NCBI RefSeq assembly: GCF_026000115.1
Contig: NZ_AP026867.1
Coordinates: 2,969,716-3,033,715 of the forward strand
DNA from: Aureispira anguillae
Lineage (GTDB): Bacteria; Bacteroidota; Bacteroidia; Chitinophagales; Saprospiraceae
Length of the DNA stretch: 64,000 bases
Direction of reading: 5' to 3'
Of this stretch, positions 1 to 64,000 are shown in pieces (positions within the stretch are counted from its first letter, which is position 1; the number at the start of each line of letters is the position of its first letter). The translations under genes were made by a program, and so were the position numbers. The notes beneath the pieces are model-generated. The model was not told the origin of the DNA. It did not search any database and was given only the letters and a program-made list of their open reading frames with translations.

Positions 1-119
1 GAAGACAACGCTGATCAGGCTTAGTCTAAAATTGTTACTTAATTTAATATTAAGAACAACTAAAAAAGCGAAATTCATTTTCATGAATTTCGCTTTTATA
101 TTTTTTATACCATTGGTAG

Positions 120-503
120 TTACTCTTCTTCAAATCGCATTTCCTGAATCAAATAGTTTCCTCCAACCTTCTTAAAAAAGATGTATACTCGGTACTTATT
201 GCCTCCCGCAGATAAATTACCAATACAATAATAAGAAGCTCCATCTCTCGCCGAACCACTATGCACCAAACTACAACTATTGGGAGCATTTTTTTGAAAA
301 AAACTGCTAATTACGGAAATGGCTTGCCCTTTGTCATAACTGCCGTCGTTGTCCTCCACAGTTACTTCTACATTTGCATCCATGTAGTTCGAAATTTCCA
401 TTGTATTCCCTGCCTTTATAGCTGTTACCACAGCACTAAAATTAGGCTGTGCATAAAGAGTGGCAGTGGTTGCAGTTAATAAGATTAGTAGTATTGTTCT
501 CAT
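120..503 (-). CDS. Small secreted protein with a DUF4783-like pattern
   Basis: 127-aa ORF with an N-terminal signal peptide (MRTILLILLTATTATLYAQ). Its size and motif pattern resemble the Bacteroidota DUF4783 family. Family assignment is from memory, not searched. Confidence 0.5.
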   Translation of the reverse strand: MRTILLILLTATTATLYAQPNFSAVVTAIKAGNTMEISNYMDANVEVTVEDNDGSYDKGQAISVISSFFQKNAPNSCSLVHSGSARDGASYYCIGNLSAGGNKYRVYIFFKKVGGNYLIQEMRFEEE

Positions 504-928
504 AATTGTTTTCTTTGATTTATCCTTTTTAGATAACTTATTAGTTTATTATCATGCAATAACAACATTGTTAAATAAGCTATACCATAGATAAAATGGA
601 CTACTTTTTAGGTTATAAGTTTTAGCTTGCTAAGTTCAAGCCATTCACCCTAAAAAAACACCACTTTAATCGTTCTATTTAAAGTCATTTTTTTAGGTCT
701 TCACGGTTTCTGTCAAAGCATATAGTCTCTAGCGTTACTAAGATAACGATAAATATAAATTTTTATTGTTTTACTCAAAGATAGATATCTCATTTATAAG
801 ATCTTTCTAGCTCTTTTAAATGTACAATCAAATAGGCAAAATTCATAAAATATTCAATGTTTTTTTCTACCTTTGCCCTCTTTATTATATCTAAATTTGT
901 TCTACAACCTCTAAATAAAGATCCCATT

Positions 929-1327
929 ATGTTTGGAAAAAATGGTAATGCTCCTAAGCCCAATGCTAGTGTTAATAACAGTGCTCTTGAAGTGTGTAAT
1001 ATCGGCTTAGGTACTACAATTAATGGTACTTTCAAAGCAGATTCTAACATAAGGCTAGAAGGTAGTATATACGGTTCTGTTACTTGTGCAGGTCGTATTG
1101 TAATGTCCAAAAATGCCTATATCAAAGGAGATATTGTTTGTCAAAATATTGTATCGGAAGGAAAAGTAGAAGGTGACATTGTAGCCAAAGAAAAAATTCA
1201 TTTACAAGCAACGGCTATTGTAGAAGGAAACCTAAAGTATGCTACTTTGGAAATTGATTCAGGGGCAATATTTAATGGTCAAGCAGTATCGGCTAAAAGT
1301 AATTCGGCTCCCAAACTAGAAAAATAA
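929..1327 (+). CDS. Bactofilin family cytoskeletal protein
   Basis: Beta-helical bactofilin (DUF583) repeat pattern: IRLEGSIYGSVTCAGRIVMSKNAYIKGDIVCQNIVSEGKVEGDIVAKEKIHLQATAIVEGNL. The ORF track starts at 857, but an internal ATG at 929 (MFGKNG...) is the more likely start. Confidence 0.65.
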   Translation: MFGKNGNAPKPNASVNNSALEVCNIGLGTTINGTFKADSNIRLEGSIYGSVTCAGRIVMSKNAYIKGDIVCQNIVSEGKVEGDIVAKEKIHLQATAIVEGNLKYATLEIDSGAIFNGQAVSAKSNSAPKLEK

Positions 1328-1336
1328 TCTTAGAAA

Positions 1337-2359
1337 ATGCTTAAACAGGCACTGATTCAAAGTTTACACACTTTTTCTAGTTTTATTCCCCTAAGTTGGC
1401 TTCAACGACTTAGTCGCCAATCCTTATTTTCTTTGTTTTATCATACGGTTAGCGACCAAGATCTACCCCACATCAAGCATTTGTATAAGGTGCGGAATTC
1501 CCAATTATTTGAAGCTGACTTAGATTTTCTATTGCAACATTTTAGCCCAATTAGCTTAGAGCAGCTCATTGATCATGTTCAGAACGGGAAAACGCTTCCT
1601 CCCAATGCTTTTTTACTAACCTTTGATGATGGATTAGCAGAATGTTACCACCTTATTGCTCCCCTGCTCAAACAAAAGGGTATTCCAGCTACTTTTTTTC
1701 TTAACTCTGACTTTGTTGATAATAAAGCATTAATGTTTCGCTATAAAGCTAGCTATCTGATTGAGCAATTAAAGACTCGCTCCAATGCCACAAAAATAGC
1801 CGCCCAATATTTTGAGCAATATCAACTTCCTTTTGACAGTCTTAAAAAAAGCTTATTAGCCGTTCGGTGGCCTGAACAAGCCCTCTTAGATGATTTAGCG
1901 GTGGCTTTTGATATTGATTTTGAAGCATTTCTACAAGAACAAAAACCTTATTTAACCCAAGAGCAAATTCGTGCAATGCTGAAGGATGGCTTTACCTTTG
2001 GTAGTCATAGTCAAAACCATCCTACCTACAATAAGCTCAACTTAAACGATCAAATTCAGCAAACTATTCGCTGTCAGCATTATTTGGACCTACACTTTGA
2101 TTTGCCTTATAAAACCTTTGCCTTTCCCTTTACTGATTATGGTGTTTCTGCTGCTTTTTTTCATCAAATTCTAGGCAAAGAAAACTTTCAGCTCACCTTT
2201 GGTGGAGCAGGATTAAAACAGGAACAAATCAAAGGACAACTACAACGTTTTGGAATGGAAACCCAAGCACTAACCTCTGCAAAACGGCTTATTCATACAG
2301 AGTATTCTTACTATATTATAAAATCTATTTTCAAAAAAAATACGATTCATAGAAATTAG
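1337..2359 (+). CDS. Polysaccharide deacetylase (NodB-homology) family protein
   Basis: The LTFDDGLAECYHLIAPLLKQKGIPATFF motif and His-containing motifs are typical of the NodB/CE4 deacetylase fold. Confidence 0.65.
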   Translation: MLKQALIQSLHTFSSFIPLSWLQRLSRQSLFSLFYHTVSDQDLPHIKHLYKVRNSQLFEADLDFLLQHFSPISLEQLIDHVQNGKTLPPNAFLLTFDDGLAECYHLIAPLLKQKGIPATFFLNSDFVDNKALMFRYKASYLIEQLKTRSNATKIAAQYFEQYQLPFDSLKKSLLAVRWPEQALLDDLAVAFDIDFEAFLQEQKPYLTQEQIRAMLKDGFTFGSHSQNHPTYNKLNLNDQIQQTIRCQHYLDLHFDLPYKTFAFPFTDYGVSAAFFHQILGKENFQLTFGGAGLKQEQIKGQLQRFGMETQALTSAKRLIHTEYSYYIIKSIFKKNTIHRN

Positions 2360-2360
2360 A

Positions 2361-3149
2361 ATGAAATCAAAAATTACGATTATAGGTGCGGGAAATGTAG
2401 GCACACATCTCGCTCAACGCCTGTATAAATGTGGTCATCAAATTTGTCAAATTTTCAGTCGTACTCCAAGCAAAGCAACTGCTTTAGCAAACCGTGTTAA
2501 CAGTCAAGGAATCAACCAACTAAAAGAACTATCACTTGATGCCGATATTTATATCTTAGCAATCAAAGATGATGCAACAAAAACTATAGCGGAGGAAGTT
2601 TCTTTTTTAAATAAGTATCAAAAAATTATTGCGCACACCTCTGGTTCTGTTCCGAGTACCGTTTTTAAAAATCACTTTGAGCATTATGGTGTTTTTTATC
2701 CATTGCAAACTTTTTCTAGTGCCCAAACGGTAGATTTTGAGCAGCTTCCTTTTTGCATTTATGGCAATAGTCCTCAAACCCAAACAATTCTAAAAAAACT
2801 CGCAGAGAGCATCTGCCCCAATGTATATCTAATCAATGATGAACAACGGGCAATACTGCATGTTACAGCAGTTATTGTTAATAATTTTAGCAATTATTTA
2901 TACCATATCGCTCATGATATTTGCACAGACAATAAGGTTTCTTTTGACATTCTAAAACCATTGATTCAAGAAACCGTTCGAAAAATCAGTCTAGCTTCCC
3001 CCAAAGAAGTACAAACAGGCCCAGCAGTTCGAGGAGATGCCAACACCATTGCTCGACATTTAGCGTTTTTAGCTCAATATCCTGAGTATCAAAAGCTATA
3101 TAAAATACTGAGTTCTAATATAGAGCAACAATTTAATAAAGACAGCTAA
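2361..3149 (+). CDS. Rossmann-fold NAD(P)-binding protein (DUF2520 / F420-dependent NADP oxidoreductase-like)
   Basis: N-terminal GxGxxG dinucleotide-binding motif (ITIIGAGNVGTHLAQRL). Length 262 aa. Overall pattern is that of the DUF2520 family. Confidence 0.55.
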   Translation: MKSKITIIGAGNVGTHLAQRLYKCGHQICQIFSRTPSKATALANRVNSQGINQLKELSLDADIYILAIKDDATKTIAEEVSFLNKYQKIIAHTSGSVPSTVFKNHFEHYGVFYPLQTFSSAQTVDFEQLPFCIYGNSPQTQTILKKLAESICPNVYLINDEQRAILHVTAVIVNNFSNYLYHIAHDICTDNKVSFDILKPLIQETVRKISLASPKEVQTGPAVRGDANTIARHLAFLAQYPEYQKLYKILSSNIEQQFNKDS

Positions 3150-3256
3150 TTTTGTATCTTTACCTAGATAAACTCCAGCCCTTTAACTATTTTGGTTCTT
3201 TTTATTCAAATTTTGGTTCTTTGATAAATGTCAAAGAACGCAAATTCTTACTTTAC

Positions 3257-4243
3257 ATGAAAAAGATCTACTTATTAGGCTTGTTATCTACGTTGCTATT
3301 TTTGGTCATTTCCTGTGAAAAAGAAATTGATCTGAAAGCTCAAACTCCTCCAGGGCAGCTATATGCCAATTGCATTCTGAATCCAGACAGTATATTTCGA
3401 GTATATATTGGTTACTCTACTCCTATTACTGCGCCGCCAGATGTGATTCAAGATCGTTTATACGATGCCATGAGTGCATTGGTATTGATAAAAGATGCCA
3501 ACGATTATATTATTGATACCTTACAACTTACAGGGGTGCTTTATCACAATACCCAATCGCTTATTTTTGAATCAATCATTGGTCAAAAACCACTGCCAAA
3601 TACAAGTTACCAATTAGAAATATCAGAACCCTTTGTTCATCATAGCAAAGAGATTCAAGCAGAAACCACTTTGCCCGTTTCAATTCAGCCTATTCGAGCA
3701 AGAAAAGCATTTCCTTCACGAGAAATTACAGGAGAAGATGAAACGTTTGGTATTCATTTGACTTGGGAAGATCCTAACCCACAAGAAGAAAATCTATTTA
3801 TTATAGAAACAATTTGCAGAAATATCGATTACTCTTTCTTTTATCCCACACAATTGATTCGAAGTGAATTTTATGCGATGGGTTCAGAGAATGACAATCA
3901 AGAAATTGGGAAAAATACAGATAAATTTCTATATATATTTATCAACGATTCTAAGATTCCAGCACGACAAGATCCAGATAGTATTCACACCAAAATAGCG
4001 GTCGTCAGTAGTACGTTGGATCAATGGCCAGTAGGGCCTAATATTAGCAACGAAATTCTTGTCAATATTCATCATGTCAATCGGGAACAGTATGAATATT
4101 ATAAAGATGTAGAAAAATATCGTATCAACACCAATGGCAATGACATCTTTGCACAACCCATTCCCGTTCGTGGCAATATGCAAGGTGGTTTAGGTTTTTT
4201 TGGAGGTGAAACAAGCCAACAAGCTGTATTAAGTTATTACTAA
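3257..4243 (+). CDS. Lipoprotein, DUF4249-like
   Basis: Internal start MKKIYLLGLLSTLLFLVISCEK gives a lipoprotein signal with a lipobox Cys. The remainder resembles DUF4249 (family from memory). Confidence 0.45.
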   Translation: MKKIYLLGLLSTLLFLVISCEKEIDLKAQTPPGQLYANCILNPDSIFRVYIGYSTPITAPPDVIQDRLYDAMSALVLIKDANDYIIDTLQLTGVLYHNTQSLIFESIIGQKPLPNTSYQLEISEPFVHHSKEIQAETTLPVSIQPIRARKAFPSREITGEDETFGIHLTWEDPNPQEENLFIIETICRNIDYSFFYPTQLIRSEFYAMGSENDNQEIGKNTDKFLYIFINDSKIPARQDPDSIHTKIAVVSSTLDQWPVGPNISNEILVNIHHVNREQYEYYKDVEKYRINTNGNDIFAQPIPVRGNMQGGLGFFGGETSQQAVLSYY

Positions 4244-4247
4244 CCCC

Positions 4248-5075
4248 TTACAACAATCGAATACCTTTATCCTCTAATTGTATCCTTTTCTGTTTGTATA
4301 AGGTACCAATTGACTTTTTAAACGTTTTTTTGCTCATTCCCAATTGTTTTTTAATCAATTCTGGAGAACTTTTATCGGTTAATAAAAGATAGCCATCTCT
4401 TTTCTTTAATAGGTCTAGAATGCGTTGTGCGTTATCCTCCACCTTGGCGTAGCCATCTTTTTGCAATCGAACATCAATTTTTCCATCTTCACGAACATGG
4501 TGAATATAAGCCGTTTTGACCATTCCTACCCTTACTTCTTCAAACAGTTCATTGGTATAAATTAGCCCCTTATATTGGTTATTAATAATAACATTAACGC
4601 CCAAATCTGTTTTGGTCCAAATCGTCACTAGCACTTCATCTCCTTTTTGAAAGGTTGCCTCTTCATTGTCCAAAAATTGATCAATTTTTGTAGAACCTGC
4701 CAATCGATCTGTTTGACCATCCAAATACATATAAACCAAATACGATTTGCCAATTTCCATAGGGCTTTTTTGCTCTCTAAATGGAACAAACAAATCTTTA
4801 CCTACTCCATAATCAACAAATGCACCATGCTGATTCACATCCGAGACCTTTAGGCAGGCAAATTCGTACAAGGTCAACTTAGGCTCCTCAGTAGTGGCTA
4901 CCAAGCGTTCCTCATTATCCCTATAAATATAAACTTCTAGATAATCTCCTACTGCCGTTCCTTCAGGAATAAATTTCCCTGGCAATAAAATGCTATCTCC
5001 TTCTTTATTTTCCAAAAATAAACCATGTGGCGTACTACGAGCCACTTCTAACAAATTGTATTTTCCTAATTCCAT
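4248..5075 (-). CDS. cvfB: CvfB-family S1-like RNA-binding protein
   Basis: Tandem S1-like domains plus a C-terminal winged-helix region. The MELGKYNLLEV...GLFLE...ILLPGKFIP pattern is typical of CvfB/YitL. Start taken at internal Met (MELGKYN). Confidence 0.65.
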   Translation of the reverse strand: MELGKYNLLEVARSTPHGLFLENKEGDSILLPGKFIPEGTAVGDYLEVYIYRDNEERLVATTEEPKLTLYEFACLKVSDVNQHGAFVDYGVGKDLFVPFREQKSPMEIGKSYLVYMYLDGQTDRLAGSTKIDQFLDNEEATFQKGDEVLVTIWTKTDLGVNVIINNQYKGLIYTNELFEEVRVGMVKTAYIHHVREDGKIDVRLQKDGYAKVEDNAQRILDLLKKRDGYLLLTDKSSPELIKKQLGMSKKTFKKSIGTLYKQKRIQLEDKGIRLL

Positions 5076-5102
5076 GCTATTATATTTAGAGGGCAAAAGT
5101 AC

Positions 5103-5135
5103 AAAAAAAGAGCCTCCTTATTCAGGAAGCTCCAT
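5103..5135 (-). terminator. Putative rho-independent terminator
   Basis: Imperfect 8-bp stem hairpin (gagcctcc / ggaagctc) followed on the minus strand by a T-run (A-run 5103-5109 on plus). Lies downstream of the T9SS cargo gene ending at 5209. Confidence 0.4.
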
Positions 5136-5208
5136 TCTATTTTTCAACTAGTTTTTAGATCAAGAAAACCAAATCATTTAGAAGTGCACTATCGCCCTCC
5201 AAATCTGT

Positions 5209-6060
5209 CTATTCTATCCTTATTTCAACAACTTCTTTTTGCCCTTCTTTGCTCATTTCTACCCAATAGATCCCTCTTACAAGATTCTCCAACATTAAAT
5301 GGTGTCTTTTAAACGGTTCGAGGTAAGCATCCTCTTGATAAACCAACTGCCCGTGCAGATTTATCACACGAATTTTCCAACGGGCACTTTCGCTTTGACT
5401 TTCAACAAAAAAAGCACCTTTACTGGGGTTTGGGAAAACCTGAATAACAGTACCTTTAGCTTCTATTTCATCAATTTGACTAGCAATTGATTCGGTCAAC
5501 ACAAAGGAAGCTGTTGCACTAAAATCATCCCCTTGTGTAGACCCTGAACCATTAGAAGCTAATCCTACCCCACTAATCGTAATCACTCCTGTTCCTGCAA
5601 CTGGTGCTCTCCACGATGCACGAAATAGCCCCAAGTCATTCAATCCTTTGTGTTCAACAAACGACCTGCCATTTGAAATCGTTGTAATCTGCGTGCTGTC
5701 GGTAGCAACAGCCAATAAAGTTCCTGCATTGGCGTTTAGTCCGTCCAGCAATACTGCCTGCATCCCATAACCACTAGGACTTCCATCGCTACTAACCGTA
5801 AATTCCAATGTATAAACCTGCCCTGGTATATAAGAAGTTACCCCAAGACCTGTAGCATCCTTAACTTCAATACTCAGCTGAGGATTAGGAAATAACCCTG
5901 CACTCGTATGACAATATCCTCCACAGGTTCCCGATGATCCTGGCGTTCCCGTACAGTCCATTTCACCATTGGCAGCACGACCACCAGAAGCGCTTTGCAA
6001 AATAAGCATTGAACTCGCTACCATCAATATGGCAATTATTATTTTTATCTTCATCTTCAC
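5209..6060 (-). CDS. Secreted protein with T9SS C-terminal sorting domain (paralog 1)
   Basis: Signal peptide MKMKIKIIIAILMVASSMLILQSASG. C-terminal ~80 aa (VFPNPSKGAFFVE...IYWVEM...) matches the Por_Secre_tail pattern. N-terminal region carries TCGGYCH (a CxxxCH motif). Confidence 0.65.
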   Translation of the reverse strand: MKMKIKIIIAILMVASSMLILQSASGGRAANGEMDCTGTPGSSGTCGGYCHTSAGLFPNPQLSIEVKDATGLGVTSYIPGQVYTLEFTVSSDGSPSGYGMQAVLLDGLNANAGTLLAVATDSTQITTISNGRSFVEHKGLNDLGLFRASWRAPVAGTGVITISGVGLASNGSGSTQGDDFSATASFVLTESIASQIDEIEAKGTVIQVFPNPSKGAFFVESQSESARWKIRVINLHGQLVYQEDAYLEPFKRHHLMLENLVRGIYWVEMSKEGQKEVVEIRIE

Positions 6061-6118
6061 TATTTTATTCTTTTAGTTTATACTTCAAAGATATGGCTTG
6101 ATTGACAAATAGTCCATG

Positions 6119-6158
6119 CAAAAAAAATGCTTTGAATTGCAAAAACAACTCAAAGCAC
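6119..6158 (-). terminator. Rho-independent terminator
   Basis: Hairpin gctttgag..ttcaaagc followed by a T-run on the minus strand (A-run 6119-6127 on plus), directly downstream of the gene ending at 6196. Confidence 0.6.
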
Positions 6159-6195
6159 TGTATTTAAAATGTGGTTATCTATTTATGTTTTTTTT

Positions 6196-7038
6196 CTAAA
6201 AAACCATCATCTGTTGTGTTTGTTGTACACCATTACTTTTTATGGTTATCATATACGTTCCTGGTATCAAATTTTTGCAGTAAATAGAATGTGTACCAAA
6301 GCCATCTACCATAGCGGATTCTGAATAGACGGTTCTTCCCTGCAAATCCAATACATCAATGGTAATAGCACCAGCAGCTCCTCTATTTTTTACCTTAAAG
6401 CTACCGTCATTGGGAATTGGAAAAATATCAAAGTTATCTGTTTCTAAATCCAATAAATCAACAGAATTTGTAAAACTTTCTGTCAGAACCAGTTGGGTTG
6501 TTGGTGAAGTATTGTCTCCTGAAGTAGAAACGCCATCAACAGCTATTCCAATGCCATAAATGGTTACCGCTCCTGTCCCCAACATTGGAGCTTCCCAAGT
6601 AGTAACAAAACGCCCGTCCAAACTTGTCCCATCATGTTCTATAAATTCTCTACCGTTTGCAAGAGTTGCCAATTGAGTATTTGGGGTTGATGTGAGCACC
6701 ATATCCCCTGCATTATTATTAGAAGAATCTAGTACAACAGCTTGCATTCCATATCCCACAGGAGTCCCTCCACTACTTACAACAAATTCTAAAGTGTAAG
6801 TATTGCCAGGAATATAGCTGGAGACAACTGTTCCTAAATTATTCTTTACGATAATTTCAAGCTGAGGATTAGAAAAAGCTCCTTGATTAGGATGGCAAAG
6901 GGTACAATCTGAGGGCAAAACCCCTGGCGATCCAGTTCTATCCTTTCCTGTATACGTGGCTGGTCCTCCAGAAACACTCTGAAGCATAAACATTAGGGTA
7001 GCTCCAACAAATAGAGCTGCTAAAAACTTTGTTTTCAT
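6196..7038 (-). CDS. Secreted protein with T9SS C-terminal sorting domain (paralog 2)
   Basis: Signal peptide, a CTLCH motif near the N-terminus, and a C-terminal Por_Secre_tail-like domain (FPIPNDGSFKV...GTYMITIK). About 85% identical to the 7329-8171 product. Confidence 0.7.
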   Translation of the reverse strand: MKTKFLAALFVGATLMFMLQSVSGGPATYTGKDRTGSPGVLPSDCTLCHPNQGAFSNPQLEIIVKNNLGTVVSSYIPGNTYTLEFVVSSGGTPVGYGMQAVVLDSSNNNAGDMVLTSTPNTQLATLANGREFIEHDGTSLDGRFVTTWEAPMLGTGAVTIYGIGIAVDGVSTSGDNTSPTTQLVLTESFTNSVDLLDLETDNFDIFPIPNDGSFKVKNRGAAGAITIDVLDLQGRTVYSESAMVDGFGTHSIYCKNLIPGTYMITIKSNGVQQTQQMMVF

Positions 7039-7239
7039 AATTTTGAGTTTATAATCAAGCCAAGATGTTAAATTGGGTCTAACATATCAGCTGCCTTGGC
7101 AATTGCCAAAACGCCGCAAAACTATAGAAAATTATGACAGAAAACAATGCTTTTTTTTTATTCTTCTTATTCTTATAATAGATCTTTTTACCTTAACCAA
7201 AGAGTTAGAACTAATTGATAATCAACCATCAAATATCCA

Positions 7240-7279
7240 CAAAAAAAAATGCTTTGAATTTTAAAAATTCAAAGCACTC
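7240..7279 (-). terminator. Rho-independent terminator
   Basis: Perfect hairpin gctttgaattt/aaattcaaagc followed by a T9 run on the minus strand, downstream of the gene ending at 7329. It is a near-copy of the 6119-6158 terminator. Confidence 0.65.
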
Positions 7280-7328
7280 CATTTAAGATACGGCTATCTA
7301 TTCATGGCATTATTTTTATGTTTTTTTT

Positions 7329-8171
7329 CTAAAAAACCATCATTTGTTGTGTTTGTTGTACACCATTACTTTTTACAGTTATAATATACGTTCCTGGTAT
7401 TAAATTTTTGCAGTAAATAGAATGTGTCCCAAAGCCATCTACCATAGCGGATTCTGAATAGACGGTTCTTCCCTGCAAATCCAATACATCAATGGTAATA
7501 GAACCAGCAGCTCCTCTATTTTTTACCTTAAAACTACCGTCATTGGGAATTGGAAAAATATCAAAGTTATCGGTTTCTAAATCCAATAAATCAACACCAC
7601 TAGCAGGGCTTTCAGTCAAAACGAATTGGGTTGTTGGAGAGGTGTTATCGCCCGAAGTAGATGCGCCATTAACAGCCATTCCAACACCATAAATGGTTAC
7701 ATCTCCTGTCCCCGTAACAGGTGCTTCCCAAGTCGTCTTAAAAATCCCATTGCTACTTCTTCCACTATGCTCTATAAACTCTCTACCATTTCCAATAGTT
7801 GACAATTGAGTATTTGAGGTGGAAGTAGCAATCATATCTCCTGCATTATTATTAGAAGCATCTAAAGCAACGGCTTGCATTCCATACCCTACTGGGGTAC
7901 CTCCACTTGTTACCGCAAATTCTAGCGTGTAAATGTCACCAGGAACATAACTGGTAACCACTGTCCCTGAAGCATCTTTTACCGTAATCCCAATTTGAGG
8001 ATTAGAAAAAGACCCTTGGCTAGAATGACAAAGCGTACAATCTGAGGATAAGGCCCCTGGTGCCCCCGTTCTATCCTGTCCTCCCAATGCTGCTCGCCCT
8101 CCAGAAACACTCTGAAGGGTAAACATCAACGTTGCTCCAGCAAATAAGACTCCTAATAATTGTGTTTTCAT
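7329..8171 (-). CDS. Secreted protein with T9SS C-terminal sorting domain (paralog 3)
   Basis: Tandem duplicate of the 6196-7038 gene. Has a signal peptide, a CTLCH motif and an identical C-terminal sorting domain. Confidence 0.7.
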   Translation of the reverse strand: MKTQLLGVLFAGATLMFTLQSVSGGRAALGGQDRTGAPGALSSDCTLCHSSQGSFSNPQIGITVKDASGTVVTSYVPGDIYTLEFAVTSGGTPVGYGMQAVALDASNNNAGDMIATSTSNTQLSTIGNGREFIEHSGRSSNGIFKTTWEAPVTGTGDVTIYGVGMAVNGASTSGDNTSPTTQFVLTESPASGVDLLDLETDNFDIFPIPNDGSFKVKNRGAAGSITIDVLDLQGRTVYSESAMVDGFGTHSIYCKNLIPGTYIITVKSNGVQQTQQMMVF

Positions 8172-8325
8172 TTTTTTTAGTTTAAACGTTTTGAATAATT
8201 AATGTACTGTATGGAGAGAAATTCACCCTCTTTTAACTTGATTTGACTAAAAACAAAGGTAAGTCTACTCCTGTACAATTAAAATGCAAAAAGTTGTCGT
8301 TCTATTGCAAAAAATGATGTTCCAA

Positions 8326-10599
8326 CTATTTTATCTCCTTCTGCATGGCAGAATTCACAAACAATATATTGCCAATGTCATCATAACCTTCAAAAAGTTC
8401 TTTTCCTCGATTAGCAACTAACTCAGAACGGAATCCCATAATCGTCAGGTCTGCCCCTGCTGATTTTTCGGCAACAATATTTTTGACATCGGTATCTACT
8501 CTATGGTTGATGAGCTCAATATTGTGAGAAGAAATTGGCAAGCGTCCTGTTTCTATCAACATTAAGAGTCTATTTTTTTCATTTTCTAACTCTTCATCTG
8601 GGTATAAAGCCATAATCTTAATATGGGCATCCTCCCAGTCTGAATGTCCTACAATAATATAGGCAATCAAAATCATCAAATTGGCATTTTCATAATCGTT
8701 GGAGGTAATCCAGATGTGAATTTCTTTGCGATGCCCAAAACCTCTTTCAGAAGTAGCCAAGATCATTAGATCAAAATCAATCGCTTTAATCAATTTAAAG
8801 TTTGCCACAATATCATCTAAGTTATCAGGGTGTAATTTCGCATACTCCAAGAATAACAAGTTATTGGGCTTCCCTGATATCCCAGGGAACTGCATCACCT
8901 GTGCAATAGCAGAAGTCATGGAAGGCGTTACCATGGTATCGATATAAACATTAGATTTTGATTTTTCTGCATCTCGAATGAGTCGTTCTTTCATTTTGGT
9001 TGCTCGATCTCCAGACTCTCTAGACAAATAGCCCTCTACTTGGTGTATATAGGTTCCAAAGCCGTATTTTTGAGACATCCATCTCAATAAATCAAAGGCT
9101 GCAATACGCTCAAAAGAATCTTTGGAAATACAAATAATGGAAGGTCGCCAACTGGTGCTTTGTTCCTTTTCTGCCTTTTGCAAAAACACTTGCAATTGAC
9201 GAGAAGTTTGAAAAATTACCCCCTGAAAAATCTCTGCTAGGTTTCGCTTGTCTCCATTGGTAATATTCACCCACAAGTAAACAATCACCAACATAACGAC
9301 TGCAATAATTGCATAACCTGGGTCCATCAAAAACATCAAACCAAAACACATCAACGCTCCTAATAAAGAAAGGTACCACTTAGATCTAAAAGAAGGACGA
9401 TAGGCTGGATCTGCTGCGAAATGCTGTAAAAAAGAAATCAAACACAACGAACCATAGGTTACCATAAAGAACATAGAAATAATCTTTGCCACAAAATCAA
9501 TTTCGCCCATTCCAATAAAGATAATAGCAATTCCGATGGTAATTAGAGAAGAATTGAAGGGTTCATCGTTTGCTCCTCGTCCTCTTGATAACCATTTGTT
9601 GACCGTTGCATTGGGCAAAATATTATCTCTAGCTATCGCCTGCAAGGTTCTAGGCGCCACCATTAGTGACCCTAACGCAGAGGATATAGTAGCCGCAGCC
9701 AAGCCGACAGGAATCAACCAGTAGCCCTGCCATGCGACATCCCCCATCACCAAACGAGAGGTATCCGCCAAAGCCTCTGGCGTAGCAGAAGAAGTCAATT
9801 TCCAAGCAATAAATACATAAATAATCATTCCTGAAACGGTTCCTGCCATCGTTCCTAAAGGAATAGATCGACTTGGGTTCTTTAAATCTCCCGATAAGCC
9901 TACTCCCGCTGTCATTCCCGTAAAGGCAGGGAATATAATTGCAAATACCGTAAAAAAAGCTTCGCTGTTCTCTATTTTACTCATAAAATTAAACTCCGTG
10001 GGGGCTGTGGTTATTACCCCTCCAACATCAACATAACTTCCCCCAATAAAAAAGGCTAGCATAACTAAAAATAGAATAAAAACAACTGCATAAAGCATTT
10101 TCACTCCTAAATCAGCTCCTTTGGTCAAAACAACGGCAGTCAACAAAAACAGAGCGGGTATACTCACAGTTTGCTTGTATCCCAAGAGTGTCTCAATAAT
10201 CTCTGGCACATAATAAGTGTTTAATATCCAATCAAACAAACTATTAAAAGCTTCAGCAAATGCCATAATATAAAACGCCACACTAACAGCCTGAGACATG
10301 TACAACGTAATCCCTATGGTAGATCCTATCACCAATCCAAAAGAACGAGAAATAATGTAATACTCTCCCCCTCCTTCTACTTTTTGGTTGGTTGCAATTT
10401 CGGCTATTGCCATAGCCGTAGGAATGGTCACCAAATGACCAATTAATATAATACCCAAGGTTCCCAGAAAACCAACATTACCAACCGCATAACCAAATCG
10501 CAAAAACATAATGGCTCCTAAAATGGTTGAAATGGCGGTAAAAAATACAGGGGCAGTTCCAAATCCAGCATTTTTTTCTTGTAATGACTTACTACTCAT
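8326..10599 (-). CDS. APC-superfamily permease with large C-terminal cytoplasmic domain (SLC12 cation-chloride cotransporter-like / amino acid permease)
   Basis: 757 aa. About 12 predicted TM helices in the first ~480 aa with an APC-like glycine-rich pattern, then a ~270-aa soluble C-terminal domain as in SLC12-type transporters. Confidence 0.6.
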   Translation of the reverse strand: MSSKSLQEKNAGFGTAPVFFTAISTILGAIMFLRFGYAVGNVGFLGTLGIILIGHLVTIPTAMAIAEIATNQKVEGGGEYYIISRSFGLVIGSTIGITLYMSQAVSVAFYIMAFAEAFNSLFDWILNTYYVPEIIETLLGYKQTVSIPALFLLTAVVLTKGADLGVKMLYAVVFILFLVMLAFFIGGSYVDVGGVITTAPTEFNFMSKIENSEAFFTVFAIIFPAFTGMTAGVGLSGDLKNPSRSIPLGTMAGTVSGMIIYVFIAWKLTSSATPEALADTSRLVMGDVAWQGYWLIPVGLAAATISSALGSLMVAPRTLQAIARDNILPNATVNKWLSRGRGANDEPFNSSLITIGIAIIFIGMGEIDFVAKIISMFFMVTYGSLCLISFLQHFAADPAYRPSFRSKWYLSLLGALMCFGLMFLMDPGYAIIAVVMLVIVYLWVNITNGDKRNLAEIFQGVIFQTSRQLQVFLQKAEKEQSTSWRPSIICISKDSFERIAAFDLLRWMSQKYGFGTYIHQVEGYLSRESGDRATKMKERLIRDAEKSKSNVYIDTMVTPSMTSAIAQVMQFPGISGKPNNLLFLEYAKLHPDNLDDIVANFKLIKAIDFDLMILATSERGFGHRKEIHIWITSNDYENANLMILIAYIIVGHSDWEDAHIKIMALYPDEELENEKNRLLMLIETGRLPISSHNIELINHRVDTDVKNIVAEKSAGADLTIMGFRSELVANRGKELFEGYDDIGNILFVNSAMQKEIK

Positions 10600-10908
10600 A
10601 CTTATCTTCTATTAGTTTATTTTTAGGTATCAACAAATTAACCAATCTAAAATTGTCTATTATCAAATATTTGGGTTCAAGATACAAATATGTTTGATAA
10701 GGTTGGTGGTTGGTTAAAAACAATTGTCTGACGATCCTAAAGTTGAAATCCAAAATCTGCCTTGAATGGGCTTTTTTTCAGTAGATAAGCCTAGAAAGTT
10801 GTTTTTTTTGAGAGAAATTGTTTTTTTTGAGAAAAATGAATCTCTACTCTTATCTTAATCATAAAACTAGCCAGAATATTTGCGCTTCTTTCTAGACCAC
10901 GACACACT

Positions 10909-12627
10909 ATGAAAACGTCCTTTTTTTTCGCTGATCATGCTTTATATTTTTTATTTTTTATAATTGGCTTTTTTCCGCAAAGCTTATATGGGCAACAACC
11001 TGCATCAACGCAACATTGCCCAGTTCACTTACTTCAGTCCTTTCCTAAAGATGTCACCTGCTTTCAGAAAAGTGATGGAGAAATAGCACTAAGCTACGAT
11101 AGTAGTTCTCATATTAATTGTGTAAAACTGATTAAACAAATTGGCAATACCAATGAATACGAAGGCATACGTAGTTTTACGCCTGAGAAAAAGTTTAACT
11201 CTTTAGCATCGGGTTCCTATCGTATTATTTGCCAACTCCTTGACTCTTCCCTCTGCCATATTGAGACAAATATAAAAGCAAAAAAAGAGGTGCAGATCAA
11301 AAACTTTCATATTGAAAAAGCGCCTAATTCTGTCACCAACGAAAAAGGGACTATTACGATTGAAGTTGATGGAGGAACCAAGCCCTATACACTCTATTTG
11401 GAAAATACAAGAATACAAGAAAATACAACTCACCAATTTTCTCTGGGAGCCTCCAAAAAGAATATCTCCAGAATTACTTCTGGTACTCAAATATTACGTG
11501 TTTCGGATACCCATGGCTGTGGTAATGTCGATACTGTTGTTCATATAAAAGATGCTCTGAATTTTTATTCTAAAAAGGGCTCTAATCAAAGAGCAACCTG
11601 TAATGCTAAAGCAAACTTTAGTGTCGTATTTAACAATAACAACCCATCTGAAACGAATAATTTTGTTATCACTACCGTTAGAATTGATCAAAATAAGCTA
11701 GAACATATTGTTGAGTCCAGAAAAATTTTCCCTCCAACTGGAGGTACTTATTTTGTCCCTGTTCAAGAAATTGGACGTTATCATGTTTCTATTCGACAAG
11801 GAGCCATGGTAGAGGTGCATACCTTTGATCATAAATTAGCCAAAAAGCCACAATTGGATGTACAGATTATAGACCACCCAAAATTGCAAGACCTTAGTGG
11901 TGGAAAAATCAAAATTGAAATCAAAAACCCTGAATCTAAAAAGTACACCTATGCCATCCATCAACAAAATACCATTGTTTTTAATCAAACCCTAGAAACA
12001 ACAGCGCATACGGTTCAGGATCTCCAAGCGGGATTTTATTCCATTACGGTTAGTGATGAAAATGGTTGTAAGGCAATAGCGTCTAGCAATCAAGTGAAAT
12101 ATTTGACAACATTATCAAGAGCAACTGCGCAGGAGAATTTCAAAAAAGATATGGAGCAAAATCAAGTAGACTTTGTGACTTGCCAATGCCATAGAGATCG
12201 TTTAGAAAGGAGTCGGCAAATTATATCTATTACACTTGCTTCTATTGGTGTTACAACATCTGTCCTTGCTGCTGCCTTGACAGCAGGAGCTTTAACCGCC
12301 CCTTCTACCATAGCTGTTATCGGAATTGTTGGAGGCAGTTCTACTTTAGCCTCTCCTATTGTCAGAGAAGCTGGGCTAAAAGCTAAAGTTGCGTTATATG
12401 AAGAAAAATTGAATAAAATTGCTGAGATCAAAACCTTATACAACAAACTCGATACCAAGGTATTCGCCCACGGTCATTGGGGCAGCAAAGAAGAAGCTAC
12501 TTACAATAAACTGATTGAGGAAATTAGCGTCAAAACAAGTGCCCTAACCAGCGATAAAAAGTTAAGTCAATTGCGCTTAAAATGTCCTCGCTTAGCCAAA
12601 AAACTAGCAGAAGCAAAACAAAAATAA
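10909..12627 (+). CDS. SprB-repeat-like surface protein with C-terminal TM anchor and coiled coil
   Basis: Two modules match the SprB repeat signature: GTITIEVDGGTKPYTLYL...VSDTHGCG and GGKIKIEIKNPESKKYTYAI...TVSDENGCKA. A hydrophobic Gly/Ala-rich segment (ITLASIGVTTSVLAAALTAGALTAPSTIAVIGIVGG) precedes a Lys-rich coiled-coil tail. No T9SS CTD. Confidence 0.5.
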   Translation: MKTSFFFADHALYFLFFIIGFFPQSLYGQQPASTQHCPVHLLQSFPKDVTCFQKSDGEIALSYDSSSHINCVKLIKQIGNTNEYEGIRSFTPEKKFNSLASGSYRIICQLLDSSLCHIETNIKAKKEVQIKNFHIEKAPNSVTNEKGTITIEVDGGTKPYTLYLENTRIQENTTHQFSLGASKKNISRITSGTQILRVSDTHGCGNVDTVVHIKDALNFYSKKGSNQRATCNAKANFSVVFNNNNPSETNNFVITTVRIDQNKLEHIVESRKIFPPTGGTYFVPVQEIGRYHVSIRQGAMVEVHTFDHKLAKKPQLDVQIIDHPKLQDLSGGKIKIEIKNPESKKYTYAIHQQNTIVFNQTLETTAHTVQDLQAGFYSITVSDENGCKAIASSNQVKYLTTLSRATAQENFKKDMEQNQVDFVTCQCHRDRLERSRQIISITLASIGVTTSVLAAALTAGALTAPSTIAVIGIVGGSSTLASPIVREAGLKAKVALYEEKLNKIAEIKTLYNKLDTKVFAHGHWGSKEEATYNKLIEEISVKTSALTSDKKLSQLRLKCPRLAKKLAEAKQK

Positions 12628-12639
12628 ACCACCTTTCCC

Positions 12640-13563
12640 ATGAATCGACTTGCTTGTGTGCTGAGTTTTTTGGGCTGTTTATGGCTCTCTGGTAAGCCTT
12701 TTGCTCAAAATATAAAAACGGCTAAAGACAGTATCATTTATATAGATTGTGCCCCTATTCCAATGCTGTCTAATCAATATTTTATGCACATTCATCCATT
12801 GAGCATCTTAGCATCAAGCTCTTTGTCCTTATTAAGTGCTGGAGATAGCAGCAATTTTATGGCAATTTACAATAAAGTGGGGCTAGCACTTGCTCAAAAA
12901 CAACTTGAACGAAATTTTATGGCGATTTCCCTTAATTCTTCGGACAAGCAGACATTAAAAAGAATCAAAAGAAACCTAAAAAAACAAGGGCGTTTTAAGT
13001 CCAAGTACTCGCCCGTTGTATCCTCCTTATGTTGTGCCATTGAACTCTTGCAAAACCATAAAAAAAAAGCCCTGCATTATTGGAACCTTACCCCCAATTC
13101 TAATCCTGATTTATTGCGTTTAATTTCTTTTTTTTTTTACTTAAAACAGGATTACCTCAAGGCGCTATTTTATTTAAAACAAATACCTCCTTCTGAACAA
13201 AGCACTAAGGATCAATATCTATTAGGCTGGTTAACCGCTTATCAACAAAATTGGCAAAAAGCATATGCTATCTTTGATAATAATTCCTCTTTAAATTCAA
13301 AAGATGATCGGATACAATGTGCTAAAATGTCGATTCTCATTCATCAACATCAATTTGAAAAAGCTTTTCAACTCATTCAAAACTATCCTAGCAGCATTAC
13401 AGACAATATATATGCCTTTCACATCAATTACTATACAGCCTTAGCCACGCTAGCTCAGGGAGATATGAATGATGCCTTCAAACGGCTTAAATCCATACAC
13501 GCACAAAGCCAATACAAAACTTGCGCAGATCGCTTGCTGACTCACTTTTTTTTAACCAATTAG
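12640..13563 (+). CDS. Hypothetical secreted protein (signal peptide, helical repeat-like)
   Basis: 307-aa ORF with an N-terminal hydrophobic signal (MNRLACVLSFLGCLWLSG). It immediately follows the previous gene. No recognisable catalytic motifs. Confidence 0.4.
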   Translation: MNRLACVLSFLGCLWLSGKPFAQNIKTAKDSIIYIDCAPIPMLSNQYFMHIHPLSILASSSLSLLSAGDSSNFMAIYNKVGLALAQKQLERNFMAISLNSSDKQTLKRIKRNLKKQGRFKSKYSPVVSSLCCAIELLQNHKKKALHYWNLTPNSNPDLLRLISFFFYLKQDYLKALFYLKQIPPSEQSTKDQYLLGWLTAYQQNWQKAYAIFDNNSSLNSKDDRIQCAKMSILIHQHQFEKAFQLIQNYPSSITDNIYAFHINYYTALATLAQGDMNDAFKRLKSIHAQSQYKTCADRLLTHFFLTN

Positions 13564-13657
13564 TTTCACTACTTTTGCAAGGATTGAAGTTCTAAATACA
13601 GGGTAAAAATTATCCATAACTTTTGTTACCCTGTACTAAAAGTAAGCTCTACTCTAA

Positions 13658-14449
13658 ATGAAATTTTTTGTTATCTCTTGGTGCGTCTTCTTTATGCATT
13701 GTTCCTTATCTGCTCAGATTCTAAATGCAGATCGATATGGTTCAAAAGTAGACTCTGTACAAACCTTTAAGGCGCTGTTTGACATTGGCTTTAGCATTCG
13801 CAAACAAGTCGATCTTTTGTTTTCTCTTGACAGTCGATTGGATCTATCCTATTATTATAAGCGAAGTCTTTTTGTGGTAGTTGGAAATTTTAAATTATTT
13901 AGAAGCGGTAGCACCAATATCCTAAATGGAGGTTTTGCGCACACTCGCATTCGCTTGTTGAAAGACAACTGGATACATCCCGAATTTTTTGGACAATACC
14001 AACTGGATGGAATTCGAGGAATGGAAAATCGAGTTTTGGGAGGTGGCAACTTAAGGTTTATTCTCACCAAATACGATGAGGGGCATTTGCATTGTGGACT
14101 TGGAGCAATGTATGAATTTGAACGTTGGAATTATAAGGCTGTCCCAGCTGCCTCTCGTCCTATTGATCAAATTCCTATCGAAAATCATTTTCTCAAACTC
14201 AATTTTTATATTTCATACACCCAAAAAATTAAGCAAATTGCCTACTTGCAGATAACCGCTTATTTTCAAACTCGCCCTGATGCTTATTTTATTCATCCTA
14301 GAGTTTCTATCAATGGTAAAATGACTTTTAAATTTACCAAAAACATTCACTTTGCGATTCTCTACAATTTGTTTTATGATAACCTACCTCCTGTTCCTAT
14401 AGACGAACTCTATTTTTCGGTTGTCAATAAATTGACGTTCACCTTTTAA
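13658..14449 (+). CDS. Hypothetical outer-membrane beta-barrel protein
   Basis: Signal peptide. Alternating hydrophobic pattern. C-terminal aromatic residue (…KLTFTF) as in OM beta-barrels. Confidence 0.4.
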   Translation: MKFFVISWCVFFMHCSLSAQILNADRYGSKVDSVQTFKALFDIGFSIRKQVDLLFSLDSRLDLSYYYKRSLFVVVGNFKLFRSGSTNILNGGFAHTRIRLLKDNWIHPEFFGQYQLDGIRGMENRVLGGGNLRFILTKYDEGHLHCGLGAMYEFERWNYKAVPAASRPIDQIPIENHFLKLNFYISYTQKIKQIAYLQITAYFQTRPDAYFIHPRVSINGKMTFKFTKNIHFAILYNLFYDNLPPVPIDELYFSVVNKLTFTF

Positions 14450-14912
14450 TAATTTTGTTGTTTTATAAAAAAACTGTTTATCAACCTACGACAACAAACA
14501 TAATTGTTTCTTTTTAATAAAGTAAAGATTAGAAGTTTTAATCTAGCCCCCATTTTAGAGGAAAAATAGCAAAAAGCGGGGGAATCAATACCTGTTGTTC
14601 TTTTTGCATTGCCCAAAAAGAACCAAAAACGCTAGGACTGGATGACTTCTTGGACAAAGTATCTTCTTGAAAGCTTAGGCTTTCAGAAACTCGCTTCGCT
14701 CAAACACCTGAAAACCTTATTTTTCTTACAGAAAAATAGCAGCTTTCTGCGGCGTACTTTGTTCCCAATCAGTCATATGCCCACCAAAAAACACTTGGAG
14801 CAATACATTTGTTTTACTCCTAAAAGTCCCAACATTATAAGGTTGCCGTTAAAATAAAAATTCGGAAATGAGCAACTATTCCCCATTCCCGAATTTTAGA
14901 TTAAAGTCATAT

Positions 14913-15422
14913 TTAAGCCACAAAAGCAACCGTATAAGTCGTTTCTGTTGCTGTGTCTTTAATAACTAACTGTACTTGATTACCAACTTTTCCTCCACTA
15001 TAAGTATAGGCATTTCCAGCAGAAGTTGTGGTACTATCAGCTATAATTACATCATGATTTGAATCACTAATTTTAAAAGAAATATCGTTCTTTATTAAGC
15101 CATTAAAACTCACTAAAGTAAAAACATAAGGATCTGTTGTTGATGCATTTAATGTATACCCTACATTATTAGTGGTATTAGAGTTTCCATTCACATCAAC
15201 AGCTACTAGTGTTGCAGTAACTGTCCCTGTTCCTACATAAAATTGATTAACAGCGATACAATTAGAATTATTCCGCTCATAGCCTGGCTCACAAACACAA
15301 GTTCCATTGCTACAAGTTCCATTGGTACATATAACACCTGAACAAGGATCACAAGAAGTCATGGCAATTGCTCCTAATATAATAAGCGTAAATCTTTTAA
15401 AAGAATTCATTAATGTTTGCAT
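14913..15422 (-). CDS. Cys-rich lipoprotein (EGF-like module plus beta-rich domain)
   Basis: Lipoprotein signal (AIAMTSC). Cys-rich segment CDPCSGVICTNGTCSNGTCVCEPGYERNNSNC resembles an EGF-like module. The remainder is Thr/Asn/Val-rich. Confidence 0.45.
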   Translation of the reverse strand: MQTLMNSFKRFTLIILGAIAMTSCDPCSGVICTNGTCSNGTCVCEPGYERNNSNCIAVNQFYVGTGTVTATLVAVDVNGNSNTTNNVGYTLNASTTDPYVFTLVSFNGLIKNDISFKISDSNHDVIIADSTTTSAGNAYTYSGGKVGNQVQLVIKDTATETTYTVAFVA

Positions 15423-15557
15423 AATTTTATTTTAGTAATTCTTAAATATAAACCCTCTTAACGAAGTTGTCAAAGAAATATAAAAACAAAAAACCAGCTC
15501 TAAAAATTGAAGTACTTTTTTTTGTATCTTCTACAAGATGAATTGATCCGCTCTTTC

Positions 15558-17405
15558 CTATTGCTTAATTAACTTGCGTTGAATACGCCTGCCATTTAAC
15601 GTCAAAGAAATTACATAAGTAGCACTTGGTAAATCTTCTAAAGATAACTCTATTTTATTTACCCCTAAACTAGTTTCTCTTGTTCCTTTCTTGATAAGTT
15701 GCCCAACAATGTCTTGAATTTCATAAGCTAATTCCGTTGTTGAAGATGCGTAAAACTCGGCATAAAACGTATTGTTAACTGGATTAGGATAAACTCGAAC
15801 CGTTCCTAAACCATCTCCCTCACGAAACAAAGCAACCACCTTAGAATATTCAAACTGCCCATCTTTGTATACTGTTCTTAATCGATAATATTTTGTCCCT
15901 AATCCAGGCAGCAGATCTCTATATTCATAATTAGTTGGTGACAAACTGGTTATATGGACAGGCAAAATAGACAGTTCGCTAAAATCAATCCCATTTATGG
16001 AACGTTCTAATACATAATAATCGGTATCTTCTTCGTTGGCAACCTCCCAAGTTAGCAGGTTATTTTGTTCTTCTTTATGCCCTTCAAAGGCGACCAAGTG
16101 CGTAGATAATAAAATAGTAGTGGAGCTAATTCTAAATTGATCTGCTCCTTCTGTATCAACAATCACCAAATAAACCTCTCCTGGATTAGCTGCTGTTGTT
16201 AACATAATATCTCCCATCGGAAGACCAGAAATAGCATTATTGCCCGCATCGTTACAATCGACAAAAGTTCCTCCCGTAAAACTTGGGCAGGAAGGGTCAA
16301 CAGGACCATAAAGTGCCGCTTCTACCCTACTTATATTTGCCCCAGCATTAGAAACGGCAACATTTAAAATAGATGCCCCTCCAGAATCGCATTCAACGGT
16401 GTAAAAAATGGGCTGTTGGGTTAAATCCATTCCTCCTGAACAGGCAAAACGCCCATGAGATATGCTTACTGCATACTGCTGCAAATGATCTCCTCCCCCC
16501 ACAGGACGAGCATTAATTGGGGCAGGATTGTAACTTGGCACACAAGTGTTATCCACCCACTCTGAAAAAGGCTCTCCTTCATTAGTAGCCGTTTGCGCTC
16601 CTACACATCCTCCGCTTGTAGTCCACCAATCAACCGTAGTACTAATTCCGTTGCCCGAAGGTTGTGAAATTGGAGTAATATTCAGATCCATTCCTATAAA
16701 ATCAATGCAATTATTGGCACATTCTGCATCCATAGTAGTAGTCCAAATGTCGCCAACTGCTAGTGGATTTCCGTTTACAGTATTAAAATTTACCCCAAAC
16801 AATTGACAATTAGCTCCTGTTATGGCTCTAGGGTAATCTTGTAAGGGAAAAATTCCCGTAGACTCCATTCCTACAATTAGGTCATTACAAACCAAACAGT
16901 AAGTTTGACTATGGTTTGTTACATTATAGGCAATTGCGGGGTTATTTAAGGTGTCTACTTCGCAAATTGTCAAAGCATCACAAACAACAATTGGGCAACC
17001 AGAGCCGTACGGCAAACTATAATCTAAGCAAAAATTAGCATCATCATTCCCATAGGTTTCCACATTAAACCAAGCTTGTCCAGCCGCTAATAATGGCAGC
17101 ACTGCTGCCGCTTCTGCATTACTATAATTAACAGCATAAAGATTATAAAAGCCAGCGGGAACGCCTATAAAATCAGGTGTATTATTGGTGGCAAAAATAT
17201 TACCTTGATTATCGACCAATACATAAATATGGGTATATAAAGCAGGATTAGCAGCATTCCCAACAGGCAATGTTCCCTGTACAATCCCTGTTATATCGTT
17301 AATAAAATCGCACTGTGCTTCAACTGACGAACCAAAAAGTCCGCATAGAGTTAATAATGTCCCTACGGCAAACAGTTGACAATGCTTTGTTATATCGCTA
17401 GTCAT
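15558..17405 (-). CDS. Large secreted protein with type-A T9SS C-terminal sorting domain
   Basis: C-terminus VRVYPNPVNNTFYAEF...ATYVISLTLNGRRIQRKL matches the T9SS CTD pattern. Likely start at internal Met (MTSDITKHCQLFAVGTLLTLCGLFGSSVEAQ signal peptide). The ORF track extends to 17462. Confidence 0.6.
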   Translation of the reverse strand: MTSDITKHCQLFAVGTLLTLCGLFGSSVEAQCDFINDITGIVQGTLPVGNAANPALYTHIYVLVDNQGNIFATNNTPDFIGVPAGFYNLYAVNYSNAEAAAVLPLLAAGQAWFNVETYGNDDANFCLDYSLPYGSGCPIVVCDALTICEVDTLNNPAIAYNVTNHSQTYCLVCNDLIVGMESTGIFPLQDYPRAITGANCQLFGVNFNTVNGNPLAVGDIWTTTMDAECANNCIDFIGMDLNITPISQPSGNGISTTVDWWTTSGGCVGAQTATNEGEPFSEWVDNTCVPSYNPAPINARPVGGGDHLQQYAVSISHGRFACSGGMDLTQQPIFYTVECDSGGASILNVAVSNAGANISRVEAALYGPVDPSCPSFTGGTFVDCNDAGNNAISGLPMGDIMLTTAANPGEVYLVIVDTEGADQFRISSTTILLSTHLVAFEGHKEEQNNLLTWEVANEEDTDYYVLERSINGIDFSELSILPVHITSLSPTNYEYRDLLPGLGTKYYRLRTVYKDGQFEYSKVVALFREGDGLGTVRVYPNPVNNTFYAEFYASSTTELAYEIQDIVGQLIKKGTRETSLGVNKIELSLEDLPSATYVISLTLNGRRIQRKLIKQ

Positions 17406-17436
17406 AATTGTTTTTTTATCTTGAACAGTATTAAAA

Positions 17437-18408
17437 TTACCAACTTCCTGCATCTGCTGCACAGGCTGTAGGGTTTACAATAGCACAATTTGTAGCAGCC
17501 GTATTTCCCGTTGCAGCATTCAAGGTTATATCTTGTACTACATTGGCATAATTGGTTACCACCAACACATATATTTCTCCTACATTCACCCCTGTAAGAT
17601 TAACCTGCTCGGTAGGAGCCGTACTAAAACTACAATCAATAGGTGCTGGCAAAGCTCCACAAGCAGCGGTTGCAGCAGCAGTATTGGCATAAGGTCCCCA
17701 AACTGCAAAATCAATATCTGATCCAGCTGCCATATCAAAAATTAAGTTTCCAGCAGTAGAGATTTCAAAGAAATACCAAGATGGATTGGGTTGCGTCAAC
17801 AAACAGCCATAATTATTTCCCGTAGAGGCTGTTGAGCCAATTCCTGCGGTGTAACAATAGGTATTATCGGTACAAATTGCTTGCATTTGGCTACAATCAT
17901 TTCCTCCTGCTCCCCCTGCACAAGGGCCACTAACGCTTGGGTTTCCATCATAAACACAAATATCAAACGTCCCTGGATTGTCATCGCCATATTCCCAAAA
18001 ACGAATCCAAACTGTTGCTCCTGGGGTTAGCGTTGTGTTATCAATCAATGGCATCAGACCGTTTGCGCTACCATCATCATTGCATTCAACCAATGTTAAT
18101 GCATTACAACTTCCCGTATAAATAGCCATTCCGCCATCTGTTATAACTCCTGCATTGCAATCTACAATTAGATGCCCCGAAGCAGGGACAGTTGCCGTAA
18201 ACCAAACATCGCCAGATACATAATTGGCACATCCTGGAGCAGGTGCCCCTAATGTTCCCGTTGCTCCTGCTGTCGTAAAGGTATTAAAGGAACATGTGGT
18301 GCTTACACTTAGGGCTGAAGCCGTACAGGGCTCGTCTGATTGTCCAAAAGTAAGATTGGAAATCCATAAAAATACAAAAGCACAATAAGTAAAAATTTTA
18401 TAGTTCAT
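17437..18408 (-). CDS. Secreted adhesin-like protein (N-terminal domains typical of large T9SS/gliding cargo, no CTD)
   Basis: Signal peptide. Two Cys-containing beta-rich domains with patterns (…LTQPNPSWYFFEI…DIDFAVWGPY…GEIYVLVVTNYAN…) seen at the N-termini of large Bacteroidota surface proteins. Lacks a C-terminal sorting domain. Confidence 0.5.
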   Translation of the reverse strand: MNYKIFTYCAFVFLWISNLTFGQSDEPCTASALSVSTTCSFNTFTTAGATGTLGAPAPGCANYVSGDVWFTATVPASGHLIVDCNAGVITDGGMAIYTGSCNALTLVECNDDGSANGLMPLIDNTTLTPGATVWIRFWEYGDDNPGTFDICVYDGNPSVSGPCAGGAGGNDCSQMQAICTDNTYCYTAGIGSTASTGNNYGCLLTQPNPSWYFFEISTAGNLIFDMAAGSDIDFAVWGPYANTAAATAACGALPAPIDCSFSTAPTEQVNLTGVNVGEIYVLVVTNYANVVQDITLNAATGNTAATNCAIVNPTACAADAGSW

Positions 18409-18446
18409 AACATTAAAATCATTTCAAATTAAAAAATTTAATCGCA

Positions 18447-18959
18447 TTATTTTGACTGCTCAAACTCCTCAATGTCTCCCCATTCTAGGGTCTCTCCCTT
18501 GTAAATAATTTTATCAACAAGTTGATCGATATAAGCACGTTCCTTACTCGAACGGCTTTTGTAATTTTGATATGAAATGATTTTTATATTTCGGCGTTTA
18601 TTGCTTTCAAGCCATTTAGCTACTTTGTCTTGATTTGAATGCCCCTGTTCTTCCCGAACTAATTGCCCTTGAAATGGCACATAATCCATTGAAGTGTTTT
18701 TTGCTTCAAAAGCACTGATGTCTGCAAGGGTTACTTCTTGGTCATAAATAAGAGAGCGTTTGTCTACATCTAGAATACCTTTTACTGAAGGGGATAATTT
18801 TTGATATTCGTCAGAAGATAATAGGGTTAGATGTTCTTGATTGGCAATGAGCCATTCCTTTATAGCTGCTCTTTCAGATACTGTCTGTGCCTTTAGGTTG
18901 GCTAAATTTAATGTTGCGAATAAGAGAACAAGAATAATTGGTAGTGTAAACCGTTTCAT
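18447..18959 (-). CDS. Hypothetical secreted protein
   Basis: 170 aa with signal peptide MKRFTLPIILVLLFATLNLANLKAQ. No recognised motifs. Confidence 0.45.
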   Translation of the reverse strand: MKRFTLPIILVLLFATLNLANLKAQTVSERAAIKEWLIANQEHLTLLSSDEYQKLSPSVKGILDVDKRSLIYDQEVTLADISAFEAKNTSMDYVPFQGQLVREEQGHSNQDKVAKWLESNKRRNIKIISYQNYKSRSSKERAYIDQLVDKIIYKGETLEWGDIEEFEQSK

Positions 18960-19916
18960 TACTGTAAGTTTTAAATTTAAGTGTTAATTAAAAACAAAAT
19001 AAGTATTGCTTTCGTGGGTGATTTTCGAATTTTAAATTGGTAATTTCCTAAAATTCGATACAAAACAAAGTCTTAACATTTAAATATCAGAATAATACGA
19101 CTTTACATATTCACTTTTTTTCTTTTTTAAAAAGTGTTCTTAGCCACCTCCAAATTGTTTTTTTTAAATCATTCGTTCTTATTCACTTGTCTTTATTTAT
19201 CCTTGGATTTCTTAAAAAATTCGCAGCTTACGATTTGGAATTTATTGGGTAGGATTTATCACTTAACTAAATGAGCGTTTGGCTAAAAATTTCTCACTTC
19301 ATTAAAAAACAATAATTCGTATTTTTTTATTCAAAAAATCGATACAGTTGGTTCTATTCAAAATAGGCTCAATAGTCGGTATATTTTGACTCCAACTCTA
19401 AAAAGCCCGTTTATTTTTTTTTATTTTAAAACGAATGTTCTACGCCATTTCATCCAGCTATTTAGCCCTCATCTAATGGCACCCATATCTTATTGAATTG
19501 TAACCGATAAATTATCTAGAAATGTATCTTTTTTTTTCATTTTAAGGTGGATATTTTGCCCAAATCAAAAACTTCCCTACCAACTTAATTGACAAAAAAA
19601 CAATATGTTATTAATTCAAATTAATGCTTTTAGCATTTTACTTTTTATTAAAAAAAAGTTTTCTAGTCCTAAATCATAAAAAATATAAACTGCATAAAAT
19701 GAGCAAAAAAAACATTTTTTTTGTTCTAATTTCTACTAGCCTTATCCTTCTAAGTTGTCTTCTCTAGCACTAATAGGGTAAAAACCTACCATCTTAAAAT
19801 AGCTCGATTAAACCCTTACTTTATTTAAATTGTTTTGTCCTCTACCTATCCTTTATTTTAAAATAACTTACATATTTCACAAAATTACTGTATTTTACGT
19901 AGTCTTTTTATAGCGG

Positions 19917-20160
19917 TAAGTAGATGGACAAAATTAGTAGTTTAAAAATTGGAGTATATTTTTTTCGCTAACGACTTGCAAAATGTAGCTTTAGCGGGCT
20001 AACTAAGCCTGCGACTTCACGCAGCGAGGCAAGTAAAGCGAGGCTTTTCAAGGAAGCCTAGCGGACAAAAGATGCTCACCACGTAGTCTCAGCACAGCTA
20101 ACTGATCTCACGAGCACTGCGAGTAATTTAATGTTAATTACTTTTGTCCATCTACTTATA
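19917..20160. repeat. MITE-like element with 17-21 bp terminal inverted repeats
   Basis: Left end gtaagtagatggacaaaattagtag (19917-19941). Right end acttttgtccatctacttat (20141-20160). The core taagtagatggacaaaa / ttttgtccatctactta is a perfect 17-bp inverted repeat. The ~200-bp GC-richer core sits inside 1.3 kb of AT-rich non-coding DNA. Confidence 0.55.
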
Positions 20161-20270
20161 AATCCCAATATTTCTCTTTTGATAAGAATCCCCCCCCTAA
20201 GCACTCAGTAATTATCAATAATTAGTATCACCAGAGATTCCTATGCATCTCACAATCAAGAACAAAAGCT

Positions 20271-22277
20271 ATGAAAACAATACTAACGATTATCTGTTTG
20301 TTATTTGTTGTTACACAAATTTATTCCCAAGGAGTCGGTATTGGAACAGTACCCAATGCTTCTGCCATGTTGGACGTAAGTGCTACCAATAGAGGCTTAT
20401 TAATTCCTAGAATAGCCCTGCTAAACACCTTAGATGGCAGTACCATTAGCAATGGTAATATTACCTCTTTATTGGTCTACAATACGGCTACGGTTGCTGA
20501 TGTTGTGCCTGGTTATTACTATTGGACGGGTGCAGTTTGGCAGCCCCTAGGGAATGATGCGGACCACGACATTACCAATGAAATTCAAGACTTATCTTAT
20601 GACCCTAATACAAACATCCTATCCTTAACCAATGATGCGAGCCCTGTTGATTTAACTGCTCTAAAAGATCAGGATTGGTACGAAGTGGGAGGCACCACTC
20701 AAGCCAACCATATCAACGATAACATATACACACAAGGCAATGTAGGAATTGGAACAACTAGTCCCTCCACCAAACTACAAATTGGTTCTGGCGCAGGTAC
20801 TTATAGAACTTGGATGGATTATGGAATCTATCTAGGAGATGATACAGATGGAATTTATGTTGGGGTAAAAGATGAAGGAGCAGATAGAGAAGATGCGATT
20901 ATTGCATGGGGAGATAACCCTGACGAAAGTTTACGTTTTTTATACAATCAAACTGGCTTGACCACTTCAGAGGAGCACATGAGAATCCAAGGCGGTTCTG
21001 GAAATGTAGGAATTGGTACGGCGATTCCAGCCACTAAATTACATGTTTATGATGAAGTAAATGGCGTGTTTACAGGAGCAATAATAGACAATAGAAAAAC
21101 CTATGGTGTAGGGACTGGCATTGATGAAGTAAGTAGATTGTCTCTTGCTCTTAGTGAAGCAGGAACCCCCAACCCACTTAATCGGGTCATGGGTTATATA
21201 GAAGCAGGAACGCATTCAGAAACCAACTCAACGGAAGGTTGGCTTAGCTTGGGAACAAGATCTGCAACTGTTGTAAGTGAGCGATTGCGGATTATTAATA
21301 ATGGTAATGTAGGAATTGGTACCCCAACTCCTAGCCAAAAATTACATCTAGAAGGCAATCAATACATGCATGATGCCAATCAAAGTGAACTTCATTTGGC
21401 TTCCGAAAACAATAGTTCTAACCACAGTGCCGATATTAGAATGTCTAATTTAACCTCTGGTAACGGCTGGTTAATTACAGAAGGAGCTTTAAATGCCAAC
21501 GATAATTTTACCATTCAATCTTTTAATAGTGCCAATCAGTACCATCAAAGGTTATACATCGATCACGCCACAGGCAATACAGGAATTGGTACCAATACCC
21601 CAACCAGCAAACTTACGGTAAATGGCGTACTAGAAATCAATAAAGTGAGTGATGTTAGTACGATTTATTTTACCAGCAGTGCCACTGAACCAGGTTATAT
21701 CCGACATAGTGGAAATAGCAACAATGCAGAAATGCGATTTGTTGCTTCTGACGACTTTGATGCAGGAAGTCCTGGTGATAAGTTTACCTTTGGGGGGGAA
21801 ACAGGAAATGTCTTTACTGAAGTAATGAGAATCCAAGGCAATGGAAGTGTAGGAATTGGTACTACTGCGCCTGCTCAACGCTTACACGTTGCTGGGAATA
21901 TTTTAGTATCTGGAACGATTAGTAGTTCAGACAAGAGATATAAAACGGGCATTACAAAACTAGAACATAGCACAGCCTTATTGGCACAAATTAATCCTGT
22001 TTCTTATCATTTTAATACTGCTGCGTTCAAACAAGGTCAATTCGATGACAAATTGCATTTTGGTGTAATTGCACAAGAGTTAGAAACAATTTTACCTAAT
22101 TTAGTTTATACAGATGAAGAAGGCTACAAAGCTGTTAATTACACCGATTTGATTCCTCTACTCATCAAAAGCAATCAAGAACAACAGGCTCAAATCAAAA
22201 AACAAGAGAAAAGATTAGCCCAACAAGAAGCTCAGATGGAGAAATTACTTCAAATGCTCAACGCTTTAAAGCAATAA
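20271..22277 (+). CDS. Tail-fibre-like secreted protein with C-terminal peptidase S74 intramolecular-chaperone (auto-processing) domain
   Basis: Signal peptide. Five copies of a ~90-aa repeat, each containing GN(V/T)GIGT..P..KL. C-terminal ...SSDKRYKTGITKLEHSTALLAQINPVSYHF...HFGVIAQELETILPNLV... followed by a coiled coil is characteristic of S74 chaperone domains of phage tail fibres and endosialidases. Confidence 0.6.
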   Translation: MKTILTIICLLFVVTQIYSQGVGIGTVPNASAMLDVSATNRGLLIPRIALLNTLDGSTISNGNITSLLVYNTATVADVVPGYYYWTGAVWQPLGNDADHDITNEIQDLSYDPNTNILSLTNDASPVDLTALKDQDWYEVGGTTQANHINDNIYTQGNVGIGTTSPSTKLQIGSGAGTYRTWMDYGIYLGDDTDGIYVGVKDEGADREDAIIAWGDNPDESLRFLYNQTGLTTSEEHMRIQGGSGNVGIGTAIPATKLHVYDEVNGVFTGAIIDNRKTYGVGTGIDEVSRLSLALSEAGTPNPLNRVMGYIEAGTHSETNSTEGWLSLGTRSATVVSERLRIINNGNVGIGTPTPSQKLHLEGNQYMHDANQSELHLASENNSSNHSADIRMSNLTSGNGWLITEGALNANDNFTIQSFNSANQYHQRLYIDHATGNTGIGTNTPTSKLTVNGVLEINKVSDVSTIYFTSSATEPGYIRHSGNSNNAEMRFVASDDFDAGSPGDKFTFGGETGNVFTEVMRIQGNGSVGIGTTAPAQRLHVAGNILVSGTISSSDKRYKTGITKLEHSTALLAQINPVSYHFNTAAFKQGQFDDKLHFGVIAQELETILPNLVYTDEEGYKAVNYTDLIPLLIKSNQEQQAQIKKQEKRLAQQEAQMEKLLQMLNALKQ

Positions 22278-22330
22278 TTTATATGAACGACTATCACGAA
22301 TTATTATTCAAAGATTAAATCAATCAAATA

Positions 22331-23536
22331 ATGGAAGCATATATTTATGATGCCCTACGAACCCCAAGAGGACGAGGAAATAAAAAAGGCGCTTTGGTTG
22401 GAACAACAGCAACACAACTCGTTGTAACGGTTATGGATGCCCTACGCCAACGCCATCAATTGGACACCACCCAAGTAGAAGACATGATCTTAGGTTGTGT
22501 AACGCAAATTATGGATCAAGGGGCCAATGTTGCCAAAACAGCTGCCCAACATTCGGGGTATGGCGAACACCTTACTGCTGTTACCCTAAATCGCTTTTGT
22601 GGATCGGGGTTAGAAGCTGTCAACCAAGCCGCTGCCTATATCAAATCGGGTTTTAACGACTTGATGTTAGCAGGTGGTGTAGAATCAATGTCTAGAGTAA
22701 AAATTGGATTAGATGGCGGTGCCATTGCAATGGATCCTTCTGTTGCTATGCCTGGGCACTTTGTTCCGCAAGGTATTTCTGCCGATTTAATCGCTACTAA
22801 ATATGGTTACTCTCGTAATGATGTTGATTTATTTGCCTTAGAATCTCAAAAACGTGCCGCTAAAGCTTGGGCTGAAAATGCCTTCGAAAAATCAGTTATT
22901 GCCGTTAAGGATATCAATGATTTCTTGGTATTAGATAAAGATGAAAATGTTCGCCCAAGTACCACCCTAGAAGGACTTAGCAACTTAAAGCCAGCTTTTG
23001 AAAAACTGGGTGCAATGGGTGGCTTTGATGCTGTTGCCATTGATCGTTATCCCGAAGTTGAAGCAATTAATCACGTTCATCATGCAGGAAATTCCTCTGC
23101 TATTGTAGATGGTGCGGCCTTGGCATTGATTGGCAGTAAAGCAGCAGGCGAACGACTTGGTCTACAGCCTAGAGCAAGGATTCGTTCGGTTGCCACGTAT
23201 GGTACAGATCCTACCATTATGTTAGTGGGGCCAGCTCCTGCTAGTAGACGTGCGCTAAAAAAAGCAGGGATGTCCAAAACCGATATTGACCTATATGAAG
23301 TCAACGAAGCCTTTGCTTCTGTTTCTTTGCGCTTCATGGATGACCTTGGGGTTGACCACAACAAAGTTAATGTCAATGGAGGAGCAATTGCCTTGGGACA
23401 TCCTCTAGGAGCTACAGGGTGCATGTTAATGGGTACGGCATTAGACGAGTTAGAAAGACGAGGATTGAGTACCGCACTAATTACACTCTGTATTGGAGGA
23501 GGTATGGGAATTGCGACTATTATAGAACGAGTATAA
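22331..23536 (+). CDS. fadA: Acetyl-CoA C-acyltransferase (3-ketoacyl-CoA thiolase)
   Basis: Thiolase signatures: active-site Cys region [12 protein letters not shown]-terminal [14 protein letters not shown] and CIGGGMG. Confidence 0.9.
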
Positions 23537-23633
23537 GCGATCTTTAAATCCTTATTAGTTCGCTCAAAAATTCTTAACTCATTTCTATGGCATTTTCAAC
23601 CAATAAGTCATTTGCATTCGTAATTTTTTAACT

Positions 23634-24056
23634 ATGATACAAAAACTAATAGCAGGATTTTTAGGCGGTTTGTTTTACATTCTTATTACTTGGTTAGCAA
23701 CCCTGAGCGGAATTTTGGAATGGTACAAAAATTTTGATCCGAATCATATTACGGAGCTGGTTTCTATTTTTGCCCCCTTCTCGCTCATGGCCATGTTTAT
23801 ATTTGCGAGTATATATGCATACCACAAATGGCAGCCCCAAGAAAAAAGGAAAAAAACATTTAGAAAGTTAATGATAATCGGTTGTGGGTTTGCCTTTGGT
23901 GCTACCGTCACACAATTATTATTGATGCAAATAGATGGTACTCCAATTGGTAATTCACTGATTATTGCAGGCTTATTTTTTGCGAGTAGTCTATTTCTTT
24001 CATTACTCATTTCTACCTTTTATTTATTTATCAAAAATATCAATCAAGAAGATTAA
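23634..24056 (+). CDS. Small integral membrane protein (about 4 TM helices)
   Basis: 140-aa ORF with four hydrophobic segments, tightly packed between the thiolase and FadB-like genes. Confidence 0.4.
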   Translation: MIQKLIAGFLGGLFYILITWLATLSGILEWYKNFDPNHITELVSIFAPFSLMAMFIFASIYAYHKWQPQEKRKKTFRKLMIIGCGFAFGATVTQLLLMQIDGTPIGNSLIIAGLFFASSLFLSLLISTFYLFIKNINQED

Positions 24057-24062
24057 ATTATA

Positions 24063-26207
24063 ATGGAACATACAGCAATAAAAAATGACCTCCTTGAATA
24101 TGTAATTGATAGCGATGGATTCGCCACGATTACAATCAATATGGTCAAGGAACCAACCAATCTATTTAGCATTGATTTTATCAAGTACTATCTAGAAATT
24201 GCGCAACAAATTGTAGAAAAGCCACTGGTTAAAGGAATTATTCTAACTTCTGCCCATCGTGACTTTATGGCTGGTGCCGATCTTAAATTTATTAGTAAAC
24301 CACCAGAAGATAAAGCAGGGCTTTTTCGAGAAATCATAGAAGTGCATAAGGGCTTTCGTGCCCTCGAACAGTCAGGCAAACCCTTTGTTGCTGCGATCAA
24401 TGGAACTGCTTTAGGAGGAGGTTATGAACTTGCGTTGACTTGCCATCATAGAATTGCACTGAATAGCTCCAAGATAAAGATTGGCTTGCCAGAAGTGCAA
24501 CTGGGGCTATTGCCTGGTGGCGGTGGCACACAACGTCTTAGTTATCTAATTGGTATTCCTAAAGCGACTGCTTATATTCTTCAAGCCAAGCAATTTAGAC
24601 CCGTTCAAGCTTTAGCAGAAGGCTTAGTTGATCAAATTGCTGACGATCAAGATGCCCTTTTAGCCAAAGCTAAACAATGGATTTTGGAGCATGAATCAGT
24701 GCAGCAACCTTGGGACAGCAAAAACTATAAAATCCCACAAGGGGGCTTGATGTCCAAAACTGGCTCCGATACCATGATAGGAGGAATTGGAAATTTGCGT
24801 AAAAAAACACATGGAAATTACCCTGGCGCACAATACGCTATGGCAGCTATCCACGATGGAATGTTATTGCCTATTGATCGAGGCTTAGAAGTTGAAGCTC
24901 GCTATTTTATTAAAGCCTTTTATTCTAAAGAAGCACAAAACATCATTCGTACTGGATTTTTTGCCATCAATGAAGCTAAAAAGGGAAAACTAAAACCCAA
25001 AGGGTTTGATTTTTTCAACGTCAATAAAGTGGGCATCTTGGGTGCGGGAATGATGGGAGCAGGAATTGCTTATGTGTCTGCTAAGGCTGGGATGCAAGTT
25101 GTACTCAAAGATGTAAGTCTTGAACAAGCAACGAAAGGCAAGGAATATTCTACTCATCTCCTACAAAAAAGCGTTGCTAAAGGTCGCTTATCTACTGAAG
25201 CCATGCAAGATACGCTTCATAGAATAACACCAACCCAAGAAGCAGCAAGCTTAGAAGGCTGTGATTTGATTATAGAGGCTGTTTTTGAAGATCCAGCGTT
25301 AAAAGCTAAAGTAACTCAAGAAGCAGAACCTAAAATTGCAGCCAATAAAATCTACGCTTCCAATACTTCTACCATTCCGATTAGTTCGTTGGCAAAAGCT
25401 GCCGAGCGACCTCAAAATTTTATTGGGATGCACTTCTTTTCTCCCGTTGATAAAATGCCGCTCGTTGAATTGATTGTTGGTCAACAAACATCCGATTATG
25501 CTGTGGCTGCTGCCATTGATTATGTCACTCAAATTGGTAAAATTCCAATTGTTGTAAATGATAGTAGAGGATTTTTTACTTCTAGGGTATTTTCTATGTT
25601 TACTCGTGAAGGAATTCTTTTACTAAAAGAAGGAGTGCCTGCTCCTATGATCGAAAATATAGCTCGACGAATAGGGATGCCTGTTGGTCCTTTAGCGGTT
25701 ACGGACGAAGTTTCTCTTACGCTAATGCTTCACGTAATGGACGCAGATGGTGGGGAAAAGAATCCAGTTCATCAAGAATTGTATGCCACGATCAAAAAAT
25801 TAGCCATTGACCTTGATCGACCAGGCAAAAAAGCGGGAAGAGGATTTTATGAATACCCAGAACAGGGCAAAAAGCATTTGTGGTCGGGTTTAACGGAACA
25901 CTTTCCTAATAATATTGATTATTTAGAGGCCAATATCATTGGCAAGCGCATTTTGCATATTATGGCACTAGAATCTTATAAGTGCTTGGAAGAAGGCGTG
26001 TTAAATTCTCCGACAGATGGCGATGTTGGTTCTTTAACTGGCTTTGGCTTTCCTGCTTATACTGGTGGCGTTTTTTCTTACATCGATTATGTAGGCGTTC
26101 AAAATTTTGTGGCAGATTGTGATCAATTTGCAGCGGCTTATGGTTCTAGATTTGAAGTTCCTGCTTCACTTCGCCAAATGGCTGTGGCTGGCAAAACTTT
26201 TTACTAG
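24063..26207 (+). CDS. fadB: Fatty-acid oxidation multifunctional protein: enoyl-CoA hydratase / 3-hydroxyacyl-CoA dehydrogenase
   Basis: N-terminal crotonase fold (…FVAAINGTALGGGYELALTCHHRIA…). Central NAD-binding GxGxxG (VGILGAGMMGAGIAYVSA). 714 aa, typical of FadB/FadJ. Confidence 0.9.
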   Translation: MEHTAIKNDLLEYVIDSDGFATITINMVKEPTNLFSIDFIKYYLEIAQQIVEKPLVKGIILTSAHRDFMAGADLKFISKPPEDKAGLFREIIEVHKGFRALEQSGKPFVAAINGTALGGGYELALTCHHRIALNSSKIKIGLPEVQLGLLPGGGGTQRLSYLIGIPKATAYILQAKQFRPVQALAEGLVDQIADDQDALLAKAKQWILEHESVQQPWDSKNYKIPQGGLMSKTGSDTMIGGIGNLRKKTHGNYPGAQYAMAAIHDGMLLPIDRGLEVEARYFIKAFYSKEAQNIIRTGFFAINEAKKGKLKPKGFDFFNVNKVGILGAGMMGAGIAYVSAKAGMQVVLKDVSLEQATKGKEYSTHLLQKSVAKGRLSTEAMQDTLHRITPTQEAASLEGCDLIIEAVFEDPALKAKVTQEAEPKIAANKIYASNTSTIPISSLAKAAERPQNFIGMHFFSPVDKMPLVELIVGQQTSDYAVAAAIDYVTQIGKIPIVVNDSRGFFTSRVFSMFTREGILLLKEGVPAPMIENIARRIGMPVGPLAVTDEVSLTLMLHVMDADGGEKNPVHQELYATIKKLAIDLDRPGKKAGRGFYEYPEQGKKHLWSGLTEHFPNNIDYLEANIIGKRILHIMALESYKCLEEGVLNSPTDGDVGSLTGFGFPAYTGGVFSYIDYVGVQNFVADCDQFAAAYGSRFEVPASLRQMAVAGKTFY

Positions 26208-26287
26208 GCTACGGTTTAAATAAGTAGTAGCTCGTATACACTCCCCTATAAAGACGGAATGTACGAACTACTACTTATAATTTTTTA

Positions 26288-27100
26288 CTACCTTCCATTC
26301 AATGCTTGCTCTATATCTTCCAAATAAATTTTATCTGGATAATGGGTATAGTGATTAAACATTTTAGAGCCTTTTAAATAAAGTGCTTTGGCGATTTCCA
26401 ACTCCTTCTCTCGCTCTTGTGGGCTATCTAAAGCTTCCAAAGCCAGTGCTTTATAATAATGACTATCGGCAATATTATTCCAAGCTTCTTGCTTTTCAAA
26501 TGCAGCAATTGCGGCTTGGTATTTACCTTGTTCAAAATACAACACTCCCAAATGCAAGTAGTCATAAATTCCCGCAGCATTTTCGCTATTCTCCAAATAA
26601 CCTTCTATCAAATCTAAGGCTTTGAGGGACCTTCCAATTGCTTTATACCACAAGGCCTTGGCTACTGTCAAATGATAATCACCATTAACAGAATGCCCAA
26701 TATCATAATCAACCAATTTTTCCAAGGCTTCTATATCTTCAATAGCCCCTTTATAATCGCCAAAAAATTGGTATCTGCACCAGCCCCTATAAGCTAAATT
26801 ATCTTTGGGGTTATAATAGACTGCCTTATCGACCAACTCCTTCCAAGTTATAAAATCGCCACTCTTCAAATAAGCAACAGATTTCTCTCGATAAGCATAG
26901 GCAAAAGTCGAATCTATGGCAATTGCTTCATCGTGCACTTCTTGAAATTTTTTGGTAAATTGATAATGCCCTTTTGCTTTTTCCAATGTTTCGCACGCTT
27001 GGCATTTTAAGCTATCCCCATAATATTTAAATGCAAGGCAATTAGGTTGGGCATAACTATAGGTCACAGATGCCAATATAAAAATTATAGTTTTTATCAT
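26288..27100 (-). CDS. TPR-repeat protein, secreted
   Basis: Signal peptide. Multiple 34-residue helical repeats with the W/LG/Y..A...Y..A TPR pattern. Confidence 0.5.
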   Translation of the reverse strand: MIKTIIFILASVTYSYAQPNCLAFKYYGDSLKCQACETLEKAKGHYQFTKKFQEVHDEAIAIDSTFAYAYREKSVAYLKSGDFITWKELVDKAVYYNPKDNLAYRGWCRYQFFGDYKGAIEDIEALEKLVDYDIGHSVNGDYHLTVAKALWYKAIGRSLKALDLIEGYLENSENAAGIYDYLHLGVLYFEQGKYQAAIAAFEKQEAWNNIADSHYYKALALEALDSPQEREKELEIAKALYLKGSKMFNHYTHYPDKIYLEDIEQALNGR

Positions 27101-27618
27101 GGTAAAATTTCTTTAATCCTCCCCTCTTCTATTATAAAAGTAAGATAGAGATAGTAATCAATAGGTGTTCCTTCATAGCGTTGAGGCACCCAGCCGTCAA
27201 GGTCTTTTGTAATGGTTAATAATTGCTCAACAATTCGAGCATCAAATTTTTTTGCTTGATAATTGGCATCTGCTTCCATTAATCTAAAACGCCCTGCTTT
27301 TCCTTCGCAATTTACAATAAAACGGATGCGAATCATCCCATTTTGGTCTTCAGCTTTTACGGTCTGGTATCGCTGTTTAAACTGCCGAACCAGTTCTTTT
27401 TTCTCTCCCTTGTATTGAAATCCATTGGAGGTATTAAAATATTGATAAACCCTTTCTTCTCCATAGCAAAGTTTAAAGTTTTTATCGTCTACCTTGGGAT
27501 TGGCAACAAGGTCTCCTACCCATCGAAGATAGCCCTGTTTTTCGACAGGAATTTTTTTGTCAATGGTACAACTACTAATGGTTGTTAACAATACGATTAT
27601 AAGTATTAGGTGCTTCAT
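27097..27618 (-). CDS. Hypothetical lipoprotein
   Basis: Lipoprotein signal MKHLILIIVLLTTISSCT. 173 aa. Overlaps the downstream TPR gene by 4 nt, consistent with an operon. Confidence 0.45.
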   Translation of the reverse strand: MKHLILIIVLLTTISSCTIDKKIPVEKQGYLRWVGDLVANPKVDDKNFKLCYGEERVYQYFNTSNGFQYKGEKKELVRQFKQRYQTVKAEDQNGMIRIRFIVNCEGKAGRFRLMEADANYQAKKFDARIVEQLLTITKDLDGWVPQRYEGTPIDYYLYLTFIIEEGRIKEILP

Positions 27619-27795
27619 TTGATTAGATTGTTTAGACGCAATATCTAAAATCTAAAGCAAGATTTACCATATTGCAAAGAATTTAATATTTCTATAACTA
27701 AAACTATAGTTAAACAACATTAATCCTACAAAAAGCCCTGCGACCTATAATGCCGCAGGGCTATAAACATAAAATACTAACCTTATTAGTTTCTT

Positions 27796-28653
27796 TTATT
27801 GTAGGATCAACTCTTTGAAAATTTGATCTATTTTGCCCTCTGTAACAGAAGCGTACACCATCTCATAATTAATATCTTTAATTTCTTCGGTAATTTCAGT
27901 GGGTTCAAAATCTACCTCGCTGTATTGATAGATCGACCATTTTTTGTCCACATATTCTAAGGCGGTCAAGTTTTCAATCCAATCTCCTGAGTTTAAATAA
28001 GTAGTTTGCCCTTTATGGGTTGCAATCGACCTAATTTGCGGTTGATGAATGTGCCCTAACACTACATAATCATAACTTTTTTCAATGGCTAATTCTGCTG
28101 CAACTGTTTCAAAATCCTTAACGTATTTCACGGCTCTTTTCACACTATCTTTTACTTTTTTAGACAAAGACATTCTAGGTTTCCCTACCGATTTTAGCAC
28201 ATAATTCACCCCTAAATTAATCGCCACCAAAGCATCATACCCTGCTCCCCCCAATTTGGCCAACCACTTGGCACAGGTAACAGAAGTATCAAATACATCG
28301 CCATGAAAAAACCAAGCAACTTTTCCATCCAGTTCCAACAACAATTTGTTGTCCATATAAAAATTCCCCATTTGCATTGGAACAAATTTACGAAGCATTT
28401 CATCGTGGTTGCCTGTCAAATAATAAACTTTTGTTCCTTTAGAAGCCATTTTTACAATTTGACTAATCACCGCCAAATGTGGTTTAGGAAAATAGCTTTT
28501 TTTGAATTGCCAAATATCAATAATATCACCATTCAGCACCAATATTTTAGGTTTGACGGACTTTAGATAGTTTACCAATTCTGTTGCATGGCAGCCATAA
28601 GTTCCCAAATGAATGTCAGAAAGTACCAGAACGTCTAATTTTCGCTTTGCCAT
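27796..28653 (-). CDS. Calcineurin-like metallophosphoesterase, PlcP-like (alternative: LpxH-like)
   Basis: Metallophosphoesterase motifs: LSDIHLG (DxH), LNGDIIDIW (GDxxD), LTGNHDEM (GNHD/E). Start taken at MAKRKLDV. Sits immediately downstream of the BtaA/BtaB-like genes. Confidence 0.6.
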   Translation of the reverse strand: MAKRKLDVLVLSDIHLGTYGCHATELVNYLKSVKPKILVLNGDIIDIWQFKKSYFPKPHLAVISQIVKMASKGTKVYYLTGNHDEMLRKFVPMQMGNFYMDNKLLLELDGKVAWFFHGDVFDTSVTCAKWLAKLGGAGYDALVAINLGVNYVLKSVGKPRMSLSKKVKDSVKRAVKYVKDFETVAAELAIEKSYDYVVLGHIHQPQIRSIATHKGQTTYLNSGDWIENLTALEYVDKKWSIYQYSEVDFEPTEITEEIKDINYEMVYASVTEGKIDQIFKELILQ

Positions 28654-28655
28654 TG

Positions 28656-29303
28656 CTATCGATAAGGTTTTATGCCAACAAATGAAAAATATTCCCACAG
28701 TCCCCAATAAGCCCTCTGCACATCTGAAGATAAGGTCGAAAACTTATTTTCTAAAACAGGCAATAAATGCCCGTCCATTCGAACATGATTGTTCTTCATA
28801 TGCATTTTGAACAACGGATTTCCACTGTTGTGAAAATCAACAACGGCAATGATTCCTCCTGGTTTAATATCTTTATAAGCTTGTTCAATTAAGTTCTCCC
28901 ACTGAGGATTTATCATTGTCAACGCATAAGAAAATACCACTACATCAAAGCTTTCCTCCCGCAGCAAAGGTCTTTCCCCATAAGCCTGAGGCAATAAATC
29001 TACTCGATTGCTATAGGGCTCCATCTTTTTCTGCGACAAAGCAATCATATCTTCTGAGACATCCATTCCTACTAATTGTGCATTTACAAAATAAGAAGCA
29101 AAATTATGTAAATTATACCCTGTACCACAGCCCACTTCCAGAATTCGAATAGCAGCATCTCGCGCTATAGGCAGTTGGTGCACCAAATTAGTTCTACCAA
29201 AAAGAAATGCCCACCTCGTTTTGTCATAAATTTTGGATTGGAACTTATAATATCTCTTCATCGCATGATTTTGCGAAGTAATGTCTTGGAATGCTGGAAT
29301 CAT
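28656..29303 (-). CDS. Class I SAM-dependent methyltransferase, BtaB-like
   Basis: SAM-binding motif I ILEVGCGTGYNL. About 215 aa. Co-directional with and adjacent to the DUF3419 gene, as in the btaA-btaB operon. Confidence 0.55.
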   Translation of the reverse strand: MIPAFQDITSQNHAMKRYYKFQSKIYDKTRWAFLFGRTNLVHQLPIARDAAIRILEVGCGTGYNLHNFASYFVNAQLVGMDVSEDMIALSQKKMEPYSNRVDLLPQAYGERPLLREESFDVVVFSYALTMINPQWENLIEQAYKDIKPGGIIAVVDFHNSGNPLFKMHMKNNHVRMDGHLLPVLENKFSTLSSDVQRAYWGLWEYFSFVGIKPYR

Positions 29304-29420
29304 AATTTAATGTTATTTTATATGGTTCTTTGATGACCACAAATTATTCTTATAATAAAAATAAAGGCGTAAGTAGCTCTCTCGTTCGTGTGATTGGGAA
29401 AGACAATACGAGTCTGAATT

Positions 29421-30590
29421 TTACGATTGTACCACACCACAATAAACGCTACCATAGGTGCCTACTCGATCTTGAAGGTGTTGTGCTTTTGTAACTTGAT
29501 CATCAAAATTGACCTTTCTTCTTACAAAATCAGGAAAGAAATCTATTTTTACTGCTCCTGATCGTAGTAGTATTTTAGTGCCAGGTCGGCTATTTTTGAG
29601 GATTAAATCCCACTCCTCTTCCAAGGCAGGGACATCGTTGGCAGCCAACCAGTCTTGATGATCCAACAAGACAAAATGACTGTATGAATTAGGATTGTCT
29701 TTGAGAAATTGTGAAATGGTGGTTGTATGGGTCTGTATTTTTTCCTGTTCTTTTTTTAGGGTATCAAAGTGTTCTTTTTTCAGATAATTAGGGCAGCATT
29801 CTGGAGTATATTTTCCATTGATATAAAGCTGCCAAAAATAATTATCACGAATTGGTAATTTGGTAAAAATATAGCGCAATGAATCTTGAATAAAACGAAT
29901 CACACCACCAATATATTCCTCCTCTACCAACTTAGATTGGGATCTTGGTATACCCAATAAACTTAGCGTAACAGGCTGTTTCATTGCCCATTGAATAAAA
30001 TTCCCAATGATCTTTTTTTCAATGATATTGTACCAATAAGTCTGAATTTCTAAGGTAGGAGCATTCAACAACTGTTGAACATTGGAGTACAAGGATTTTC
30101 GCAGGCGCATATAATAACCAAACAACCAAGCAAAAGTCCCCGCTGTACCATAAAAATAAAAACTGGGACGAAAACGATTAGCACCAAAGTAAGGTTCTAC
30201 TTTTTTGTCCCAAAATTTTTGAGCAAAATCAGGCAAATGCTCCCTTAGATAGCGCTCATAACAATAGATTGGCGTTTCGTGCTTCCCCTCTCCAAAAAAT
30301 TGAAACAACTGGCTGTGGGCATCTATCTTGTAAAAGGCTTTTTTTAGTTCTAACAACGAATTTTGGCGGTAATTGACATCTACACAGTGAATTGCAGCAG
30401 GTTTATCCAGCGCATAGTCCAAGGCATTGCAACCCGCACTTGTAATCATAACCAGTTCACTGGCTTCGTCAATTTCAAGTAATGCTCGATCACATTTGGG
30501 ATCTTCCCAACAAGTGTTGTAAATTAGATTATTACCATGGATTTTGCCAAACATCCAATCTTTTGCCTTATTTGTAGCAGCTTGAATCAT
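29421..30590 (-). CDS. DUF3419 / BtaA-like S-adenosylmethionine:diacylglycerol 3-amino-3-carboxypropyltransferase
   Basis: 389 aa. N-terminal pattern …NTCWEDP…DRALLEIDEASELVMITSAGCNALDY… is characteristic of the BtaA (DUF3419) family. Confidence 0.6.
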   Translation of the reverse strand: MIQAATNKAKDWMFGKIHGNNLIYNTCWEDPKCDRALLEIDEASELVMITSAGCNALDYALDKPAAIHCVDVNYRQNSLLELKKAFYKIDAHSQLFQFFGEGKHETPIYCYERYLREHLPDFAQKFWDKKVEPYFGANRFRPSFYFYGTAGTFAWLFGYYMRLRKSLYSNVQQLLNAPTLEIQTYWYNIIEKKIIGNFIQWAMKQPVTLSLLGIPRSQSKLVEEEYIGGVIRFIQDSLRYIFTKLPIRDNYFWQLYINGKYTPECCPNYLKKEHFDTLKKEQEKIQTHTTTISQFLKDNPNSYSHFVLLDHQDWLAANDVPALEEEWDLILKNSRPGTKILLRSGAVKIDFFPDFVRRKVNFDDQVTKAQHLQDRVGTYGSVYCGVVQS

Positions 30591-30752
30591 ACTTATTTTT
30601 GTTGTAATTAAATAAAGTATTTTACGTTGCTACAAATAAACAGCATTTGGCTCAAACCCTAACCAATATAAAGTTTAAGGATATAAAAAATCCTTTTAAT
30701 CATTTATTTACAAAGCCATCTAAAAATTAAGCTTTTGTAAAATCGCCTCTTT

Positions 30753-31802
30753 TTAATCTTTTAACTGCTGCATAATTTCTGTACAAGTTTTCTGTTTGTC
30801 CTTGGCATTTGTAATTAAACCAGAAGCTGCAATTCCCCAAACACCTGTGCTTAAAATTGCCTTAATATCAGATGGATTAATTCCTCCAATAGCCAATACA
30901 GGAATATCTATTTCTTGTGCTTTCATTTGGTCGATAATTCTAGTATAACCGTCTATTCCCAAAACAGGGCTTATTTTTTTCTTTGTTGTTGTATACCGAA
31001 AAGGCCCCAAGCCAATATAATCCACTTGCTCCTTAGACAGTCGTTGTACATCTTCCCAAGTATTGGCTGTTCCACCAATTATTATATCTCCTACTATTTT
31101 CCTAGCTTCTAACGGAGACATATCTTCCTTGCCTAGATGCAATCCATCTGCTTGGACAGCCTTGGCAACAGCTGCATTGTCATTGATGGTTAACTTAACC
31201 TGATAGTTTTGGCAAATTGTTTTGGCAGCCATAGCCGTATCCAAGTACTCTTGAAAGGTTACTTCCTTCATCCTTAACTGCACCCATTTACAACCTGCTT
31301 GGCAGGCTTCTTTAATCGCTTCTAAATGCGTTAATCCTACCTTAGATTGAGAAACATAATGCAATCGTGGAATCTCTTTTTTTATCATTGTCAATTCTTT
31401 TTTTAGGACTTGAACATAGTCCTCCATAAATCGGTATTCTTTGGTTTTTAATCGTTTTCTAATCGCAGAAATAGGAAAGCTAATAATGCCAGAAGCTTGA
31501 TGTTTTACGGCTATATCTTTCCCTTGATAATCCTTATAAGCAATCCATTCAAAGCCCAGTTGGTCTACTAAATATTGTCCCAAAGCATAGCCCAACCCTG
31601 TTGCTATCATAAATTTACGAGGACGTTTCCACCAAGTCGTTTGCATTGCATTTTCAAAGGCATCATCCAATAAGGAAATCGTCAAAGTAGCAATTTCCTT
31701 CCCACTGTATTTTTCAATTAGCCCCTCTCCCAATTCCAGCGCATCTTTTTTCCAAGCCAATTCCTTTTTGTTTAATGTTTTTTCTTCGTATTGCCCCATC
31801 AA
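30753..31802 (-). CDS. thiE: Thiamine-phosphate synthase (ThiE domain) with ~140-aa N-terminal extension
   Basis: The C-terminal ~200 aa carry ThiE motifs (…ADGLHLGKEDM…IIGGTANTWEDV…DYIGLGPFRYTTTKK…IPVLAIGGI). The N-terminal 140 aa are unassigned. Confidence 0.6.
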   Translation of the reverse strand: MMGQYEEKTLNKKELAWKKDALELGEGLIEKYSGKEIATLTISLLDDAFENAMQTTWWKRPRKFMIATGLGYALGQYLVDQLGFEWIAYKDYQGKDIAVKHQASGIISFPISAIRKRLKTKEYRFMEDYVQVLKKELTMIKKEIPRLHYVSQSKVGLTHLEAIKEACQAGCKWVQLRMKEVTFQEYLDTAMAAKTICQNYQVKLTINDNAAVAKAVQADGLHLGKEDMSPLEARKIVGDIIIGGTANTWEDVQRLSKEQVDYIGLGPFRYTTTKKKISPVLGIDGYTRIIDQMKAQEIDIPVLAIGGINPSDIKAILSTGVWGIAASGLITNAKDKQKTCTEIMQQLKD

Positions 31803-31808
31803 TTTATA

Positions 31809-32579
31809 CTACTTATGTTTATAATGATACCCCAATAAAGTGTTATTAGAATTTAAAAATGCCGTGATATAACTTTTGGCCTGTTGGCAAGCTTCTAATA
31901 AATCATAACCCAAGGCTAGGTTTGCTACAATTGCCGCAGAGAGCACACAACCAGAGCCATGTTTCTCATAATATACTTTTTGTTGAGGCGCTAAGGTATG
32001 TATTGTATTATCTTCTAATAAAAAATCCGTTCCTTTTTGCACCTCGTTATGCCCGCCTTTGTATAACACATTGCAGTAATCCGCTAAGGCTTTGGCAACA
32101 GCCATTAGAGCTTGTCCCTCTGTTCCTATCTTTTTCAATTCTTGTGCATTGGGAGTCAGTAAATAAACATTCGAAAGCCATTGTTTTAATGTTTCTAAGC
32201 TTACTTCTTCATGGAAATTAAATCCTGCGCTTGCTCTAAAAATCGGATCGACAACAATCTTTAAAGAAGGATTTAACCTTAGCAAATGTTTGGTGATAGC
32301 CGCTAAAACTTCCCAATTTTGAATCAAACCTATTTTACAAAAATGAATGGGGTATTCTTGAAACAATATGCTTATTTGTGCCTTTATCAAGTCTTGATCG
32401 ACCCAGTCTACCCGCCTAAAAACAGACTCATGCTGAACCGTTATGGCAGTAGCAACTGTCAGCCCATAAACCCCCTGCGCTTCCATTGTTTTGGCATCTG
32501 CAACCAAACCTGCACCACCACTAGGGTCAAAGCCTGCAATGCTCAACGCATAGGGTCTATTGCTTGTATTTTTTTGCAT
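31809..32579 (-). CDS. thiD: Hydroxymethylpyrimidine / phosphomethylpyrimidine kinase
   Basis: ThiD motifs: ALSIAGFDPSGGAGLVADAKT near the N-terminus and the C-terminal GSGC. Start taken at internal Met. Confidence 0.8.
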   Translation of the reverse strand: MQKNTSNRPYALSIAGFDPSGGAGLVADAKTMEAQGVYGLTVATAITVQHESVFRRVDWVDQDLIKAQISILFQEYPIHFCKIGLIQNWEVLAAITKHLLRLNPSLKIVVDPIFRASAGFNFHEEVSLETLKQWLSNVYLLTPNAQELKKIGTEGQALMAVAKALADYCNVLYKGGHNEVQKGTDFLLEDNTIHTLAPQQKVYYEKHGSGCVLSAAIVANLALGYDLLEACQQAKSYITAFLNSNNTLLGYHYKHK

Positions 32580-33166
32580 AATTTCTGGTAATTTTCTAGT
32601 GCTGAAGCCTTGCCATTCCACACTGCCCCCAAAAAAGCAACCGCTTTGAACCCACGCTCATAAGCAGCTGCTAAAGTTCTCGCATTAACTCCTCCCAAAG
32701 CGATCAATTGGAACGGGAAAGACAAATCATGTATGCTCCAATTTTCTGTTGGTTGATAATTGGGTTTAGAAATACTTGGAAAAACAGGGCTCAACGTCAC
32801 ATAATCCAATTGCTTTGGTAAGGTTAAAAGATCTATTCTTTGGTGAATTGCTGTGCCTATTATTCGGTCTTTAGCATGACACGTTTCTATTAGTTGTTTT
32901 AATGCCTCAGAAGATAGCGCTCTACGAGCAGACTCTGTTAAGTGTACCCCCAATAAATTAAATTCTTCGACCAGTTCTAAATGCTGATGAAGGATAATTC
33001 TAGCATAAAATTTAGCATTAATTTTTTTTAGTAAGTCAACACAATCTGCCTTAGTTGCCATTGGTTTTCTAAGATGCAAGCAAGGTAAACCATTTTCAAA
33101 TAAATGATTCAGGATAAGTGCTTCTTCTTGAAAAAAAATAGGCGTTGAGTACAATCTATGCTCCAT
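32543..33166 (-). CDS. ThiE/TenI-family protein (second thiamine-phosphate synthase or thiazole tautomerase)
   Basis: 207-aa TIM-barrel ThiE/TenI-like pattern (…LHLRKP…HLELVEEFNLLGVHLTE…IALGGV…). It is clearly distinct from the ThiE domain at 30753-31802. Confidence 0.5.
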   Translation of the reverse strand: MEHRLYSTPIFFQEEALILNHLFENGLPCLHLRKPMATKADCVDLLKKINAKFYARIILHQHLELVEEFNLLGVHLTESARRALSSEALKQLIETCHAKDRIIGTAIHQRIDLLTLPKQLDYVTLSPVFPSISKPNYQPTENWSIHDLSFPFQLIALGGVNARTLAAAYERGFKAVAFLGAVWNGKASALENYQKLCKKIQAIDPMR

Positions 33167-33180
33167 ATTTTAGCGTAAAT

Positions 33181-33993
33181 TTAAATGACACCTAAGTCGC
33201 CCAAAACTTTACCAACAATGGTCTTTCTACACATCATAAAATCATTGTCTTTGATAGCTCCCACTGCCGCTTCTATATTATTAACAAAAACAAAACGCTC
33301 TCCATCAGGACGTTCTATATACCCCACAAACCAGCCAATATTTCTATTGCCATCAATCGCCCAACCCGTCTTGCCTCTCATAACCATTCCAGAAGAATCA
33401 GAAGCAATCACCATAATGTCCCTCATTTTTTGCTGAGTAGAGGGCTTGATCGGTAACTCATTATTTGCCAACCGCTCTATAAAATCAAGCTGTTGATAGG
33501 GCGTTACCGTAGATTTCCCTTTCAACCAAAAATCAGAAATGGTTTCTTTTCTAATGTCCATTTTGCCAAACTGCAATTTATTAACCCATTCTTGCATCCG
33601 TAAAGGTCCTATACGCCTAGCAATCTCTTGATAATAAGGTACACAAGAAACCTTAAAAGCCGTTTTCATAGTATGATCCTGATTCCAAACTGCAATTTGA
33701 CGAACAACAGAGTCCCATTTAATTAACATATTTTCGTCTGTTGCAACCCCTGTCTCTAAAGCAGTTATAGAATTGACAATTTTAAAAGTAGATGCAGGCA
33801 AGAAGCCCTGTAAACAACGGTTCGAATTGTAAACATACAGCTGTTTACTATTTAATGATTTTAACAAAAAACAACCTTCCACAGCATATTCTTTGTACAA
33901 AGCATCCAAGTCTAACTTGGCAGATTCATTCGTTTCGGTACAACTAACACAGATACAAATGAACGGAATTAATAACAATAAAAATGGTTTCAT
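33181..33993 (-). CDS. Class D (OXA-type) beta-lactamase
   Basis: Lipoprotein-type signal (MKPFLLLLIPFICICVSC). Active-site S-T-F-K tetrad (PASTFKIVNSI), KTG (GKTGWA) and W-x-x-G (GWFVGY) motifs. Length ~270 aa. No TM or metalloprotease region, so it is not BlaR1. Confidence 0.7.
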   Translation of the reverse strand: MKPFLLLLIPFICICVSCTETNESAKLDLDALYKEYAVEGCFLLKSLNSKQLYVYNSNRCLQGFLPASTFKIVNSITALETGVATDENMLIKWDSVVRQIAVWNQDHTMKTAFKVSCVPYYQEIARRIGPLRMQEWVNKLQFGKMDIRKETISDFWLKGKSTVTPYQQLDFIERLANNELPIKPSTQQKMRDIMVIASDSSGMVMRGKTGWAIDGNRNIGWFVGYIERPDGERFVFVNNIEAAVGAIKDNDFMMCRKTIVGKVLGDLGVI

Positions 33994-34241
33994 AATTTGA
34001 ATTTTAAATAACTCTAGCAATAAAAATTACACCTTTGTTAGGTTAGACTTCTCCTTCAATTAATTCCCTCTCCTTTGCCACCAAAATAAACAATTGCTCA
34101 ATTAATTTATATCATTCTACCCAATAGTTCATTGATTTTTTGTTTTTTTGCTGACCAAATACAAAGTAAACGAACAATAAGACCATGAAATAAAAATATT
34201 AAAATCGTTTCTCCCAATCGTCCCAATATCAACCAAGTAAT

Positions 34242-35213
34242 ATGATGCAGCACAAAAAGAAGTTTTTATTTATTCTAGCGGTCGCTCTTTTTTTCTTTTT
34301 GGAAGCTTGCCAGAAAGAATATTCCTTTGACCCGAAGTACTTTCCTGAACAACTTTCTGATACAGATATTTTCAGTGGAAATATCGCTAATTTAACCCCT
34401 TCCCCCAACTATCATTTGTATGAATTATCTTCTGGGCTTTTTTCTGATTATTCGGAAAAACAACGATTAATTAAACTGCCTACAGGCACTCAATTGACCC
34501 AAACAGGTTATGCCCTGCCTGATTTCCCCGATGGCACTACTCTTGTCAAGACGTTTTATTATTGGAATGACGAAAGAGACACTACTCAAGGAAAAAAGAT
34601 TGTTGAAACAAGGCTTTTAGTCCTAAATGAAGGAGAATGGCAAACGGCCGTCTATCAATGGAATACGGCTCAAACCGAAGCCTATTTATTAAGTAGTGGC
34701 GCTAATTTACCTATCCATTGGATCAATAAAAAAGGAGAGCCACAAATAACAACCTACCATATTCCCAATTTACAGGAGTGCCTTACTTGCCATCAAGTAG
34801 ATGAACAAATGGAACCCACTGGTTTTAAACTGCACAATTTAAATAGACTGGTCAAAAAAGGAGGACAAAACGTTAACCAATTGGCTTATTTCCAAACAAT
34901 TAATTTAATCAACCAGTTTGATTGGAATAATTTAGAAAAATTACCCAGTTACAAGGATCATAGCCTGCCTGATGCCGAAAGAAGTCGGGCTTATATGGAT
35001 ATTAATTGCGCTCATTGTCATTCTCCTGCGGGTATGATGGGGGACATGGATTTAGACTTAAGATACTATACTCCTATTGAACATACAGGAATTCTTAGCC
35101 GCAAGGACAAAATGCTCGACCAAATGGCATCGGGGTATATGCCACTGATAGGAACAAGCCTAGTAGACCAAGAATACATCGATCAAACCATTCAATATTT
35201 AAATAGTTTATAA
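34242..35213 (+). CDS. Putative di-haem c-type cytochrome lipoprotein
   Basis: Lipoprotein signal (…FFFLEACQ). Two CxxCH motifs: CLTCHQ and CAHCHSP. Confidence 0.45.
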   Translation: MMQHKKKFLFILAVALFFFLEACQKEYSFDPKYFPEQLSDTDIFSGNIANLTPSPNYHLYELSSGLFSDYSEKQRLIKLPTGTQLTQTGYALPDFPDGTTLVKTFYYWNDERDTTQGKKIVETRLLVLNEGEWQTAVYQWNTAQTEAYLLSSGANLPIHWINKKGEPQITTYHIPNLQECLTCHQVDEQMEPTGFKLHNLNRLVKKGGQNVNQLAYFQTINLINQFDWNNLEKLPSYKDHSLPDAERSRAYMDINCAHCHSPAGMMGDMDLDLRYYTPIEHTGILSRKDKMLDQMASGYMPLIGTSLVDQEYIDQTIQYLNSL

Positions 35214-35214
35214 C

Positions 35215-35943
35215 ATGAGATATTTAGTTTTAATCGTTATCCTCTTGTACACTGTTTATCAAGGGCAAGCACAAGAAACAGCTACCTTAAATAGCAAATG
35301 GTCTTTGGAAGCGCTATTTTCTCCTAATTTTTCTTATCGGATATTGACCAATTCGGGCAGCGAGAAATGGCTAAAAGAAGAACGAGAACGCACAGAAATT
35401 GGTCGTTTAGGTTATAGTGCCAGATTTATGATCAACTATCATTTGCACGAGCGCTGGCACCTTGGATTTGGCGCAGCTTATTCTAGTATTGGTTACAATA
35501 CTCGCCCAACCTCCATTGCGTGGAACGCTTCTATTAATAATGCTCCCACAACGCTACGAATGTCAAACCGTTATTCTTATGTAGGGATTTATCTCTTAGG
35601 GAATTACCAACTGATTCAACACAAAAGATGGGGTGGTTATCTAACTTTTGGTGCGATTATGAATACTTATTTAGATAAAAATTTATTGACCGAAATCCAA
35701 ACCAATGGTCAATGGACCAGTAGCGATAACTGGGGATTTGAATACGATCGACACAGTCTATTTGTCCTTGCAGGTATTGGTGGAAGCTATCGGTTGATTC
35801 AAGGCTTGCACTTAGTGGTTAATCTTAATTTTTCTCAGGCGCTAATGCCCAACAGCAGTAGTTCGAGAACTCAGGAGTTTTTGAATTCCTTGAATTTGGA
35901 CTTGGGGCTTAATTATCGATTTCAAGGTAAAAAAAAGGAATAA
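35215..35943 (+). CDS. Outer-membrane beta-barrel protein (OmpW/porin-like small barrel)
   Basis: Signal peptide and alternating beta-strand pattern. Immediately follows the cytochrome-like gene with a 1-nt gap. Confidence 0.45.
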   Translation: MRYLVLIVILLYTVYQGQAQETATLNSKWSLEALFSPNFSYRILTNSGSEKWLKEERERTEIGRLGYSARFMINYHLHERWHLGFGAAYSSIGYNTRPTSIAWNASINNAPTTLRMSNRYSYVGIYLLGNYQLIQHKRWGGYLTFGAIMNTYLDKNLLTEIQTNGQWTSSDNWGFEYDRHSLFVLAGIGGSYRLIQGLHLVVNLNFSQALMPNSSSSRTQEFLNSLNLDLGLNYRFQGKKKE

Positions 35944-36172
35944 AACATCCCCTTTCCCTAGCTTTTTGAAAAATCGTGTGGGGTATTAAACAATCCTGCT
36001 CTCTTATTACTACTTTGGTTATAGGTCGTAAATCGTATGTTCTGTATTTACAGAAACTAAGCATACGACTTACGATCTATATTTTTTAAAAGTAGTAAAA
36101 GCCTTACCCGCAAAACTTATTAATTAAGCCTTTTTTTGCAGAACATTTTATAACACGACTCCGTGAAGAATT

Positions 36173-37519
36173 CTAAGATAAAACAAGCTGCCCTTGATTA
36201 GGATTGATTAATTTACCTGCTGACCAAACCCTTACTCCATTTACAAAAGTATGTTTAACAAGCCCCTGTAATTGTCTACCTTCATAAGGCGAAACTTTGT
36301 GTTTTGCTTCAATTTTTTGCCGAGTAATGGTGTCCCATTCTTCAGGATTCCAAACGACTAAATCAGCATCATAACCCAGCTTAATTTTTCCTTTTTGCTG
36401 CTCCAAACCAATAAATTGGGCAGGTGCTTCGCAAAGAATTGTACGAATCCGCTCCAACGTCAGACCATGCGCTTGTCCCTTGGTCCACAAAGCAGGCAAA
36501 GTAAACTGAATACCAGAGATTCCCCCCCATGCTTTTTGGTAATTTCCAGTATCTAATTCTTTGATACGTGGCGGTGCTGGAGAGTGATCTGAACCTATAA
36601 AATCAAGCGTTCCATCCATCAAAGCTTCCCATAACAAAACATTGTTTGCTTGTTCTCGAATGGGTGGTGCACATTTATAACGAGTATCTCCATTGGGAAT
36701 GGTTTCTGCATCAAAGAAAATATAATGGGGACAAGTTTCTACGGTTACAGGCACCCCCCGTTTTTTTGCTGCTCGGATGGCTGGCAAACTATCGGAAGAA
36801 GACAAATGGACAATATGAGTAGAATGTTGGTATTCTTCAGCCAATTGCAACATCAATGCAACCGCATCATTTTCCCATTTTCGAGGTCTTGATGCCAAAT
36901 AGGCTAGATAATTTGTTGGGTTTTGGGTCAATTGGGCATCAAAAGCCCCTGAAGCCAATTCACAATGCACCAAAATTGGTAAATTAGTTCCTTTTAAGGC
37001 CTCATAAGCCGCTCGCAAAGTGGCTTCATCAGCATTGGGGAATTCGTCAATGCCACTATGGGTCAAAAATGCCTTAAAGCCCAATACACCTCGTTTTGCT
37101 AAAGGGGCTAAACTGGTCGTATTTCCAGGAATAATTCCTCCCCAAAAGCCACTATTTACGTGTAATTTACCTTTTGTAGCAGCCAATTTATGATCTAATT
37201 CTTTTACATTAACCGTAACAGGAGAAGAATTTAGTGGCATATCAACCAAAGTAGTTACTCCCCCAGCAGCAGCAGCAGTTGTCCCTGTGTAAAAGCCCTC
37301 CCATTCTGTCCGCCCAGGCTCATTGATGTGTACATGAGGGTCTATAATTCCAGGCATCAACACCTCATTTTCAAAATTATAAAAAGGAATAGATGCCGTA
37401 GTCTTGATACAACCTTTCTGAATTTTTTCAATCTTACCTTGATTGATCCAGATGGTGTATTCTCCAATGGTATCGGGCAACATGACCCGCTTACTATAAA
37501 TGATTAGTTGCTCGTTCAT
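36173..37519 (-). CDS. allB: Allantoinase (cyclic amidohydrolase)
   Basis: Metal-dependent amidohydrolase motifs (PGIIDPHVHINEPG, carbamylated-Lys region, HxH). 448 aa. Allantoinase is favoured over dihydroorotase or dihydropyrimidinase because it is adjacent to xdh and puuD. Confidence 0.65.
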   Translation of the reverse strand: MNEQLIIYSKRVMLPDTIGEYTIWINQGKIEKIQKGCIKTTASIPFYNFENEVLMPGIIDPHVHINEPGRTEWEGFYTGTTAAAAGGVTTLVDMPLNSSPVTVNVKELDHKLAATKGKLHVNSGFWGGIIPGNTTSLAPLAKRGVLGFKAFLTHSGIDEFPNADEATLRAAYEALKGTNLPILVHCELASGAFDAQLTQNPTNYLAYLASRPRKWENDAVALMLQLAEEYQHSTHIVHLSSSDSLPAIRAAKKRGVPVTVETCPHYIFFDAETIPNGDTRYKCAPPIREQANNVLLWEALMDGTLDFIGSDHSPAPPRIKELDTGNYQKAWGGISGIQFTLPALWTKGQAHGLTLERIRTILCEAPAQFIGLEQQKGKIKLGYDADLVVWNPEEWDTITRQKIEAKHKVSPYEGRQLQGLVKHTFVNGVRVWSAGKLINPNQGQLVLS

Positions 37520-37523
37520 TTGC

Positions 37524-38945
37524 TTAATCTTCTAATTTAGCCCCTTGCATAATCCAAGTCTCAATTTTGGTTCGTTCCTCCATGGTCATTTTTGTTTTAT
37601 TTCCCTGAGGCATTGTTTTCGTGATCACAGCACGATTCATTATTTTATCTTTACTGGCAACAATTTGTTCGGGGGTATCAAACATCATCCCACCTTGCGC
37701 CACAATAAAGACATCATCTGTTGGTGTTTTGGAATGGCAGGGTCTACAACGCTGCCCAATTATTGCCTCCACTTCTGTAAAAGGAACTTTGTCGGCATTT
37801 GCCAATTCTTCTCTAGATTTGGGAGCCGTTAAATAAATGGTGAGCACGAGTAGCACAAGGCTAATGGGCACAATCCACCGATTGAGTTCTCCCCTTTCCC
37901 ATTGATTATGAAAATGCTTGATGCCTGCTCCTGCCAAAGAAATTAGTAACAAAATTAAGACACTGTGCTCGTTCCCAAACGTGCTTGGGAAATGATTGCT
38001 AATCATAATAAAAAGCACTGGTAAGGTAAAATAATTGTTGTGATAAGAACGCCATCCTGCTCGTTTACCCAACTCCCCATTAGGCGCTCTCCCTTCCTTA
38101 GCGGCAAATACCATTTCTTTTTGAGCAGGTATAATTACAAAAAATACATTTCCTGCCATCATGGTTCCCATAATAGCTCCCATGTGAATATAAGCTGCCC
38201 TAGGATTAAATACAATGGACAAACAATAGGCTACCGCTAATAAATAAAGCACCATGATCAAAAAGAAAATAGGGCGTTTTTCTGGTGCCAATAAAGAGGT
38301 TTGAGACAACAGTTCATAAAAAACCCACGAAAATACAATCGATGATACGCCTATCATTACCCCCAAAACGGGAGAAAGCTGTGTTATTTCAGGGTTTAAC
38401 AGAAATGATTCTGCATTAAAATAATAAACGATTGTCAGCAGACAAGTCCCTGTTAACCAAGTAAAATAAGCTTCATATTTGAACCAATGTAAGTGTTTAG
38501 GAATTTGTTTGGGGGCGATTTTATATTTTTCCAAAAAATAAAATCCTCCACCATGAATTGCCCAAAGATTCCCAGCCAATTCATCTCGAATTTCTTCTGT
38601 TCGATTTAAGGAATTTTCTAAAAAGACAAAATAGAAAGAAGCTCCCACCCAAGAAATACCAAAAATAATATGCAACCAACGGAAAATTAGATCCAACCAC
38701 TCTTGCAAATGCGCCTGCCAAGGGGTTCCTGCTACTTGGTTATAAATAATATAGGCTCCTGAAAAAAAGGCGGCAATAAAAAACAACCATTTCCTAAAGA
38801 AGCGCATATTGGCGGCAAAATCTTTATCTTTTTCATTCTGACGGTTAGGGTCTTCTGCATATTGTTGTACCAATTTCTGGATCACTACGGTTCCCGAAAG
38901 GCAAATACAAACAACAATCCCTATCATCGTTTCCACTACTCCCAT
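37524..38945 (-). CDS. puuD: Membrane-bound urate hydroxylase PuuD-like (multi-TM domain plus C-terminal cytochrome c)
   Basis: About 9 TM helices followed by a soluble C-terminal domain with CRPCHS (CxxCH). This architecture and the gene neighbourhood match the PuuD urate oxidase family. Confidence 0.65.
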   Translation of the reverse strand: MGVVETMIGIVVCICLSGTVVIQKLVQQYAEDPNRQNEKDKDFAANMRFFRKWLFFIAAFFSGAYIIYNQVAGTPWQAHLQEWLDLIFRWLHIIFGISWVGASFYFVFLENSLNRTEEIRDELAGNLWAIHGGGFYFLEKYKIAPKQIPKHLHWFKYEAYFTWLTGTCLLTIVYYFNAESFLLNPEITQLSPVLGVMIGVSSIVFSWVFYELLSQTSLLAPEKRPIFFLIMVLYLLAVAYCLSIVFNPRAAYIHMGAIMGTMMAGNVFFVIIPAQKEMVFAAKEGRAPNGELGKRAGWRSYHNNYFTLPVLFIMISNHFPSTFGNEHSVLILLLISLAGAGIKHFHNQWERGELNRWIVPISLVLLVLTIYLTAPKSREELANADKVPFTEVEAIIGQRCRPCHSKTPTDDVFIVAQGGMMFDTPEQIVASKDKIMNRAVITKTMPQGNKTKMTMEERTKIETWIMQGAKLED

Positions 38946-39077
38946 AATCTTATATACTTATCGTTTTATTTTGTGTTTTAATTCCTTTCATCGCTACCCT
39001 AAAAAGGAATTTTAGCTTCAAAGAAGCGAGTAAGATAGTAGAAAAAAATCAATTTTTCTAACAAAATTCTGAGTACA

Positions 39078-39133
39078 GAACAAAATTAGTAGGTTAAAAA
39101 TTACTCGCAATGCTCGTGAGATCAGTTAACTGT
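39078..39133. repeat. Partial, inverted copy of the MITE-like element at 19917-20160
   Basis: acaaaattagtaggttaaaaatt (matches 19929-19951) is fused to ttactcgcaatgctcgtgagatcagttaactgtgctg, which is the reverse complement of 20088-20125 (cagcacagctaactgatctcacgagcactgcgagtaa) with 2 mismatches. Confidence 0.55.
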
Positions 39134-39151
39134 GCTGCTGCCTTATAATAC

Positions 39152-39625
39152 CTAGCGATTAAGCTGCTGCCTCAAAAAATTCACAACCTGCCGTCTATGT
39201 CTTAAAATATGAACAATAGCATGTTCCATCAATTGTTCAAAATCATAAGTCACCCCCCATCTTGTTTCAAATTTCCACACTTCGATTGCTTCATTAGACT
39301 TATAATAAATATCCTTAAAAACTAGCTCGGTATAGTCCAACATCGCATCAATTTCTACCATTCCCTCTTCAGGATCTTCTATTTTTTGGTCGTATTCCAA
39401 CCATTTGTCAGAACGAATAGACTGAATGTAATTCGCATAGGTATACCCCGACTGCACGATATGGAAGGTAAGACTTTGTATTGACCGACAATCCACATCC
39501 TTTGTTTCTTTGTCTACCACCTCAACAAACTGAGGCAGCGACAAACCACTTAATATTTCTTTGTATTCAAGCGCCGCTTTCTGATATTCATCCATTAGCG
39601 CTACCAACATTCCATTTTTTTTCAT
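39152..39625 (-). CDS. DinB/YfiT-like metal-dependent hydrolase-fold protein
   Basis: About 160 aa, four-helix-bundle DinB_2-like pattern with conserved His residues near the C-terminus (HAIVHILRHRRQ). Confidence 0.45.
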   Translation of the reverse strand: MKKNGMLVALMDEYQKAALEYKEILSGLSLPQFVEVVDKETKDVDCRSIQSLTFHIVQSGYTYANYIQSIRSDKWLEYDQKIEDPEEGMVEIDAMLDYTELVFKDIYYKSNEAIEVWKFETRWGVTYDFEQLMEHAIVHILRHRRQVVNFLRQQLNR

Positions 39626-39641
39626 CGTAAAAATTAAGGTT

Positions 39642-41906
39642 CTATTGTTCAAAGGAATCATACAAAGCCATCAAGACCCGTTCATGTGTCATGGGTGTAC
39701 TTAATAATCCTTTTGCATTGGGGTTAAACGCCTTAATGGCATCCGTAATGGCAAAATGCGCCCCAATTCCGTACATTAAAGGTGGTTCTCCAACTGCTTT
39801 TGATTTTAGAATTGCCAAATTAGAATGGTTGGTTTCTAAAAATTTAACATTAATTACTTTAGGAACTGAAAATACATCTGGCACCTTGTAAGTAGATAAA
39901 GCAGAAGACAATAAACGCCCCTCTTGATTGTAGCTCAATTCTTCCATGGTCACCCAACCCATCCCTTGAACCAAACCACCTTCTATTTGTCCTTTATCGA
40001 TCATTTTATTCATGCTCTGCCCAAAATCATGTACAATATCCACTCGATCAAATTCATAAATTCCTCGAATACAATCTACCGTTACTTCTGTAATTGCAGT
40101 ACCGTAAACATGATAAGCAAAAGGATGTCCCTTTTCTGTTGTTTTGTCAAACTTAACTCTAGGCGTTGCATAATGTCCCTTCTCTGACAACTGTATACGA
40201 GCGACAAAGGCATTGGTCACCAATTGTTGCCAAGACCAATCTGTCTTTTGACCATCAATATAGACCCATTCATCGTGAAGGCTGATCGTTTCAAGCTGTT
40301 CTAACTTAAATTGCTGTTGAACAAAAGTTTTTAATCGCAACAAAATAGCAGAACAAGCAATTTGGAGTGCCTTACCATTTAAATCTGCCCCTGCACTTGC
40401 TGCTGTAGGTGATGTATTGGCAACACGAGTGGTATTCGTAGTTTCAATTTTTATTCTTTCAGGTGCTATGGCAAAAGTTTGCGCTACAATCTGAAGCATT
40501 TTAGTATTTACGCCCTGTCCCATTTCCACCGCTCCAGTACTTACTCCAACACTTCCATCTTGATAAACATGAACCAAAGCACGAGCATGATTCATAGGGG
40601 TATTGGTAAAGGAAATACCAAAACAAATTGGCATAACAGCCAGTCCTTTTTTGAGCGTTGTATGTTGAGCATTAAAAGCCGTAACACGGTCACGCATTCC
40701 CTGAAGATCAAAATCAGCGGCTGCTTGTTCCCATGTTTTTAGTGCCTCACAATTTTCTACAATTTGCCCATAGGAAAATTCATCTCCATCTTGTAATAAA
40801 TTTGCCTTTTGAATCAGGGCTCTATCTACTCCTATTTGCTCCGCAGCTAGTGTAATTGCCGCTTCCATAACAAATTTTCCTTGGGGGCCTCCAAAACCTC
40901 GAAAAGCAGTATTGGGAGGCAAATTAGTTCGACAGCTTCTAGCTGTCAACCGAGCATTGGGTACAAAATAAGCATTGGTAGCATGAAACAAGGTGCGCTC
41001 CAATACCGCAGGCGACAAATCTGCTGCAGCTCCTGCATTTTGATAAAAATCGGCTTCATAAGCAATAATTTTAAGTTGCTCGTCCAAACCAATTTTAAAA
41101 TCAGAAGTATAGGGGTGTCGTTTGCCTGTCATGCGCAGATCTTCTTCCCTATCCAATATCAATTTAACGGGCTTTTTGCTCAAAAACGCCCCCAAAGCAG
41201 CCAAAACCGCAAAGGGAGTTGCTTGATCTTCCTTTCCTCCAAATCCACCACCTAAACGCCGAACATCTACTTCTATTTTGTGCATCGCCAAGCCCAAAAC
41301 CCTAGCAATTCCCCGTTGAACCTGTGTTGGTCCTTGCGTAGAAGAAACCACCCTGATGCAATCATTTTCAACAGGAAAAGCATACGCCCCCTGTCCCTCT
41401 ATATATAAATGTTCTTGACCATTGCAATCCGCTCTTCCTTCCACAATATGAGCACATTGCTCCCAAGCCTTATCTACTTCACCAATTTTGAAGGTTCTAA
41501 CAGGGCCAATAAGTTCCCCCTTTTCTGCTGCCTCCCTAGGATCTACAATAACAGGTAATTCCGAGGCTTCCATCACAATTGCCTTTATGGCTTCATGCGC
41601 TATTTTTTTAGAAGTCGCCAAGACCAAAGCAATCGGTTGTCCTCTAAAATGTATGTCCCCGTCAGACAAAGCAGGTTCATCAGGGAAAATTCCTCCAATT
41701 TGATTTTCTCCAGGAATATCCTTATGCGTAATAATATGTTTTACTCCAGCTATTGCTTTAGCTTTGGTTAAATCTAATTTTGTAATTTTTCCATGTGCCA
41801 ATGGAGCATCAAAAATTGCGGCGAACAATGTCCCCCCTAAAATTGGCAAATCATCCACATAAATGGATTCGCCACGAGTATGTGTATAAGAATCTATATT
41901 TTTCAT
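39642..41906 (-). CDS. xdhB: Xanthine dehydrogenase molybdopterin-binding subunit
   Basis: 754 aa. Aldehyde oxidase / xanthine dehydrogenase a/b-hammerhead and Moco-binding motifs (…GGGFGGKE…, …RGFGGPQG…, …AVGEPP…). Confidence 0.85.
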   Translation of the reverse strand: MKNIDSYTHTRGESIYVDDLPILGGTLFAAIFDAPLAHGKITKLDLTKAKAIAGVKHIITHKDIPGENQIGGIFPDEPALSDGDIHFRGQPIALVLATSKKIAHEAIKAIVMEASELPVIVDPREAAEKGELIGPVRTFKIGEVDKAWEQCAHIVEGRADCNGQEHLYIEGQGAYAFPVENDCIRVVSSTQGPTQVQRGIARVLGLAMHKIEVDVRRLGGGFGGKEDQATPFAVLAALGAFLSKKPVKLILDREEDLRMTGKRHPYTSDFKIGLDEQLKIIAYEADFYQNAGAAADLSPAVLERTLFHATNAYFVPNARLTARSCRTNLPPNTAFRGFGGPQGKFVMEAAITLAAEQIGVDRALIQKANLLQDGDEFSYGQIVENCEALKTWEQAAADFDLQGMRDRVTAFNAQHTTLKKGLAVMPICFGISFTNTPMNHARALVHVYQDGSVGVSTGAVEMGQGVNTKMLQIVAQTFAIAPERIKIETTNTTRVANTSPTAASAGADLNGKALQIACSAILLRLKTFVQQQFKLEQLETISLHDEWVYIDGQKTDWSWQQLVTNAFVARIQLSEKGHYATPRVKFDKTTEKGHPFAYHVYGTAITEVTVDCIRGIYEFDRVDIVHDFGQSMNKMIDKGQIEGGLVQGMGWVTMEELSYNQEGRLLSSALSTYKVPDVFSVPKVINVKFLETNHSNLAILKSKAVGEPPLMYGIGAHFAITDAIKAFNPNAKGLLSTPMTHERVLMALYDSFEQ

Positions 41907-42266
41907 TCCATTAATTGGTTGGTTGCTGCGAATAAAATCAGTTGCAGCAAATTAATTCGACATTCAACGAATAGAGTTGTATAAGCGAAAATGCAAGTTT
42001 TTTTTTGAAGATCAAGGAAAAACAGAAACTCATAGCTGTAAGCTATGATGTTGAGCATTTGACGATGAGATTCAGGAAAAAATAAATTGGCAGCCATACC
42101 TTTTCATTATTTATTTCCTTGGGTCATGATATAGTTCATGAACTTCATTTCGCAATAACTTCTAATATACTTACAAATTTGTTGGTAAAAAATAAAAATG
42201 TAAAAAATCCTATTAATACTAGTTGTTCCAATAGGATTTTAGTTCTTAACATTAACGGAGTAATGA

Positions 42267-43661
42267 TTAATCAAATAAGGTAGGAAAAAAGCTTCTATAA
42301 TGTGCGATCATCAATTGACGTAACAATAGACGTTTGTAAGCTACAGAGCCCCTAACATCTGCAATGGGGCTTATTTCTTTTTGGGCAATTTCCAAAGATT
42401 CGTCTAATACTGATTTACTAATTGTTTTTCCAATAAAAAATTGGGCTGTTTTGGCAAGGTATTTTGGTACAGGAGCCACCCCACCAGCAGAAATTCCAGC
42501 TTTGATGACTTCTCCTCTAGTATTGCATTCTATGCGTATAGCAGAATTAACAGAAGCAATATCCAGATAAGTTCGTTTACAAACTTTTTCAAAATTAAAA
42601 TAATGAGTTGATCGTGGCAATTCAAAATTTACTTCTTGCACAAATTCATCTGCTTTTAAATCTAGGGTTTTGTACCCCTTAAAAAACTGCTCTAGCGGCA
42701 ATTCACGTAGGGCACCATTGGCATTCAAAACAATATTAGCATTTAAAGCCAAAAGAAAAACCGCTAAATCACCAATAGGAGACGCATTAACCAAATTGCC
42801 TGCAATTGTCGCCATATTGCGAATTTGAAGGGATGAGATCAAATTAAAAAAATGATCTGTATTAGGGCTTAAGGATTGAATTATCTCAGATTGTTTGAGT
42901 GCTTCGGTAGCGGTTGAAGCGCCAATATGGCAATAGCCGCTCGCCTTCCAGATTCCCTTTAAGTCATTTCTGTTGTAAGCATGAACAATGTCTTCTGAAA
43001 ACATTTTTTGGGGGCGTTGAACATACAAATCTGTTCCTCCTCCTACCCAAATCGCTGACGCAGGAATTGCATCAGGCTTGGTTATAGGACTAGAATCTTT
43101 TAACTTTTTTGCTATTTCTAAAAAATAATTGGGTAAGAACCGATGTTCGACCAACCAACCTAATTTATCTTTATGATTTTTTGCAACCAACTGTTGAACA
43201 ACATATTCTGCGGCTCTTTCGATTGATTTGTATCCCGTACAACGGCAAATGTTGCCAGCAATAGCCAATATTGCTTGATCCTTTGTTATTTTTCCTTCAG
43301 ACAACGCCAGTCCACAAAGAGACATAATAAAGCCTGGTGTACAAAAACCACATTGTGTTCCTCCTTCGTCTGCCATAGCTTGCTGCACCACATTTAGCCC
43401 TTCAATATTGACTCCCTCTATGGTAACAATATGCCGACCTTCTACATTTCCTAAGGGCATAAGACAGGAAGTTACTGATTCATAGATTACTTTATCATTT
43501 TTTAAGGTCCCAATCAAGACAGTGCAAGCACCACAATCCCCTTCTCTACATCCCAGCTTAGTCCCTGTAAGACATTGTTGATACCGTATAAAATCCGCCA
43601 AGATCATCCCTGAGGGCAAATCTGTCTCTATAAGTTCCTGATTCAAAACAAATTTCATCAT
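42267..43661 (-). CDS. xdhA: Xanthine dehydrogenase small subunit (2Fe-2S plus FAD-binding)
   Basis: N-terminal plant-type and second [2Fe-2S] cysteine clusters (CREGDCGACTV, CGFCTPG, CRCTGY). The FAD-binding CO-dehydrogenase flavoprotein domain follows. 464 aa, as in two-subunit bacterial XDH. Confidence 0.85.
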   Translation of the reverse strand: MMKFVLNQELIETDLPSGMILADFIRYQQCLTGTKLGCREGDCGACTVLIGTLKNDKVIYESVTSCLMPLGNVEGRHIVTIEGVNIEGLNVVQQAMADEGGTQCGFCTPGFIMSLCGLALSEGKITKDQAILAIAGNICRCTGYKSIERAAEYVVQQLVAKNHKDKLGWLVEHRFLPNYFLEIAKKLKDSSPITKPDAIPASAIWVGGGTDLYVQRPQKMFSEDIVHAYNRNDLKGIWKASGYCHIGASTATEALKQSEIIQSLSPNTDHFFNLISSLQIRNMATIAGNLVNASPIGDLAVFLLALNANIVLNANGALRELPLEQFFKGYKTLDLKADEFVQEVNFELPRSTHYFNFEKVCKRTYLDIASVNSAIRIECNTRGEVIKAGISAGGVAPVPKYLAKTAQFFIGKTISKSVLDESLEIAQKEISPIADVRGSVAYKRLLLRQLMIAHYRSFFPTLFD

Positions 43662-43889
43662 ACTATATATATATCTTTATTTTTTTTCGTAAAAATTATA
43701 ATAAAAAAAACAATTCTAACGTTTGTTATAATATAGTTAATAAAATCATAAATTGTATTTTTAAAACTATATTATTTGTAATATTCATTTTTTTTTTGTA
43801 GATTAGTAGTATACGATTACCCAAGTATATTAAATAACTAATTAAAGTAAATTCAACTAATAAAATATGTCCCTTTAAGTCTAAAACTC

Positions 43890-44000
43890 ATTTTCTCCAT
43901 TCTCAAGAACTTCTCTATACTGAACTTTTCATCTTGAATCGTCATTAAATATTCCCTCATCTTATAATGAGCATTTGTAATATCTGAAGTGTCCTACCCC
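43890..44000. repeat. Direct repeat copy A (~110 bp) in AT-rich intergenic island
   Basis: Shares ttctccattct.a.aacttctctatactg…aatgag…ttgtaa.atctga.gt with copy B. About 75% identity. Confidence 0.5.
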
Positions 44001-44254
44001 TAGATACTAGTGTATTCTAGCACATGCAACCGAACAATTGTATTTTACATTCTCCATGAATTCTAATGATTCACTAAATTATATTTTTTTACATTATATT
44101 TTTTGTGATATTATTATTTTTTAATTACATTAGCATTATCTTAATATTCTGATCAGATATTGAAATACTACTATAAAACACTAAAAAACTAATTCAATGG
44201 AAAATATTATACGACAAAACTACACATTAGCAAAATTTACTTTTGACTAATTCC

Positions 44255-44352
44255 AACTTTCTCCATTCTTATAACTTCTCTATACTGTATATTTTCGCTG
44301 TACATTACTACTCATTTTCAATGAGTTACTTGTAACATCTGACGTACTTTAC
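44255..44352. repeat. Direct repeat copy B
   Basis: See copy A. Same orientation, ~365 bp downstream. Confidence 0.5.
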
Positions 44353-44808
44353 AAAAATAAAAACCACCTATTTTTTACATTTTACACTTTTGTTACTAAA
44401 AAGTTTGTGTTATAACCTCTAACAAAATATTTTTTGTACAGGTTGTTTTCACTTGGCTTTTATAACATAGGATGATTGTTCCCACAACGATCACTAGGGA
44501 TTGTTATATCAAAAAATAAATCTAATTGGGTTTATTTTCAGATGATGGTCACTAATAGATTATACTTTCTCCTTTGTGTATTTAAGTCACGGTGAGCATA
44601 AGGTTTTCATTTAACTTAAAAGATTTACTCTTAACATATTATAGCATTAATTTTCTGAAAACCAGAAAATTAAAACCGTCCCGTAATGCCTATAGGTAAG
44701 TATCTATGGCTGTATAATAAAACCAAGAGTTCTTTAAAAGTAAATAAAAATTGGATAATCACACAATCTTATTTTTTTACAACCCCCTTTTTTAAAGAAA
44801 ATTGCACC

Positions 44809-45930
44809 ATGAAAGAAAGAAATCAAAAAAGTCCCAGTTCCCAAGGAAACTCAAAAGCAAACCATTTGGAAGTATCTAAAAATTTGCAGCATTATCCTAA
44901 GGTAACATTCCCCATTAGTCCTTTTCATTCCCAACAGTTAACGATTTCAACATTAAAGTTAGATCATCATCCAGCAATTAATGATATTTTATCGGCAACC
45001 TCTAGGTTGTCAAAAGAATTTGGAATTCAGTTAGAGCAATCGTATGCCTCACATACTAGTATGACGGCATTCTTGTATCCCAAATCTGGTAAATACAGAA
45101 TAGTAATTGTAAATATTTTATACGACTTACTTTACTATATTGATGATCTATTCGGAGAAGACATAAGTACTGCCAATAATGAAGAAAAGCCTTCATTATC
45201 TGAAATAATGAACATCTGGAAAACAGGAAAAATTAATCCAGAGTATTATAACAACTTGACCAATCAAAAGATCAAGAATGTTTGTGATGCGATGCAATGG
45301 GTCAGAACTAAATTATTCCAAAGTTGTGAACCTGCCTTTTTCAAGAAAATATCTAAGTTGTTGTTTGAACATCTAAGAGATCAATTGAAACCGAATGCAT
45401 ACCAAAATATTGAAGAATATATTCACTTGAGAAGAAACTTTTCAGGCATGTATGTTGCAATCTATCTTATAGAATATTGCTACAGCAGGTATTTGACGCC
45501 TGAAATTTTAGAAAAAGTACCTAGTTTACAGAAAGCTATTGATTTGTGTGCTGATATTGGAGGATTATCTAATGATATTTTCTCTTATCCTAAAGAAAGT
45601 CACAGCAAATTTAACTTAGTCAACAGTTTTAGCGTTTTGAATGATTCCATTTCATTGGGGCAAGCTATCCAAAAATCAATTGATTTGGTTAACAATTGCC
45701 ACGCTGATTTTAATGCTGCAATCAAACAAATACATACTGAAATAGTTGGGTTAGAAATAGATCAGAAAGCAACTGTCTTGCATTTTGCTGACGGATTAAA
45801 ATCTATTTTATCCGCAACTTACCACTGGCAGTTGGTTACTCAACGCTATAGACATGACAACCACATATTAGAAGATCTTAAGTATCAGTCTGATTATACC
45901 TTTGATATTGATATCAAAGATGCTAGCTAA
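44809..45930 (+). CDS. Class I terpene synthase (terpene cyclase)
   Basis: Asp-rich motif YYIDDLFGED (DDxxD/E-type). NSE/DTE triad NDIFSYPKE (NDxxSxxxE) lies ~146 aa downstream. An RY pair (VTQRYRHD) lies ~90 aa after NSE. Size ~373 aa from MKERNQ. All of these are hallmarks of bacterial class I terpene cyclases. Confidence 0.7.
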   Translation: MKERNQKSPSSQGNSKANHLEVSKNLQHYPKVTFPISPFHSQQLTISTLKLDHHPAINDILSATSRLSKEFGIQLEQSYASHTSMTAFLYPKSGKYRIVIVNILYDLLYYIDDLFGEDISTANNEEKPSLSEIMNIWKTGKINPEYYNNLTNQKIKNVCDAMQWVRTKLFQSCEPAFFKKISKLLFEHLRDQLKPNAYQNIEEYIHLRRNFSGMYVAIYLIEYCYSRYLTPEILEKVPSLQKAIDLCADIGGLSNDIFSYPKESHSKFNLVNSFSVLNDSISLGQAIQKSIDLVNNCHADFNAAIKQIHTEIVGLEIDQKATVLHFADGLKSILSATYHWQLVTQRYRHDNHILEDLKYQSDYTFDIDIKDAS

Positions 45931-45993
45931 TAATAGTCATCGATAACAAAACTAGAACGGCTCTATCCTAAAAAGATAGAGCCGTTTTTTTCT

Positions 45994-46407
45994 TTAGTGT
46001 TCAGCCTTTGCTATTTGTTCTAGCAACCAAGCGACTGCATCTTCCCTTTCTGTAAAAATTTTAACAGGTGCCTGTCCTTTTACTTTATTGGACGAAGCAG
46101 ATTTTCCCGTTAACTTCAGATAAAGATTTCCTACTACCCTTGAACCAAATGAGGTAGTCAATAAAGCACTAGCTACTTCCCCTATTTCAGATTTTTCATA
46201 ACATTCTAAGACTTCTTTACTGATATAGTTGCTAGGCATGTTACTCAACATAGCTCTAGGTTTCCCATCTACAGCTTTTTTTAACATTGCTATATTTTCC
46301 TGAGCTATCTCTACCGTATCTGCTTCCTTCCAATCTTTATTATTTTCTAGTTCTACAATACCATTTGAGTTAACAGTAATTGTTAGCGCCCTTGTTTTGA
46401 ATTGCAT
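45994..46407 (-). CDS. Small conserved protein, paralog 1 (possible STAS-like fold)
   Basis: 137 aa. About 75% identical to the neighbouring 46573-46983 product. The C-terminal ...KGQAPVKIFTEREDAVAWL pattern is reminiscent of STAS/SpoIIAA-like domains (weak). Confidence 0.45.
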   Translation of the reverse strand: MQFKTRALTITVNSNGIVELENNKDWKEADTVEIAQENIAMLKKAVDGKPRAMLSNMPSNYISKEVLECYEKSEIGEVASALLTTSFGSRVVGNLYLKLTGKSASSNKVKGQAPVKIFTEREDAVAWLLEQIAKAEH

Positions 46408-46572
46408 TATGTGTTTTTAATATTAAAAAGTGTGTATAAAAAAAGAAATGCTTATTTTTGGGAACCCAAGTTAATTAAAATTATATATTTTTTAATGGTG
46501 GATTCTTTCTTTCTTTTTAATATTATTTACACTTATTTAAAAATAAAAAATACATAAAATCGTTTCACCTGC

Positions 46573-46983
46573 TTATCTACTACTTGCAATCTGCTCCAAA
46601 AGCCACTCAACAGCATCCTCCTTCTTCGTAAAAATTTTAACAGGTGCCTGTCCTTTTACCTCACTAGATTTGGCTGACTTTCCTGTTAATTTTAAATAAA
46701 CATTTCCTACCACTTTGGAACCAAAGGAAGTAGTCAATAGAGCACTAGCGACTTCACCAATCTCAGCTTTATTATAGCATTCTAGCACATCCTTGCTCAT
46801 ATAAGTGCTAGGCATGTAACTCAACATAGCTCTAGTTTTTCCTGCTACAGCTTTCTTGATCATAGCGACATTCTCCTGAGCGATCTCTACCGTGTCTGGT
46901 TGTTTCCACTCTGGGTTTGTCACCAGTTCTATAATATCATCTGGTCTAACAATAATCGTCAAAGCTCTCGTTTTGTATTGCAT
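46573..46983 (-). CDS. Small conserved protein, paralog 2
   Basis: 136 aa, tandem duplicate of the 45994-46407 gene. Confidence 0.45.
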   Translation of the reverse strand: MQYKTRALTIIVRPDDIIELVTNPEWKQPDTVEIAQENVAMIKKAVAGKTRAMLSYMPSTYMSKDVLECYNKAEIGEVASALLTTSFGSKVVGNVYLKLTGKSAKSSEVKGQAPVKIFTKKEDAVEWLLEQIASSR

Positions 46984-47183
46984 AATATCAAATTTTAATA
47001 AAAAAAAACAATCAATTAGTTAAAATAATTAATATTGTTTAATTATTAATGTAATAAACAAAATAAAAGCCTACTTATTACAAGAAAAAATCAAATGAGT
47101 AAATCTTTTCATTCACAAAACAAAGCATTTTGATATTAATGTAAAATAAAGTATCTTCACGTATTACCCACAAAAGAAGAATT

Positions 47184-47903
47184 ATGAAAAAACAAAGTAT
47201 CAATAGAGAGTACAATTTTCCAGATGCTAGTTTGTATTCTCAATGCAAAGAGCGTATTCAATACATCAAACGGGACCAAAAAGAATTTGAAAGCTATGCC
47301 TATACCAATGGTAAAATTGAAAATTTCGAATTGCTTTGTAAAAAGTTCTCTGATCAACCCGATGATGATGAACTGATTGGCAATCAAATGGAGGCAACCA
47401 ATAAAAAAAATGAAGCTAAAGAAAAGCTAAAAACAGCAATCCGCTCTGTCATGACACGAGTCGCCAGCAAGTACAATACTCGTTCTGGGCATTATCGAAA
47501 ATTTGGTACGGTTAAAATGAATGACATGAGTGACCCTAAGTTATTATTGTGTGGTCGTCGAGTCGTACGAGTTTCTAATAAATTGCTAGACTTTTTAGCC
47601 GAAACTGGCCTTCGCCAATCCCACATTGATATCATACAACAAGCTGCCTCTGCTTTTGAAAATGCCATTCATATACAACAAGACAAGATTTCAGATCGAG
47701 ATATTTTTGTAGAAAAGCGTATTGAATTGGGCAATGAGTTATATCGTGAATTAGTATTGGTTTGTAACATAGGAAAAGATATTTGGGCAGAAAACAACAA
47801 AGCCAAATACGAGAACTATACGATCTACGAAAGCAATAACGACCAGAAAAAAGCACGTAAACAACGCCTTAAAGAAGAGGAAATGACCAAAAAGAAAAAT
47901 TAA
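47184..47903 (+). CDS. Hypothetical Lys/Glu-rich protein
   Basis: 239-aa ORF, no signal peptide, charged C-terminus. No recognised motifs. Confidence 0.35.
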   Translation: MKKQSINREYNFPDASLYSQCKERIQYIKRDQKEFESYAYTNGKIENFELLCKKFSDQPDDDELIGNQMEATNKKNEAKEKLKTAIRSVMTRVASKYNTRSGHYRKFGTVKMNDMSDPKLLLCGRRVVRVSNKLLDFLAETGLRQSHIDIIQQAASAFENAIHIQQDKISDRDIFVEKRIELGNELYRELVLVCNIGKDIWAENNKAKYENYTIYESNNDQKKARKQRLKEEEMTKKKN

Positions 47904-47927
47904 TTTTTTATTCTCGGTCAACAAACT

Positions 47928-47972
47928 GAAGCATAGAAAACAGCTCGCTATTAGCTGTATTTTCTATGCTTC
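47928..47972. terminator. Bidirectional rho-independent terminator hairpin
   Basis: 17-bp stem gaagcatagaaaacagc / gctgtattttctatgcttc, flanked by T-rich runs on both strands. Lies between convergent genes (47184-47903 on + and hisIE on -). Confidence 0.55.
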
Positions 47973-47981
47973 AATTAACTT

Positions 47982-48578
47982 TTATTGGTGCCGCTGTTCT
48001 AATACCGCCAGCACCTCATCCAAACTATAATCTTTAGCTGCCAAAAGAACCAAATAGTGATACAGCAAATCGGCAGCTTCTCCCAAAAACAATTTCTTAT
48101 TATCGTCTTTGGCTTCAATGATTAGCTCAACTGCTTCCTCTCCAACTTTCTGAGCCACCTTATTTATTCCCTTTTCCAACAATTGCGCCGTATAAGATTC
48201 GGAGTGCGCATTATTTTTTCGGTCATTAATAATGGTTGCTAAATAATTTAAATCAAATTTAGAATTGTTTGCTGTACCAAAGCAAGTTCCTGTCCCCTTA
48301 TGGCAAGTATTTCCTTTGGGGTTTACCCTTATTAACAACGCATCATGATCACAATCCTTTTGCCATTTGACCAATTCTAAATAATTGCCAGAAGTTTCGC
48401 CTTTTACCCACAAACGCTGCTTAGATCGGCTATAAAATGTAACCAAGCCAGTCTCTAAGGTTTGTGCAAGCGCCTCTTCGTTCATATACCCCAACATTAA
48501 CACATTTTGGGTTCTTTCATCTTGTATAATAGCAGGAACTAACCCTCCCATTTTTTTATAATCTAGTGCTATACTCAT
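47982..48578 (-). CDS. hisIE: Bifunctional phosphoribosyl-AMP cyclohydrolase / phosphoribosyl-ATP pyrophosphatase
   Basis: HisI motifs (…[18 protein letters not shown]…) followed by the HisE helical domain. Last gene of the his operon. Confidence 0.9.
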
Positions 48579-49330
48579 AATCTTACTAATATATTATTCT
48601 TATCTAAATAGTTTTTTAAAGCTGGGATAGCAATTTCTTTGAAATGAAAAACGCTTGCCGCCAAAGCTGCGTCGGCTTGTCCCAATTCAAAAACATCCTT
48701 AAAATGAGATTTTTTTCCTGCTCCTCCAGATGCAATGATTGGGATTGACAATTGCTTGGACATTAGGGCTAATATTGAATTCGCAAAACCATCCTTGGTA
48801 CCATCATGGTCCATTGATGTAAACAAAATCTCTCCAGCCCCTAGTTCCGCTGCCTTCTTTGCCCATTCTAGCAATCTCCATTCACTTTTTATACGCCCAC
48901 CACTTGTATAAACCATCCACTCACCATTTTCCAACTTTGCATCTATCGCCACCACTACACACTGACTTCCAAATTTACTAGCCAGTTCTCTTATCAATTG
49001 AGGTTGGCGTACCGCAGCTGAATTGATGGCAATTTTATCGGCTCCTGCCCTTAAGAGCCTAGCGACATCTTCTACCGTAGAAATTCCCCCTCCTACTGTA
49101 AAAGGAATTGAAAGGCATCGAGCAATTTTTTCAACCAGCTCAATCCATGTTTTTCGCTTTTCATGACTAGCAGTAATATCCAAAAACACCAGTTCGTCTG
49201 CCCCCATCTTAGTATATAATTGAGCCAATTCAATAGGGTCTCCCGCATCTTTGAGCCCAACAAAATTCACCCCCTTTACTGTTCTCCCCTCTTTTATATC
49301 CAAGCAAGGAATAATTCGTTTGGTTAACAT
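48575..49330 (-). CDS. hisF: Imidazole glycerol phosphate synthase cyclase subunit
   Basis: [20 protein letters not shown]… (beta/alpha)8 HisF signature. Confidence 0.9.
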
Positions 49331-50052
49331 GATACAATGAATTTTTCAACTTCTTTTAATTTAATTTTTCCTTCATAGAATGCTTTGCCAATAACAACTC
49401 CATGACAACCTATTTCATCCAATTTTTTTATCTCATCAATAGAAGATACCCCACCACTAGCCATCAACTTTAAGTTGGGGAATTCGTTCAAAATAGATTT
49501 ATAAAGTGCTATAGAAGCTCCTTGTAAGAGGCCATCTTTGGCAATATCGGTGCAAATACAAGATTCAATCCCTCGCTCTAAATAATTCTCCAAGAAAGGA
49601 AACAATTCAATTTCACTGACCTCTTTCCAACCGTTAACAGCAATTTGCAAACCTTTGACATCTGCTCCTAGTATAATTTTAGAACTGCCATACGTTGCGA
49701 TCCATTCATAAACTAAGGGGGCATTGGCTACAGCGATACTCCCAGCCGTAACTTGGTTTGCCCCTGAGTTAAATGCTATTTCAAGATCTTTAATCGATTT
49801 TACTCCTCCTCCAAAATCAATCCTTAAATTGGTTCCTTGCGCAATGCTTTCCAACACGTCATAATTAACAATATACTTAGCTTTGGCTCCATCCAAATCT
49901 ACCAAATGCAACTGCTCTAAGCCAGCATCTTCAAACGATTGAGCCACCTCTAGCGGTTTGCTACTATAAATTTTCTTCTGTGTATAATTTCCCTGCGTTA
50001 GACGAACGCATTGCCCGTCTATAATGTCAATTGCTGGTATTATCTTGATCAT
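49324..50052 (-). CDS. hisA: ProFAR isomerase
   Basis: [21 protein letters not shown]… HisA signature. Overlaps hisF by 7 nt. Confidence 0.9.
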
Positions 50053-50063
50053 TTTTTACTGAT

Positions 50064-50651
50064 TTATAAGGCTAAGAAGTTTTTTAAAATTTGCATTCCA
50101 ATCTGATTCGATTTTTCAGGGTGAAATTGTGTTGCATAAAAGTTATCCTTTTGTAATGCTGCACTAAAATTCCCTCCATAAGAACAAGTAGCAATGGTAT
50201 AAGCTCCCAATTCTACATAATAACTATGAACAAAGTAAGCGTAACTATCCATTGGTATCCCTGCTAATAAAGGTACCGAATTGCAGGTAAGCGTATTCCA
50301 TCCTATATGGGGAACCTTTAAATTGGGATGGGGAATGAATCGCTTGACCCTTGCAGGAAAAATATTCAATCCCTCTACATTGCCTTCTTCTGAAAAAGCG
50401 CACAGCAGTTGCATTCCTAAACAAATTCCCAATACGGGTTGTACAAGATTTTTTATGGCAAGATCCAAACCTTCTTTTTTTAGATAAGTCATGGCAGAGC
50501 GAGCCTCGCCCACTCCTGGAAAAATTACCTTATCGGCAGCAGCCAATAACGTTGGGTCTTTGGTTAACACTGCTGATACGCCTAGTCGCTCTAGCGCAAA
50601 CTGCACTGAACGGGTGTTCCCTGCCTTGTAATCTATAATTGCTATTTTCAT
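50064..50651 (-). CDS. hisH: Imidazole glycerol phosphate synthase glutamine amidotransferase subunit
   Basis: Class I GATase with catalytic Cys in GICLGMQLL and an HPEKS motif. Confidence 0.9.
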   Translation of the reverse strand: MKIAIIDYKAGNTRSVQFALERLGVSAVLTKDPTLLAAADKVIFPGVGEARSAMTYLKKEGLDLAIKNLVQPVLGICLGMQLLCAFSEEGNVEGLNIFPARVKRFIPHPNLKVPHIGWNTLTCNSVPLLAGIPMDSYAYFVHSYYVELGAYTIATCSYGGNFSAALQKDNFYATQFHPEKSNQIGMQILKNFLAL

Positions 50652-50704
50652 ATTAGCTCCTTTTTATTTGGTGCTTTGACAACTCACTCATCAAAACATA
50701 ACAT

Positions 50705-51838
50705 TTATAACAGTCCTTTAGTAGAAGGCAATAATTGATGCTTAGGGTCTCGTTTGATTGCCTGTTTGATACTCTTAGCCCAAGCTTTAAAAATCGCTTC
50801 AATCTTATGATGTTCATTTTTGCCCTTGGCTTGAATATTTAAATTGCACAAAGCAGCATCTGAAAAAGACTTAAAAAAATGAAAGAACATTTCTGTTGGC
50901 ATTTTTCCAATCATTTCACGTTTAAATTCAGCCTCCCAAACCATCCAATTTCGCCCCCCAAAATCCAAGGCAACTTGTGCCAAACAATCGTCCATTGGCA
51001 AACAAAACCCATAGCGCTCTATTCCTTTTTTGTTCCCTAGGGCTTGACGAAAGGCAGCCCCCAAAGCAATAGCTGTATCTTCAATGGTATGGTGCTCATC
51101 TACCTCCAAATCTCCTTGGGTCAACACCTCCAAATCAATACCTGAATGGCGGGCTAACTGATCTAGCATATGGTCAAAAAAAGGAATTCCTGTATTAATA
51201 TTTGCCTTGGCTGTTCCATCCAAATTCAATCGAATTTTAATCTTTGTCTCTTTGGTATTTCGCTCGATTTCAGTAATTCTAGGCGGCAACTTTAACAACT
51301 GATAAATAGCTGCCCAATCCTTAGTCGCTAGAGCTATCGTTGACATCAATTCTTTGGTTTGCATTGCACAGGCTTCCTGTTTTGGATCAGAATTGATCCA
51401 AATCCCTTGCGCCCCTAAATTTTTTGCCAATTCCATATCCGTAAGTCGATCGCCAATTACATAAGAATTAGCCAGATCATAATCCCCCTCTATGTATTTT
51501 GTTAATAAGCCCGTCCTTGGCTTTCGAGTAGGTGCATTTTCCTCAGGAAAAGAACGATCTATATATACTTCATCAAACGCAACTCCCTCCTGTTCAAACG
51601 CCTGTATAATTTTATGGTGAGCAGGCCAAAACGTTTCTTCAGGAAAAGCACTCGTTCCTAATCCATCCTGATTGGTAATCATAACCAATTCATACTCTAG
51701 TTCTTGAGCTATTTTTGATAAATATTGAAATACCCTAGGATAATAAACCAACTTCTCCAAACTATCCAGTTGATAATCAATAGGAGGTTCTATAACCAAG
51801 GTTCCATCTCGATCTAAAAACAATACTTTTTTAGGCAT
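50705..51838 (-). CDS. hisB: Bifunctional histidinol-phosphatase / imidazoleglycerol-phosphate dehydratase
   Basis: N-terminal HAD motif [10 protein letters not shown]-terminal IGPD motifs (DxHH..E). Start taken at MPKKVLFLD. Confidence 0.9.
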
Positions 51839-52889
51839 TTTTATTTTTTTTATAGTTTGATAGATTAAAAAGCAATTGCTTATTCTCAGCAGCCGAACCA
51901 ATGGTTATTCGCAAGCAATTGTCACATAAAACCACTGCGTTTCTATTCCGCACAACAATCCCCTTTTCCACTAAATAGCGATAAAGTGCATCCGCTTGTT
52001 TTACTTTTACCAATAAAAAATTTGCAGCAGAAGGGTATACATGCACCACAAAAGGCAACTGGATTAATGCATTTTTTAACACTGTTCGTTCTGATAGAAT
52101 GGTTCGAATGGTTTGATACAAATCGTTAGCATTCTGTAGGCGTTCTAAGGCAAACGATTGGGTCAATTGATTAATATTGTAAGGAGGTTTTACCTTGTTA
52201 AAAAGAGCAACAATTGTAGGGCTGGCGATTGCCATTCCCAAGCGAATCCCCGCCATTCCCCAAGCCTTAGAAAACGTTTGCAGAATCACTAGATTAGGGT
52301 AAGTATCTAGCCATTTTAGGCAGCTTTCCTGAGCAGAAAAATGAATATAGGCTTCATCCACTACCACAATTCCATCAAATTCTTTGATCAATTGCTCGAT
52401 TTTAACCAATGAAATGTCATTGCCTGTAGGATTATTGGGACTACAAATAAACAAAATCTTGGTTTGTTCGTTCTGTGCTGCCAAAATTGCCTCTACATCA
52501 GGTTGAAAATTTTCTTGTAATGGAATTGTTATATTTTTCACCCGATTAATAGTTGCTGAAACCTCATACATGCCATAAGTAGGGGGCAACGTAATAATAG
52601 CATCCTGTCCTGATATGCAAAAAATACGCAATAACAAATCAATAGCTTCATCGCTACCATTCCCTAAAAAAATTTGTGCTGCATCAAGTTTTAAATAAGT
52701 CGCTATAGCCTTTTTTAAGTTCCCTTGTAAGGGATCTGGATAGCGATTGTAAGGGCTTGAAAGCGCATTTTCATTGGCATCCAAAAAAATTCTTGCGCTT
52801 CCCTTAAATTCTGATCGGGCAGAAGAATAAGCTTGTAGGCTAATTATGTGCGGATTAACGAGCGCTTCTATTGTTTTTGTTCTATTCAT
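51831..52889 (-). CDS. hisC: Histidinol-phosphate aminotransferase
   Basis: Class II aminotransferase with PLP-Lys region (…[14 protein letters not shown]…). Overlaps hisB by 8 nt. Confidence 0.85.
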
Positions 52890-54165
52890 CGTTCATACTT
52901 TTTAGTCGAATACTGATAGCATTTTTGTGTGCTTCTAAGGCTTCTGCTGCTGCCATTGTTTCTACCACCCAGCCAATATTTTTTAATCCTCTTTTGGTTG
53001 CTTTTTGGAACGTAATTTTCTTTACAAAAGAATCTAAAGACAGCCCACTATAGTTACAGGCAAAACCATTTGTGGGTAAGGTATGATTGGTTCCTGATGC
53101 ATAGTCTCCTAAAGATTCTGGTGTAAAATTTCCTAAAAATACAGAGCCTGCATTGATTACTTGATCGGCAACTTTTTCCGCATTCTTGATATTTAAAATC
53201 AAGTGTTCTGGTGCATATTCATTAATGAATTGAACAATTGTTTGCTCGTCTTTTAAGACAATTGCTCGACTATTATTTAAAGCAATTTGAGCCATATCCT
53301 TTCGAGGCAAACGAGCAATTTGTTGCTTAATCGCTGCTTGAACGTTTTCGACAACAAGCGAACTGCTACTGACCAAAATCACTTGGCTATCCGTTCCATG
53401 TTCTGCCTGAGATAATAAATCGGCTGCTACAAATGCTGGATTTGCACACTCATCTGCCCAAACCAATAGTTCAGAAGGCCCAGCGGGCATATCAATAGCA
53501 AGCCCTTCTTTAAGAATCAACTGCTTAGCACAGGTGATATATTGATTTCCTGGACCAAATATTTTATATACTTTGGGGATACACGCTGTTCCGTATGCCA
53601 TTGCTCCTATCGCTTGCACCCCACCAACTTTAAAGATTTTTGTGCAGCCCACCAAACTCGCTGCGTACAAAATAGCTGGGTGTATCTGCCCCTTTTGATT
53701 AGGAGGCGAACAAAGCACAATCTCTCTACAACCTGCTAATTTTGCAGGAATGCCCAACATCAAAACAGTAGAAAACAAGGGTGCGGTTCCAGCAGGGATA
53801 TATAAGCCTACCCGATCAATCCCCACTGATTTTCGCCAACAAGTAATTCCATCCATGGTTTCCACGTACTGGACGGCTTCTTTCTGGCTCTTATGAAATA
53901 CTTCTATGTTGTTTTTTGCTTGTTGAATGGCTCTTTTTAAGGGGCTAGAAACCGCTTCTATAGCGGCTTGAATCTCAGCTTTTGACACGCTAAAATCATC
54001 CAACTGAACCCGATCAAATTTAGAAGTGTATCTTCTTACAGCAACATCTCCATCCTGCTGAATATCCTTTAAAATTGATTGTACCACTGGTTCCAAGTCC
54101 TCTGTTCCAAGCCTTGAACGTTGGAGTAAGGTCGTCCATTCTTCTGGATTGATAAATGTTTTCAT
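52882..54165 (-). CDS. hisD: Histidinol dehydrogenase
   Basis: HisD signature regions (…AGPSE…, …EHL…). 427 aa. Overlaps hisC by 8 nt. Confidence 0.9.
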   Translation of the reverse strand: MKTFINPEEWTTLLQRSRLGTEDLEPVVQSILKDIQQDGDVAVRRYTSKFDRVQLDDFSVSKAEIQAAIEAVSSPLKRAIQQAKNNIEVFHKSQKEAVQYVETMDGITCWRKSVGIDRVGLYIPAGTAPLFSTVLMLGIPAKLAGCREIVLCSPPNQKGQIHPAILYAASLVGCTKIFKVGGVQAIGAMAYGTACIPKVYKIFGPGNQYITCAKQLILKEGLAIDMPAGPSELLVWADECANPAFVAADLLSQAEHGTDSQVILVSSSSLVVENVQAAIKQQIARLPRKDMAQIALNNSRAIVLKDEQTIVQFINEYAPEHLILNIKNAEKVADQVINAGSVFLGNFTPESLGDYASGTNHTLPTNGFACNYSGLSLDSFVKKITFQKATKRGLKNIGWVVETMAAAEALEAHKNAISIRLKSMNDE

Positions 54166-54185
54166 AATAAATTTATTGGTTTGTT

Positions 54186-55049
54186 TTATACAATCATTTT
54201 TTCAATTGGGATGACTAAAATCCCCTCTGCCCCAGCCATTTTTAGAGCATCTATACGCTCCCAAAATGCCGTTTCCTGAACAACAGAATGCAAAGAGCTC
54301 CACCCTTTGTCCTTCAAAGGCAAAATGCTAGGACTTTTCATGCCTGGCAACAAGGCGCAAATTTCATCCAACTTATGATTAGGCGCATTTAACAAAATGT
54401 ATTTGTTTTTGGCAGCAGCCTGTTTAGAACGAATTCTGAAAATCAGTTTTTCCAAAATCTGTTGCTTGATAGCGGATAATTTAGGATTGCCAATCAATAC
54501 AGCCTGAGATTTTAATAAGACTTCCACCTCCTTTAATCCATTGCTCAATAAAGTAGATCCAGAACTTACTAAATCGCAAATCCCCGCTGCTAAACCAATA
54601 CTAGGTGCTATTTCTACGGAACCACTAATGGCATGAATTTCAGCACTAATTCCATGCTTAGTCAGATACTCTTTTAAAATGTTAGAATAAGTTGTTGCAA
54701 TCTTTTTTCCATTCCAATAGTCTAATCCTGTGTAAGTTTCATTTTTAGGAATAGCCAAAGACAACCGACATTGAGCAAATCCTAGTGGTAAAAGAGTATC
54801 GACCCTTGCTTGTTCTTCTAGCAAAACATTCTCTCCTAAGATTCCAACATCTGCAACCCCATCTTCAACATACTGAGGAATATCGTCGTCTCTCAAAAAA
54901 TAAATTTCTAAAGGGAAATTGGTTGCTGGCGACAATAATTTTCGCTTGCCATTTCTCAATTCGATACCGCAATTGCTTAATAATTGCATTGATTTTTCCG
55001 TTAGTCTACCCGATTTTTGGATAGCAATACGAAGTCTCTCGTTCTTCAT
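54186..55049 (-). CDS. hisG: ATP phosphoribosyltransferase (long form)
   Basis: HisG catalytic domain plus C-terminal regulatory domain. 287 aa. Confidence 0.9.
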   Translation of the reverse strand: MKNERLRIAIQKSGRLTEKSMQLLSNCGIELRNGKRKLLSPATNFPLEIYFLRDDDIPQYVEDGVADVGILGENVLLEEQARVDTLLPLGFAQCRLSLAIPKNETYTGLDYWNGKKIATTYSNILKEYLTKHGISAEIHAISGSVEIAPSIGLAAGICDLVSSGSTLLSNGLKEVEVLLKSQAVLIGNPKLSAIKQQILEKLIFRIRSKQAAAKNKYILLNAPNHKLDEICALLPGMKSPSILPLKDKGWSSLHSVVQETAFWERIDALKMAGAEGILVIPIEKMIV

Positions 55050-55106
55050 AACCCTGTTTGATATTAGTAAAAAAAATAGATGTGCCTGAAAAGTATGGAG
55101 TAGGTC

Positions 55107-55138
55107 AAAAAAAAAGGCTTATCACCAAGTGATAAGCC
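55107..55138 (-). terminator. Attenuator terminator of the his operon leader
   Basis: On the minus strand: perfect 10-bp stem GGCTTATCAC-TTGG-GTGATAAGCC followed by a T9 run. Lies between the leader ORF and the hisG start codon. Confidence 0.7.
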
Positions 55139-55170
55139 TTTTTGTATTTTAAATTCTACTTATTTATTCG

Positions 55171-55284
55171 CTAGGAATGGAAATTATGAGGAGTAGAATG
55201 ATGAGCACATACATTAGCTTCACTTGACTGACCATGCAGTAAATGATGAAAATGATGATGTGTATGTGCGTTACTCAATAACAT
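55171..55284 (-). promoter_or_regulatory. hisL: his operon leader peptide ORF (37 codons, 11 His)
   Basis: Minus-strand ORF translated by hand: MLLSNAHTHHHFHHLLHGQSSEANVCAHHSTPHNFHS*. Includes the run H-T-H-H-H-F-H-H. It is shorter than the 60-aa cutoff of the ORF track. Confidence 0.7.
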
Positions 55285-55425
55285 AATTCAATAATAGAAG
55301 GATTGTTTTGATTTGTTAATACAAACCTAGGAGTTTTTATTTAAATAGTCCAAATTTTTGTTGCTATTTTTTTTATTTTTTTATCAAAACAAGAAAAGTT
55401 CACTCAAAAAAAAGCTAAAAATCAA

Positions 55426-57981
55426 CTACTTAAAAGATATTTTTCTTTTTCGTTCGTGCAAAGCTTTTAAGAATTGTTCCAGTTCTATTTCATCTTGGAT
55501 GTAGACCTGTCGTGCTTTAGAACCTTCATTCGGTCCCACAATTCCAGTATTTTCTAGCTGATCCATAATACGTCCTGCACGATTATAGCCTAGCTTTAAG
55601 CGACGTTGAATCATAGAAGTAGAACCTTGTTGATTCATCACTACCAATCGAGCAGCGTCATCAAAATGTTCGTCCAAATCATGCAAAACTTGATTTAGCT
55701 TTTGCTCGCTATCATTTCCACTGCCTCCGTCTTCGCCATAAGCAGGCAACAAAAAGGGCTCTGGATAACCAGGCTGAGATGCAATATGATTAATTACTCG
55801 ATCAACCTCTGGTGTATCAACAAAAGCACATTGAATTCGAATCAAGTTACCGCCTGAAGCCAACAACATATCCCCTCTACCAATTAATTGTTCAGCACCA
55901 CCACCATCTAAAATCGTACGAGAGTCAATTTTAGAAGTTACTTTAAAGGCTAAACGTGCAGGGAAGTTTGCTTTGATAATACCAGTAATAATATTTACCG
56001 ATGGACGCTGTGTAGCAATAATTAAATGAATTCCTACCGCACGTGCCAACTGTGCTAGACGACCAATCGGAAGCTCAACTTCTTTTCCCGCCGTCATAAT
56101 TAAATCGGCAAACTCATCAATCACCAACACAATAAAAGGCATAAAACGATGCCCCTTTTCAGGGTTTAATCGGCGAGCAACAAACTTTTTGTTGTATTCA
56201 TTGATATTACGAACGGACGCTTTTTTCAGCAAATTATAACGTTCATCCATTTCTACCGTCAAAGAATACAAGGTCTGAACTACCTTGGTTACATCGGTTA
56301 CAATCGCCTCTTCTTCATCTGGCAAATAGCCCAAATAATGCGCAGAGATACGGTTATACAAAGAAAGTTCTACTTTTTTGGGATCAATCAAGATCAACTT
56401 TAACTGAGAAGGGTGCTTCTTGTAAAGCAAACTCATAATAACTGTATTAATCCCTACTGACTTTCCTTGCCCCGTTGCTCCAGCAATCAGCAAATGCGGC
56501 ATCTTAGCCAAGTCAGCAATAAAGACCTCATCCGAAATTGTTTTCCCCAATGCAATTGGAAGATCCATTTTAGCTTCTTTAAACTTAGGAGAAGCCAACA
56601 CTTCTTTGAGCGATACAATTTGTTTGTTTCTATTCGGCACCTCAATACCAATGGTTCCTTTTCCTGGAATTGGAGCAATAATACGAATTCCTAAAGCGGC
56701 TAAACTCAAGGCAATATCGTCCTCCAAGCTCTTAATCTTAGAGATACGCACCCCTGGAGCTGGAATGATTTCGTATAAGGTTACCGTAGGACCAATGGTT
56801 GCTTTTATCTTAACAATCTCAATCTTATAATTGAGTAAAGTTTCTATAATTTGATCCTTGTTTGACTCCAGCTCTGCACGGTCAATAACAGGTTTTTGAT
56901 CGTCATAACTTTCTAACAAATCAATAACAGGATTCTCATACTTGGGTAGATCTAAAGTTGGGTCATACGGTTCAAAATGATCTTTATTTTCTTCAGCAAT
57001 CCCAATCTCAACTTGCTCTCCCTCTTTGCTAATTTCCATTGTTAAATCAGCATCTTCTTTCTCTGCCTCAGCTTTTTCTTTAGCTGCCTTTTCTAGATCT
57101 AAAGCCAATTGATTTTGGGTCAATTTTTTGACCTTATCTTCTAGCTCCTCCTTCGTAGATTGCTCAATAACCTTGGGCACTTCTAAAATTGTTTCCCTTT
57201 TATCTTCTGCTGATTGAGCAGGTGTTGGGCGATCAACAGCCTCTTCTGTATCCGTATCTCTAACATGCTCTGGTTTAAGCACATTATTCTTAGGTTTTAA
57301 AACGGTAACGGTCTTTGTTTCGGGTGCAGCAGGGAGTGGTTCGGGTTCTGGTGTCAATCGGAAAAGACTTCGAAAAGTTGCAGTAATGTTACTGATAGAA
57401 AATGCTGCTTTAATTTCATTTACGCTTAAGCCATCTTTAAAATTTGGATTCTTGTTCCAAATAACAAAACCTAAAAAGGCAAAGAGCAAGATTGCTATAA
57501 TTCCAACAGAGCCAACCAAACCATCTAAGAGGCTAATCAAGACTCCTCCAAAAGCTCCACCCCAAGGAAATTCATATCCTTGAAAAATAAATCCCAACAA
57601 AAAACTCGTCCAAAGCATGGTTAACAAAGAACGTTTATAAACAGGAATCAATTTCTTAAGAGGAGTTTCTACGATAAGACTCATGCCTGTTGTAAACAAC
57701 AAAAACACCAGAATAAAGGACGAAAAGCCAAATCCATAATAAAAGAATTGATGCGATAAAACGGCTCCTAAACGCCCTAACCAATTATCCATATCGTGCG
57801 GAGAAAGCAATACTGACCAGTTCGCTTTGTCCATATCTTCTTTCCATGTAAACAGATACGACGAAAATGCAATGAAAAGATATAAAGTAAAAAATAAGCA
57901 AAACAGCCCCACTAGTTTAGGAAAACGATCGTCTTGTACTCCGCCCTTAATGGAAACTTGTTTTTTCTTCTTTTTAGCCAT
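55426..57981 (-). CDS. ftsK: DNA translocase FtsK
   Basis: N-terminal TM segments and a Pro/Glu/Lys-rich linker. C-terminal motor domain with Walker A (GATGQGKS), and a C-terminal winged-helix gamma domain. Confidence 0.9.
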   Translation of the reverse strand: MAKKKKKQVSIKGGVQDDRFPKLVGLFCLFFTLYLFIAFSSYLFTWKEDMDKANWSVLLSPHDMDNWLGRLGAVLSHQFFYYGFGFSSFILVFLLFTTGMSLIVETPLKKLIPVYKRSLLTMLWTSFLLGFIFQGYEFPWGGAFGGVLISLLDGLVGSVGIIAILLFAFLGFVIWNKNPNFKDGLSVNEIKAAFSISNITATFRSLFRLTPEPEPLPAAPETKTVTVLKPKNNVLKPEHVRDTDTEEAVDRPTPAQSAEDKRETILEVPKVIEQSTKEELEDKVKKLTQNQLALDLEKAAKEKAEAEKEDADLTMEISKEGEQVEIGIAEENKDHFEPYDPTLDLPKYENPVIDLLESYDDQKPVIDRAELESNKDQIIETLLNYKIEIVKIKATIGPTVTLYEIIPAPGVRISKIKSLEDDIALSLAALGIRIIAPIPGKGTIGIEVPNRNKQIVSLKEVLASPKFKEAKMDLPIALGKTISDEVFIADLAKMPHLLIAGATGQGKSVGINTVIMSLLYKKHPSQLKLILIDPKKVELSLYNRISAHYLGYLPDEEEAIVTDVTKVVQTLYSLTVEMDERYNLLKKASVRNINEYNKKFVARRLNPEKGHRFMPFIVLVIDEFADLIMTAGKEVELPIGRLAQLARAVGIHLIIATQRPSVNIITGIIKANFPARLAFKVTSKIDSRTILDGGGAEQLIGRGDMLLASGGNLIRIQCAFVDTPEVDRVINHIASQPGYPEPFLLPAYGEDGGSGNDSEQKLNQVLHDLDEHFDDAARLVVMNQQGSTSMIQRRLKLGYNRAGRIMDQLENTGIVGPNEGSKARQVYIQDEIELEQFLKALHERKRKISFK

Positions 57982-58425
57982 TCTATTGTAAGATCAATGA
58001 TTTAAATTTACTTGTTTTTAATAGGCTTTATTGTGAATAAATGTAAAGTCTACTAATTGACAAAAATAAGGAATAATATTGATGTTTAAAGGATTTCGGG
58101 ACAAAAATGTCATGTTTTTGCTGATGTAGTGATTGAGTGTACGCAAATCTGTGTTGATTCTAATACTAACATTTTGATTTATAGGAACTAAAACCTCATA
58201 TATCATTATATCCCATTATAGAACCCTACACTTGTTTTTTCCTATTTCTCTTTTTCCTCTCCGCCACTCTCTCCCATTTTAGTACAATCTCTCCAACTGA
58301 GTCCTGTTTTAAAACTAATATTTCAACTACTGTTAACCTTTTCGCTAAAAAGCAGATTGATTGATATATAACTTTTTTAAGGTGCTTGTGGCCACTCCAC
58401 CGATTTAACTATCAAACTCAATATT

Positions 58426-58770
58426 ATGAATTTTAAATTAATTGGTATAGCAATGACTATGCTATTCGGAATGGTCTCTAATTTTTCAGCAACTACCCCA
58501 TTGCCTCCCCAAACATCCATCAATATGTTAAAAAACGGAGGAGTGCGAACCATTGTACAAGGTTATGCTTCTTTTGATGTAAAACAGAGTTCCTCACAAT
58601 CTTTATACATTAATGTATACGACAGCAACGGCTATCAAATTCTTTCCCTACACAGCCATGATTTGAGCACAACGGTGTCAACAGAAAATTGGGAAGCAGG
58701 ACAATATTTAATAAAAACACAAGCCAAGGGAGAATCCGCTTCACAGGATTTTGTACTTATTATCAGTTAA
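58426..58770 (+). CDS. Small secreted protein consisting essentially of a T9SS CTD-like domain
   Basis: 114 aa. N-terminal hydrophobic signal. C-terminal …LYINVYDSNGYQILSLHSHDL…AGQYLIKTQAKGESASQDFVLI resembles a Por_Secre_tail domain with no passenger domain. Confidence 0.35.
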   Translation: MNFKLIGIAMTMLFGMVSNFSATTPLPPQTSINMLKNGGVRTIVQGYASFDVKQSSSQSLYINVYDSNGYQILSLHSHDLSTTVSTENWEAGQYLIKTQAKGESASQDFVLIIS

Positions 58771-58809
58771 CTTTGTTATTTAAGAGGCTGTCTAAAAGGG
58801 CAGCCTCCT

Positions 58810-60312
58810 TTATTTTAATTTATTGAAGGCATCATTGTATAACTGTATCAACCAATTATAATACAATATTTCTTCATCAAGATCGTCCTTCCATTTACTT
58901 AAAGCAATCTTTTTTTCTTTTTTCCAATTTGTACTTATCAAAATTTTATAACAGGCACCTAGTTCTTTGATAAACTTTAAGTTAGCCTTCTCGGTAGAAA
59001 CTTCCTGAATTAATTTCCCCCTTATGTGTGCCTTATAAGCCTGAAGTATCAATTCTATTTCTATATTTTTGCCTTTAATCTTCAGATTATCTTGAAAGTT
59101 TTGGTTGATAAAATTTTCAAAAATTGCTTTGGTTTTTAATACATGAACTTGAGTTGCGTAATAAGCTCTTAAATTTAATTCTGGTTTTTTATTCTCTACT
59201 TTTTCATACTCAAAAAGTTTCAGCCATTTCTTTTGCAAATACAAATGAGCCATTTCACACAAATTTGCAATATAATATTGTTCTTTTTCTAAGGCATATT
59301 GATAACTATTTTCCTTAATTCGATTCAAAAAATCAGGATCTCTAAAATTAAGACAAGAAGCAATTGCATTGGCAAAATCTTCAAATCGTATTGCTCCATC
59401 TACCTGAATTAACCAATTGCTATCAAAGGCCATTTTATATAGATTGTATATGTATTCCCTCCAATTGGTTCCTCGCTCCACAGCAAGATAATTAATAAGA
59501 AAAATAACCATAAATTCTCGATCCTTATGCTCTATTTCAATCTTATTGGATTGTATAACGGCGTATAAATCGGCTAATAGCTTGGTGCAAATATCGCTAT
59601 CTCGCCCACTAGAACGAGTATATTGAACCACTAGATACAATCTTTCATACAGCTCTAAGGTTAGATTCTTATGCTCATTTATAATTGGCAATTGAAAATT
59701 AATCATTGGAAAAGCTTCTCCCAAAGAATAAAATCGACTGATTTTTTCTAAAGTGATGCGCAATTTATGAATTGAATAAAAAATATCTAACTGTACATCT
59801 GCCATCATTAAGGCCGTACTGGCCTCTTTTTCTTTTTTGGTTGGAAATTTAGAGGAAAAATAGAGTTTTTGATGTCCCCATGCGCTGTAATAATAGTCCG
59901 TTGATGTTTTAGGAGCTTTTAATTGTCGAACTAATTTCCCTAGAACAACTATATTCAATTCATTAATATCCAAGCTATTCTGAAGCAACTTATTTTTAAC
60001 ATAATAGCCCATAATTTGAGCTCGTATCTCCCATTTTAAATTTGTCTTTAGCTCCAATTCCCAATAACAAAAAGCATAGAACAAATCAATCAACTGATCG
60101 CTAGCATAATCCACTTTTTTGATGGTCTCTACCTTCATTTTTTTGAAAACCTCGTTCCGATCAATCTTTTGGTCGTTGTTCTTCCAGACTTCGAATACAG
60201 CAACATAAAATTTTTGAATGGGTGCTGTCGGTATAAAATTCTCAAATTTGGAGGCTTTTTTCAAAAGTGACAAAACGCTTAAGATTATTTCTATTTGCTC
60301 TAGCTTCTTCAT
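58810..60312 (-). CDS. Hypothetical protein (500 aa, Lys-rich, helical)
   Basis: Long ORF in an AT-rich segment. No signal peptide and no recognised motifs. Confidence 0.35.
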   Translation of the reverse strand: MKKLEQIEIILSVLSLLKKASKFENFIPTAPIQKFYVAVFEVWKNNDQKIDRNEVFKKMKVETIKKVDYASDQLIDLFYAFCYWELELKTNLKWEIRAQIMGYYVKNKLLQNSLDINELNIVVLGKLVRQLKAPKTSTDYYYSAWGHQKLYFSSKFPTKKEKEASTALMMADVQLDIFYSIHKLRITLEKISRFYSLGEAFPMINFQLPIINEHKNLTLELYERLYLVVQYTRSSGRDSDICTKLLADLYAVIQSNKIEIEHKDREFMVIFLINYLAVERGTNWREYIYNLYKMAFDSNWLIQVDGAIRFEDFANAIASCLNFRDPDFLNRIKENSYQYALEKEQYYIANLCEMAHLYLQKKWLKLFEYEKVENKKPELNLRAYYATQVHVLKTKAIFENFINQNFQDNLKIKGKNIEIELILQAYKAHIRGKLIQEVSTEKANLKFIKELGACYKILISTNWKKEKKIALSKWKDDLDEEILYYNWLIQLYNDAFNKLK

Positions 60313-60886
60313 GCTATTGTTTCATTAGTCGTTAAAATTTCCAAATTTCTCATACCATTTTCAGCTTATCTATTTGGAAAATATAAAATTTTCATCTTTG
60401 CCAATCACAGCACAATCGTTTATTATTACACTATAAATAAACAAGTTACAATAAATCAAACATAAGTATAATTAAAACAATTTTTAAATTTCCATTTTCT
60501 TTTTTTCAAACAAACTAAAAGGCACCCTATTCTATCACCAATTTAAAATTCATAAATATGAAACGATCATCATTTATTGAATTCTGGGACTGTGTATATT
60601 TGTTAATAGCTGCTCTAATCCTCGTTGTATTGGTCTGCGCCTAGTTTTGAATTCAAGTAAAGAAAGAGATTGTCAAGTACTTAAGTTGTACTTGACATTT
60701 TTTTATTAAAAAATTCATTTTCATTTGGAATAACTAACACAAAAAAGCTAAAAAAATAGCCATTTAAGCTTTTTACTTCTAATTCTCATTTGGAATTTTG
60801 ATTTTTCTTGTTTTGGGTTGGTTTTAAAGGTAGGGTATATTTGTGTTAGATAAGTCAAATACAAACGAATATAAATCCTTTATACA

Positions 60887-62338
60887 ATGCGGTTATTATT
60901 ATTATTCATTGCTTCTATACTCTGTTCTAATTTAAATGCACAAAAATGCAAAGGAATAAAAAAAGCGAAAGTAGTTCTTAGAAGGCAAATCATAGCTTTT
61001 AGTAATGGTTCTCTCCCCCAAAAGAAAAAAATTAGTGATCACTCTTGCTTTAACAAAAAAAGTAACAAAAAATTTAAAGCTTTCTATAAAATATTAAAAG
61101 CCTATCATTTATGCAACAGCTCAGATTCTAATTTGGAAACAATAACCTCTCTGTATAAAGAAGCTAATAAAATTATGGATAATATTCCTCCTCCTTTAAT
61201 AAACTTCAATACAAGACCAAGAATTGGCTTTCTCAAAGCCAAAGAATCAGTTGAAGAATGTATTAGCAACAAGTTTAAAGAAAGCTCAAAAGATGAAACT
61301 TCTCAACAAATTAAAGAATTCGGGAAAGGTTTAAAACCTTTATTACCTGAAGGCTGCCCATTACCAGATATTATCAGCAAACCAAGCAATGAAAATCTAG
61401 ATCAGGTTTTTTATCTAGATGTATATATGTGTGAAGACAACCTTACTTTTGGAGACCGCCTTCACTTAGGACAGATCGGACTTCCTTTAATGTATGATAC
61501 TTTTGCTGTTTTTATGAATAATGAGATTATAAATGACTACATAAGTAGACGATCATCCTCTCGAACTGAAGCTTTATCTAATATACACATCACTATTGAA
61601 GGGCATACAGATAAAGTAATAGCTCAACAGTTGAATTATTCGCCTAAATCTTTCAGCGTTCCCAAAGGAATAGAATACACTTATGAAGAATATAATCGTA
61701 CAATTAAAATTAAAGAGCAAAAAAAAACTCTCAAACAAGACTTAGTAGATAAATTATATGGTAATGAGCAATTGGGATTAGTAAGAGCTCATGTTGCAAA
61801 AAAAATAATAGCAGCTAGAAATATTACATCTAATCCAATTATCCTAAAATCAATCCATCATACCAAACAGAAAGGTAAGGAATTTCGAAAAGCTAAAATA
61901 ATTATAGAGATTGATAGCTTTTACATTAATACACAGTTAGATATTATTTATAAACTAGCAGATAAAATTGAGGACTCAGGAAATATAGTGGACATCAGGT
62001 TTCGCAATTCAAATAAGCTCCCTAATACTCTCTCCTTCATAAAAGATACAATTACCATTGATAAAAAAAACTATACCATTGAATTCGACTTCAAACATAG
62101 CTCTCCAGGAAAATTGTTGTCAACAATTATTCTAAAGCAAAATAAACGCAAAGTTTACAATTACACAATAAAATTAACAAACCAAGATGGCAAACTTCTA
62201 CGTAACTGTCAAGCCTCTAGAGGCATGGATTGCCAGTTAAATCTTTCACGAAAAGACATCAAAGATTGCTTGGTAAAATACACTATATATGTCAATGGAA
62301 CAAAGGAAGACAGTAGTATATATTTATGTAATCAATAA
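60887..62338 (+). CDS. Secreted protein with C-proximal OmpA-like peptidoglycan-binding motif
   Basis: Signal peptide MRLLLLFIASILCSNLNAQ. The segment …ITIEGHTDKV…NEQLGLVRAHVAKKII matches the core of the OmpA/MotB C-terminal domain (GHTD…N..LS..RA..V). Confidence 0.5.
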   Translation: MRLLLLFIASILCSNLNAQKCKGIKKAKVVLRRQIIAFSNGSLPQKKKISDHSCFNKKSNKKFKAFYKILKAYHLCNSSDSNLETITSLYKEANKIMDNIPPPLINFNTRPRIGFLKAKESVEECISNKFKESSKDETSQQIKEFGKGLKPLLPEGCPLPDIISKPSNENLDQVFYLDVYMCEDNLTFGDRLHLGQIGLPLMYDTFAVFMNNEIINDYISRRSSSRTEALSNIHITIEGHTDKVIAQQLNYSPKSFSVPKGIEYTYEEYNRTIKIKEQKKTLKQDLVDKLYGNEQLGLVRAHVAKKIIAARNITSNPIILKSIHHTKQKGKEFRKAKIIIEIDSFYINTQLDIIYKLADKIEDSGNIVDIRFRNSNKLPNTLSFIKDTITIDKKNYTIEFDFKHSSPGKLLSTIILKQNKRKVYNYTIKLTNQDGKLLRNCQASRGMDCQLNLSRKDIKDCLVKYTIYVNGTKEDSSIYLCNQ

Positions 62339-62348
62339 TGAATAAATA

Positions 62349-63017
62349 ATGAAAAAAACATTTATAATCTTTCTCTTTCCTACAACTCTAGCAATCATAT
62401 GCTTGCTGGTTTATTTTTTAGGAATAAAAATTATTCCAACTAATACTGTTTCATTAGGATATAGCACAGATGGACAAAAGCTATTATTTACAGATTACAA
62501 ACAATTTAAAGACATTTACCGATTTGCTATTTTTATCCAAAAAGTAGAGGACTCTTTTTATTCTCAAGATACTACTCCTTGTTACAATTCACCTCATTGT
62601 GTCAAACTAAAACAAAGAAATAATGCCATTCTGCTCAAACTTAAAAATAGATTTGATATTAGCCAATCCATGACAAAAGAAGAAATCATTAGCGAATTTT
62701 ATGAATTCTCTTTTTGGGGACTAAAGAACCTAACTGTATGGGAAGTTAGTTTTTTAGGAGCTTCACTTTGGCTATTCTTTGCTTTTATATTGACAGGATA
62801 TTTACACTGGCAGATCAATACGAATTATTTTTTATACTTCATGAGTTGGATAGGATTAGTGTTCACTTGTTTTATCCTCATTTTCACCTATAAAGCTCGA
62901 CCATTCTTAACCCCTTATTCTACCAATTTTATAACCCAAGGTATTATAATCGGCATAACTATTCCCCTATTAGTAGAAACCATTGCATATTCTTATTCTA
63001 AGTTAACGATCAATTAA
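62349..63017 (+). CDS. Hypothetical integral membrane protein
   Basis: 222 aa with about 4 TM helices. Starts 10 nt after the OmpA-like gene, consistent with an operon. Confidence 0.4.
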   Translation: MKKTFIIFLFPTTLAIICLLVYFLGIKIIPTNTVSLGYSTDGQKLLFTDYKQFKDIYRFAIFIQKVEDSFYSQDTTPCYNSPHCVKLKQRNNAILLKLKNRFDISQSMTKEEIISEFYEFSFWGLKNLTVWEVSFLGASLWLFFAFILTGYLHWQINTNYFLYFMSWIGLVFTCFILIFTYKARPFLTPYSTNFITQGIIIGITIPLLVETIAYSYSKLTIN

Positions 63018-63443
63018 TTTAGGATTAGCACAATTATATATTTTATAACATAAAACCTTCCTTATTATGAAAAAGCAAATAGTGTCTTTATTTTTTTTAC
63101 TATTGTTTTATTGCTAACCAGTTGTGATAAAAACGAGTAAATTAATCACATAGTTAACGGAGATGCCAATACAAATGCTATCCTTACGATTATATATGTG
63201 TATTAAAACCGTATAACACAAACACTACAAGAGAAATTGAAATATTTCATTCTCGAACTATCAACATTAAACAATAAACTTCAATATTTCACCTATATAT
63301 ATTATCGATCCCCTGAGGCATTAGTCTATTTGCCATAGAACTAAGTTAAATCGTGACTATTGATAGTTGTTTTTTAGCGTCCCAATATAGTTACTTTTCC
63401 CAAAGAATTTTCTTGGCAAAAACCTTTCCCCTGCATTTTTGTT

Positions 63444-64000
63444 ATATTTGCACTATGAAAGAATTAGCCTATTTAAATAAGTATTTCCTAAAGTACAAGG
63501 GACGTTTTTTGTTGGGAATTTTGTTTATTGCTATCTCTAATTATTTTAGAGTATGGCAACCTCAAATCATTCGTTACGCCTTGGATTTGGTGATTGAAAA
63601 CGTAACCTTATACCAATTATACAACAATTTTGAGGTACAAGAAGATCTACTCACTCGTATAGGGAGCACCCTTTTCTTTTTTATGATTTTGGTGATAAGT
63701 TTTGCCTTGTTGATGGGCTTTTTTATGTTCTTTATGCGTCAAACGCTTATTGTGATGTCCCGTCTCATTGAGTACGATTTGCGAAATGAGATTTATGCGC
63801 GTTACGAAAAATTGACCCTCTCTTTTTATAAGCGCAACAATACGGGAGATTTAATGGCACGAATTACAGAAGATGTCAATCATGTAAGAACCTATTTGGG
63901 GCCTGCGATCATGTACAGCATCAACTTGACCATACTTTGCACCATGGTTGTTTACTCCATGGTACAGGTGAGCCTTACCCTCACCCTATATGCTCTAATT
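63444..64000 (+). CDS. ABC transporter ATP-binding/permease (MsbA-like exporter), N-terminal fragment continuing beyond the window
   Basis: ATG at 63444. MKELAYLNKYFLKYKGRFLLGILFIAISNYFRVWQPQIIRYALD… is the typical start of the transmembrane domain of type I ABC exporters. The ORF is still open at the window end. Confidence 0.65.

Follow-up and report, generated by a model that had tools for sequence, protein, structure and literature searches.

The window analysed here, a stretch of 64,000 nucleotides, was placed on the 7.58-Mb chromosome of Aureispira anguillae (Saprospiraceae). An ORF-free stretch of 1.3 kb in this window (18960-20270), bordered by a 170-aa ORF on the minus strand on one side and a 668-aa ORF on the plus strand on the other, houses a small element of 242 bp (19917-20158, plus strand). 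The genes upstream of the element encode T9SS-type secreted proteins. The downstream ORF encodes a tail-fibre-like protein with PTL_trimer and Peptidase_S74 domains and begins 112 bp after the element. The host is a predatory bacterium of filamentous growth, and the element lies in the leader or promoter region of this tail-fibre-like surface gene. On-off switching of predation genes by insertion sequences is known from the genus Aureispira (bioRxiv 10.1101/2024.01.29.577165). Judged by Pfam marks, none of the genes called up to ~7 kb away from the element in either direction encodes a recombinase or transposase, and no transposase was found in the window as a whole. The tail-fibre-like gene itself contains five copies of a 46-nt repeat (20735-21887) with a spacing of 264-303 nt, which encode a recurring GNVGIGT...KL segment.

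The element is bounded by terminal inverted repeats, reading TA-AGTAGATGG at the left end and CCATCTACT-TA at the right end. The two arms (19917-19936 and 20139-20158, both given on the plus strand) are complementary at 19 of 20 positions and are separated by 202 nt. Their outer 17 nt, TAAGTAGATGGACAAAA and TTTTGTCCATCTACTTA, form a perfect repeat (19917-19933 with 20142-20158), and the complementarity continues imperfectly out to ~34 nt. No other perfect 17-mer inverted repeat with a spacing of 50-400 nt is present in the window, and in 200 shuffled windows the mean number of such repeats was 0.005 per window. The original prediction had described a perfect 17-bp terminal inverted repeat enclosing a GC-richer core within an AT-rich region devoid of ORFs. 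We could verify the repeat, together with its extension to 19 of 20 positions, as well as the AT-rich 1.3-kb setting and the richer core, in which the G+C content is 46-52% compared to 17-33% around it. When followed across 19950-20150 the G+C fraction was 0.44-0.52, with flanks at 0.17-0.33.

Inside the left arm follows an AT-rich sub-terminal stretch (19934-19965, plus strand), which includes TATATTTT at 19955-19962. This octamer is similar to the Bacteroidota -7 box TAnnTTTG, as judged by eye only, and from this we infer that the stretch might have a promoter role. The GC-richer core (19966-20128, plus strand) is built of short hairpin-prone modules, and three similar modules of the form CACG...AG...TAA start at about 20017, 20078 and 20108. 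At 20078-20101 (plus strand) the sequence reads ACCACGTAGTCTCAGCACAGCTAA, a degenerate copy of the motif ACCACGCAGTAGCA-N-CGCAG-N'-TAA that matches it at 20 of 24 positions. A second short module, GATCTCACGAGCACTGCGAGTAA (20104-20126, plus strand), is common to the element, to the second locus in the window and to one contig of a Rikenellaceae MAG. A possible solo terminus, TTTTGTCC-TCTACCTA (19832-19848, plus strand), lies 68 bp upstream of the left end and matches the terminus at 15 of 17 positions with one gap; the window has two other matches that are equally loose, and only the proximity to the element suggests this assignment.

Stops break all six reading frames through the element, and a coding remnant was ruled out because no frame is open. 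No tRNA or tmRNA matched at the element, and Rfam gave nothing there either, at the gathering threshold for the whole window or at a relaxed threshold for 19300-20400. A consensus scan of the plus strand detected no sigma-70-type promoter and no terminator inside the element. An origin from a phage or plasmid was also rejected, since BLASTN searches of phage and plasmid collections with the element and the motif returned chance matches only. With its small size (below ~600 bp), its lack of coding capacity and its terminal inverted repeats the element has some of the features by which MITEs are recognised. TA can be read on both sides, as GG[TA]AGTAG...CTACT[TA]TAAAT; TA is its own reverse complement, so that a TA target-site duplication is here inseparable from a 2-bp extension of the inverted repeat.

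The fold of the whole element on the plus strand had a z-score of -5.9. When the core was folded alone the z-score was -1.1 for the plus strand and -0.5 for the minus strand, which is no better than shuffled sequences. We concluded that the signal of the whole-element fold stems from the terminal repeat. It had been proposed that folding of the core might reveal a small RNA, and nothing was gained for this proposal. A full-length palindrome was likewise rejected for the A. anguillae copy (z -0.5). By eye, the plus strand at 20122-20145 shows a weak AT-rich hairpin with a T run after it.

A second locus in the window, 39067-39137 (minus strand), lies between a DinB-like gene and puuD and contains a related sequence of the right-end type. 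Positions 39098-39137 match the reverse complement of 20090-20129 at 38 of 40 positions, and 39080-39102 match 19928-19950 at 22 of 23. These matches had been noticed in the original prediction and were correct, while its explanation, a copy at 39078-39133 from which the core had been deleted, had to be rejected. In a gapped alignment the entire segment 39067-39137 is colinear with the right end of the element (72 columns, 78%). It has a single decayed terminus, AGTACA-GAACAAAA, and no second terminus was found beyond 39137. The element's own two arms are imperfect inverted copies of each other over ~34 nt, and given this mutual similarity the simplest reading of 39067-39137 is a one-ended remnant of a sibling copy. 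Its sub-terminal stretch is then, as far as the alignment tells, one that keeps the left-arm spelling of a once longer inverted repeat.

We compared the element's position with that in Aureispira sp. CCB-E, Aureispira sp. CCB-QB1, one ENA assembly and several Logan contigs, using the orthologous tail-fibre and thiolase genes. The left flank outside the element (19852-19910, plus strand), ending 6 bp before it, has an orthologous counterpart ahead of the tail-fibre gene in other Aureispira and gave a score of 86 for three congeners, with shuffles at 34.6 +/- 4.2. The element compared with the orthologous position in three congeners scored 26, which is below the shuffle mean of 31.4, and thus has no counterpart there. 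As the left flank is kept and the element is absent in the congeners, we concluded that the element is specific to the A. anguillae lineage at this position. The right flank scored 45 against 34.5 +/- 5.2 for shuffles and was alignable only at a short AATCCCCC run and at the start-codon region. Its divergence is too great for a base-exact empty site or a target duplication to be read, and insertion is therefore indistinguishable from replacement.

Further copies were searched for with a 21-base core pattern. In the genome collection, which may lack this genome, no copy was detected outside the window in A. anguillae or its close relatives. The one match, with ~0.3 chance matches expected, was at the contig end of a Rikenellaceae MAG (L005, 6436-6493), where AGCGCAGC and GATCTCACGAGCAATGCGAGTAA reproduce the two-module layout of 20090-20126 in the window. 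A GCGCAGC hairpin is located just upstream on the same contig, and for this reason the match probably represents a true relative, in a taxon far from Saprospiraceae if the contig was binned correctly. The metagenome scan for a core of the A. anguillae type gave 0 matches, as did the core patterns in viral contigs; the 16-mer terminus had 91 matches in viral contigs, all of them single chance matches. Logan contigs from two read sets, A. anguillae's own being DRR408736, stop exactly at 19821, and the sequence resumes with a contig that begins inside the element, at 20111. Because these breaks are off the termini their cause is ambiguous (other copies, paralogous flanks or mixed alleles), and they give only a hint of further copies.

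Relatives of the element were found in other Aureispira genomes. When ~170 kb of congeneric sequence was searched with the element by BLAST, a match of 41 nt (78%) was obtained in the xdh-puuD spacer of CCB-E, which is the locus orthologous to that of the second copy in the window. In a local alignment of the element with this spacer the score was 35, with shuffles at 18.7 +/- 2.3. The spacer contains two inverted copies of a ~64-nt unit. In another strain (L112) the unit is single, lies beside a DinB-like gene and has the opposite orientation to that in L107; this DinB-like gene is orthologous to the one beside the second copy in the window (57% identity). The presence of the gene between xdh and puuD was observed for A. 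anguillae (39152-39661 in the window) and for one Aureispira strain (L112, 2434-2937). In CCB-E, QB1 and the ENA assembly it is absent and two inverted motif-bearing units remain (L107, 5779-6000). On a contig from a more distant Aureispira (L114, 1939-2010) a different palindromic element of ~72 nt occupies the same position upstream of puuD. The spacer upstream of puuD seems to collect hairpin elements.

CCB-E and QB1 also share a unit of 186 bp, here called e2 (L107, 12913-13098), which is bounded by TAAGTAAtcgttCAGAAAAAAcTATA and an imperfect inverse of it. As a whole e2 is an imperfect palindrome (z 8.9), its termini start with TAAGTA, and its sub-termini are AT-rich like those of the element. 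The local alignment of the element with e2 scored 31, with shuffles at 18.1 +/- 2.4. Contigs of two independent Logan assemblies stop after exactly 30 nt of e2, with counting started at the T of TAAGTAAT. Contig ends at k-1 nucleotides (k = 31) inside the terminus are what a repeat boundary there would produce, and units of the e2 type are therefore multi-copy in these assemblies. Strain-specific extra ORFs in L099 and L102 were considered as transposases and rejected, as they do not have the appearance of one.

The units of CCB-E share the sequence ACCACGCAGTAGCA-N-CGCAG, with the consensus present at 5891-5914 and 12997-13020 of L107. A metagenome collection was scanned for the 19 fixed bases of the motif, and 25 loci were returned. 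In ~17 independent contexts the variable position N and its counterpart N' formed a Watson-Crick pair 15 times (G-C, C-G, A-T and T-A), a G-T pair once and a mismatch once, the sole mismatch belonging to a GC-rich coding match. TAA follows the motif in 23 of the 25 loci. The covarying N' and the trailing TAA were both outside the search pattern, and we concluded that the 25 loci are not chance matches. The motif reads as two putative mini-hairpins, AC[GCA]GT and A-N-C[GCA]G-N'-T. It is identical across contigs with a G+C content of 33-57%, mostly 33-42% and in a few cases 55-57%. Its sites are intergenic and the adjoining genes unrelated; its orientation agrees with that of the downstream gene in ~9 of 13 contexts, a bias that is not significant. 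No long-range pairing partner of the motif was consistent across the loci. Rfam at a relaxed threshold showed nothing at the motif in 12-20 related loci, BLASTN detected no motif in the phage and plasmid collections, and a literature search for the motif string returned unrelated primers only. The A. anguillae copy at 20078-20101, when taken alone, is a weak match to an HMM of the motif (E = 12). In this copy GTAG is kept and the hairpin that comes next has a non-GNA loop.

The units that carry the motif differ in their ends. In the metagenome Ga0114967 a 390-bp element, TA-TTTTGAGGTGCTG ... CAGCACCTCAAAA-TA, is present at no fewer than nine (at least 9) contig ends (L120, L122, L124, L127-L129, L132, L134 and L138), with the motif ~100 nt from the left end. 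A 268-bp motif unit in L115 has a perfect repeat of 22 nt and ends in TT/TA. L125 and L137 contain motif units of ~183 bp between TACTCCGTT and AACGGAGTA, and compensatory changes were observed between the two in a long internal hairpin. In L131 the motif lies inside a hairpin of 123 nt. The palindrome z-score was 6.6 for L131 and 6.9 for L123. TA stands at both ends of e2, of the units in L125 and L137, of that in L131 and of the Ga0114967 family. Between organisms the outer inverted repeats of the motif units are unrelated in sequence, while the motif is kept.

The element looks like an ordinary kind of small non-autonomous mobile repeat. That it is such an element had been part of the original prediction, and much of what was found agrees: it is small, non-coding and bounded by inverted repeats, a fragment of a sibling is present in the window, it is absent at this position in congeners, and it has relatives elsewhere. 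A cognate transposase was not seen. On balance we favour, with a confidence that only just earns the word probable, a MITE-like repeat that is mobilised in trans and probably inserts at TA, the A. anguillae copy being an old one with a decaying module. It would be spread, now or at one time, by transposition in trans, by a transposase that is encoded elsewhere and recognises the termini. Insertion would probably occur at TA, like that of MITEs derived from IS630/Tc1-mariner elements and of the Correia elements. The 24-nt double mini-hairpin of the relatives may be a functional module that is read as single-stranded DNA or as RNA. With its motif already decaying, the A. anguillae copy may be an old insertion that no longer moves. 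If transcription of the downstream gene starts in the conserved upstream sequence, its 5' leader would gain ~240 nt and a 17-bp stem from the element. One pattern argues against a MITE: the inside of the units is conserved and their termini are unrelated across organisms, which is the opposite of a usual MITE family bound by its transposase. The units might form an undescribed class of small intergenic elements spread across Bacteroidota, defined by the 24-nt double mini-hairpin and not by the termini, with the A. anguillae copy as a decaying member. We hold this to be a possibility, albeit a doubtful one. The motif would here serve as the handle for a conserved enzyme acting on single-stranded DNA or RNA, which either mobilises the units or is exploited by them, and the outer repeats would be free to differ.

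Other explanations were weighed against the MITE-like repeat. GNA tri-loops are the form of very stable DNA mini-hairpins, and both C[GCA]G hairpins of the motif are of this form. This would suit a REP/REPIN-like element, in which folded single-stranded DNA is processed by an HUH tyrosine nuclease (RAYT / TnpA-REP) and not by a DDE transposase; the 24-nt motif, GTAG and then a mini-hairpin, would be the recognition site, and the outer repeats would merely close the fold. The stem after GTAG has the covarying pair (15 Watson-Crick, one G-T and one mismatch in ~17 contexts), several relatives are imperfect palindromes over their whole length or doublets of inverted units (e2, L131 and L123), L125 and L137 differ by compensatory hairpin changes, and the motif is kept where the outer repeats differ between organisms. 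In Bacteroidetes, moreover, genes of RAYT subclass 2.6 are reported to have 'atypical secondary structures' at their flanks, copies of which occur at other places in the genome (PMC6006769); this also speaks for such an element. We nevertheless consider this explanation unlikely, as an HUH-Y1 ORF is absent from the window and from ~140 other loci, and the motif is missing from the REP sequence table of the same publication (PMC6006769). The stems of 2-3 bp are far below canonical REP stems, for which a GC-rich hairpin of at least 7 bp is asked, there is one motif per unit instead of one in both arms, and the A. anguillae core is not palindromic. REP sequences are normally species-specific, whereas contigs of 33-57% G+C all carry this motif in identical form.

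The element could also be the gene of a small RNA, or act in cis as a 5' leader for the tail-fibre-like protein, with the inverted repeat as the closing helix and the motif as a functional loop region. The good plus-strand fold of the full element (z -5.9) is consistent with this, but it comes from the terminal repeat alone, as the core gave z-scores of -1.1 and -0.5. Similarly, the -7-box-like sequence at 19955-19962 and the hairpin with T run at 20122-20145 were seen by eye on the plus strand, where the consensus scan showed no promoter or terminator inside the element, and the co-orientation of the motif with the downstream gene in ~9 of 13 contexts is not a significant bias. In RNA, the single G-T of the covarying position would correspond to a G-U pair. 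Rfam matches were absent at the gathering or relaxed threshold for the window and 20 related loci, the element is missing upstream of the same gene in congeners, and the motif is degenerate in the A. anguillae copy. Taken together this makes an RNA function of the element decidedly improbable. Least probable of all, and by our judgement very unlikely indeed, is an inverton, an invertible promoter segment in which site-specific recombination between the repeats would turn the tail-fibre-like gene on and off. The element has the size of an inverton and inverted repeats at its ends, it immediately precedes a surface-type gene, and a related unit has opposite orientations in the strains of L107 and L112. 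However, a recombinase is absent among the genes called within ~7 kb on each side, and the element was seen in one orientation only. Mixed orientations would put contig breaks at the inner edges of the repeats, and the breaks observed, at 19821 and 20111, do not fall there. A second one-ended copy elsewhere does not fit an invertible segment either.

Compared with known systems, the element would be closest in behaviour to Correia elements and RUP-type MITEs and closest in modular build to BOX elements. Correia elements (CREE/NEMIS) are MITEs of Neisseria with a length of ~100-250 bp, terminal inverted repeats of ~20 bp and TA ends; they are intergenic and often part of 5' leaders, in which the repeat folds into a long stem once transcribed. 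The A. anguillae element resembles them in being small, non-coding and intergenic, with inverted ends of ~20 bp and TA on both sides. It differs in that it has no sequence similarity to them and that the internal motif shared across taxa has no Correia counterpart; many copies are, furthermore, a feature of Correia elements. With RUP and other MITEs derived from IS630/Tc1-mariner elements it has in common TA-compatible termini, small size, inverted ends and the lack of an own transposase. The defining tie of MITEs of the RUP type is the match of their termini to those of a resident IS630-family element; the termini of the related units are mutually unrelated. The likeness to REP/REPIN sequences consists of the intergenic location, the hairpin formation, the multiple copies of some relatives, the GTAG head and the paired changes that keep the hairpins, and some relatives are inverted doublets. 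The difference lies in the 2-3 bp stems by the GTAG, the single motif per unit and the conservation of the motif across distant taxa, as opposed to co-evolution with a RAYT. BOX elements of Streptococcus pneumoniae consist of modular hairpin-prone boxes, are intergenic and lack perfect terminal inverted repeats. The element is comparable to them in its build of short hairpin-prone boxes and its intergenic location, but shares no sequence with them and has perfect terminal inverted repeats.

The motif is of interest in its own right, being identical across base compositions, having a covarying pair and no Rfam family, and residing inside units with unrelated inverted ends. If upheld in complete genomes, this would point to a conserved recognition site with no known enzyme that binds or processes it. 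Apart from the element and its relatives, two further kinds of repeats were observed in the window. A direct repeat of ~30 nt (ttctccattct.a.aacttctctatactg) is present at 43895-43925 and 44258-44290, in an AT-rich ORF-free stretch of 1 kb (43661-44686). Tandem gene duplications were found at 6182-6481 and 7315-7614 and at 46008-46307 and 46584-46883, with DNA identities over 300 nt of 94% and 78%, respectively.

Follow-up and report, generated by a model that had tools for sequence, protein, structure and literature searches.

A predicted btaA-btaB-plcP unit for betaine-lipid remodeling in Aureispira anguillae

Does Aureispira anguillae (Saprospiraceae, Bacteroidota) carry, in a single transcription unit, all the enzymes required to turn membrane phospholipid into a betaine lipid? 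The question is raised by three minus-strand genes in a 64-kb stretch of its DNA, here called the window. An earlier note on this DNA had seen in them a cassette for DGTS remodeling, made up of a BtaA-like, a BtaB-like and a PlcP-like protein; profile, homology and phylogeny checks uphold that core call as a prediction from sequence. The reading that we favor, and consider probable, is that btaA, btaB and plcP form one transcription unit that encodes a complete phospholipid-to-betaine-lipid pathway, most likely switched on by phosphate scarcity. The analysis shows what the three genes are by homology, to which clades they belong, how the unit is built and that the trio stays together as a unit; the enzyme activities, the lipid product and, most of all, control by phosphate are inferred.

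The predicted pathway would run as follows. PlcP, a cytoplasmic metallophosphoesterase of the LpxH2 type, would cut the phosphodiester bond of membrane glycerophospholipids, yielding diacylglycerol and a phospho-headgroup whose phosphorus could be recycled; BtaA would transfer the 3-amino-3-carboxypropyl group of SAM to the free hydroxyl of diacylglycerol, forming diacylglycerylhomoserine; BtaB would then consume three more SAM in N-methylation of this intermediate, giving DGTS. Low phosphate would induce the whole unit, judging from Sinorhizobium, Phaeobacter and Flavobacterium. In bacteria, BtaA and BtaB together reportedly suffice for DGTS synthesis, as found by expressing them in E. coli (Riekhof et al. 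2005).

The pathway is a known one, and its gene arrangement has already been listed for the sister genus Saprospira: two Saprospira grandis strains, of the same family as Aureispira and with the same three-gene neighborhood, have BtaBA within 5 kb of PlcP (Table S2 of Sebastián et al. 2016, PMC4796936). The present result is sound annotation of low novelty, and the known picture of phosphate-sparing lipid remodeling is unchanged by it. On account of Saprospira, the view that such remodeling is poorly documented in Bacteroidota no longer fits the genomics; it does fit the lipid chemistry. Literature searches covering Aureispira, Saprospira and Bacteroidota turned up no lipid-level report of DGTS or other betaine lipids, and in the searchable papers lipid, expression and enzyme evidence was lacking for every member of Saprospiraceae. 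A. anguillae is a cultured bacterium, so the betaine-lipid prediction is directly accessible to lipidomics, in which DGTS yields a headgroup fragment of m/z 236.

Layout and recurrence of the three-gene unit

An ORF check of the window confirmed three co-directional genes in 27796-30590, as first described; they are preceded by an AT-rich promoter region and followed by a strong intrinsic terminator (Table 1). Their spacing had been called tightly packed or overlapping. Tight packing is borne out by the 2 nt between the btaB-like stop and the ATG of the plcP-like gene at 28653. The overlap is not: the 52 nt supposedly common to the plcP-like and methyltransferase genes are an artifact of the longest-ORF version (27796-28707, 303 aa, TTG start), because the NCBI protein (P0121, 100% identical, 285 aa) and the gene calls on identical contigs use the ATG. 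The btaB-like gene adjoins the btaA-like gene, 117 nt downstream; an internal terminator or RNA structure was looked for in this gap, with no significant result (z=-1.4). An Rfam scan of the whole window gave zero matches; neither the cassette nor the adjoining thiamine genes have a riboswitch nearby.

Table 1. Features of the btaA-btaB-plcP locus (positions in the window)
Feature	Position	Strand	Description
Conserved inverted repeat TTTACAAA-N19-TTTGTAAA	30707..30741		Upstream of btaA; candidate operator
Putative Bacteroidota-type -7 promoter element TTTATTTG	30633..30640	-	43 nt upstream of the btaA ATG
btaA-like gene	29421..30590	-	389 aa; predicted S-adenosylmethionine:diacylglycerol 3-amino-3-carboxypropyl transferase (DUF3419)
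btaB-like gene	28656..29303	-	215 aa; predicted SAM:diacylglycerylhomoserine N-methyltransferase
plcP-like gene	27796..28653	-	285 aa; predicted metallophosphoesterase-type phospholipase C
Intrinsic terminator	27734..27762	-	AGCCCTGCGGCATTATAGGTCGCAGGGCT then TTTTTGT; 11-bp stem with 8 GC pairs, just 3' of the plcP-like gene

Five loci of the Aureispira clade carry the trio as a unit, and the flanks differ from locus to locus; the arrangement is therefore not a matter of chance. In one of the five (L030) the genes overlap by 4 nt. The BtaA-BtaB pair without PlcP is widespread in Bacteroidota (Saprospiraceae, Cytophagales, Tenacibaculum, Mesohalobacter), and a btaB-like gene lies directly 3' of the BtaA gene in 11 of 14 Bacteroidota loci. 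A search of genome contigs with the BtaA protein returned nine loci, with no Aureispira genome among them. DGTS in seawater is usually attributed to algae or Alphaproteobacteria; if the prediction is right, some of it could derive from Bacteroidota, given how widespread the pair is among aquatic members of the phylum.

Among marine bacteria the glycosyltransferase gene agt is the commonest neighbor of PlcP, and adjacency to BtaBA is a rarer, 'type 1' context (PMC4796936). That plcP sits beside btaAB in many marine bacteria, as the earlier note put it, is an overstatement. In Phaeobacter MED193, mutagenesis shows that PlcP is needed for remodeling, and plcP is followed downstream by btaA and btaB; the type 1 neighborhood is also given for Rhodopirellula baltica and Planctomyces maris (Sebastián et al. 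2016, ISME J, PMC4796936). Aureispira resembles the Phaeobacter system in setting side by side a phosphoesterase of the PlcP clade, a BtaA of the DUF3419 family and a BtaB of ~210-235 aa. It differs in gene order (plcP, then btaA and btaB in Phaeobacter; btaA-btaB-plcP in Aureispira), in how far its proteins have diverged from those of proteobacteria (BtaA, BtaB and PlcP are 24%, 38% and 36% identical to their Sinorhizobium counterparts) and in being known from its genes alone.

Homology to S. meliloti PlcP (SMc00171), BtaA and BtaB extends along the length of the three proteins, with the metallophosphoesterase blocks and the BtaB N-terminal motif in common. The genomic layout differs: Sinorhizobium plcP had been thought to adjoin btaA/btaB, but in the S. 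meliloti record CP090106.1 plcP is at 2.072 Mb and btaAB at 2.462 Mb, ~390 kb apart, whereas Aureispira has a single operon-like unit.

The upstream region and the case for phosphate control

Of the parts of our reading, induction by phosphate starvation leans most on analogy. PlcP and BtaAB are induced by phosphate limitation wherever they have been studied (PMC4796936; PMC8115612). For a 'PlcP' of F. johnsoniae, Fjoh_4577, whose orthology to the A. anguillae protein is only presumed, the transcript changed 8.59-fold on Pi depletion (PMC8115612). Neighbors in relatives are hints in the same direction: ppk1 is directly upstream of btaAB in Phaeodactylibacter, and a PhoB-like regulator is upstream of a Chitinophagales ortholog.

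A different perspective would have PlcP, BtaA and BtaB make DGTS outside phosphate-starvation control, either constitutively or in response to some other signal that acts through a palindromic operator; DGTS would then be a regular membrane component. The case for it comes from the DNA upstream of btaA. A search for a Pho-box-like motif in 30591-30752, proposed at the outset, found no canonical proteobacterial Pho box there (CTGTCATNNNNCTGTCAT, at most 3 mismatches); the window as a whole has 2, where 4.8 are expected. No Pho-regulon genes stand beside the cassette within the window. PhoB, acting at Pho boxes, governs plcP and btaAB of S. meliloti, and here the two systems differ. The lack of a Pho box says little, as the consensus is a proteobacterial one and may not be that of the host.

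The second element of the argument is the inverted repeat. Apart from the promoter, nothing else upstream is conserved, and a repeat of this kind suggests a regulator that binds as a dimer and is not PhoB; PhoB binds at direct repeats, unlike this palindrome. The full palindrome occurs once in the window, against an expectation of 0, recurs at an unchanged position before btaA both in Aureispira sp. CCB-E (L027) and in L028, and was found only upstream of btaA, in loci of the Aureispira clade. Its half-site, TTTACAAAAGC, is not enriched (8 in the window against 4.6 expected); therefore, the window gives no evidence of a regulon. As RNA the palindrome forms a weak hairpin (-7.5 kcal/mol, z=-0.5) that lacks a T-run. 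Set against the consistent induction of these genes elsewhere and the ppk1 and PhoB-like neighbors in relatives, control by something other than phosphate seems to us unlikely, and phosphate-starvation induction of the btaA-btaB-plcP unit is what we infer.

The promoter itself is putative. TTTATTTG is an imperfect match to what we take to be the Bacteroidota -7 consensus, TAnnTTTG; by eye, each of five upstream sequences (the window, L027, L028, L029 and L030) shows an element containing TTTG at about this distance from btaA. A scan for sigma-70 promoters was uninformative (11 sites, 15.8 expected), its consensus not being that of Bacteroidota, whose promoters differ from the sigma-70 type.

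Thiamine genes adjoin the cassette, with thiE upstream. The palindrome was considered as a terminator for thiE and ruled out, as a weak hairpin without a T-run.

BtaA- and BtaB-like proteins and their predicted product

The first gene product matches Pfam PF11899 (DUF3419) with E=1.1e-105 (354.5 bits, cutoff 28.2), residues 12-384 covering profile positions 4-382 of 385; the description of this protein as DUF3419/BtaA-like is thereby confirmed over its full length. It aligns, also at full length, with BtaA of Sinorhizobium sp. M103 (24.4% identity, 398 aligned positions, E=7e-34). The M103 protein served as reference and is near-identical to the S. meliloti copy; that of S. meliloti strain Ak57 is frameshifted. 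Across Bacteroidota and Sinorhizobium BtaA, 49 columns are invariant, among them WED, IxSxGxN and LLDxQDW. Public names of the homologs agree with this assignment, being 'BtaA family protein' at NCBI and the BtaA enzyme name at JGI (the KEGG ids are K13622 for BtaA and K13623 for BtaB). By full-length homology the protein is most likely BtaA; the low identity with Sinorhizobium leaves its substrate a prediction.

The btaB product had been described as a class I SAM methyltransferase of BtaB size, and more can now be said of it. It is 38.2% identical to S. meliloti BtaB over 152 aa (E=6e-32, 103 bits), the match starting at residue 10 of both proteins, and the two have in common the N-terminal motif YxxQxxIYDxTRxxxLFGR as well as LEVGCGTGxNL. 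Pfam and NCBIfam return only generic class I SAM methyltransferase matches for it; S. meliloti BtaB itself receives the same generic NCBIfam matches. At JGI, homologs bear the name 'S-adenosylmethionine-diacylgycerolhomoserine-N-methlytransferase'. The closest solved relative is the phospholipid N-methyltransferase PmtA (8ys9), at 38 bits as against 103 to BtaB. This 215-aa protein is most likely BtaB, the predicted diacylglycerylhomoserine N-methyltransferase. Loss of the BtaA or BtaB catalytic residues would have spoken against the cassette; the motifs held in common with Sinorhizobium BtaA and BtaB are kept.

BtaA and its proteobacterial counterpart agree at only 24% of aligned positions, so the two might use different acceptors. 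It can be supposed that the BtaA and BtaB homologs act on another acceptor (ceramide, ether lipid or lyso-lipid) supplied by the phosphoesterase, so that a betaine lipid different from DGTS would result. Structure offers little to decide the point: no DUF3419 structure is solved, a PDB sequence search with the BtaA-like protein gave no match, and its AF2 model (pLDDT 90.4) has only weak fold matches in the PDB (best E=4e-3, TM 0.2-0.3), nearly all of them class I SAM methyltransferases. Ceramides are reported from Aureispira marina. Yet the motifs of the proteobacterial BtaA and BtaB are kept along the full length, the phosphoesterase groups firmly with PlcPs, which act on glycerophospholipids, and no sequence feature points to a different acceptor; we think this alternative quite improbable. 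A more elaborate version, to which we give very little credence, has the BtaA/BtaB clade of Bacteroidota using some other hydroxylated lipid, for instance ceramide, the PlcP-like enzyme freeing that acceptor from a sphingophospholipid, an undescribed betaine sphingolipid as product and a non-PhoB regulator acting through the palindrome. DGTS, made from diacylglycerol, is the product that we predict.

PlcP or LpxH: the phosphoesterase

The third gene carries a different name in public databases. NCBI annotates it, and NCBI and JGI its homologs, as UDP-2,3-diacylglucosamine diphosphatase (LpxH), and one could suppose that it is the housekeeping enzyme of lipid A synthesis, set beside btaAB incidentally. 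LpxH proteins (E. coli and other beta- and gammaproteobacteria) belong to the same metallophosphoesterase superfamily, are of similar length and provide the nearest solved structures; moreover, the protein is highly conserved, with 60-67% identity to proteins of many Flavobacteriia. Pfam gives Metallophos/Metallophos_2 for it.

Similarity scores favor PlcP. In blastp the protein scores 153 bits with S. meliloti PlcP (36% identity), 167-168 with P. aeruginosa PlcP and 169 with paralog A of P. distasonis, against 48 with E. coli LpxH and 52-55 with paralog B of Bacteroidota. The two proteobacterial references, L011 and L012, are taken by us to be the characterized PlcPs (SMc00171 of S. meliloti, and the P. 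aeruginosa PlcP that precedes agt) from their length, uniqueness and context and from knowledge of the literature. They also stood in for Phaeobacter MED193 PlcP, with tblastn values of E=2e-39 (S. meliloti) and E=3e-43 (P. aeruginosa); the published criterion for PlcP is BLASTP E<1e-40 to the MED193 protein, MED193_17359 (Sebastián et al. 2016, PMC4796936). On the NCBIfam LpxH equivalog models the Aureispira protein falls below both cutoffs (NF003743, 55.3 against 134; TIGR01854, 45.5 against 190.35), as does S. meliloti PlcP; the B clade of Bacteroidota, which is LpxH-like and includes L013 3968-4849 and L015 4001-4780, outscores it on these models.

Phylogeny had been put forward as the means of discrimination, and it places the protein with PlcPs and apart from bona fide LpxH. 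In a small neighbor-joining tree, a simple method (257 columns, 50 bootstraps), the Aureispira protein, its Bacteroidota orthologs, P. distasonis A, S. meliloti PlcP and P. aeruginosa PlcP form a clade with 100% bootstrap; the B paralogs group apart from it, likewise at 100%, with E. coli LpxH as outgroup. One P. distasonis strain holds both paralog types, and its PlcP-type gene overlaps a glycosyltransferase gene.

The motifs add to this. All of the DxH, GDxxD and GNHD motifs originally noted for a calcineurin-like metallophosphoesterase are present, within a five-block signature (SDIHLG, GDIIDIW, GNHDE, HGD, GHIH) that aligns with S. meliloti and P. aeruginosa PlcP; the published signature is D-GD-GNH(E/D)-H-GHxH, and an arginine in block 3 (GNRD) is reported to be specific to LpxH (PMC3087551). 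The Aureispira protein has GNHD where E. coli LpxH has GNRD. The B paralogs of Bacteroidota also have GNHD, and therefore this residue alone is not decisive within the phylum.

Context argues in the same direction: the operon partners are unrelated to lipid A, the btaA-btaB-plcP trio travels together between genomic contexts, and a putative gene of non-phosphorus lipid synthesis (the btaB-like one) is immediately upstream. With low LpxH scores, a firm PlcP clade, GNHD in block 3 and a better-scoring LpxH-like clade that can coexist with the PlcP type in one strain, the LpxH assignment is highly improbable. If the protein is a PlcP, the name 'UDP-2,3-diacylglucosamine diphosphatase' is probably wrong for it and for many of its Bacteroidota relatives, which would belong to the PlcP phospholipase C group; the separate Bacteroidota clade would be the better LpxH candidate. 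Renaming would bear on metabolic reconstructions of lipid A synthesis and phosphorus stress.

The partnership with btaAB need not extend to all orthologs. In the one flavobacterial locus examined (L007) no btaAB was present within 6 kb of the phosphoesterase gene, so the link between phosphoesterase and DGTS appears specific to some lineages. PlcP-Agt operons (P. aeruginosa, SAR11 and Methylosinus, together with PlcP-glycosyltransferase pairs in Bacteroidota such as Parabacteroides distasonis) contain members of the same PlcP clade and likewise pair an enzyme that releases diacylglycerol with one that consumes it; there the partner is a glycosyltransferase and the products are glycolipids, whereas in Aureispira the partners are BtaA and BtaB and the predicted product is a betaine lipid.

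Gene identities and organization

The three minus-strand genes are best read as a btaA-btaB-plcP operon whose products would carry phospholipid-derived diacylglycerol to the phosphorus-free betaine lipid DGTS. We regard this predicted pathway as probable; the interpretation as a DGTS remodelling cassette, put forward in the earlier note, was largely right. ORF analysis of the window places all three ORFs where they had been drawn. The products of the second and third genes match Aureispira anguillae (Saprospiraceae, Bacteroidota) proteins at 100% identity, which assigns the window to this species. The third gene likely starts at the ATG at 28653, a choice preferred because the resulting 285-aa product matches the NCBI protein and the gene calls on identical contigs; the overlap previously described between the second and third genes then becomes a 2-nt spacer. 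The first and second genes are 117 nt apart, a gap in which no significant RNA structure was found, and 162 nt of AT-rich sequence set the cassette apart from the upstream thiamine genes.

Features of the three-gene unit and its flanks
Feature	Coordinates	Strand	Description
First gene, btaA-like	29421-30590	minus	ORF, 389 aa
Second gene, btaB-like	28656-29303	minus	ORF, 215 aa
Third gene, plcP-like	27796-28707 (longest ORF)	minus	303 aa from TTG
Terminator-like element	27762-27734	minus	strong hairpin with T-run, closing the three-gene unit
Inverted repeat	30707-30741		perfect, 8-nt arms, TTTACAAA-N19-TTTGTAAA; upstream of btaA, farther out than the TTTG element

The BtaA-like call for the first gene is borne out by DUF3419 (PF11899), which covers the entire protein (E=1.1e-105), and by homology to Sinorhizobium BtaA (24% identity over 398 aligned positions, E=7e-34). 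Reference BtaA and BtaB sequences came from the 3.7-Mb S. meliloti replicon and the Sinorhizobium sp. M103 replicon in the plasmid collection. Relatives of the first gene are named ‘BtaA family protein’ by NCBI and S-adenosylmethionine-diacylglycerol 3-amino-3-carboxypropyl transferase by JGI; aligned with Sinorhizobium, 34 Bacteroidota sequences retain 49 invariant columns, among them WED, IxSxGxN and LLDxQDW. The sequence matched no solved structure. Its AlphaFold model (pLDDT 90.4, pTM 0.90) finds weak matches among PDB folds (best E=4e-3, TM about 0.2-0.3), nearly all class I SAM-dependent methyltransferases; these are compatible with a SAM-using enzyme and would not prove its acceptor.

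The second gene draws only generic class I methyltransferase matches in Pfam and NCBIfam; S. meliloti BtaB itself fares no better in NCBIfam, so these libraries evidently lack a BtaB-specific model. Direct comparison upholds the BtaB-like call: 38% identity to S. meliloti BtaB over 152 residues (E=6e-32, 103 bits), with the alignment beginning at residue 10 in both proteins and taking in a shared N-terminal YxxQxxIYDxTRxxxLFGR motif and the SAM-binding LEVGCGTG. The nearest solved structure, phospholipid N-methyltransferase 8ys9, lies far below at 38 bits, and many homologs carry the JGI label diacylglycerylhomoserine N-methyltransferase.

PlcP or LpxH

Public annotation names the third gene LpxH (UDP-2,3-diacylglucosamine diphosphatase). 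The crystal structures nearest its product are LpxH, at only about 36 bits; of the two curated NCBIfam LpxH models, one scores it at 55 bits where the cutoff is 134, the other at 45 bits where it is 190. Comparators were the one LpxH-like gene found on the S. meliloti replicon, whose 281-aa product has the length that Opiyo et al. give for ‘Sm LpxH2’ (PMC3087551) and is taken to be PlcP/SMc00171; a 270-aa P. aeruginosa homolog directly ahead of a family 1 glycosyltransferase, a PlcP-Agt pair; two paralogs, A and B, of one Parabacteroides distasonis strain; one Bernardetia paralog, also of the B kind; and E. coli LpxH. Pairwise scores divide sharply: 153 bits to S. meliloti PlcP, 167-168 to P. 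aeruginosa PlcP and 169 to P. distasonis paralog A, whereas E. coli LpxH reaches only 48 bits and the B paralogs 52-55. In a bootstrapped neighbour-joining tree, a test that the earlier note had proposed, the product falls with both proteobacterial PlcPs in one clade with 100% support, apart from LpxH; the B paralogs form a separate clade, also at 100%. Block 3 reads GNHD rather than the GNRD of E. coli LpxH, a substitution specific to LpxH according to Opiyo et al. (PMC3087551); the B paralogs have His there too, so this residue alone is not decisive within Bacteroidota. In P. distasonis the genes for paralog A and a glycosyltransferase overlap, a classic setting for PlcP. From the pairwise split, the tree, the sub-cutoff LpxH model scores and the context of paralog A, we conclude by homology that the third gene encodes a PlcP-clade enzyme, and that its public name is probably wrong. 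The reassignment is a useful correction.

Proteins that NCBI names UDP-2,3-diacylglucosamine diphosphatase fall, in Bacteroidota, into two separate ‘LpxH’ clades: one belongs with PlcP and includes paralog A (L014 3977-4747), the other holds the B paralogs of P. distasonis (L015 4001-4780) and Bernardetia (L013 3968-4849). The B clade lies in housekeeping contexts, beside pstS in P. distasonis; it scores above the third gene's clade with the LpxH models and appears the better LpxH candidate of the two.

Conservation and known arrangements

In 11 of the 14 Bacteroidota loci compared, btaA and btaB are neighbours (the survey took in Saprospiraceae, Phaeodactylibacter, Eisenibacter, Chondrinema and Tenacibaculum). 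The phosphoesterase accompanies them, among these loci, only in the Aureispira clade, where the trio is intact in all the loci retrieved, namely those of the window, of Aureispira sp. CCB-E and of three relatives from metagenomes whose BtaA identity goes as low as 60%. The flanks differ each time, and one locus has 4-nt overlaps between the three genes. Such cohesion despite changing surroundings makes a good case for a functional unit. The Aureispira proteins share 51-53% identity with a BtaA-BtaB pair on a contig binned as the alphaproteobacterium ‘Thalassovita sp.’ (L022, PBYL01000139.1), far more than with Sinorhizobium BtaA (24%); mis-binning of the contig is the probable reason, the alternative being a transfer out of Bacteroidota.

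Deletion and complementation in Phaeobacter MED193 established that lipid remodelling there depends on PlcP, and in the ‘type 1’ context plcP is followed downstream by btaA and btaB (Sebastián et al. 2016, PMC4796936). Marine isolates in which BtaBA lies no more than 5 kb from PlcP are listed in Supplementary Table S2 of that study: Hoeflea, Phaeobacter, Sagittula, Planctomyces, Rhodopirellula and two Saprospira grandis strains. Saprospira belongs to the same family as Aureispira, so the arrangement was already catalogued in Saprospiraceae, and the description ‘poorly documented in Bacteroidota’ does not hold for the genes. It stands for the lipid: a search of the available literature found no report of DGTS or other betaine lipid in Aureispira, Saprospira or other Bacteroidota.

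The supposed Sinorhizobium precedent, plcP beside btaA/btaB, fails in S. meliloti record CP090106.1, where they lie about 390 kb apart, in contrast to the single unit of Aureispira. That record (L009, L011) is labelled plasmid pSymB; it looks like a mislabelled chromosome, being 3.72 Mb long and carrying btaA, btaB and a plcP homolog, which we take to be chromosomal genes in S. meliloti. Its btaA is frameshifted into two ORFs (3878-4618 and 4543-5127).

Regulation and neighbouring genes

No canonical Pho box, of the kind the earlier note had envisaged, was found upstream of the cassette. Comparison of upstream regions revealed a TTTG-containing element about 43 nt ahead of the btaA ATG, possibly a Bacteroidota -7 box. 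The inverted repeat beyond it has a single occurrence in the window, against an expectation of zero, and recurs at the equivalent place in Aureispira sp. CCB-E (L027 4798-4832) and a further species of the clade (L028 4759-4793); the rest of the window shows no enrichment of its half-site. As a terminator its hairpin is too weak; it may be an operator, other than a Pho box.

A response of the cassette to phosphate is held with less confidence than the pathway. The F. johnsoniae gene named PlcP (Fjoh_4577), a putative ortholog, is listed with a transcript fold-change of 8.59 under Pi depletion (PMC8115612). In Phaeodactylibacter and a relative, ppk1 (polyphosphate kinase) immediately precedes the co-directional btaA-btaB pair (L003 3881-5932, L006 3811-5913), possibly a second link of betaine-lipid genes to phosphorus economy. 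In a Chitinophagales MAG, 10 nt separate the PlcP ortholog from the end of an OmpR-family response regulator gene upstream of it (L008 5311-5991); PhoB is that regulator's best match (TIGR02154), at 212 bits where the cutoff is 296. These are indirect hints of a phosphate link.

The three thiamine genes (30753-33166), on the cassette's strand, encode a TenI/ThiE-like protein, ThiD and a ThiE with an N-terminal DUF3806 domain; an Rfam scan of the entire 64-kb window matched no family, TPP riboswitch included. About 1.6 kb from the cassette, on the opposite strand, two genes of fatty-acid beta-oxidation (22331-26207) encode a 401-aa thiolase and a 714-aa fusion of enoyl-CoA hydratase with 3-hydroxyacyl-CoA dehydrogenase; relatives showed no linkage of these genes to the cassette. 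A chromosomally encoded 668-aa protein (20271-22277) is built like a tail fibre: it ends in a Peptidase_S74 (endosialidase chaperone) domain, and precomputed annotation adds PTL_trimer. Farther along, 36173-43661 and 44686-45930 hold a purine-catabolism cluster and, close by, a family 2 terpene synthase; the cluster includes an amidohydrolase, xanthine dehydrogenase-type subunits and a protein with the N-terminal domain of urate oxidase.

What the first reader, a model, noticed from the sequence alone, without database searches (positions are those of the whole stretch)
33181..33993. Stand-alone class D (OXA-like) beta-lactamase gene abutting the thiamine genes
The ORF has a lipoprotein-type signal peptide and the diagnostic class D elements: the S-T-F-K active-site tetrad, a KTG triad and a W-x-x-G motif, in a ~270-aa protein with no BlaR1-type membrane or metalloprotease region. 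It lies 14 bp upstream of, and co-directional with, the ThiE/TenI-ThiD-ThiE genes. This suggests co-transcription of a resistance enzyme with cofactor-biosynthesis genes. Chromosomal OXA-type enzymes from environmental Bacteroidota are a known reservoir, but individual members are mostly uncharacterised.
Basis: partly seen in the sequence, partly recalled or inferred. Interest (0 to 1): 0.55.

Follow-up and report, generated by a model that had tools for sequence, protein, structure and literature searches.

The report
Chromosomal class D beta-lactamase gene in Aureispira
The ORF is an ordinary, chromosomally encoded OXA-type (class D) beta-lactamase homologue of the marine bacterium Aureispira anguillae, and its position just upstream of three thiamine genes is a genus-level quirk of gene order with no evident functional link.

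Summary
A 270-aa ORF on the minus strand (33181..33993) encodes a single-domain class D beta-lactamase homologue. It has every active-site element: STFK, SCV, the omega-loop Trp, KTG, WxxG and the Arg250 equivalent. It also has a signal peptide ending in a conserved Cys. It lies 14 bp upstream of tenI-like, thiD and thiE.

The best sequence and fold matches are all class D enzymes: Nostoc and Chitinophaga structures at 39% identity, OXA-48 at 33-36%. BlaR1 sensors reach only 21-22%. The identical protein is already public (Aureispira anguillae). NCBI gives it a generic name, consistent with the class D HMM scoring 249.4 bits against a cut-off of 250.

The bla-thi order recurs in five Aureispira lineages (gaps 10-155 bp). 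Three other Aureispira species have a symporter gene downstream instead. None of about 75 class D loci outside the genus has thi genes nearby. No TPP riboswitch, terminator, regulator or mobile element is present.

Co-transcription is plausible but untested, and it looks incidental. The gene is a new, uncharacterised member of a well-known family. Hydrolytic activity is inferred, not shown. Low interest.

The parts
33181..33993 (-). Class D (OXA-like) beta-lactamase homologue, 270 aa plus stop
   Evidence: ORF. NF012161 at 249.4 bits, E = 2.8e-74. PDB class D hits. AF2 model at pLDDT 94.4, Foldseek TMt 0.91-0.94 to class D structures; identical to an Aureispira anguillae protein.
33940..33993 (-). 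Signal peptide (aa 1-17) plus Cys18, the putative lipidation site (V-S-C)
   Evidence: sequence. [G/A/S]-Cys conserved at this position in the 27 closest of 32 aligned homologues. N-terminal helix with low pLDDT, typical of a signal peptide.
33781..33792 (-). Motif 1, S68-T-F-K71: the nucleophilic Ser and the Lys expected to be carboxylated (OXA-48 S70/K73)
   Evidence: read directly; invariant in the alignment; aligned to OXA-48 S70..K73. STFK in 119 of 120 homologues.
33640..33648 (-). Motif 2, S116-C-V118 (the SxV motif; OXA-48 S118-V-V120)
33562..33570 (-). F142-G-K144, at the position of the YGN/FGN motif; the third residue is Lys rather than Asn
   Evidence: G143 invariant. K or R at the third position in 73 of 120 homologues, N in 26 of 120.
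33517..33531 (-). F155-W156-L-K-G159: the omega-loop Trp that stabilises the carboxy-lysine (OXA-48 W157)
   Evidence: F155, W156, L157 and G159 invariant.
33364..33372 (-). Motif 3, K208-T-G210
   Evidence: invariant. KTG in 118 of 120 homologues.
33322..33333 (-). W221-F-V-G224 (the WxxG motif)
   Evidence: W221 and G224 invariant.
33226..33228 (-). R256, equivalent to OXA-48 R250 (the substrate carboxylate-binding Arg)
   Evidence: invariant; aligned to OXA-48 R250.
33994..34241 (.). 248-bp AT-rich (28% GC) spacer between bla and a divergent gene; the only sizeable non-coding stretch upstream of bla-tenI-thiD-thiE, so the likely promoter region
   Evidence: No consensus promoter could be assigned.
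33167..33180 (-). 14-bp bla-tenI spacer with no terminator-like hairpin
32543..33166 (-). Divergent TMP-TENI family protein (TenI/ThiE-like, 207 aa)
   Evidence: PF02581 at 57 bits; all NCBIfam hits below their cut-offs.
31809..32579 (-). ThiD (HMP/HMP-P kinase). The ATG start overlaps the tenI-like gene by 37 nt; the mechanical ORF extends to a GTG at 32621
30753..31802 (-). ThiE (thiamine-phosphate synthase) with an N-terminal DUF3806 domain
   Evidence: NF000736 at 246 bits, above its cut-off of 227. PF12713 plus PF02581.

Best explanation
This is the intrinsic, chromosomally encoded class D serine beta-lactamase of Aureispira anguillae (Bacteroidota, Saprospiraceae).

Export and location (inferred). 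The protein is exported by its signal peptide. It is probably lipidated at Cys18 and anchored to a membrane facing the periplasm.

Mechanism (inferred from the family). Lys71 is N-carboxylated in a hydrophobic pocket formed by Val118, Trp156 and Leu157. It acts as the general base that activates Ser68 for acylation by the beta-lactam ring, and then activates water for deacylation. Ser116, Lys208-Thr-Gly and Arg256 hold the substrate.

Expression and context (inferred). The gene sits in native, non-mobile chromosomal context. It is most likely transcribed from the 248-bp spacer upstream. Transcription probably reads through the 14-bp gap into tenI-like, thiD and thiE. That linkage is an accident of gene order in one Aureispira subclade and not a functional coupling.

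Shown here: family, fold, motif conservation, gene context and its phylogenetic distribution. Inferred: hydrolytic activity, substrate spectrum, lipidation and co-transcription.
For: Family:
- NF012161 class D main model scores 249.4 bits, E = 2.8e-74, and all 25 listed NCBIfam hits are class D families.
- The 60 best PDB sequence hits are all beta-lactamases, E = 1e-41 to 1e-53.
- The AF2 model (pLDDT 94.4) superposes on class D structures 6NHS, 7K3M, OXA-232, OXA-48 and FUS-1 with TMt 0.91-0.94 and rmsd 1.4-2.0.

Active site:
- S68, K71, S116, G143, F155, W156, L157, K208, T209, G210, W221, G224 and R256 are invariant across 32 homologues down to 39% identity.
- These residues align with OXA-48 S70, K73, S118, W157, KTG and R250.
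- STFK occurs in 119 of 120 best homologues and KTG in 118 of 120, all 213-335 aa long.
- In a published survey, 7 of 10 randomly chosen environmental class D homologues with intact motifs showed beta-lactamase activity in crude extracts (PMC9045261, read).

Not a sensor:
- BlaR1 reaches only 21-22% identity and 73-77 bits.

Native context:
- GC is 0.37 against 0.365 for the window.
- Flanking purine-catabolism, thi and DUF3419 genes are syntenic with other Aureispira genomes.
- No plasmid relative exceeds 40% identity.

Lipoprotein:
- [G/A/S]-Cys is conserved in the 27 closest of 32 aligned homologues.
- About 60% of OXA enzymes carry a lipobox (PMC11580949 abstract).

Incidental linkage:
- bla-thi order occurs in 5 Aureispira lineages, with gaps of 14, 49, 155, 14 and 10 bp.
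- bla is followed by a symporter gene in 3 other Aureispira species.
- None of about 75 non-Aureispira loci has thi genes within 5 kb.
Against: - No enzymatic or phenotypic data exist for this protein or this genus in the literature I could reach.
- Conserved motifs are not sufficient for activity; YbxI and BAC-1 are pseudo-DBLs (PMC9045261).
- The score is 0.6 bit below NCBI's curated cut-off.
- The third residue of the YGN motif is Lys, not Asn. This is typical of the clade.
- Position -3 of the lipobox is Cys, outside the classical pattern as I recall it.
- No promoter could be located.
Confidence: 0.75

Rival explanations
1. Pseudo-DBL. The protein has the class D fold and motifs but only marginal beta-lactamase activity. 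Its physiological role would be something else, such as binding or slowly turning over a cell-wall-related or unknown acyl substrate, as proposed for Bacillus YbxI-type proteins.
For: - PMC9045261 states that conserved motifs do not warrant activity. In that study, 3 of 10 tested environmental homologues gave no active enzyme, and 3 more hydrolysed only nitrocefin.
- Among solved structures, the nearest are structural-genomics entries (6NHS 'YbxI from Nostoc', 7K3M, 8EP6). I am not aware of published kinetics for them.
- The score is just under the NCBI cut-off.
- The family is widespread in free-living Bacteroidota and cyanobacteria with no clinical selection.
Against: - Every catalytic and carboxy-lysine-stabilising residue is invariant under clear purifying selection over more than 60% sequence divergence.
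- Export signal and fold are intact.
- Most tested environmental homologues with intact motifs were active.
Confidence: 0.2
2. Functional coupling with thiamine metabolism. The enzyme would be the first gene of a dedicated bla-tenI-thiD-thiE operon. It would act on a thiamine-related or antivitamin compound, or its expression would be deliberately tied to thiamine synthesis.
For: - The gap is 14 bp with no terminator.
- The four-gene order is kept in five Aureispira lineages.
- No TPP riboswitch or other obvious thi-specific control element lies in front of the thi genes.
Against: - The adjacency is confined to one subclade of one genus.
- Three other Aureispira species pair the orthologue with a Na+/sulfate-family symporter at about 30 bp.
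- None of about 75 other class D loci has thi genes within 5 kb.
- In L005 the bla-tenI gap is 155 bp while bla sits 24 bp behind an allantoinase-like gene. Tight spacing is therefore a general feature of this gene string.
- The active site is a standard beta-lactam-binding one.
Confidence: 0.04
3. A BlaR1/MecR1-type sensor remnant or a low-molecular-weight penicillin-binding protein, not a hydrolase.
For: Pfam assigns only the generic PF00905 transpeptidase domain, and NCBI names the protein 'penicillin-binding transpeptidase domain-containing protein'.
Against: - BlaR1 sensors reach 21-22% identity and 73-77 bits, against 33-39% and up to 179 bits for OXA enzymes.
- There is no membrane or zinc-protease domain, and the protein is only 270 aa.
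- Motif 2 is S-x-V, not S-x-(polar) (PMC9045261).
- The top 60 PDB hits are all beta-lactamases.
- No adjacent blaI- or blaZ-like genes are present.
Confidence: 0.01

Closest known systems
Class D beta-lactamases annotated in other Aureispira genomes (e.g. P0010, 'MULTISPECIES: class D beta-lactamase [unclassified Aureispira]')
   Same: 72% identity over the full length, the same 270-aa architecture and the same bla-tenI-thiD-thiE order.
   Different: The gap to tenI is 49 bp rather than 14 bp. There bla directly follows an allantoinase-like gene, whereas in this window two opposite-strand genes are inserted. None of these proteins has been characterised biochemically, as far as I could find.
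Structural-genomics class D enzymes from Nostoc (PDB 6NHS) and Chitinophaga pinensis Cpin_0907 (PDB 7K3M, 8EP6)
   Same: Best sequence matches (E = 1e-51 to 1e-53) and best fold matches (39% identity, TMt 0.93-0.94, rmsd 1.4-1.5). STFK, SxV, the omega-loop Trp and KTG are shared.
   Different: They carry YGN or FGN where this protein has FGK. They come from different phyla or families. About 60% of the sequence differs.
OXA-48 family carbapenem-hydrolysing class D beta-lactamases
   Same: 33-36% identity. All catalytic residues align (S70, K73, S118, V120, W157, K208-T-G, R250). Fold TMt is 0.91-0.94.
   Different: NF000387 scores 158.6 bits against a cut-off of 580, so this is not a family member. 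OXA-48 is plasmid-borne in Enterobacterales with a Shewanella origin (the origin is from my own knowledge). This gene is native and chromosomal in Aureispira. The substrate spectrum cannot be predicted.
OXA-1089 (OXAVL02) and RAD-1 (Riemerella anatipestifer), characterised environmental or Bacteroidota class D enzymes
   Same: They are the best named-subfamily matches in NCBIfam, at 186.9 and 179.4 bits. Both are experimentally active class D enzymes (PMC9045261; PMC10068417 abstract).
   Different: The scores are far below the family cut-offs of 580 and 570, so this protein represents a separate, unnamed lineage.
BlaR1/MecR1 beta-lactam sensor-transducers
   Same: The C-terminal sensor domain shares the class D fold and the SxxK and KTG motifs.
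   Different: Only 21-22% identity. BlaR proteins are longer than 550 aa, carry an N-terminal membrane and zinc-protease domain, and have a polar third residue in motif 2 (PMC9045261). None of these features is present here.

Membership tests
Class D (OXA-type) serine beta-lactamase / DBL-homologue | Motif 1 S-x-x-K (nucleophilic Ser70, Lys73) | tested here: met
   S68-T-F-K71. Invariant in the alignment. Aligned to OXA-48 S70-K73.
Class D (OXA-type) serine beta-lactamase / DBL-homologue | Motif 2 S-x-V, with a hydrophobic third residue | tested here: met
   S116-C-V118. SCV is the commonest form among the 120 homologues.
Class D (OXA-type) serine beta-lactamase / DBL-homologue | Motif 3 K-T/S-G | tested here: met
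   K208-T-G210, invariant.
Class D (OXA-type) serine beta-lactamase / DBL-homologue | Omega-loop Trp that stabilises the carboxylated Lys (OXA-10 W154 / OXA-48 W157) | tested here: met
   W156 in F-W-L-K-G, invariant. Aligned to OXA-48 W157.
Class D (OXA-type) serine beta-lactamase / DBL-homologue | Y/F-G-N motif (positions 144-146) | tested here: inconclusive
   The protein has F142-G143-K144. The aromatic residue and Gly are kept, but Asn is replaced by Lys. Among the 120 best homologues, K or R is commoner than N at this position (73 versus 26), so this is a clade trait. Its functional consequence is unknown.
Class D (OXA-type) serine beta-lactamase / DBL-homologue | Curated HMM score (NCBIfam NF012161 bla_class_D_main, cut-off 250 bits) | tested here: inconclusive
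   249.4 bits, E = 2.8e-74, covering 234 of 236 profile positions. This is 0.6 bit short of the annotation cut-off. The cut-off is an annotation threshold and does not define the family biologically.
Class D (OXA-type) serine beta-lactamase / DBL-homologue | Class D fold | tested here: met
   AF2 pLDDT 94.4. Foldseek top 50 are all class D beta-lactamases, TMt 0.90-0.94.
Class D (OXA-type) serine beta-lactamase / DBL-homologue | Stand-alone secreted protein of about 250-350 aa | tested here: met
   270 aa, one domain, N-terminal signal peptide.
Class D (OXA-type) serine beta-lactamase / DBL-homologue | Bicarbonate-dependent hydrolysis of beta-lactams (carboxylated Lys) | not testable with these tools
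   Requires purified protein and kinetics with and without NaHCO3.
Named OXA subfamilies (OXA-48, OXA-58, OXA-23, OXA-1089, RAD and others) | Subfamily HMM score above the curated cut-off | tested here: not met
   The best are OXA-1089-like at 186.9 against 580, RAD at 179.4 against 570, and OXA-48-like at 158.6 against 580. Identity to any plasmid-borne OXA is 39% or less.
BlaR1/MecR1 sensor-transducer | Length above 550 aa with an N-terminal membrane and zinc-protease domain | tested here: not met
   270-aa ORF. Upstream is a non-coding spacer and a divergent gene.
BlaR1/MecR1 sensor-transducer | Closest sequence similarity to BlaR sensor domains, with a polar third residue in motif 2 | tested here: not met
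   21-22% identity and 73-77 bits to BlaR1, against up to 39% and 179 bits to OXA enzymes. Motif 2 ends in Val.
Bacterial lipoprotein (SPase II substrate) | Lipobox [LVI][ASTVI][GAS]-C at the end of the signal peptide | tested here: inconclusive
   The sequence is C-V-S-C18. Positions -1 and -2 fit the lipobox; position -3 (Cys) does not. The Cys with [G/A/S] at -1 is conserved in the 27 closest of 32 aligned homologues. No dedicated predictor was available.
Operon with thiamine genes (bla-tenI-thiD-thiE) | Same strand, short gaps, no intervening terminator or promoter region | tested here: met
   Gaps or overlaps are 14 bp, -37 bp and 6 bp. No terminator-like site lies at the junction.
Operon with thiamine genes (bla-tenI-thiD-thiE) | A single transcript spanning the junction | not testable with these tools
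   Needs RT-PCR across 33150..33200, or RNA-seq.
Operon with thiamine genes (bla-tenI-thiD-thiE) | Gene association conserved beyond close relatives (functional linkage) | tested here: not met
   Present in 5 Aureispira lineages. Absent in 3 other Aureispira species and in all of about 75 other class D loci.

The most novel reading that the evidence does not exclude
In one Aureispira subclade the class D enzyme is the promoter-proximal gene of a riboswitch-less bla-tenI-thiD-thiE operon. This linkage would be selected, not accidental. Either the enzyme has a physiological substrate other than beta-lactams that is connected to thiamine or antivitamin chemistry, or thiamine-gene expression has become dependent on the beta-lactamase promoter.
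Probability: 0.04. Interest if true: 0.6.

Novelty: new member of a known kind. Interest (0 to 1): 0.15.

Why it matters
It adds one more uncharacterised lineage to the already well-documented environmental reservoir of class D beta-lactamases (PMC9045261). This lineage shares less than 40% identity with any named OXA family.

The host, Aureispira anguillae, is described as a pathogen of hatchery-reared eel larvae. A study of such larvae used penicillin G during larval transport (PMC11230566). An intrinsic beta-lactamase could therefore have modest practical relevance for aquaculture.

The record also shows a small annotation artefact. The protein falls 0.6 bit under NCBI's class D cut-off and so carries a generic 'penicillin-binding' name, while 72%-identical orthologues are named class D beta-lactamase.

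Nothing here changes the understanding of the family or of thiamine biosynthesis.

Tried and rejected
1. TPP riboswitch or any other Rfam family in front of bla or the thi genes. None was found in the whole window at gathering thresholds. None was found in 30000..35000 at E <= 5, apart from one chance IS009 hit. None was found in 8 related Aureispira loci.

2. Promoters. Sigma-70-like sites are no more frequent than in shuffled sequence (14 against 13.8), and none is convincingly placed. The Bacteroidota -7 motif TAnnTTTG (consensus recalled from memory) is not enriched in the window (103 against 96 expected). It has no minus-strand match between 32333 and 36243. No promoter could be assigned.

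3. Terminators. Four terminator-like sites were found against 3.0 expected. None lies at the bla-tenI junction, and the two minus-strand sites are weak and inside coding sequence.

4. Mobile origin. GC and GC3 match the neighbours. Flanking genes are syntenic with other Aureispira genomes. The best plasmid-borne relative is 39% identical. Horizontal acquisition and a direct progenitor role for any known mobile OXA are both rejected.

5. BlaR1 or PBP identity. Rejected.

6. Literature on beta-lactam susceptibility or beta-lactamases in Aureispira. Nothing relevant was found, and the species description (Arch Microbiol 2024) is not held in the library.

7. Active-site geometry (Lys71-Trp156 distance) in the AF2 model. 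The coordinates are not exposed to the scripting tool, so this was not done.
Full report
**1. Observation**

The ORF lies exactly at the stated coordinates, on the minus strand. It runs from an ATG at 33993 to a TAA at 33181..33183 and encodes 270 aa. A TTG nine codons upstream (34020) is the mechanical ORF start. The homologues and the public protein P0001 (100% identity and coverage) begin at the ATG.

The following motifs are read directly from the translation, and three of them (STFK, KTG, WFVG) were verified on the DNA:
- S68-T-F-K71
- S116-C-V118
- F142-G-K144
- F155-W-L-K-G159
- K208-T-G210
- W221-F-V-G224
- R256

The N-terminus, MKPFLLLLIPFICICVSC, is a signal peptide ending in V-S-Cys18. 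The next gene on the same strand starts at 33166, 14 bp after the stop.

Three thiamine-related genes follow on the same strand:
- a divergent TMP-TENI protein at 32543..33166 (PF02581, 57 bits; NCBIfam hits all below their cut-offs)
- ThiD at 31809..32579, whose ATG overlaps the previous gene by 37 nt
- ThiE at 30753..31802 (NF000736 at 246 bits against a cut-off of 227), which carries an N-terminal DUF3806 domain

The one qualification concerns the lipobox. Its -3 residue is Cys, which the classical pattern (recalled from memory) does not allow.

**2. What the protein is**

Three independent lines of evidence place it in the class D family.
- *Profile matches.* NCBIfam's general class D model NF012161 matches end to end (profile positions 2-235 of 236) at 249.4 bits, E = 2.8e-74. 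All 25 listed hits are class D families. Pfam sees only the generic PF00905 transpeptidase domain.
- *Solved structures by sequence.* The 60 best PDB matches are all beta-lactamases. They are led by the class D structures from Nostoc (6NHS, E = 1e-53) and Chitinophaga pinensis (7K3M and 8EP6, E = 3e-51), followed by OXA-58, OXA-48-like, BSU-2/YbxI and OXA-23.
- *Fold.* An AlphaFold2 model built on 32 homologues is confident (mean pLDDT 94.4, pTM 0.87). Its 50 best Foldseek matches are all class D enzymes, with TMt 0.90-0.94 and rmsd 1.4-2.1.

Alignment with OXA-48 gives these equivalences: S68=S70, K71=K73, S116-x-V118=S118-x-V120, F142-G-K144=Y144-G-N146, W156=W157, KTG=KTG and R256=R250. The aligned ranges agree with the 3HBR match.

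Across 32 homologues down to 39% identity these residues are invariant, apart from the first and third positions of the YGN motif and the near-invariant Val118. Among the 120 best database homologues, STFK occurs in 119 and KTG in 118. All are 213-335 aa long.

The third YGN position is K or R in 73 of 120 and N in only 26 of 120. FGK is therefore a clade trait, not a lesion.

**3.

BlaR1 genes on staphylococcal plasmids match at 20.7-22% identity and 73-77 bits. OXA enzymes match at 33-39% and 138-179 bits.

Lupo et al. (PMC9045261) separate BlaR homologues from class D homologues by three features:
- length above 550 aa
- an N-terminal peptidase domain
- a polar third residue in motif 2

None of these applies here. 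The call is not refuted.

**4. Source organism and public status**

The identical protein is on record for Aureispira anguillae, on a 7.58-Mb contig. NCBI names it 'penicillin-binding transpeptidase domain-containing protein'. This generic name fits the 0.6-bit shortfall against the curated cut-off of 250. Orthologues 72% identical in other Aureispira are named 'class D beta-lactamase'.

A. anguillae is described as a pathogen of Japanese eel leptocephali. A study of hatchery-reared eel larvae used penicillin G during larval transport (PMC11230566). I found no susceptibility data for the genus.

**5. Genomic context**

The gene is native to the chromosome.
- GC and GC3 match the neighbouring genes.
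- The surrounding genes occur in the same order in other Aureispira genomes. Upstream are xanthine dehydrogenase, PuuD-type urate oxidase and an allantoinase-like amidohydrolase. Downstream are tenI-like, thiD, thiE, DUF3419 and a methyltransferase.
- No adjacent regulator, transposase or integron feature is present.
- The best plasmid-borne relative is 39% identical.

In A. anguillae, two opposite-strand genes lie between the allantoinase-like gene and bla. One is a CxxCH-containing cytochrome-c-like lipoprotein (34242..35213) and the other an outer-membrane beta-barrel protein (35215..35943). They were not found in any of the 84 related loci. Their presence leaves a 248-bp spacer of 28% GC (33994..34241). 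This is the only sizeable non-coding DNA upstream of the four-gene string.

**6. The bla-thi linkage**

I fetched 84 loci encoding relatives: 80 species-level genome loci plus 4 from exact look-ups. I searched each with the window's TenI-like, ThiD and ThiE proteins.

| Group | Loci | Gene downstream of bla | Gap |
|---|---|---|---|
| Aureispira, bla-thi order | window; L001-L003 (one protein); L005; L006; L009 | tenI-like, thiD, thiE | 14, 49, 155, 14 and 10 bp |
| Aureispira, 277-aa proteins, 62-65% identical | L004=L007; L008; L010 | Na+/sulfate-family symporter | about 30 bp |
| Outside the genus | about 75 loci | no thi gene within 5 kb | - |

In L005, bla is 24 bp behind the allantoinase-like gene and 155 bp ahead of tenI. 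In L001 the corresponding gaps are 85 and 49 bp. Close spacing is therefore a property of this whole co-directional gene string and not specific to bla-thi.

No TPP riboswitch or other Rfam element is present in the window or in eight related loci. No terminator-like hairpin lies at the junction. Neither sigma-70 nor Bacteroidota-type promoter motifs are informative.

My reading is as follows. In A. anguillae the thi genes are probably transcribed together with bla from the 248-bp spacer, or from an unrecognised promoter inside the 3' end of bla. This reflects lineage-specific gene order and not a functional partnership.

**7. Mechanism**

The fold and residues are shown; the chemistry is inferred from established knowledge of class D enzymes. 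Lys71 would be N-carboxylated and buried by Val118, Trp156 and Leu157. It would serve as the general base for acylation of Ser68 and for deacylation. Ser116, Lys208-Thr-Gly and Arg256 would position the substrate.

Lipid anchoring via Cys18 is likely. A [G/A/S]-Cys is conserved in the 27 closest of 32 aligned homologues, whereas 5 of the most distant ones have Ala-Gln-type signal-peptidase I sites. Lipidated OXA enzymes are common (PMC11580949 abstract). The substrate spectrum cannot be predicted from sequence.

**8. Rival explanations**

The only serious rival is a 'pseudo-DBL' with marginal activity. PMC9045261 stresses that intact motifs do not guarantee activity. In that study, 7 of 10 environmental homologues showed some activity in crude extracts. 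Only 3 of them hydrolysed oxacillin. I give this rival about 0.2. Functional coupling to thiamine metabolism (0.04) and a sensor or PBP identity (0.01) are disfavoured by the comparative and similarity data above.

**9. Novelty and verdict**

This is an uncharacterised member of a very well-known family. It belongs to a Bacteroidota lineage that is less than 40% identical to any named OXA family; subfamily HMM scores of 187 bits or less fall far short of cut-offs of 515 or more among the shown hits. The sequence is already public. The environmental class D reservoir is well documented (PMC9045261). The hint of meaningful co-regulation with cofactor genes is not. Interest is low (0.15).

Noticed in passing
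window 30753..31802 (-): ThiE is fused to an N-terminal DUF3806 (PF12713) domain, giving 349 aa. The same two-domain architecture is called in other Aureispira genomes (L001-L003).
   Followed up: partly
window 32543..33166 (-): The 'TenI/ThiE-like' protein is a very divergent TMP-TENI member (57 bits). All its NCBIfam hits are far below their cut-offs. The best is to the C-terminal domain of a Nudix-ThiE fusion model (PRK08999). It overlaps thiD by 37 nt. Its actual activity (ThiE paralogue, TenI tautomerase or something else) is open.
   Followed up: partly
whole window, and loci L001, L004-L010: No TPP riboswitch, and no Rfam family of any kind, reaches threshold in 64 kb that includes thiD and thiE, or in eight related Aureispira loci. 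These thi genes appear to lack the riboswitch control that, to my knowledge, is common for thiamine genes in Bacteroidota.
   Followed up: partly
window 34242..35943 (+): Two genes are inserted between the allantoinase-like gene and bla only in A. anguillae. One is a lipoprotein with two CxxCH haem-binding motifs and weak cytochrome c hits; the other is an OMP beta-barrel protein. No homologue was found in any of the 84 related loci.
   Followed up: partly
window 36173..41906 (-): A purine-catabolism gene string lies here: xanthine dehydrogenase molybdopterin subunit, a DinB-family protein, a PuuD-type (Urate_ox_N) urate oxidase and an allantoinase-like amidohydrolase. It is syntenic with other Aureispira, where an LRR protein also sits in the string.
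   Followed up: no
window 33181..33993 (-), protein P0001: Annotation artefact. The protein scores 249.4 bits against a 250-bit cut-off for NCBIfam NF012161. NCBI calls it a 'penicillin-binding transpeptidase domain-containing protein', while 72%-identical orthologues are named class D beta-lactamase.
   Followed up: yes
loci L004/L007, L008, L010: A second group of Aureispira class D proteins (277 aa, with a longer N-terminus) is followed at about 30 bp by a Na+/sulfate (DASS/CitMHS-type) symporter gene. A terpene synthase gene lies upstream in L004/L007 and L008. Whether these are orthologues in rearranged genomes or paralogues of the thi-linked gene was not resolved.
   Followed up: partly

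Follow-up and report, generated by a model that had tools for sequence, protein, structure and literature searches.

A genus-conserved gene for a class I terpene synthase in Aureispira anguillae and its conserved, candidate cis-regulatory leader

Organization of the locus

A gene for a class I terpene synthase (TS) is located in a stretch of 64,000 nucleotides from Aureispira anguillae (to be referred to as the window; Table 1). It lies between xdh genes (42267–43661 and 39642–41906) and the hisIE/F/A/H genes (47982–50651), all on the minus strand, in agreement with an earlier sequence-only reading, which had placed it between xdh purine genes and the his operon. That reading also described an AT-rich, ORF-free leader of about 1.1 kb, two tandemly duplicated proteins of about 136 residues and a Lys-rich hypothetical protein. 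All of these are present. The leader has a GC content of 0.25 and no ORF longer than 39 residues, and the two small proteins, with a STAS/SpoIIAA fold, are 75% identical. No prenyltransferase, P450 or methyltransferase is found within about 5 kb of TS, again as first reported. An in-frame ATG at 44686, which would give a longer form of TS, is not kept in relatives.

Table 1. Features of the TS locus, in window positions.
Feature	Position	Strand	Basis
Non-coding leader, 1147 nt, between divergent xdhS and TS	43662..44808	+	ORF scan, GC, homology to relatives' leaders
Leader unit, copy A	43737..44026	+	Unit-profile nhmmer (E 8e-39), alignments, kept in L013
Most conserved block of unit A, TTTG-N20-TAGATTAG	43775..43806	+	Pattern and alignment
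Equivalent of H1 in unit A (CTCAT/ATGAG)	43956-43971
Leader unit, copy B	44063..44384	+	Unit-profile nhmmer (E 2e-53)
Equivalent block of unit B, TTTG-N20-TACATTAG	44102..44133	+	Pattern and alignment
Hairpin H1, unit B (ACTCAT/ATGAGT)	44310..44326	+	RNAalifold helix
Hairpin H3 (TGATTGTT/AACGATCA)	44473..44493	+	Inverted repeat in alignment
Hairpin H5, 11 bp (TTAATTTTCTG/CAGAAAATTAA), ~135 nt before ATG	44647..44673	+	RNAalifold helix
Block proximal to the start codon (..CTTATTT..ACCCC.TTTTTAA.GAAAATTGyACC ATG)	44760..44808	+	Leader alignments
Class I TS gene, 373 aa, single alpha domain	44809..45930	+	Profiles, motifs, model, NCBI identity
Terminator-like bidirectional hairpin, 14-bp stem, 6 G-C pairs	45954..45988	.	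Between convergent TS and first STAS-like gene
STAS/SpoIIAA-fold protein, 137 aa, DUF7793-like, paralog a	45994..46407	-
STAS/SpoIIAA-fold protein, 136 aa, DUF7793-like, paralog b	46573..46983	-
Lys-rich protein, 239 aa	47184..47903	+	Judged outside TS unit

Sequence motifs and fold of the terpene synthase

The ORF at 44809–45930 does encode a class I terpene synthase, with a class I alpha fold and canonical motifs. Profile searches bear out the first assignment as a class I terpene cyclase, with matches to PF19086 (Terpene_syn_C_2) at 76.9 bits (cutoff 23.7) and to PF03936 at 32.1 bits (cutoff 26.3). The Asp-rich motif (I111-D112-D113-L-F-G-E117-D118), the NSE triad (N255-D256-I-F-S259-Y-P-K-E263) and the RY pair (R346-Y347) were located by alignment and are correctly placed, as originally noticed, although the triad is 143 residues after D112 rather than about 146. 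R208 is the sensor arginine, accompanied by G213. Residues D112, D118, R208, G213, N255, D256, S259 and R346 are invariant across 24 TS homologs. In NCBI, an entry with 100% identity to the protein is already named 'terpene synthase family protein [Aureispira anguillae]', and the description of the locus as previously undescribed does not hold for this gene.

In the AF2 model of TS (pLDDT 82.3, pTM 0.82), Asp112 and Asp113 are located at the C-terminal end of helix 95–115. Asn255 is inside helix 238–258, with Ser259 and Glu263 just past its end, and the RY pair directly follows helix 317–344. There is a helix break at Gly213, and the N-terminal extension of about 35–40 residues is disordered. 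The top Foldseek matches are class I sesquiterpene synthases, with TM scores of 0.71–0.81 (normalized by target). The model thus folds like solved enzymes of this class, and the placement of the motifs is canonical.

A detailed comparison is made here with microbial class I sesquiterpene synthases (PF19086/IPR034686), including BcBOT2 presilphiperfolan-8-beta-ol synthase (8h6q), the 10-epi-cubebol synthase ScCubS (7zrn), T-muurolol synthase (9hqd), pentalenene synthase and epi-isozizaene synthase. As in these enzymes, the roughly 330 structured residues of TS form one alpha-helical domain, with the Asp-rich motif ending helix D, the NSE triad on helix H, the sensor arginine 47 residues before the triad and the RY pair close to the C-terminus. 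All three motifs fall within the profile alignment to BcBOT2 (E 3.7e-22). There are also differences, however. The identity to solved class I enzymes is at most about 21% in fold alignments, the Asp-rich motif is DDLFGED, with DDxxxE/D spacing rather than a strict DDxxD, and the disordered N-terminal extension sets TS apart.

Probable substrate and product

With a trinuclear Mg2+ cluster, TS would ionize a prenyl diphosphate from housekeeping metabolism and cyclize the cation so formed. FPP is the most likely substrate, and a sesquiterpene the product, since most of the best matches by sequence and by fold are FPP cyclases and a dedicated prenyltransferase is absent from the neighborhood. This assignment is only a lean, as 125 of the 334 bacterial terpene synthases tested in a screen (37%) made diterpenes (PMC12009305). 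The diterpene makers include Bacteroidota enzymes, from Chitinophaga, Olivibacter, Chryseobacterium and Belliella, and sequence similarity is a poor predictor of product among bacterial terpene synthases (PMC12009305). Moreover, the diterpene synthases 9m25 and 6oh8 are among the Foldseek matches of TS. A diterpene synthase, or an enzyme for another chain length, is nonetheless the somewhat unlikely choice. The best sequence and profile matches are all FPP cyclases (BcBOT2, Copu9, 10-epi-cubebol, Cop4 and T-muurolol synthases), and a GGPP synthase is not adjacent to TS. The product-naming NCBIfam models that match TS are sesquiterpene synthases as well, though all far below their cutoffs; the best-scoring NCBIfam model names no product.

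The suggestion that terpene cyclases are comparatively rare in Bacteroidota is overstated, as this group has the second-largest share (8.6%) of 5802 bacterial type I terpene synthases (PMC12009305).

Conservation of the locus in the genus

The order of xdh, leader, TS, STAS-like genes, Lys-rich gene and his operon is repeated across Aureispira genomes and MAGs. It is the same in the closest relative (locus L013) and in L029, L030 and L031, while L016, L018 and L022 have this order plus an inserted unit of a second synthase gene (TS2), a P450 gene and a STAS gene. Three other loci (L003, L006 and L010) share only the side from TS to his. Altogether, the order is found, in whole or in part, in at least 10 other Aureispira-group loci, with TS identities of 53–83%, and the close TS clade (identity of 53% or more) contains only Aureispira names or metagenome sequences. 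In six sister loci (L001, L002, L016, L018, L020 and L022), a TS paralog with 59–65% identity is directly followed by a P450 (PF00067, E 1.7e-85). This is the arrangement of the TS and cytochrome P450 two-gene cassettes known from bacteria. In comparison, the window has the TS1-type gene only, with neither a P450 nor a second TS.

The region at 43.6–47.9 kb was originally described as an AT-rich accessory island with a small terpenoid locus, and would on this view be strain-specific and horizontally acquired. The leader is indeed AT-rich, the overall GC content of TS is low (0.328, z −1.7 versus the window), and repeats are present. In addition, TS homologs with 31–35% identity are found in other Bacteroidota orders (for example in Tenacibaculum and Cytophagales), which leaves room for an ancient transfer into the genus. 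However, a marked AT-richness is confined to the leader, and the GC3 of TS (0.302) is typical of the window (z −0.14), a native codon usage. Integrase, transposase and tRNA genes are all absent at the segment borders, the repeats are an internal duplication of the conserved leader and not island ends, and the gene order is genus-wide. A strain-specific island is thus largely refuted already, and we consider it very improbable. TS is native and has been maintained throughout the genus.

The STAS-like and Lys-rich neighbors

The two STAS-like proteins score just below the Pfam cutoff for DUF7793 (25.2 and 25.8 versus 26). Their genes are found only in Aureispira-group sequences, the same taxonomic range as TS, and follow both TS paralogs in 1–5 copies. 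The array is a co-inherited companion of TS. Compared to STAS/SpoIIAA-like anti-sigma-factor antagonists and DUF3478 (PF11964), the proteins show only 7–18% identity, there is no partner kinase, phosphatase or sigma factor nearby, and the genes form tandem arrays of 1–5 paralogs beside TS.

This association raises the possibility that TS and the array are one functional system, with the STAS-fold proteins as terpene-binding or carrier proteins, or as partner-switching regulators of TS expression. We regard this as doubtful. The array is convergent to TS, with the strong, terminator-like bidirectional hairpin at the end of TS in between, and the genes are therefore not expected to be co-transcribed. 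Two loci (L004 and L032) have TS without a STAS gene, STAS genes are also absent beside more distant TS homologs, and the lack of a nearby kinase or phosphatase is against partner switching. The adjacency within one genus may instead be inherited synteny, possibly from a segmental duplication of TS and STAS genes.

The Lys-rich protein belongs to no Pfam or NCBIfam family. It has 923 homologs, many with 59–90% identity, from sources that include Aureispira, other Saprospiraceae and unclassified Bacteroidota. In the two Saprospiraceae examined (L033 and L034), these homologs are in unrelated contexts without TS, STAS-like or his genes, and the Lys-rich gene is judged to be unrelated to TS. Of the small terpenoid locus proposed earlier, the tandem genes therefore stay associated with TS while the Lys-rich gene does not; like the xdh and his genes, it is a mere neighbor.

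Conservation and duplication of the leader

A conserved leader of about 0.85 kb is located upstream of TS in most relatives examined, and the leader in A. anguillae is equivalent to it plus an internal duplication of about 330–365 nt. The gap before TS is 0.8–1.3 kb in most Aureispira-group loci, with a maximum of about 2.4 kb in L003. The TS1 and TS2 leaders are homologous to each other, as are those of different species, and the leader accompanies TS regardless of the gene on its other side. Between the window and L013, positions 43700–44400 are 70–92% identical in most 50-nt windows, compared to 36–48% for four-fold sites, which are saturated, and 40–58% for other intergenic regions. Conservation above the saturated synonymous sites shows that the leader is under purifying selection.

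Two direct repeats of about 110 bp had been noticed here; they are present, but longer, aligning with 60% identity over 305 nt (E 2e-9). Their core (43870–43990 versus 44236–44345) lies within a 192-column alignment with a mean column identity of 75%. With a profile built from the repeated unit, nhmmer matches are obtained at 43737–44023 (E 8e-39) and 44064–44380 (E 2e-53). The repeats reflect a tandem duplication, in the A. anguillae/L013 lineage, of a unit of about 300 nt that is found in 12 other leaders, always on the TS strand and ending about 345–480 nt before the TS start. Copy B, ending about 430 nt before the ATG, is the positional equivalent of the single unit in relatives. All unit matches lie ahead of TS genes, on the same strand as the gene. 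Across 0.43 Mb, a covariance model (R1) gives 57–122 bits only upstream of TS genes and 22–26 bits elsewhere; it did not reach more distant clades.

In relatives, a second TS, a P450 and STAS genes separate xdhS from TS1, and a deletion in the A. anguillae lineage could have left remnants. The leader might then be functionless debris, of a decayed gene or MITE-like elements, with repeats that are chance or relics. This is highly improbable, as neither tblastn with TS2 paralogs nor tblastx with the leader finds a relic in 43662–44808, every small leader ORF is broken by indels between the window and L013, and the unit geometry is fixed in all loci. The conservation above synonymous sites and other intergenic DNA also argues against debris.

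Possible mode of action of the leader

The leader probably acts as a cis-regulatory element of TS. Most likely, it would do so as a long 5′ UTR with several hairpins, beginning at the invariant TTTG-N20-TAnATTAG block. Across 11 unit copies, TTTG, ATAT and TA.ATT.G do not vary, and one copy lacks the A of TTAG. The pattern TTTG N19-21 TANATTAG has three matches in the window (0.41 expected), two of which are the blocks of units A and B. These blocks are candidate −33/−7 promoters of the Bacteroidota type, a call that is uncalibrated since the window shows no enrichment of the canonical Bacteroidota pattern (7 matches versus 4 expected).

Hairpin H1 has changes on both sides in three of four pairs (GCTCC/GGAGC, ACTCC/GGAGT and GTTCC/GGAAC). 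In H5, 90.7% of cells are paired, and four of nine pairs are changed on both sides. The inverted repeat of H3, as read from the alignment, is in the same place in 8 of 9 aligned leaders, and the hairpin is present in the MFE folds of the window and L029. For a hairpin structure drawn by eye from the same sequences that were used for the covariation analysis, 84% of cells are paired, versus 35–51% with the partners slid. There are 10 pairs with double changes, compared to 3.8 in shuffles, and none of 500 shuffles reaches 10. The plus strand folds better than shuffled sequences (z −3.9 for the window and −2.2 for L029; minus strand, z −1.6). The global RNAalifold structure is slight, with energies of −0.4 and −3.4 kcal/mol and one helix each. 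G-U cells barely exceed A-C cells (16 versus 10), and hence the hairpin cells do not settle the strand, or RNA versus DNA.

A serious, though less favored, alternative is that the leader acts as DNA, as a long divergent promoter/operator with palindromic transcription-factor sites. The blocks are conserved mainly in sequence, the RNAalifold consensus energy is almost nil, the hairpins, as A+T-rich inverted repeats, resemble the sites bound by dimeric regulators, G-U is not clearly favored over A-C, and a divergent minus-strand gene always borders the region. On the other hand, the stems show compensatory changes and the H5 loop varies in length (5 versus 12–13 nt), as expected of base pairing more than of half-sites at a constant spacing. 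The better folding of the plus strand, and the constant strand and distance of the unit relative to TS while the upstream gene differs, also favor structured RNA.

A structured RNA leader would resemble the long structured 5′ leaders, riboswitches and attenuators of bacterial biosynthetic genes, being conserved, non-coding, on the strand of the gene and at a near-fixed distance from it, with compensatory substitutions in hairpins and better-than-shuffled folding. It differs from these in its GC content of about 25–30%, its length of about 0.85 kb and its weak consensus folding energy. It has no match to any Rfam family, even at E values up to 5.

Overall, we estimate a probability of roughly 0.7 that this locus is a monocistronic class I TS gene, native to A. 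anguillae and conserved in its genus, with the conserved leader as its cis-regulatory element and the STAS array co-inherited. The synthase itself is already annotated, and the less ordinary, new point of the locus is the conserved, partly duplicated non-coding leader.

Terpene synthase: motifs, predicted structure and product

The open reading frame (ORF) for the class I terpene synthase (TS) is present as described in the sequence-only reading. Its 373-residue product is 100% identical to the NCBI entry "terpene synthase family protein [Aureispira anguillae]", on a 7.58-Mb contig. In the HMM search that had been proposed, the protein scores above the curated cutoffs of both PF19086 Terpene_syn_C_2 (76.9 bits, cutoff 23.7) and PF03936 Terpene_synth_C (32.1 bits, cutoff 26.3). 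Pfam matches, motifs and predicted fold all agree with a class I terpene synthase. The call is correct, but the protein is already so named in the databases, and the TS is an uncharacterised member of a known enzyme family.

An alignment of 24 homologues shows no variation at residues D112, D118, R208, G213, N255, D256, S259 and R346. The Asp-rich motif IDDLFGED (D112-D113-L-F-G-E117-D118) follows the DDxx(x)D/E pattern and is aligned with DDQFDE of BcBOT2, with D113 and E117 conserved in at least 90% of the same alignment. The DDLFGED spacing is a known variant, not the strict DDxxD. The NSE triad, N255-D256-I-F-S259-Y-P-K-E263, fits (N/D)Dxx(S/T)xxxE and is aligned with NDVLSYRKD of BcBOT2. 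This triad (NDIFSYPKE) had been recognized earlier, but its distance from the Asp-rich motif is 143 residues, not the reported 146 or so. The RY pair is found as well, the invariant R346 being followed by Y347. The putative diphosphate-sensor R208 lies 47 residues ahead of N255 (about 46 expected).

The AlphaFold model of the TS (pLDDT 82.3, pTM 0.82) is all-helical, with residues 1-34 disordered. The Asp-rich motif caps the C-terminal end of helix 95-115, N255 is inside helix 238-258, and S259 and E263 come right after that helix. The RY pair follows helix 317-344, and G213 is at the break between helices 201-211 and 214-225. A Foldseek search of the PDB gives 249 matches at E ≤1e-3. The best 50 are all class I terpene synthases, with TM scores (normalised by target) of 0.71-0.81, and they include the geosmin synthase N-domain, BcBOT2, and the epi-cubenol, T-muurolol, pentalenene and epi-isozizaene synthases. 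The profile of the TS family can also be aligned with BcBOT2 (E 3.7e-22), and the alignment takes in the Asp-rich motif, the NSE triad and the RY pair. The placement of the motifs, as inferred from helix positions in the model and alignment to solved synthases, appears canonical for class I enzymes. The TS clade bears only Aureispira names, and its identity to solved enzymes does not exceed about 21%.

None of the product-specific NCBIfam equivalogs (isoafricanol, epi-cubebol, epi-isozizaene, eudesmol, selinadiene and pentalenene synthases) is above its cutoff for the TS. The best of the product-named models, isoafricanol synthase, gives 46.6 bits against a cutoff of 500, and the others are lower. 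All of these models are far under cutoff and so assign no product. FPP, a housekeeping metabolite, is the substrate of most of the best-matching cyclases, and the evidence therefore leans weakly toward a sesquiterpene product. The lean is weak because 37% of 334 bacterial terpene synthases in one screen were diterpene synthases, several of them from Bacteroidota (PMC12009305). Bacteroidota account for 8.6% of bacterial type I terpene synthases (PMC12009305), and the description of these enzymes as comparatively rare in the phylum was therefore overstated. A literature search found no paper tying Aureispira to terpene synthases, and terpenes are unmentioned in the ixotrophy preprint.

Gene order and composition of the locus

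The xdh genes are located upstream and hisIE-F-A-H downstream of the TS region, all on the reverse strand, as had been noted. The neighbours are also as described, two paralogous genes (137 and 136 aa, reverse strand) followed by a 239-aa Lys-rich ORF on the forward strand. The coordinates are given in the table.

Features of the terpene synthase locus and of related loci
Feature	Coordinates	Strand	Remarks
Leader	43662-44808		non-coding gap upstream of TS
Leader unit A	43737-44023	+	tandem copy in the window and in L013, the closest relative; profile of the unit
Leader unit B	44064-44380	+	tandem copy in the window and in L013; profile of the unit
TTTG-N20-TAnATTAG block	43775-43806; 44102-44133	+	most invariant in the leader; candidate promoter
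Hairpin H1		+	ACTCAT/ATGAGT in the window; GCTCC/GGAGC, ACTCC/GGAGT and GTTCC/GGAAC in other leaders
Hairpin H3	44473-44493	+	inverted repeat recurring across leaders
Hairpin H5	44647-44673	+	TTAATTTTCTG/CAGAAAATTAA in the window; TTAATTATC/GATAATTAA and TAGTTATC/GATAACTA in other leaders
TS ORF	44809-45930	+	373 aa
Bidirectional hairpin	45954-45988		strong; between the convergent TS and STAS-like genes
STAS-like genes	45994-46407; 46573-46983	-	137 and 136 aa
Lys-rich gene	47184-47903	+	239 aa
TS2-P450 unit	L001 5592-8621; L016 2774-5357; L022 8001-10718; L020 1150-3767		absent from the window

The region had been interpreted as an accessory island. Islands are recognized by variable presence among relatives, foreign composition, and mobility genes or tRNAs at the borders; here, synteny is kept among relatives, third-position GC is typical, and the borders have no mobility genes or tRNA. 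In a scan with one genome per species, TS relatives 53-74% identical are found in 8 Aureispira or Saprospiraceae assemblies. Searches with the window proteins (tblastn) show the order TS, STAS-like genes, Lys-rich gene and hisIE-F-A-H in most relatives, with xdh upstream in several. In L013, where the TS is 83% identical, gene order is exactly as in the window and the gap upstream of the TS is 1171 nt. Three further loci (L029, L030 and L031) also have this order, with gaps of 833-858 nt, and the arrangement is thus not strain-specific. The third-position GC of the TS (0.302) equals the mean of 49 window genes (z -0.14), as in a native gene, and the first two codon positions account for its lower overall GC. 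At 41-50.5 kb there is no ORF of the size of an integrase or transposase. The Rfam 15 scan of the whole window, which would include tRNAs, gives no family at gathering score. AT-richness and repeats are insufficient grounds for calling a genomic island, and the interpretation as an island and a gene cluster is mostly wrong.

Three genes at 58810-63017 are the most AT-rich coding genes of the window (GC 0.30-0.31, z -2.2 to -2.6), a composition more island-like than that of the TS region. One or two Peptidase_S74/Por_Secre_tail genes are located beside xdhS, on the xdhL side, in two relatives (L013 2456-4192 and L022 2220-5504), separating xdhL from xdhS in L013; at the corresponding place (41907-42266) the window shows no more than 360 bp, in which there is a 64-aa ORF. 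A second gap of about 1.3 kb without an ORF of at least 150 aa is found at 18960-20270.

Second terpene synthase and other related loci

Many Aureispira, including the complete genome CP133671 (L022), have two tandem TS units. The order is xdhS, leader, the second paralogue (TS2), cytochrome P450 and three STAS-like genes, followed by a leader, TS1 (the counterpart of the window TS), one to five STAS-like genes, the Lys-rich gene and his. TS2 is 59-65% identical to the window TS, with the P450 (PF00067, E 1.7e-85) directly next to it and then two or three STAS-like genes. A. anguillae and L013 have the TS1 unit only, and there is no second TS anywhere in the window.

A metagenome scan for further TS loci gave only 6 loci, mostly short. 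Four proteins (P0064, P0081, P0109 and P0040) stand out in the search with the TS profile. The TS profile is matched in four or five separate stretches in proteins of 1617, 1647 and 1542 aa, which suggests giant proteins with tandem TS-like domains, and a 684-aa protein has its TS domain confined to the C-terminal half. In L032 (7001-10401), a TS 56% identical faces a convergent gene of the fatty-acid hydroxylase family (PF04116), and a gene with an Ntox23 toxin domain is nearby; STAS-like and Lys-rich genes are missing, but about 0.9 kb of sequence upstream of the TS is again free of ORFs. A Saprospiraceae MAG (L009, 10001-12150) has two TS paralogues in tandem, which are 33% identical to the query. 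The TS homologue of Tenacibaculum xiamenense (L007, 8506-12028; 35%) is located between a double SnoaL-like protein and an AraC-family regulator.

Conservation and duplication of the leader

The gap ahead of the TS is 1147 nt long, with 25% GC and no ORF above 39 aa, in agreement with the earlier description. Its two direct repeats are real, but they are longer than the 110 bp or so first assigned, reaching about 300 nt (60% over 305 nt, E 2e-9), with the repeat core within a 192-column alignment of 75% mean column identity. The leader of L013 carries the duplication too (62% over 375 nt). Other relatives have a single unit, which ends about 345-480 nt ahead of the start codon; because only the window and L013 have two tandem copies, the direct repeats are a lineage-specific duplication of a conserved cis-element. 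The TS2 leader of L001 (4658-5213) contains about three tandem copies of a repeat of about 190 nt (87% identity over 370 nt), and leaders have therefore been duplicated internally more than once in the genus.

In most loci of the Aureispira group, the sequence ahead of the TS is free of ORFs for about 0.8-1.3 kb (about 2.4 kb in L003). Depending on the locus, the next gene upstream is xdhS, a STAS gene, a transpeptidase or an M75 peptidase. The leaders are homologous between species, and TS1 leaders are homologous to TS2 leaders. When the window is compared with L013, four-fold degenerate sites show saturation (36-48% identity) and other intergenic regions are at 40-58%, while most 50-nt windows in 43700-44400 are at 70-92%, with a peak of 90-92% at 44080-44154. 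Identity falls to 36-66% at 44430-44760, and conservation returns in the final 50 nt ahead of the ATG. The distal unit (about 300 nt), searched as a profile, has matches only upstream of TS genes, on the TS strand every time. Judging from these sequence comparisons, the leader is conserved non-coding DNA under purifying selection and is probably a functional cis-element of the TS. The unit HMM and R1, a covariance model of the leader, did not reach the leaders of L003, L004, L006, L010, L032 and L022 TS1; by blastn, several of the leaders not reached are homologous to each other or to other TS leaders.

Two other origins of the conserved sequence were rejected. Small conserved ORFs are excluded, as all six frames are stopped in the unit copies of four species and indels shift the frames. 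A relic of TS2 or P450 is also excluded, as neither tblastn with four TS2-type paralogues nor comparison of the leader with relatives by tblastx and blastn found anything. In 6 of 12 leaders, the loop of hairpin H6 contains a two-codon mini-ORF, ATG TCC TAA (L029 4424-4432, columns 122-130 of leader alignment A9), with variants ACG TCC CAA and ATG TCC TAG in two further leaders. The window counterpart of its ATG is at 44686 and runs in frame into the TS ORF.

Candidate promoter and possible RNA structure

The TTTG-N20-TAnATTAG block resembles the Bacteroidota -33/-7 promoter consensus, TTTG/TAnnTTTG, and 3 matches to this type of pattern are found in the window where 0.41 would be expected. 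The consensus itself, as TTTG-N18-22-TAnnTTTG, is not enriched in the window (7 matches against 4.0 expected), and for this reason the block is kept as a candidate promoter by inference from sequence. A sigma-70 scan of the window is at background (21 against 22).

Several short inverted repeats occupy the same positions across the leaders, with compensatory changes. In the three proximal hairpins, 84% of cells are paired, compared to 35-51% with the partners slid, and double-sided pair changes number 10 against 3.8 in shuffles (0 of 500 shuffles reach the observed value), the helices having been drawn from the same sequences used for both counts. R1, built on the proximal-hairpin region, gives scores of 57-122 bits in TS leaders and nowhere else in 0.43 Mb of sequence. 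Folding of the plus strand is stronger than that of shuffles, with z -3.9 for the window and -2.2 for L029; the minus strand gives z -1.6. The pairing, the compensatory changes and the stronger folding of the plus strand argue against the main rival explanation, in which the leader is an operator region acting as DNA. The evidence against a compact structured RNA includes the reuse of the sequences for drawing and counting helices. In addition, G-U pairs (16) are not clearly favoured over A-C (10) in the hairpin cells, and RNAalifold gives one weak helix each for the distal unit and the proximal 225 nt, with almost no consensus energy. Because of this last result, the claim is limited to local hairpins. 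The preferred reading of the leader is a long 5′ UTR with local structure. At E ≤5, the sole Rfam match in 43400-48100 is a chance-level sRNA match at 45871-46001.

STAS-like and Lys-rich neighbours

The 136- and 137-aa proteins have the alpha/beta fold of STAS (STAS/SpoIIAA-like) domains. They score 25.2 and 25.8 bits against Pfam DUF7793 (PF25056; gathering cutoff 26.0), and several of their homologues bear a precomputed PF25056 match. Every source-given name among their 57 homologues is Aureispira, the same range as that of the TS, and arrays of one to five copies follow both TS paralogues. Two TS loci (L004 and L032) are without them. These genes are not co-transcribed with the TS, as they are convergent with it and separated from it by the bidirectional hairpin. 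A functional link between the TS and the STAS-like genes is possible. Partner-switching modules combine a Ser that can be phosphorylated, at the start of helix 2, with a cognate kinase/anti-sigma factor and a phosphatase; S55, a possible counterpart of SpoIIAA Ser58, is invariant in the STAS-like proteins, and there is no kinase or phosphatase gene within about 5 kb.

The Lys-rich protein has 923 homologues, many of them 59-90% identical, with source names from Aureispira, other Saprospiraceae and unclassified Bacteroidota. It matches no family in Pfam or NCBIfam. Homologues 62-64% identical sit in other contexts, without TS, STAS or his genes. On this distribution and these contexts it was rejected as a cluster member; it is a conserved gene that merely happens to adjoin the TS region. 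Of the neighbours in the proposed small terpenoid locus, the STAS-like genes, which share the range of the TS and follow its paralogues, are inherited along with it, but the Lys-rich gene is not. Compared with L001, the Lys-rich protein is 88% identical, XdhL 83% and TS 74%.

Implications for control of the terpene synthase

The AT-rich, repeat-bearing leader is a conserved, partly duplicated and previously undescribed element with a probable regulatory role. We know of no description of conserved cis-regulatory elements for bacterial terpene synthase genes. A more specific proposal, to which we give a probability of roughly one in five, is that the leader is a new, genus-specific structured 5′ leader RNA that forms, with STAS-fold partners, an undescribed control module of the TS. 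This RNA, about 0.85 kb long, would begin at the invariant TTTG-N20-TAnATTAG block and bear hairpins H1-H6. It would gate TS expression, either by attenuation or by sensing of a ligand or protein. The tandem STAS-fold genes found with most TS copies would be regulatory or terpene-binding partners.

The regulatory feature of this locus is a moderately interesting addition to a known enzyme family. The wider point is a long non-coding leader, under purifying selection, on a bacterial terpene synthase gene, which would give a concrete handle on the control of "silent" terpene synthase genes. Species that have the TS2-P450 unit can be compared, as natural pairs, with species that lack it. Aureispira are marine gliding, ixotrophic predators and the TS clade is uncharacterised, so the product could be a new or ecologically relevant volatile. 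If the proposal is true, the leader and its STAS-fold partners would act as a module, not described before, that controls how predatory, filamentous Bacteroidota produce volatile terpenes.
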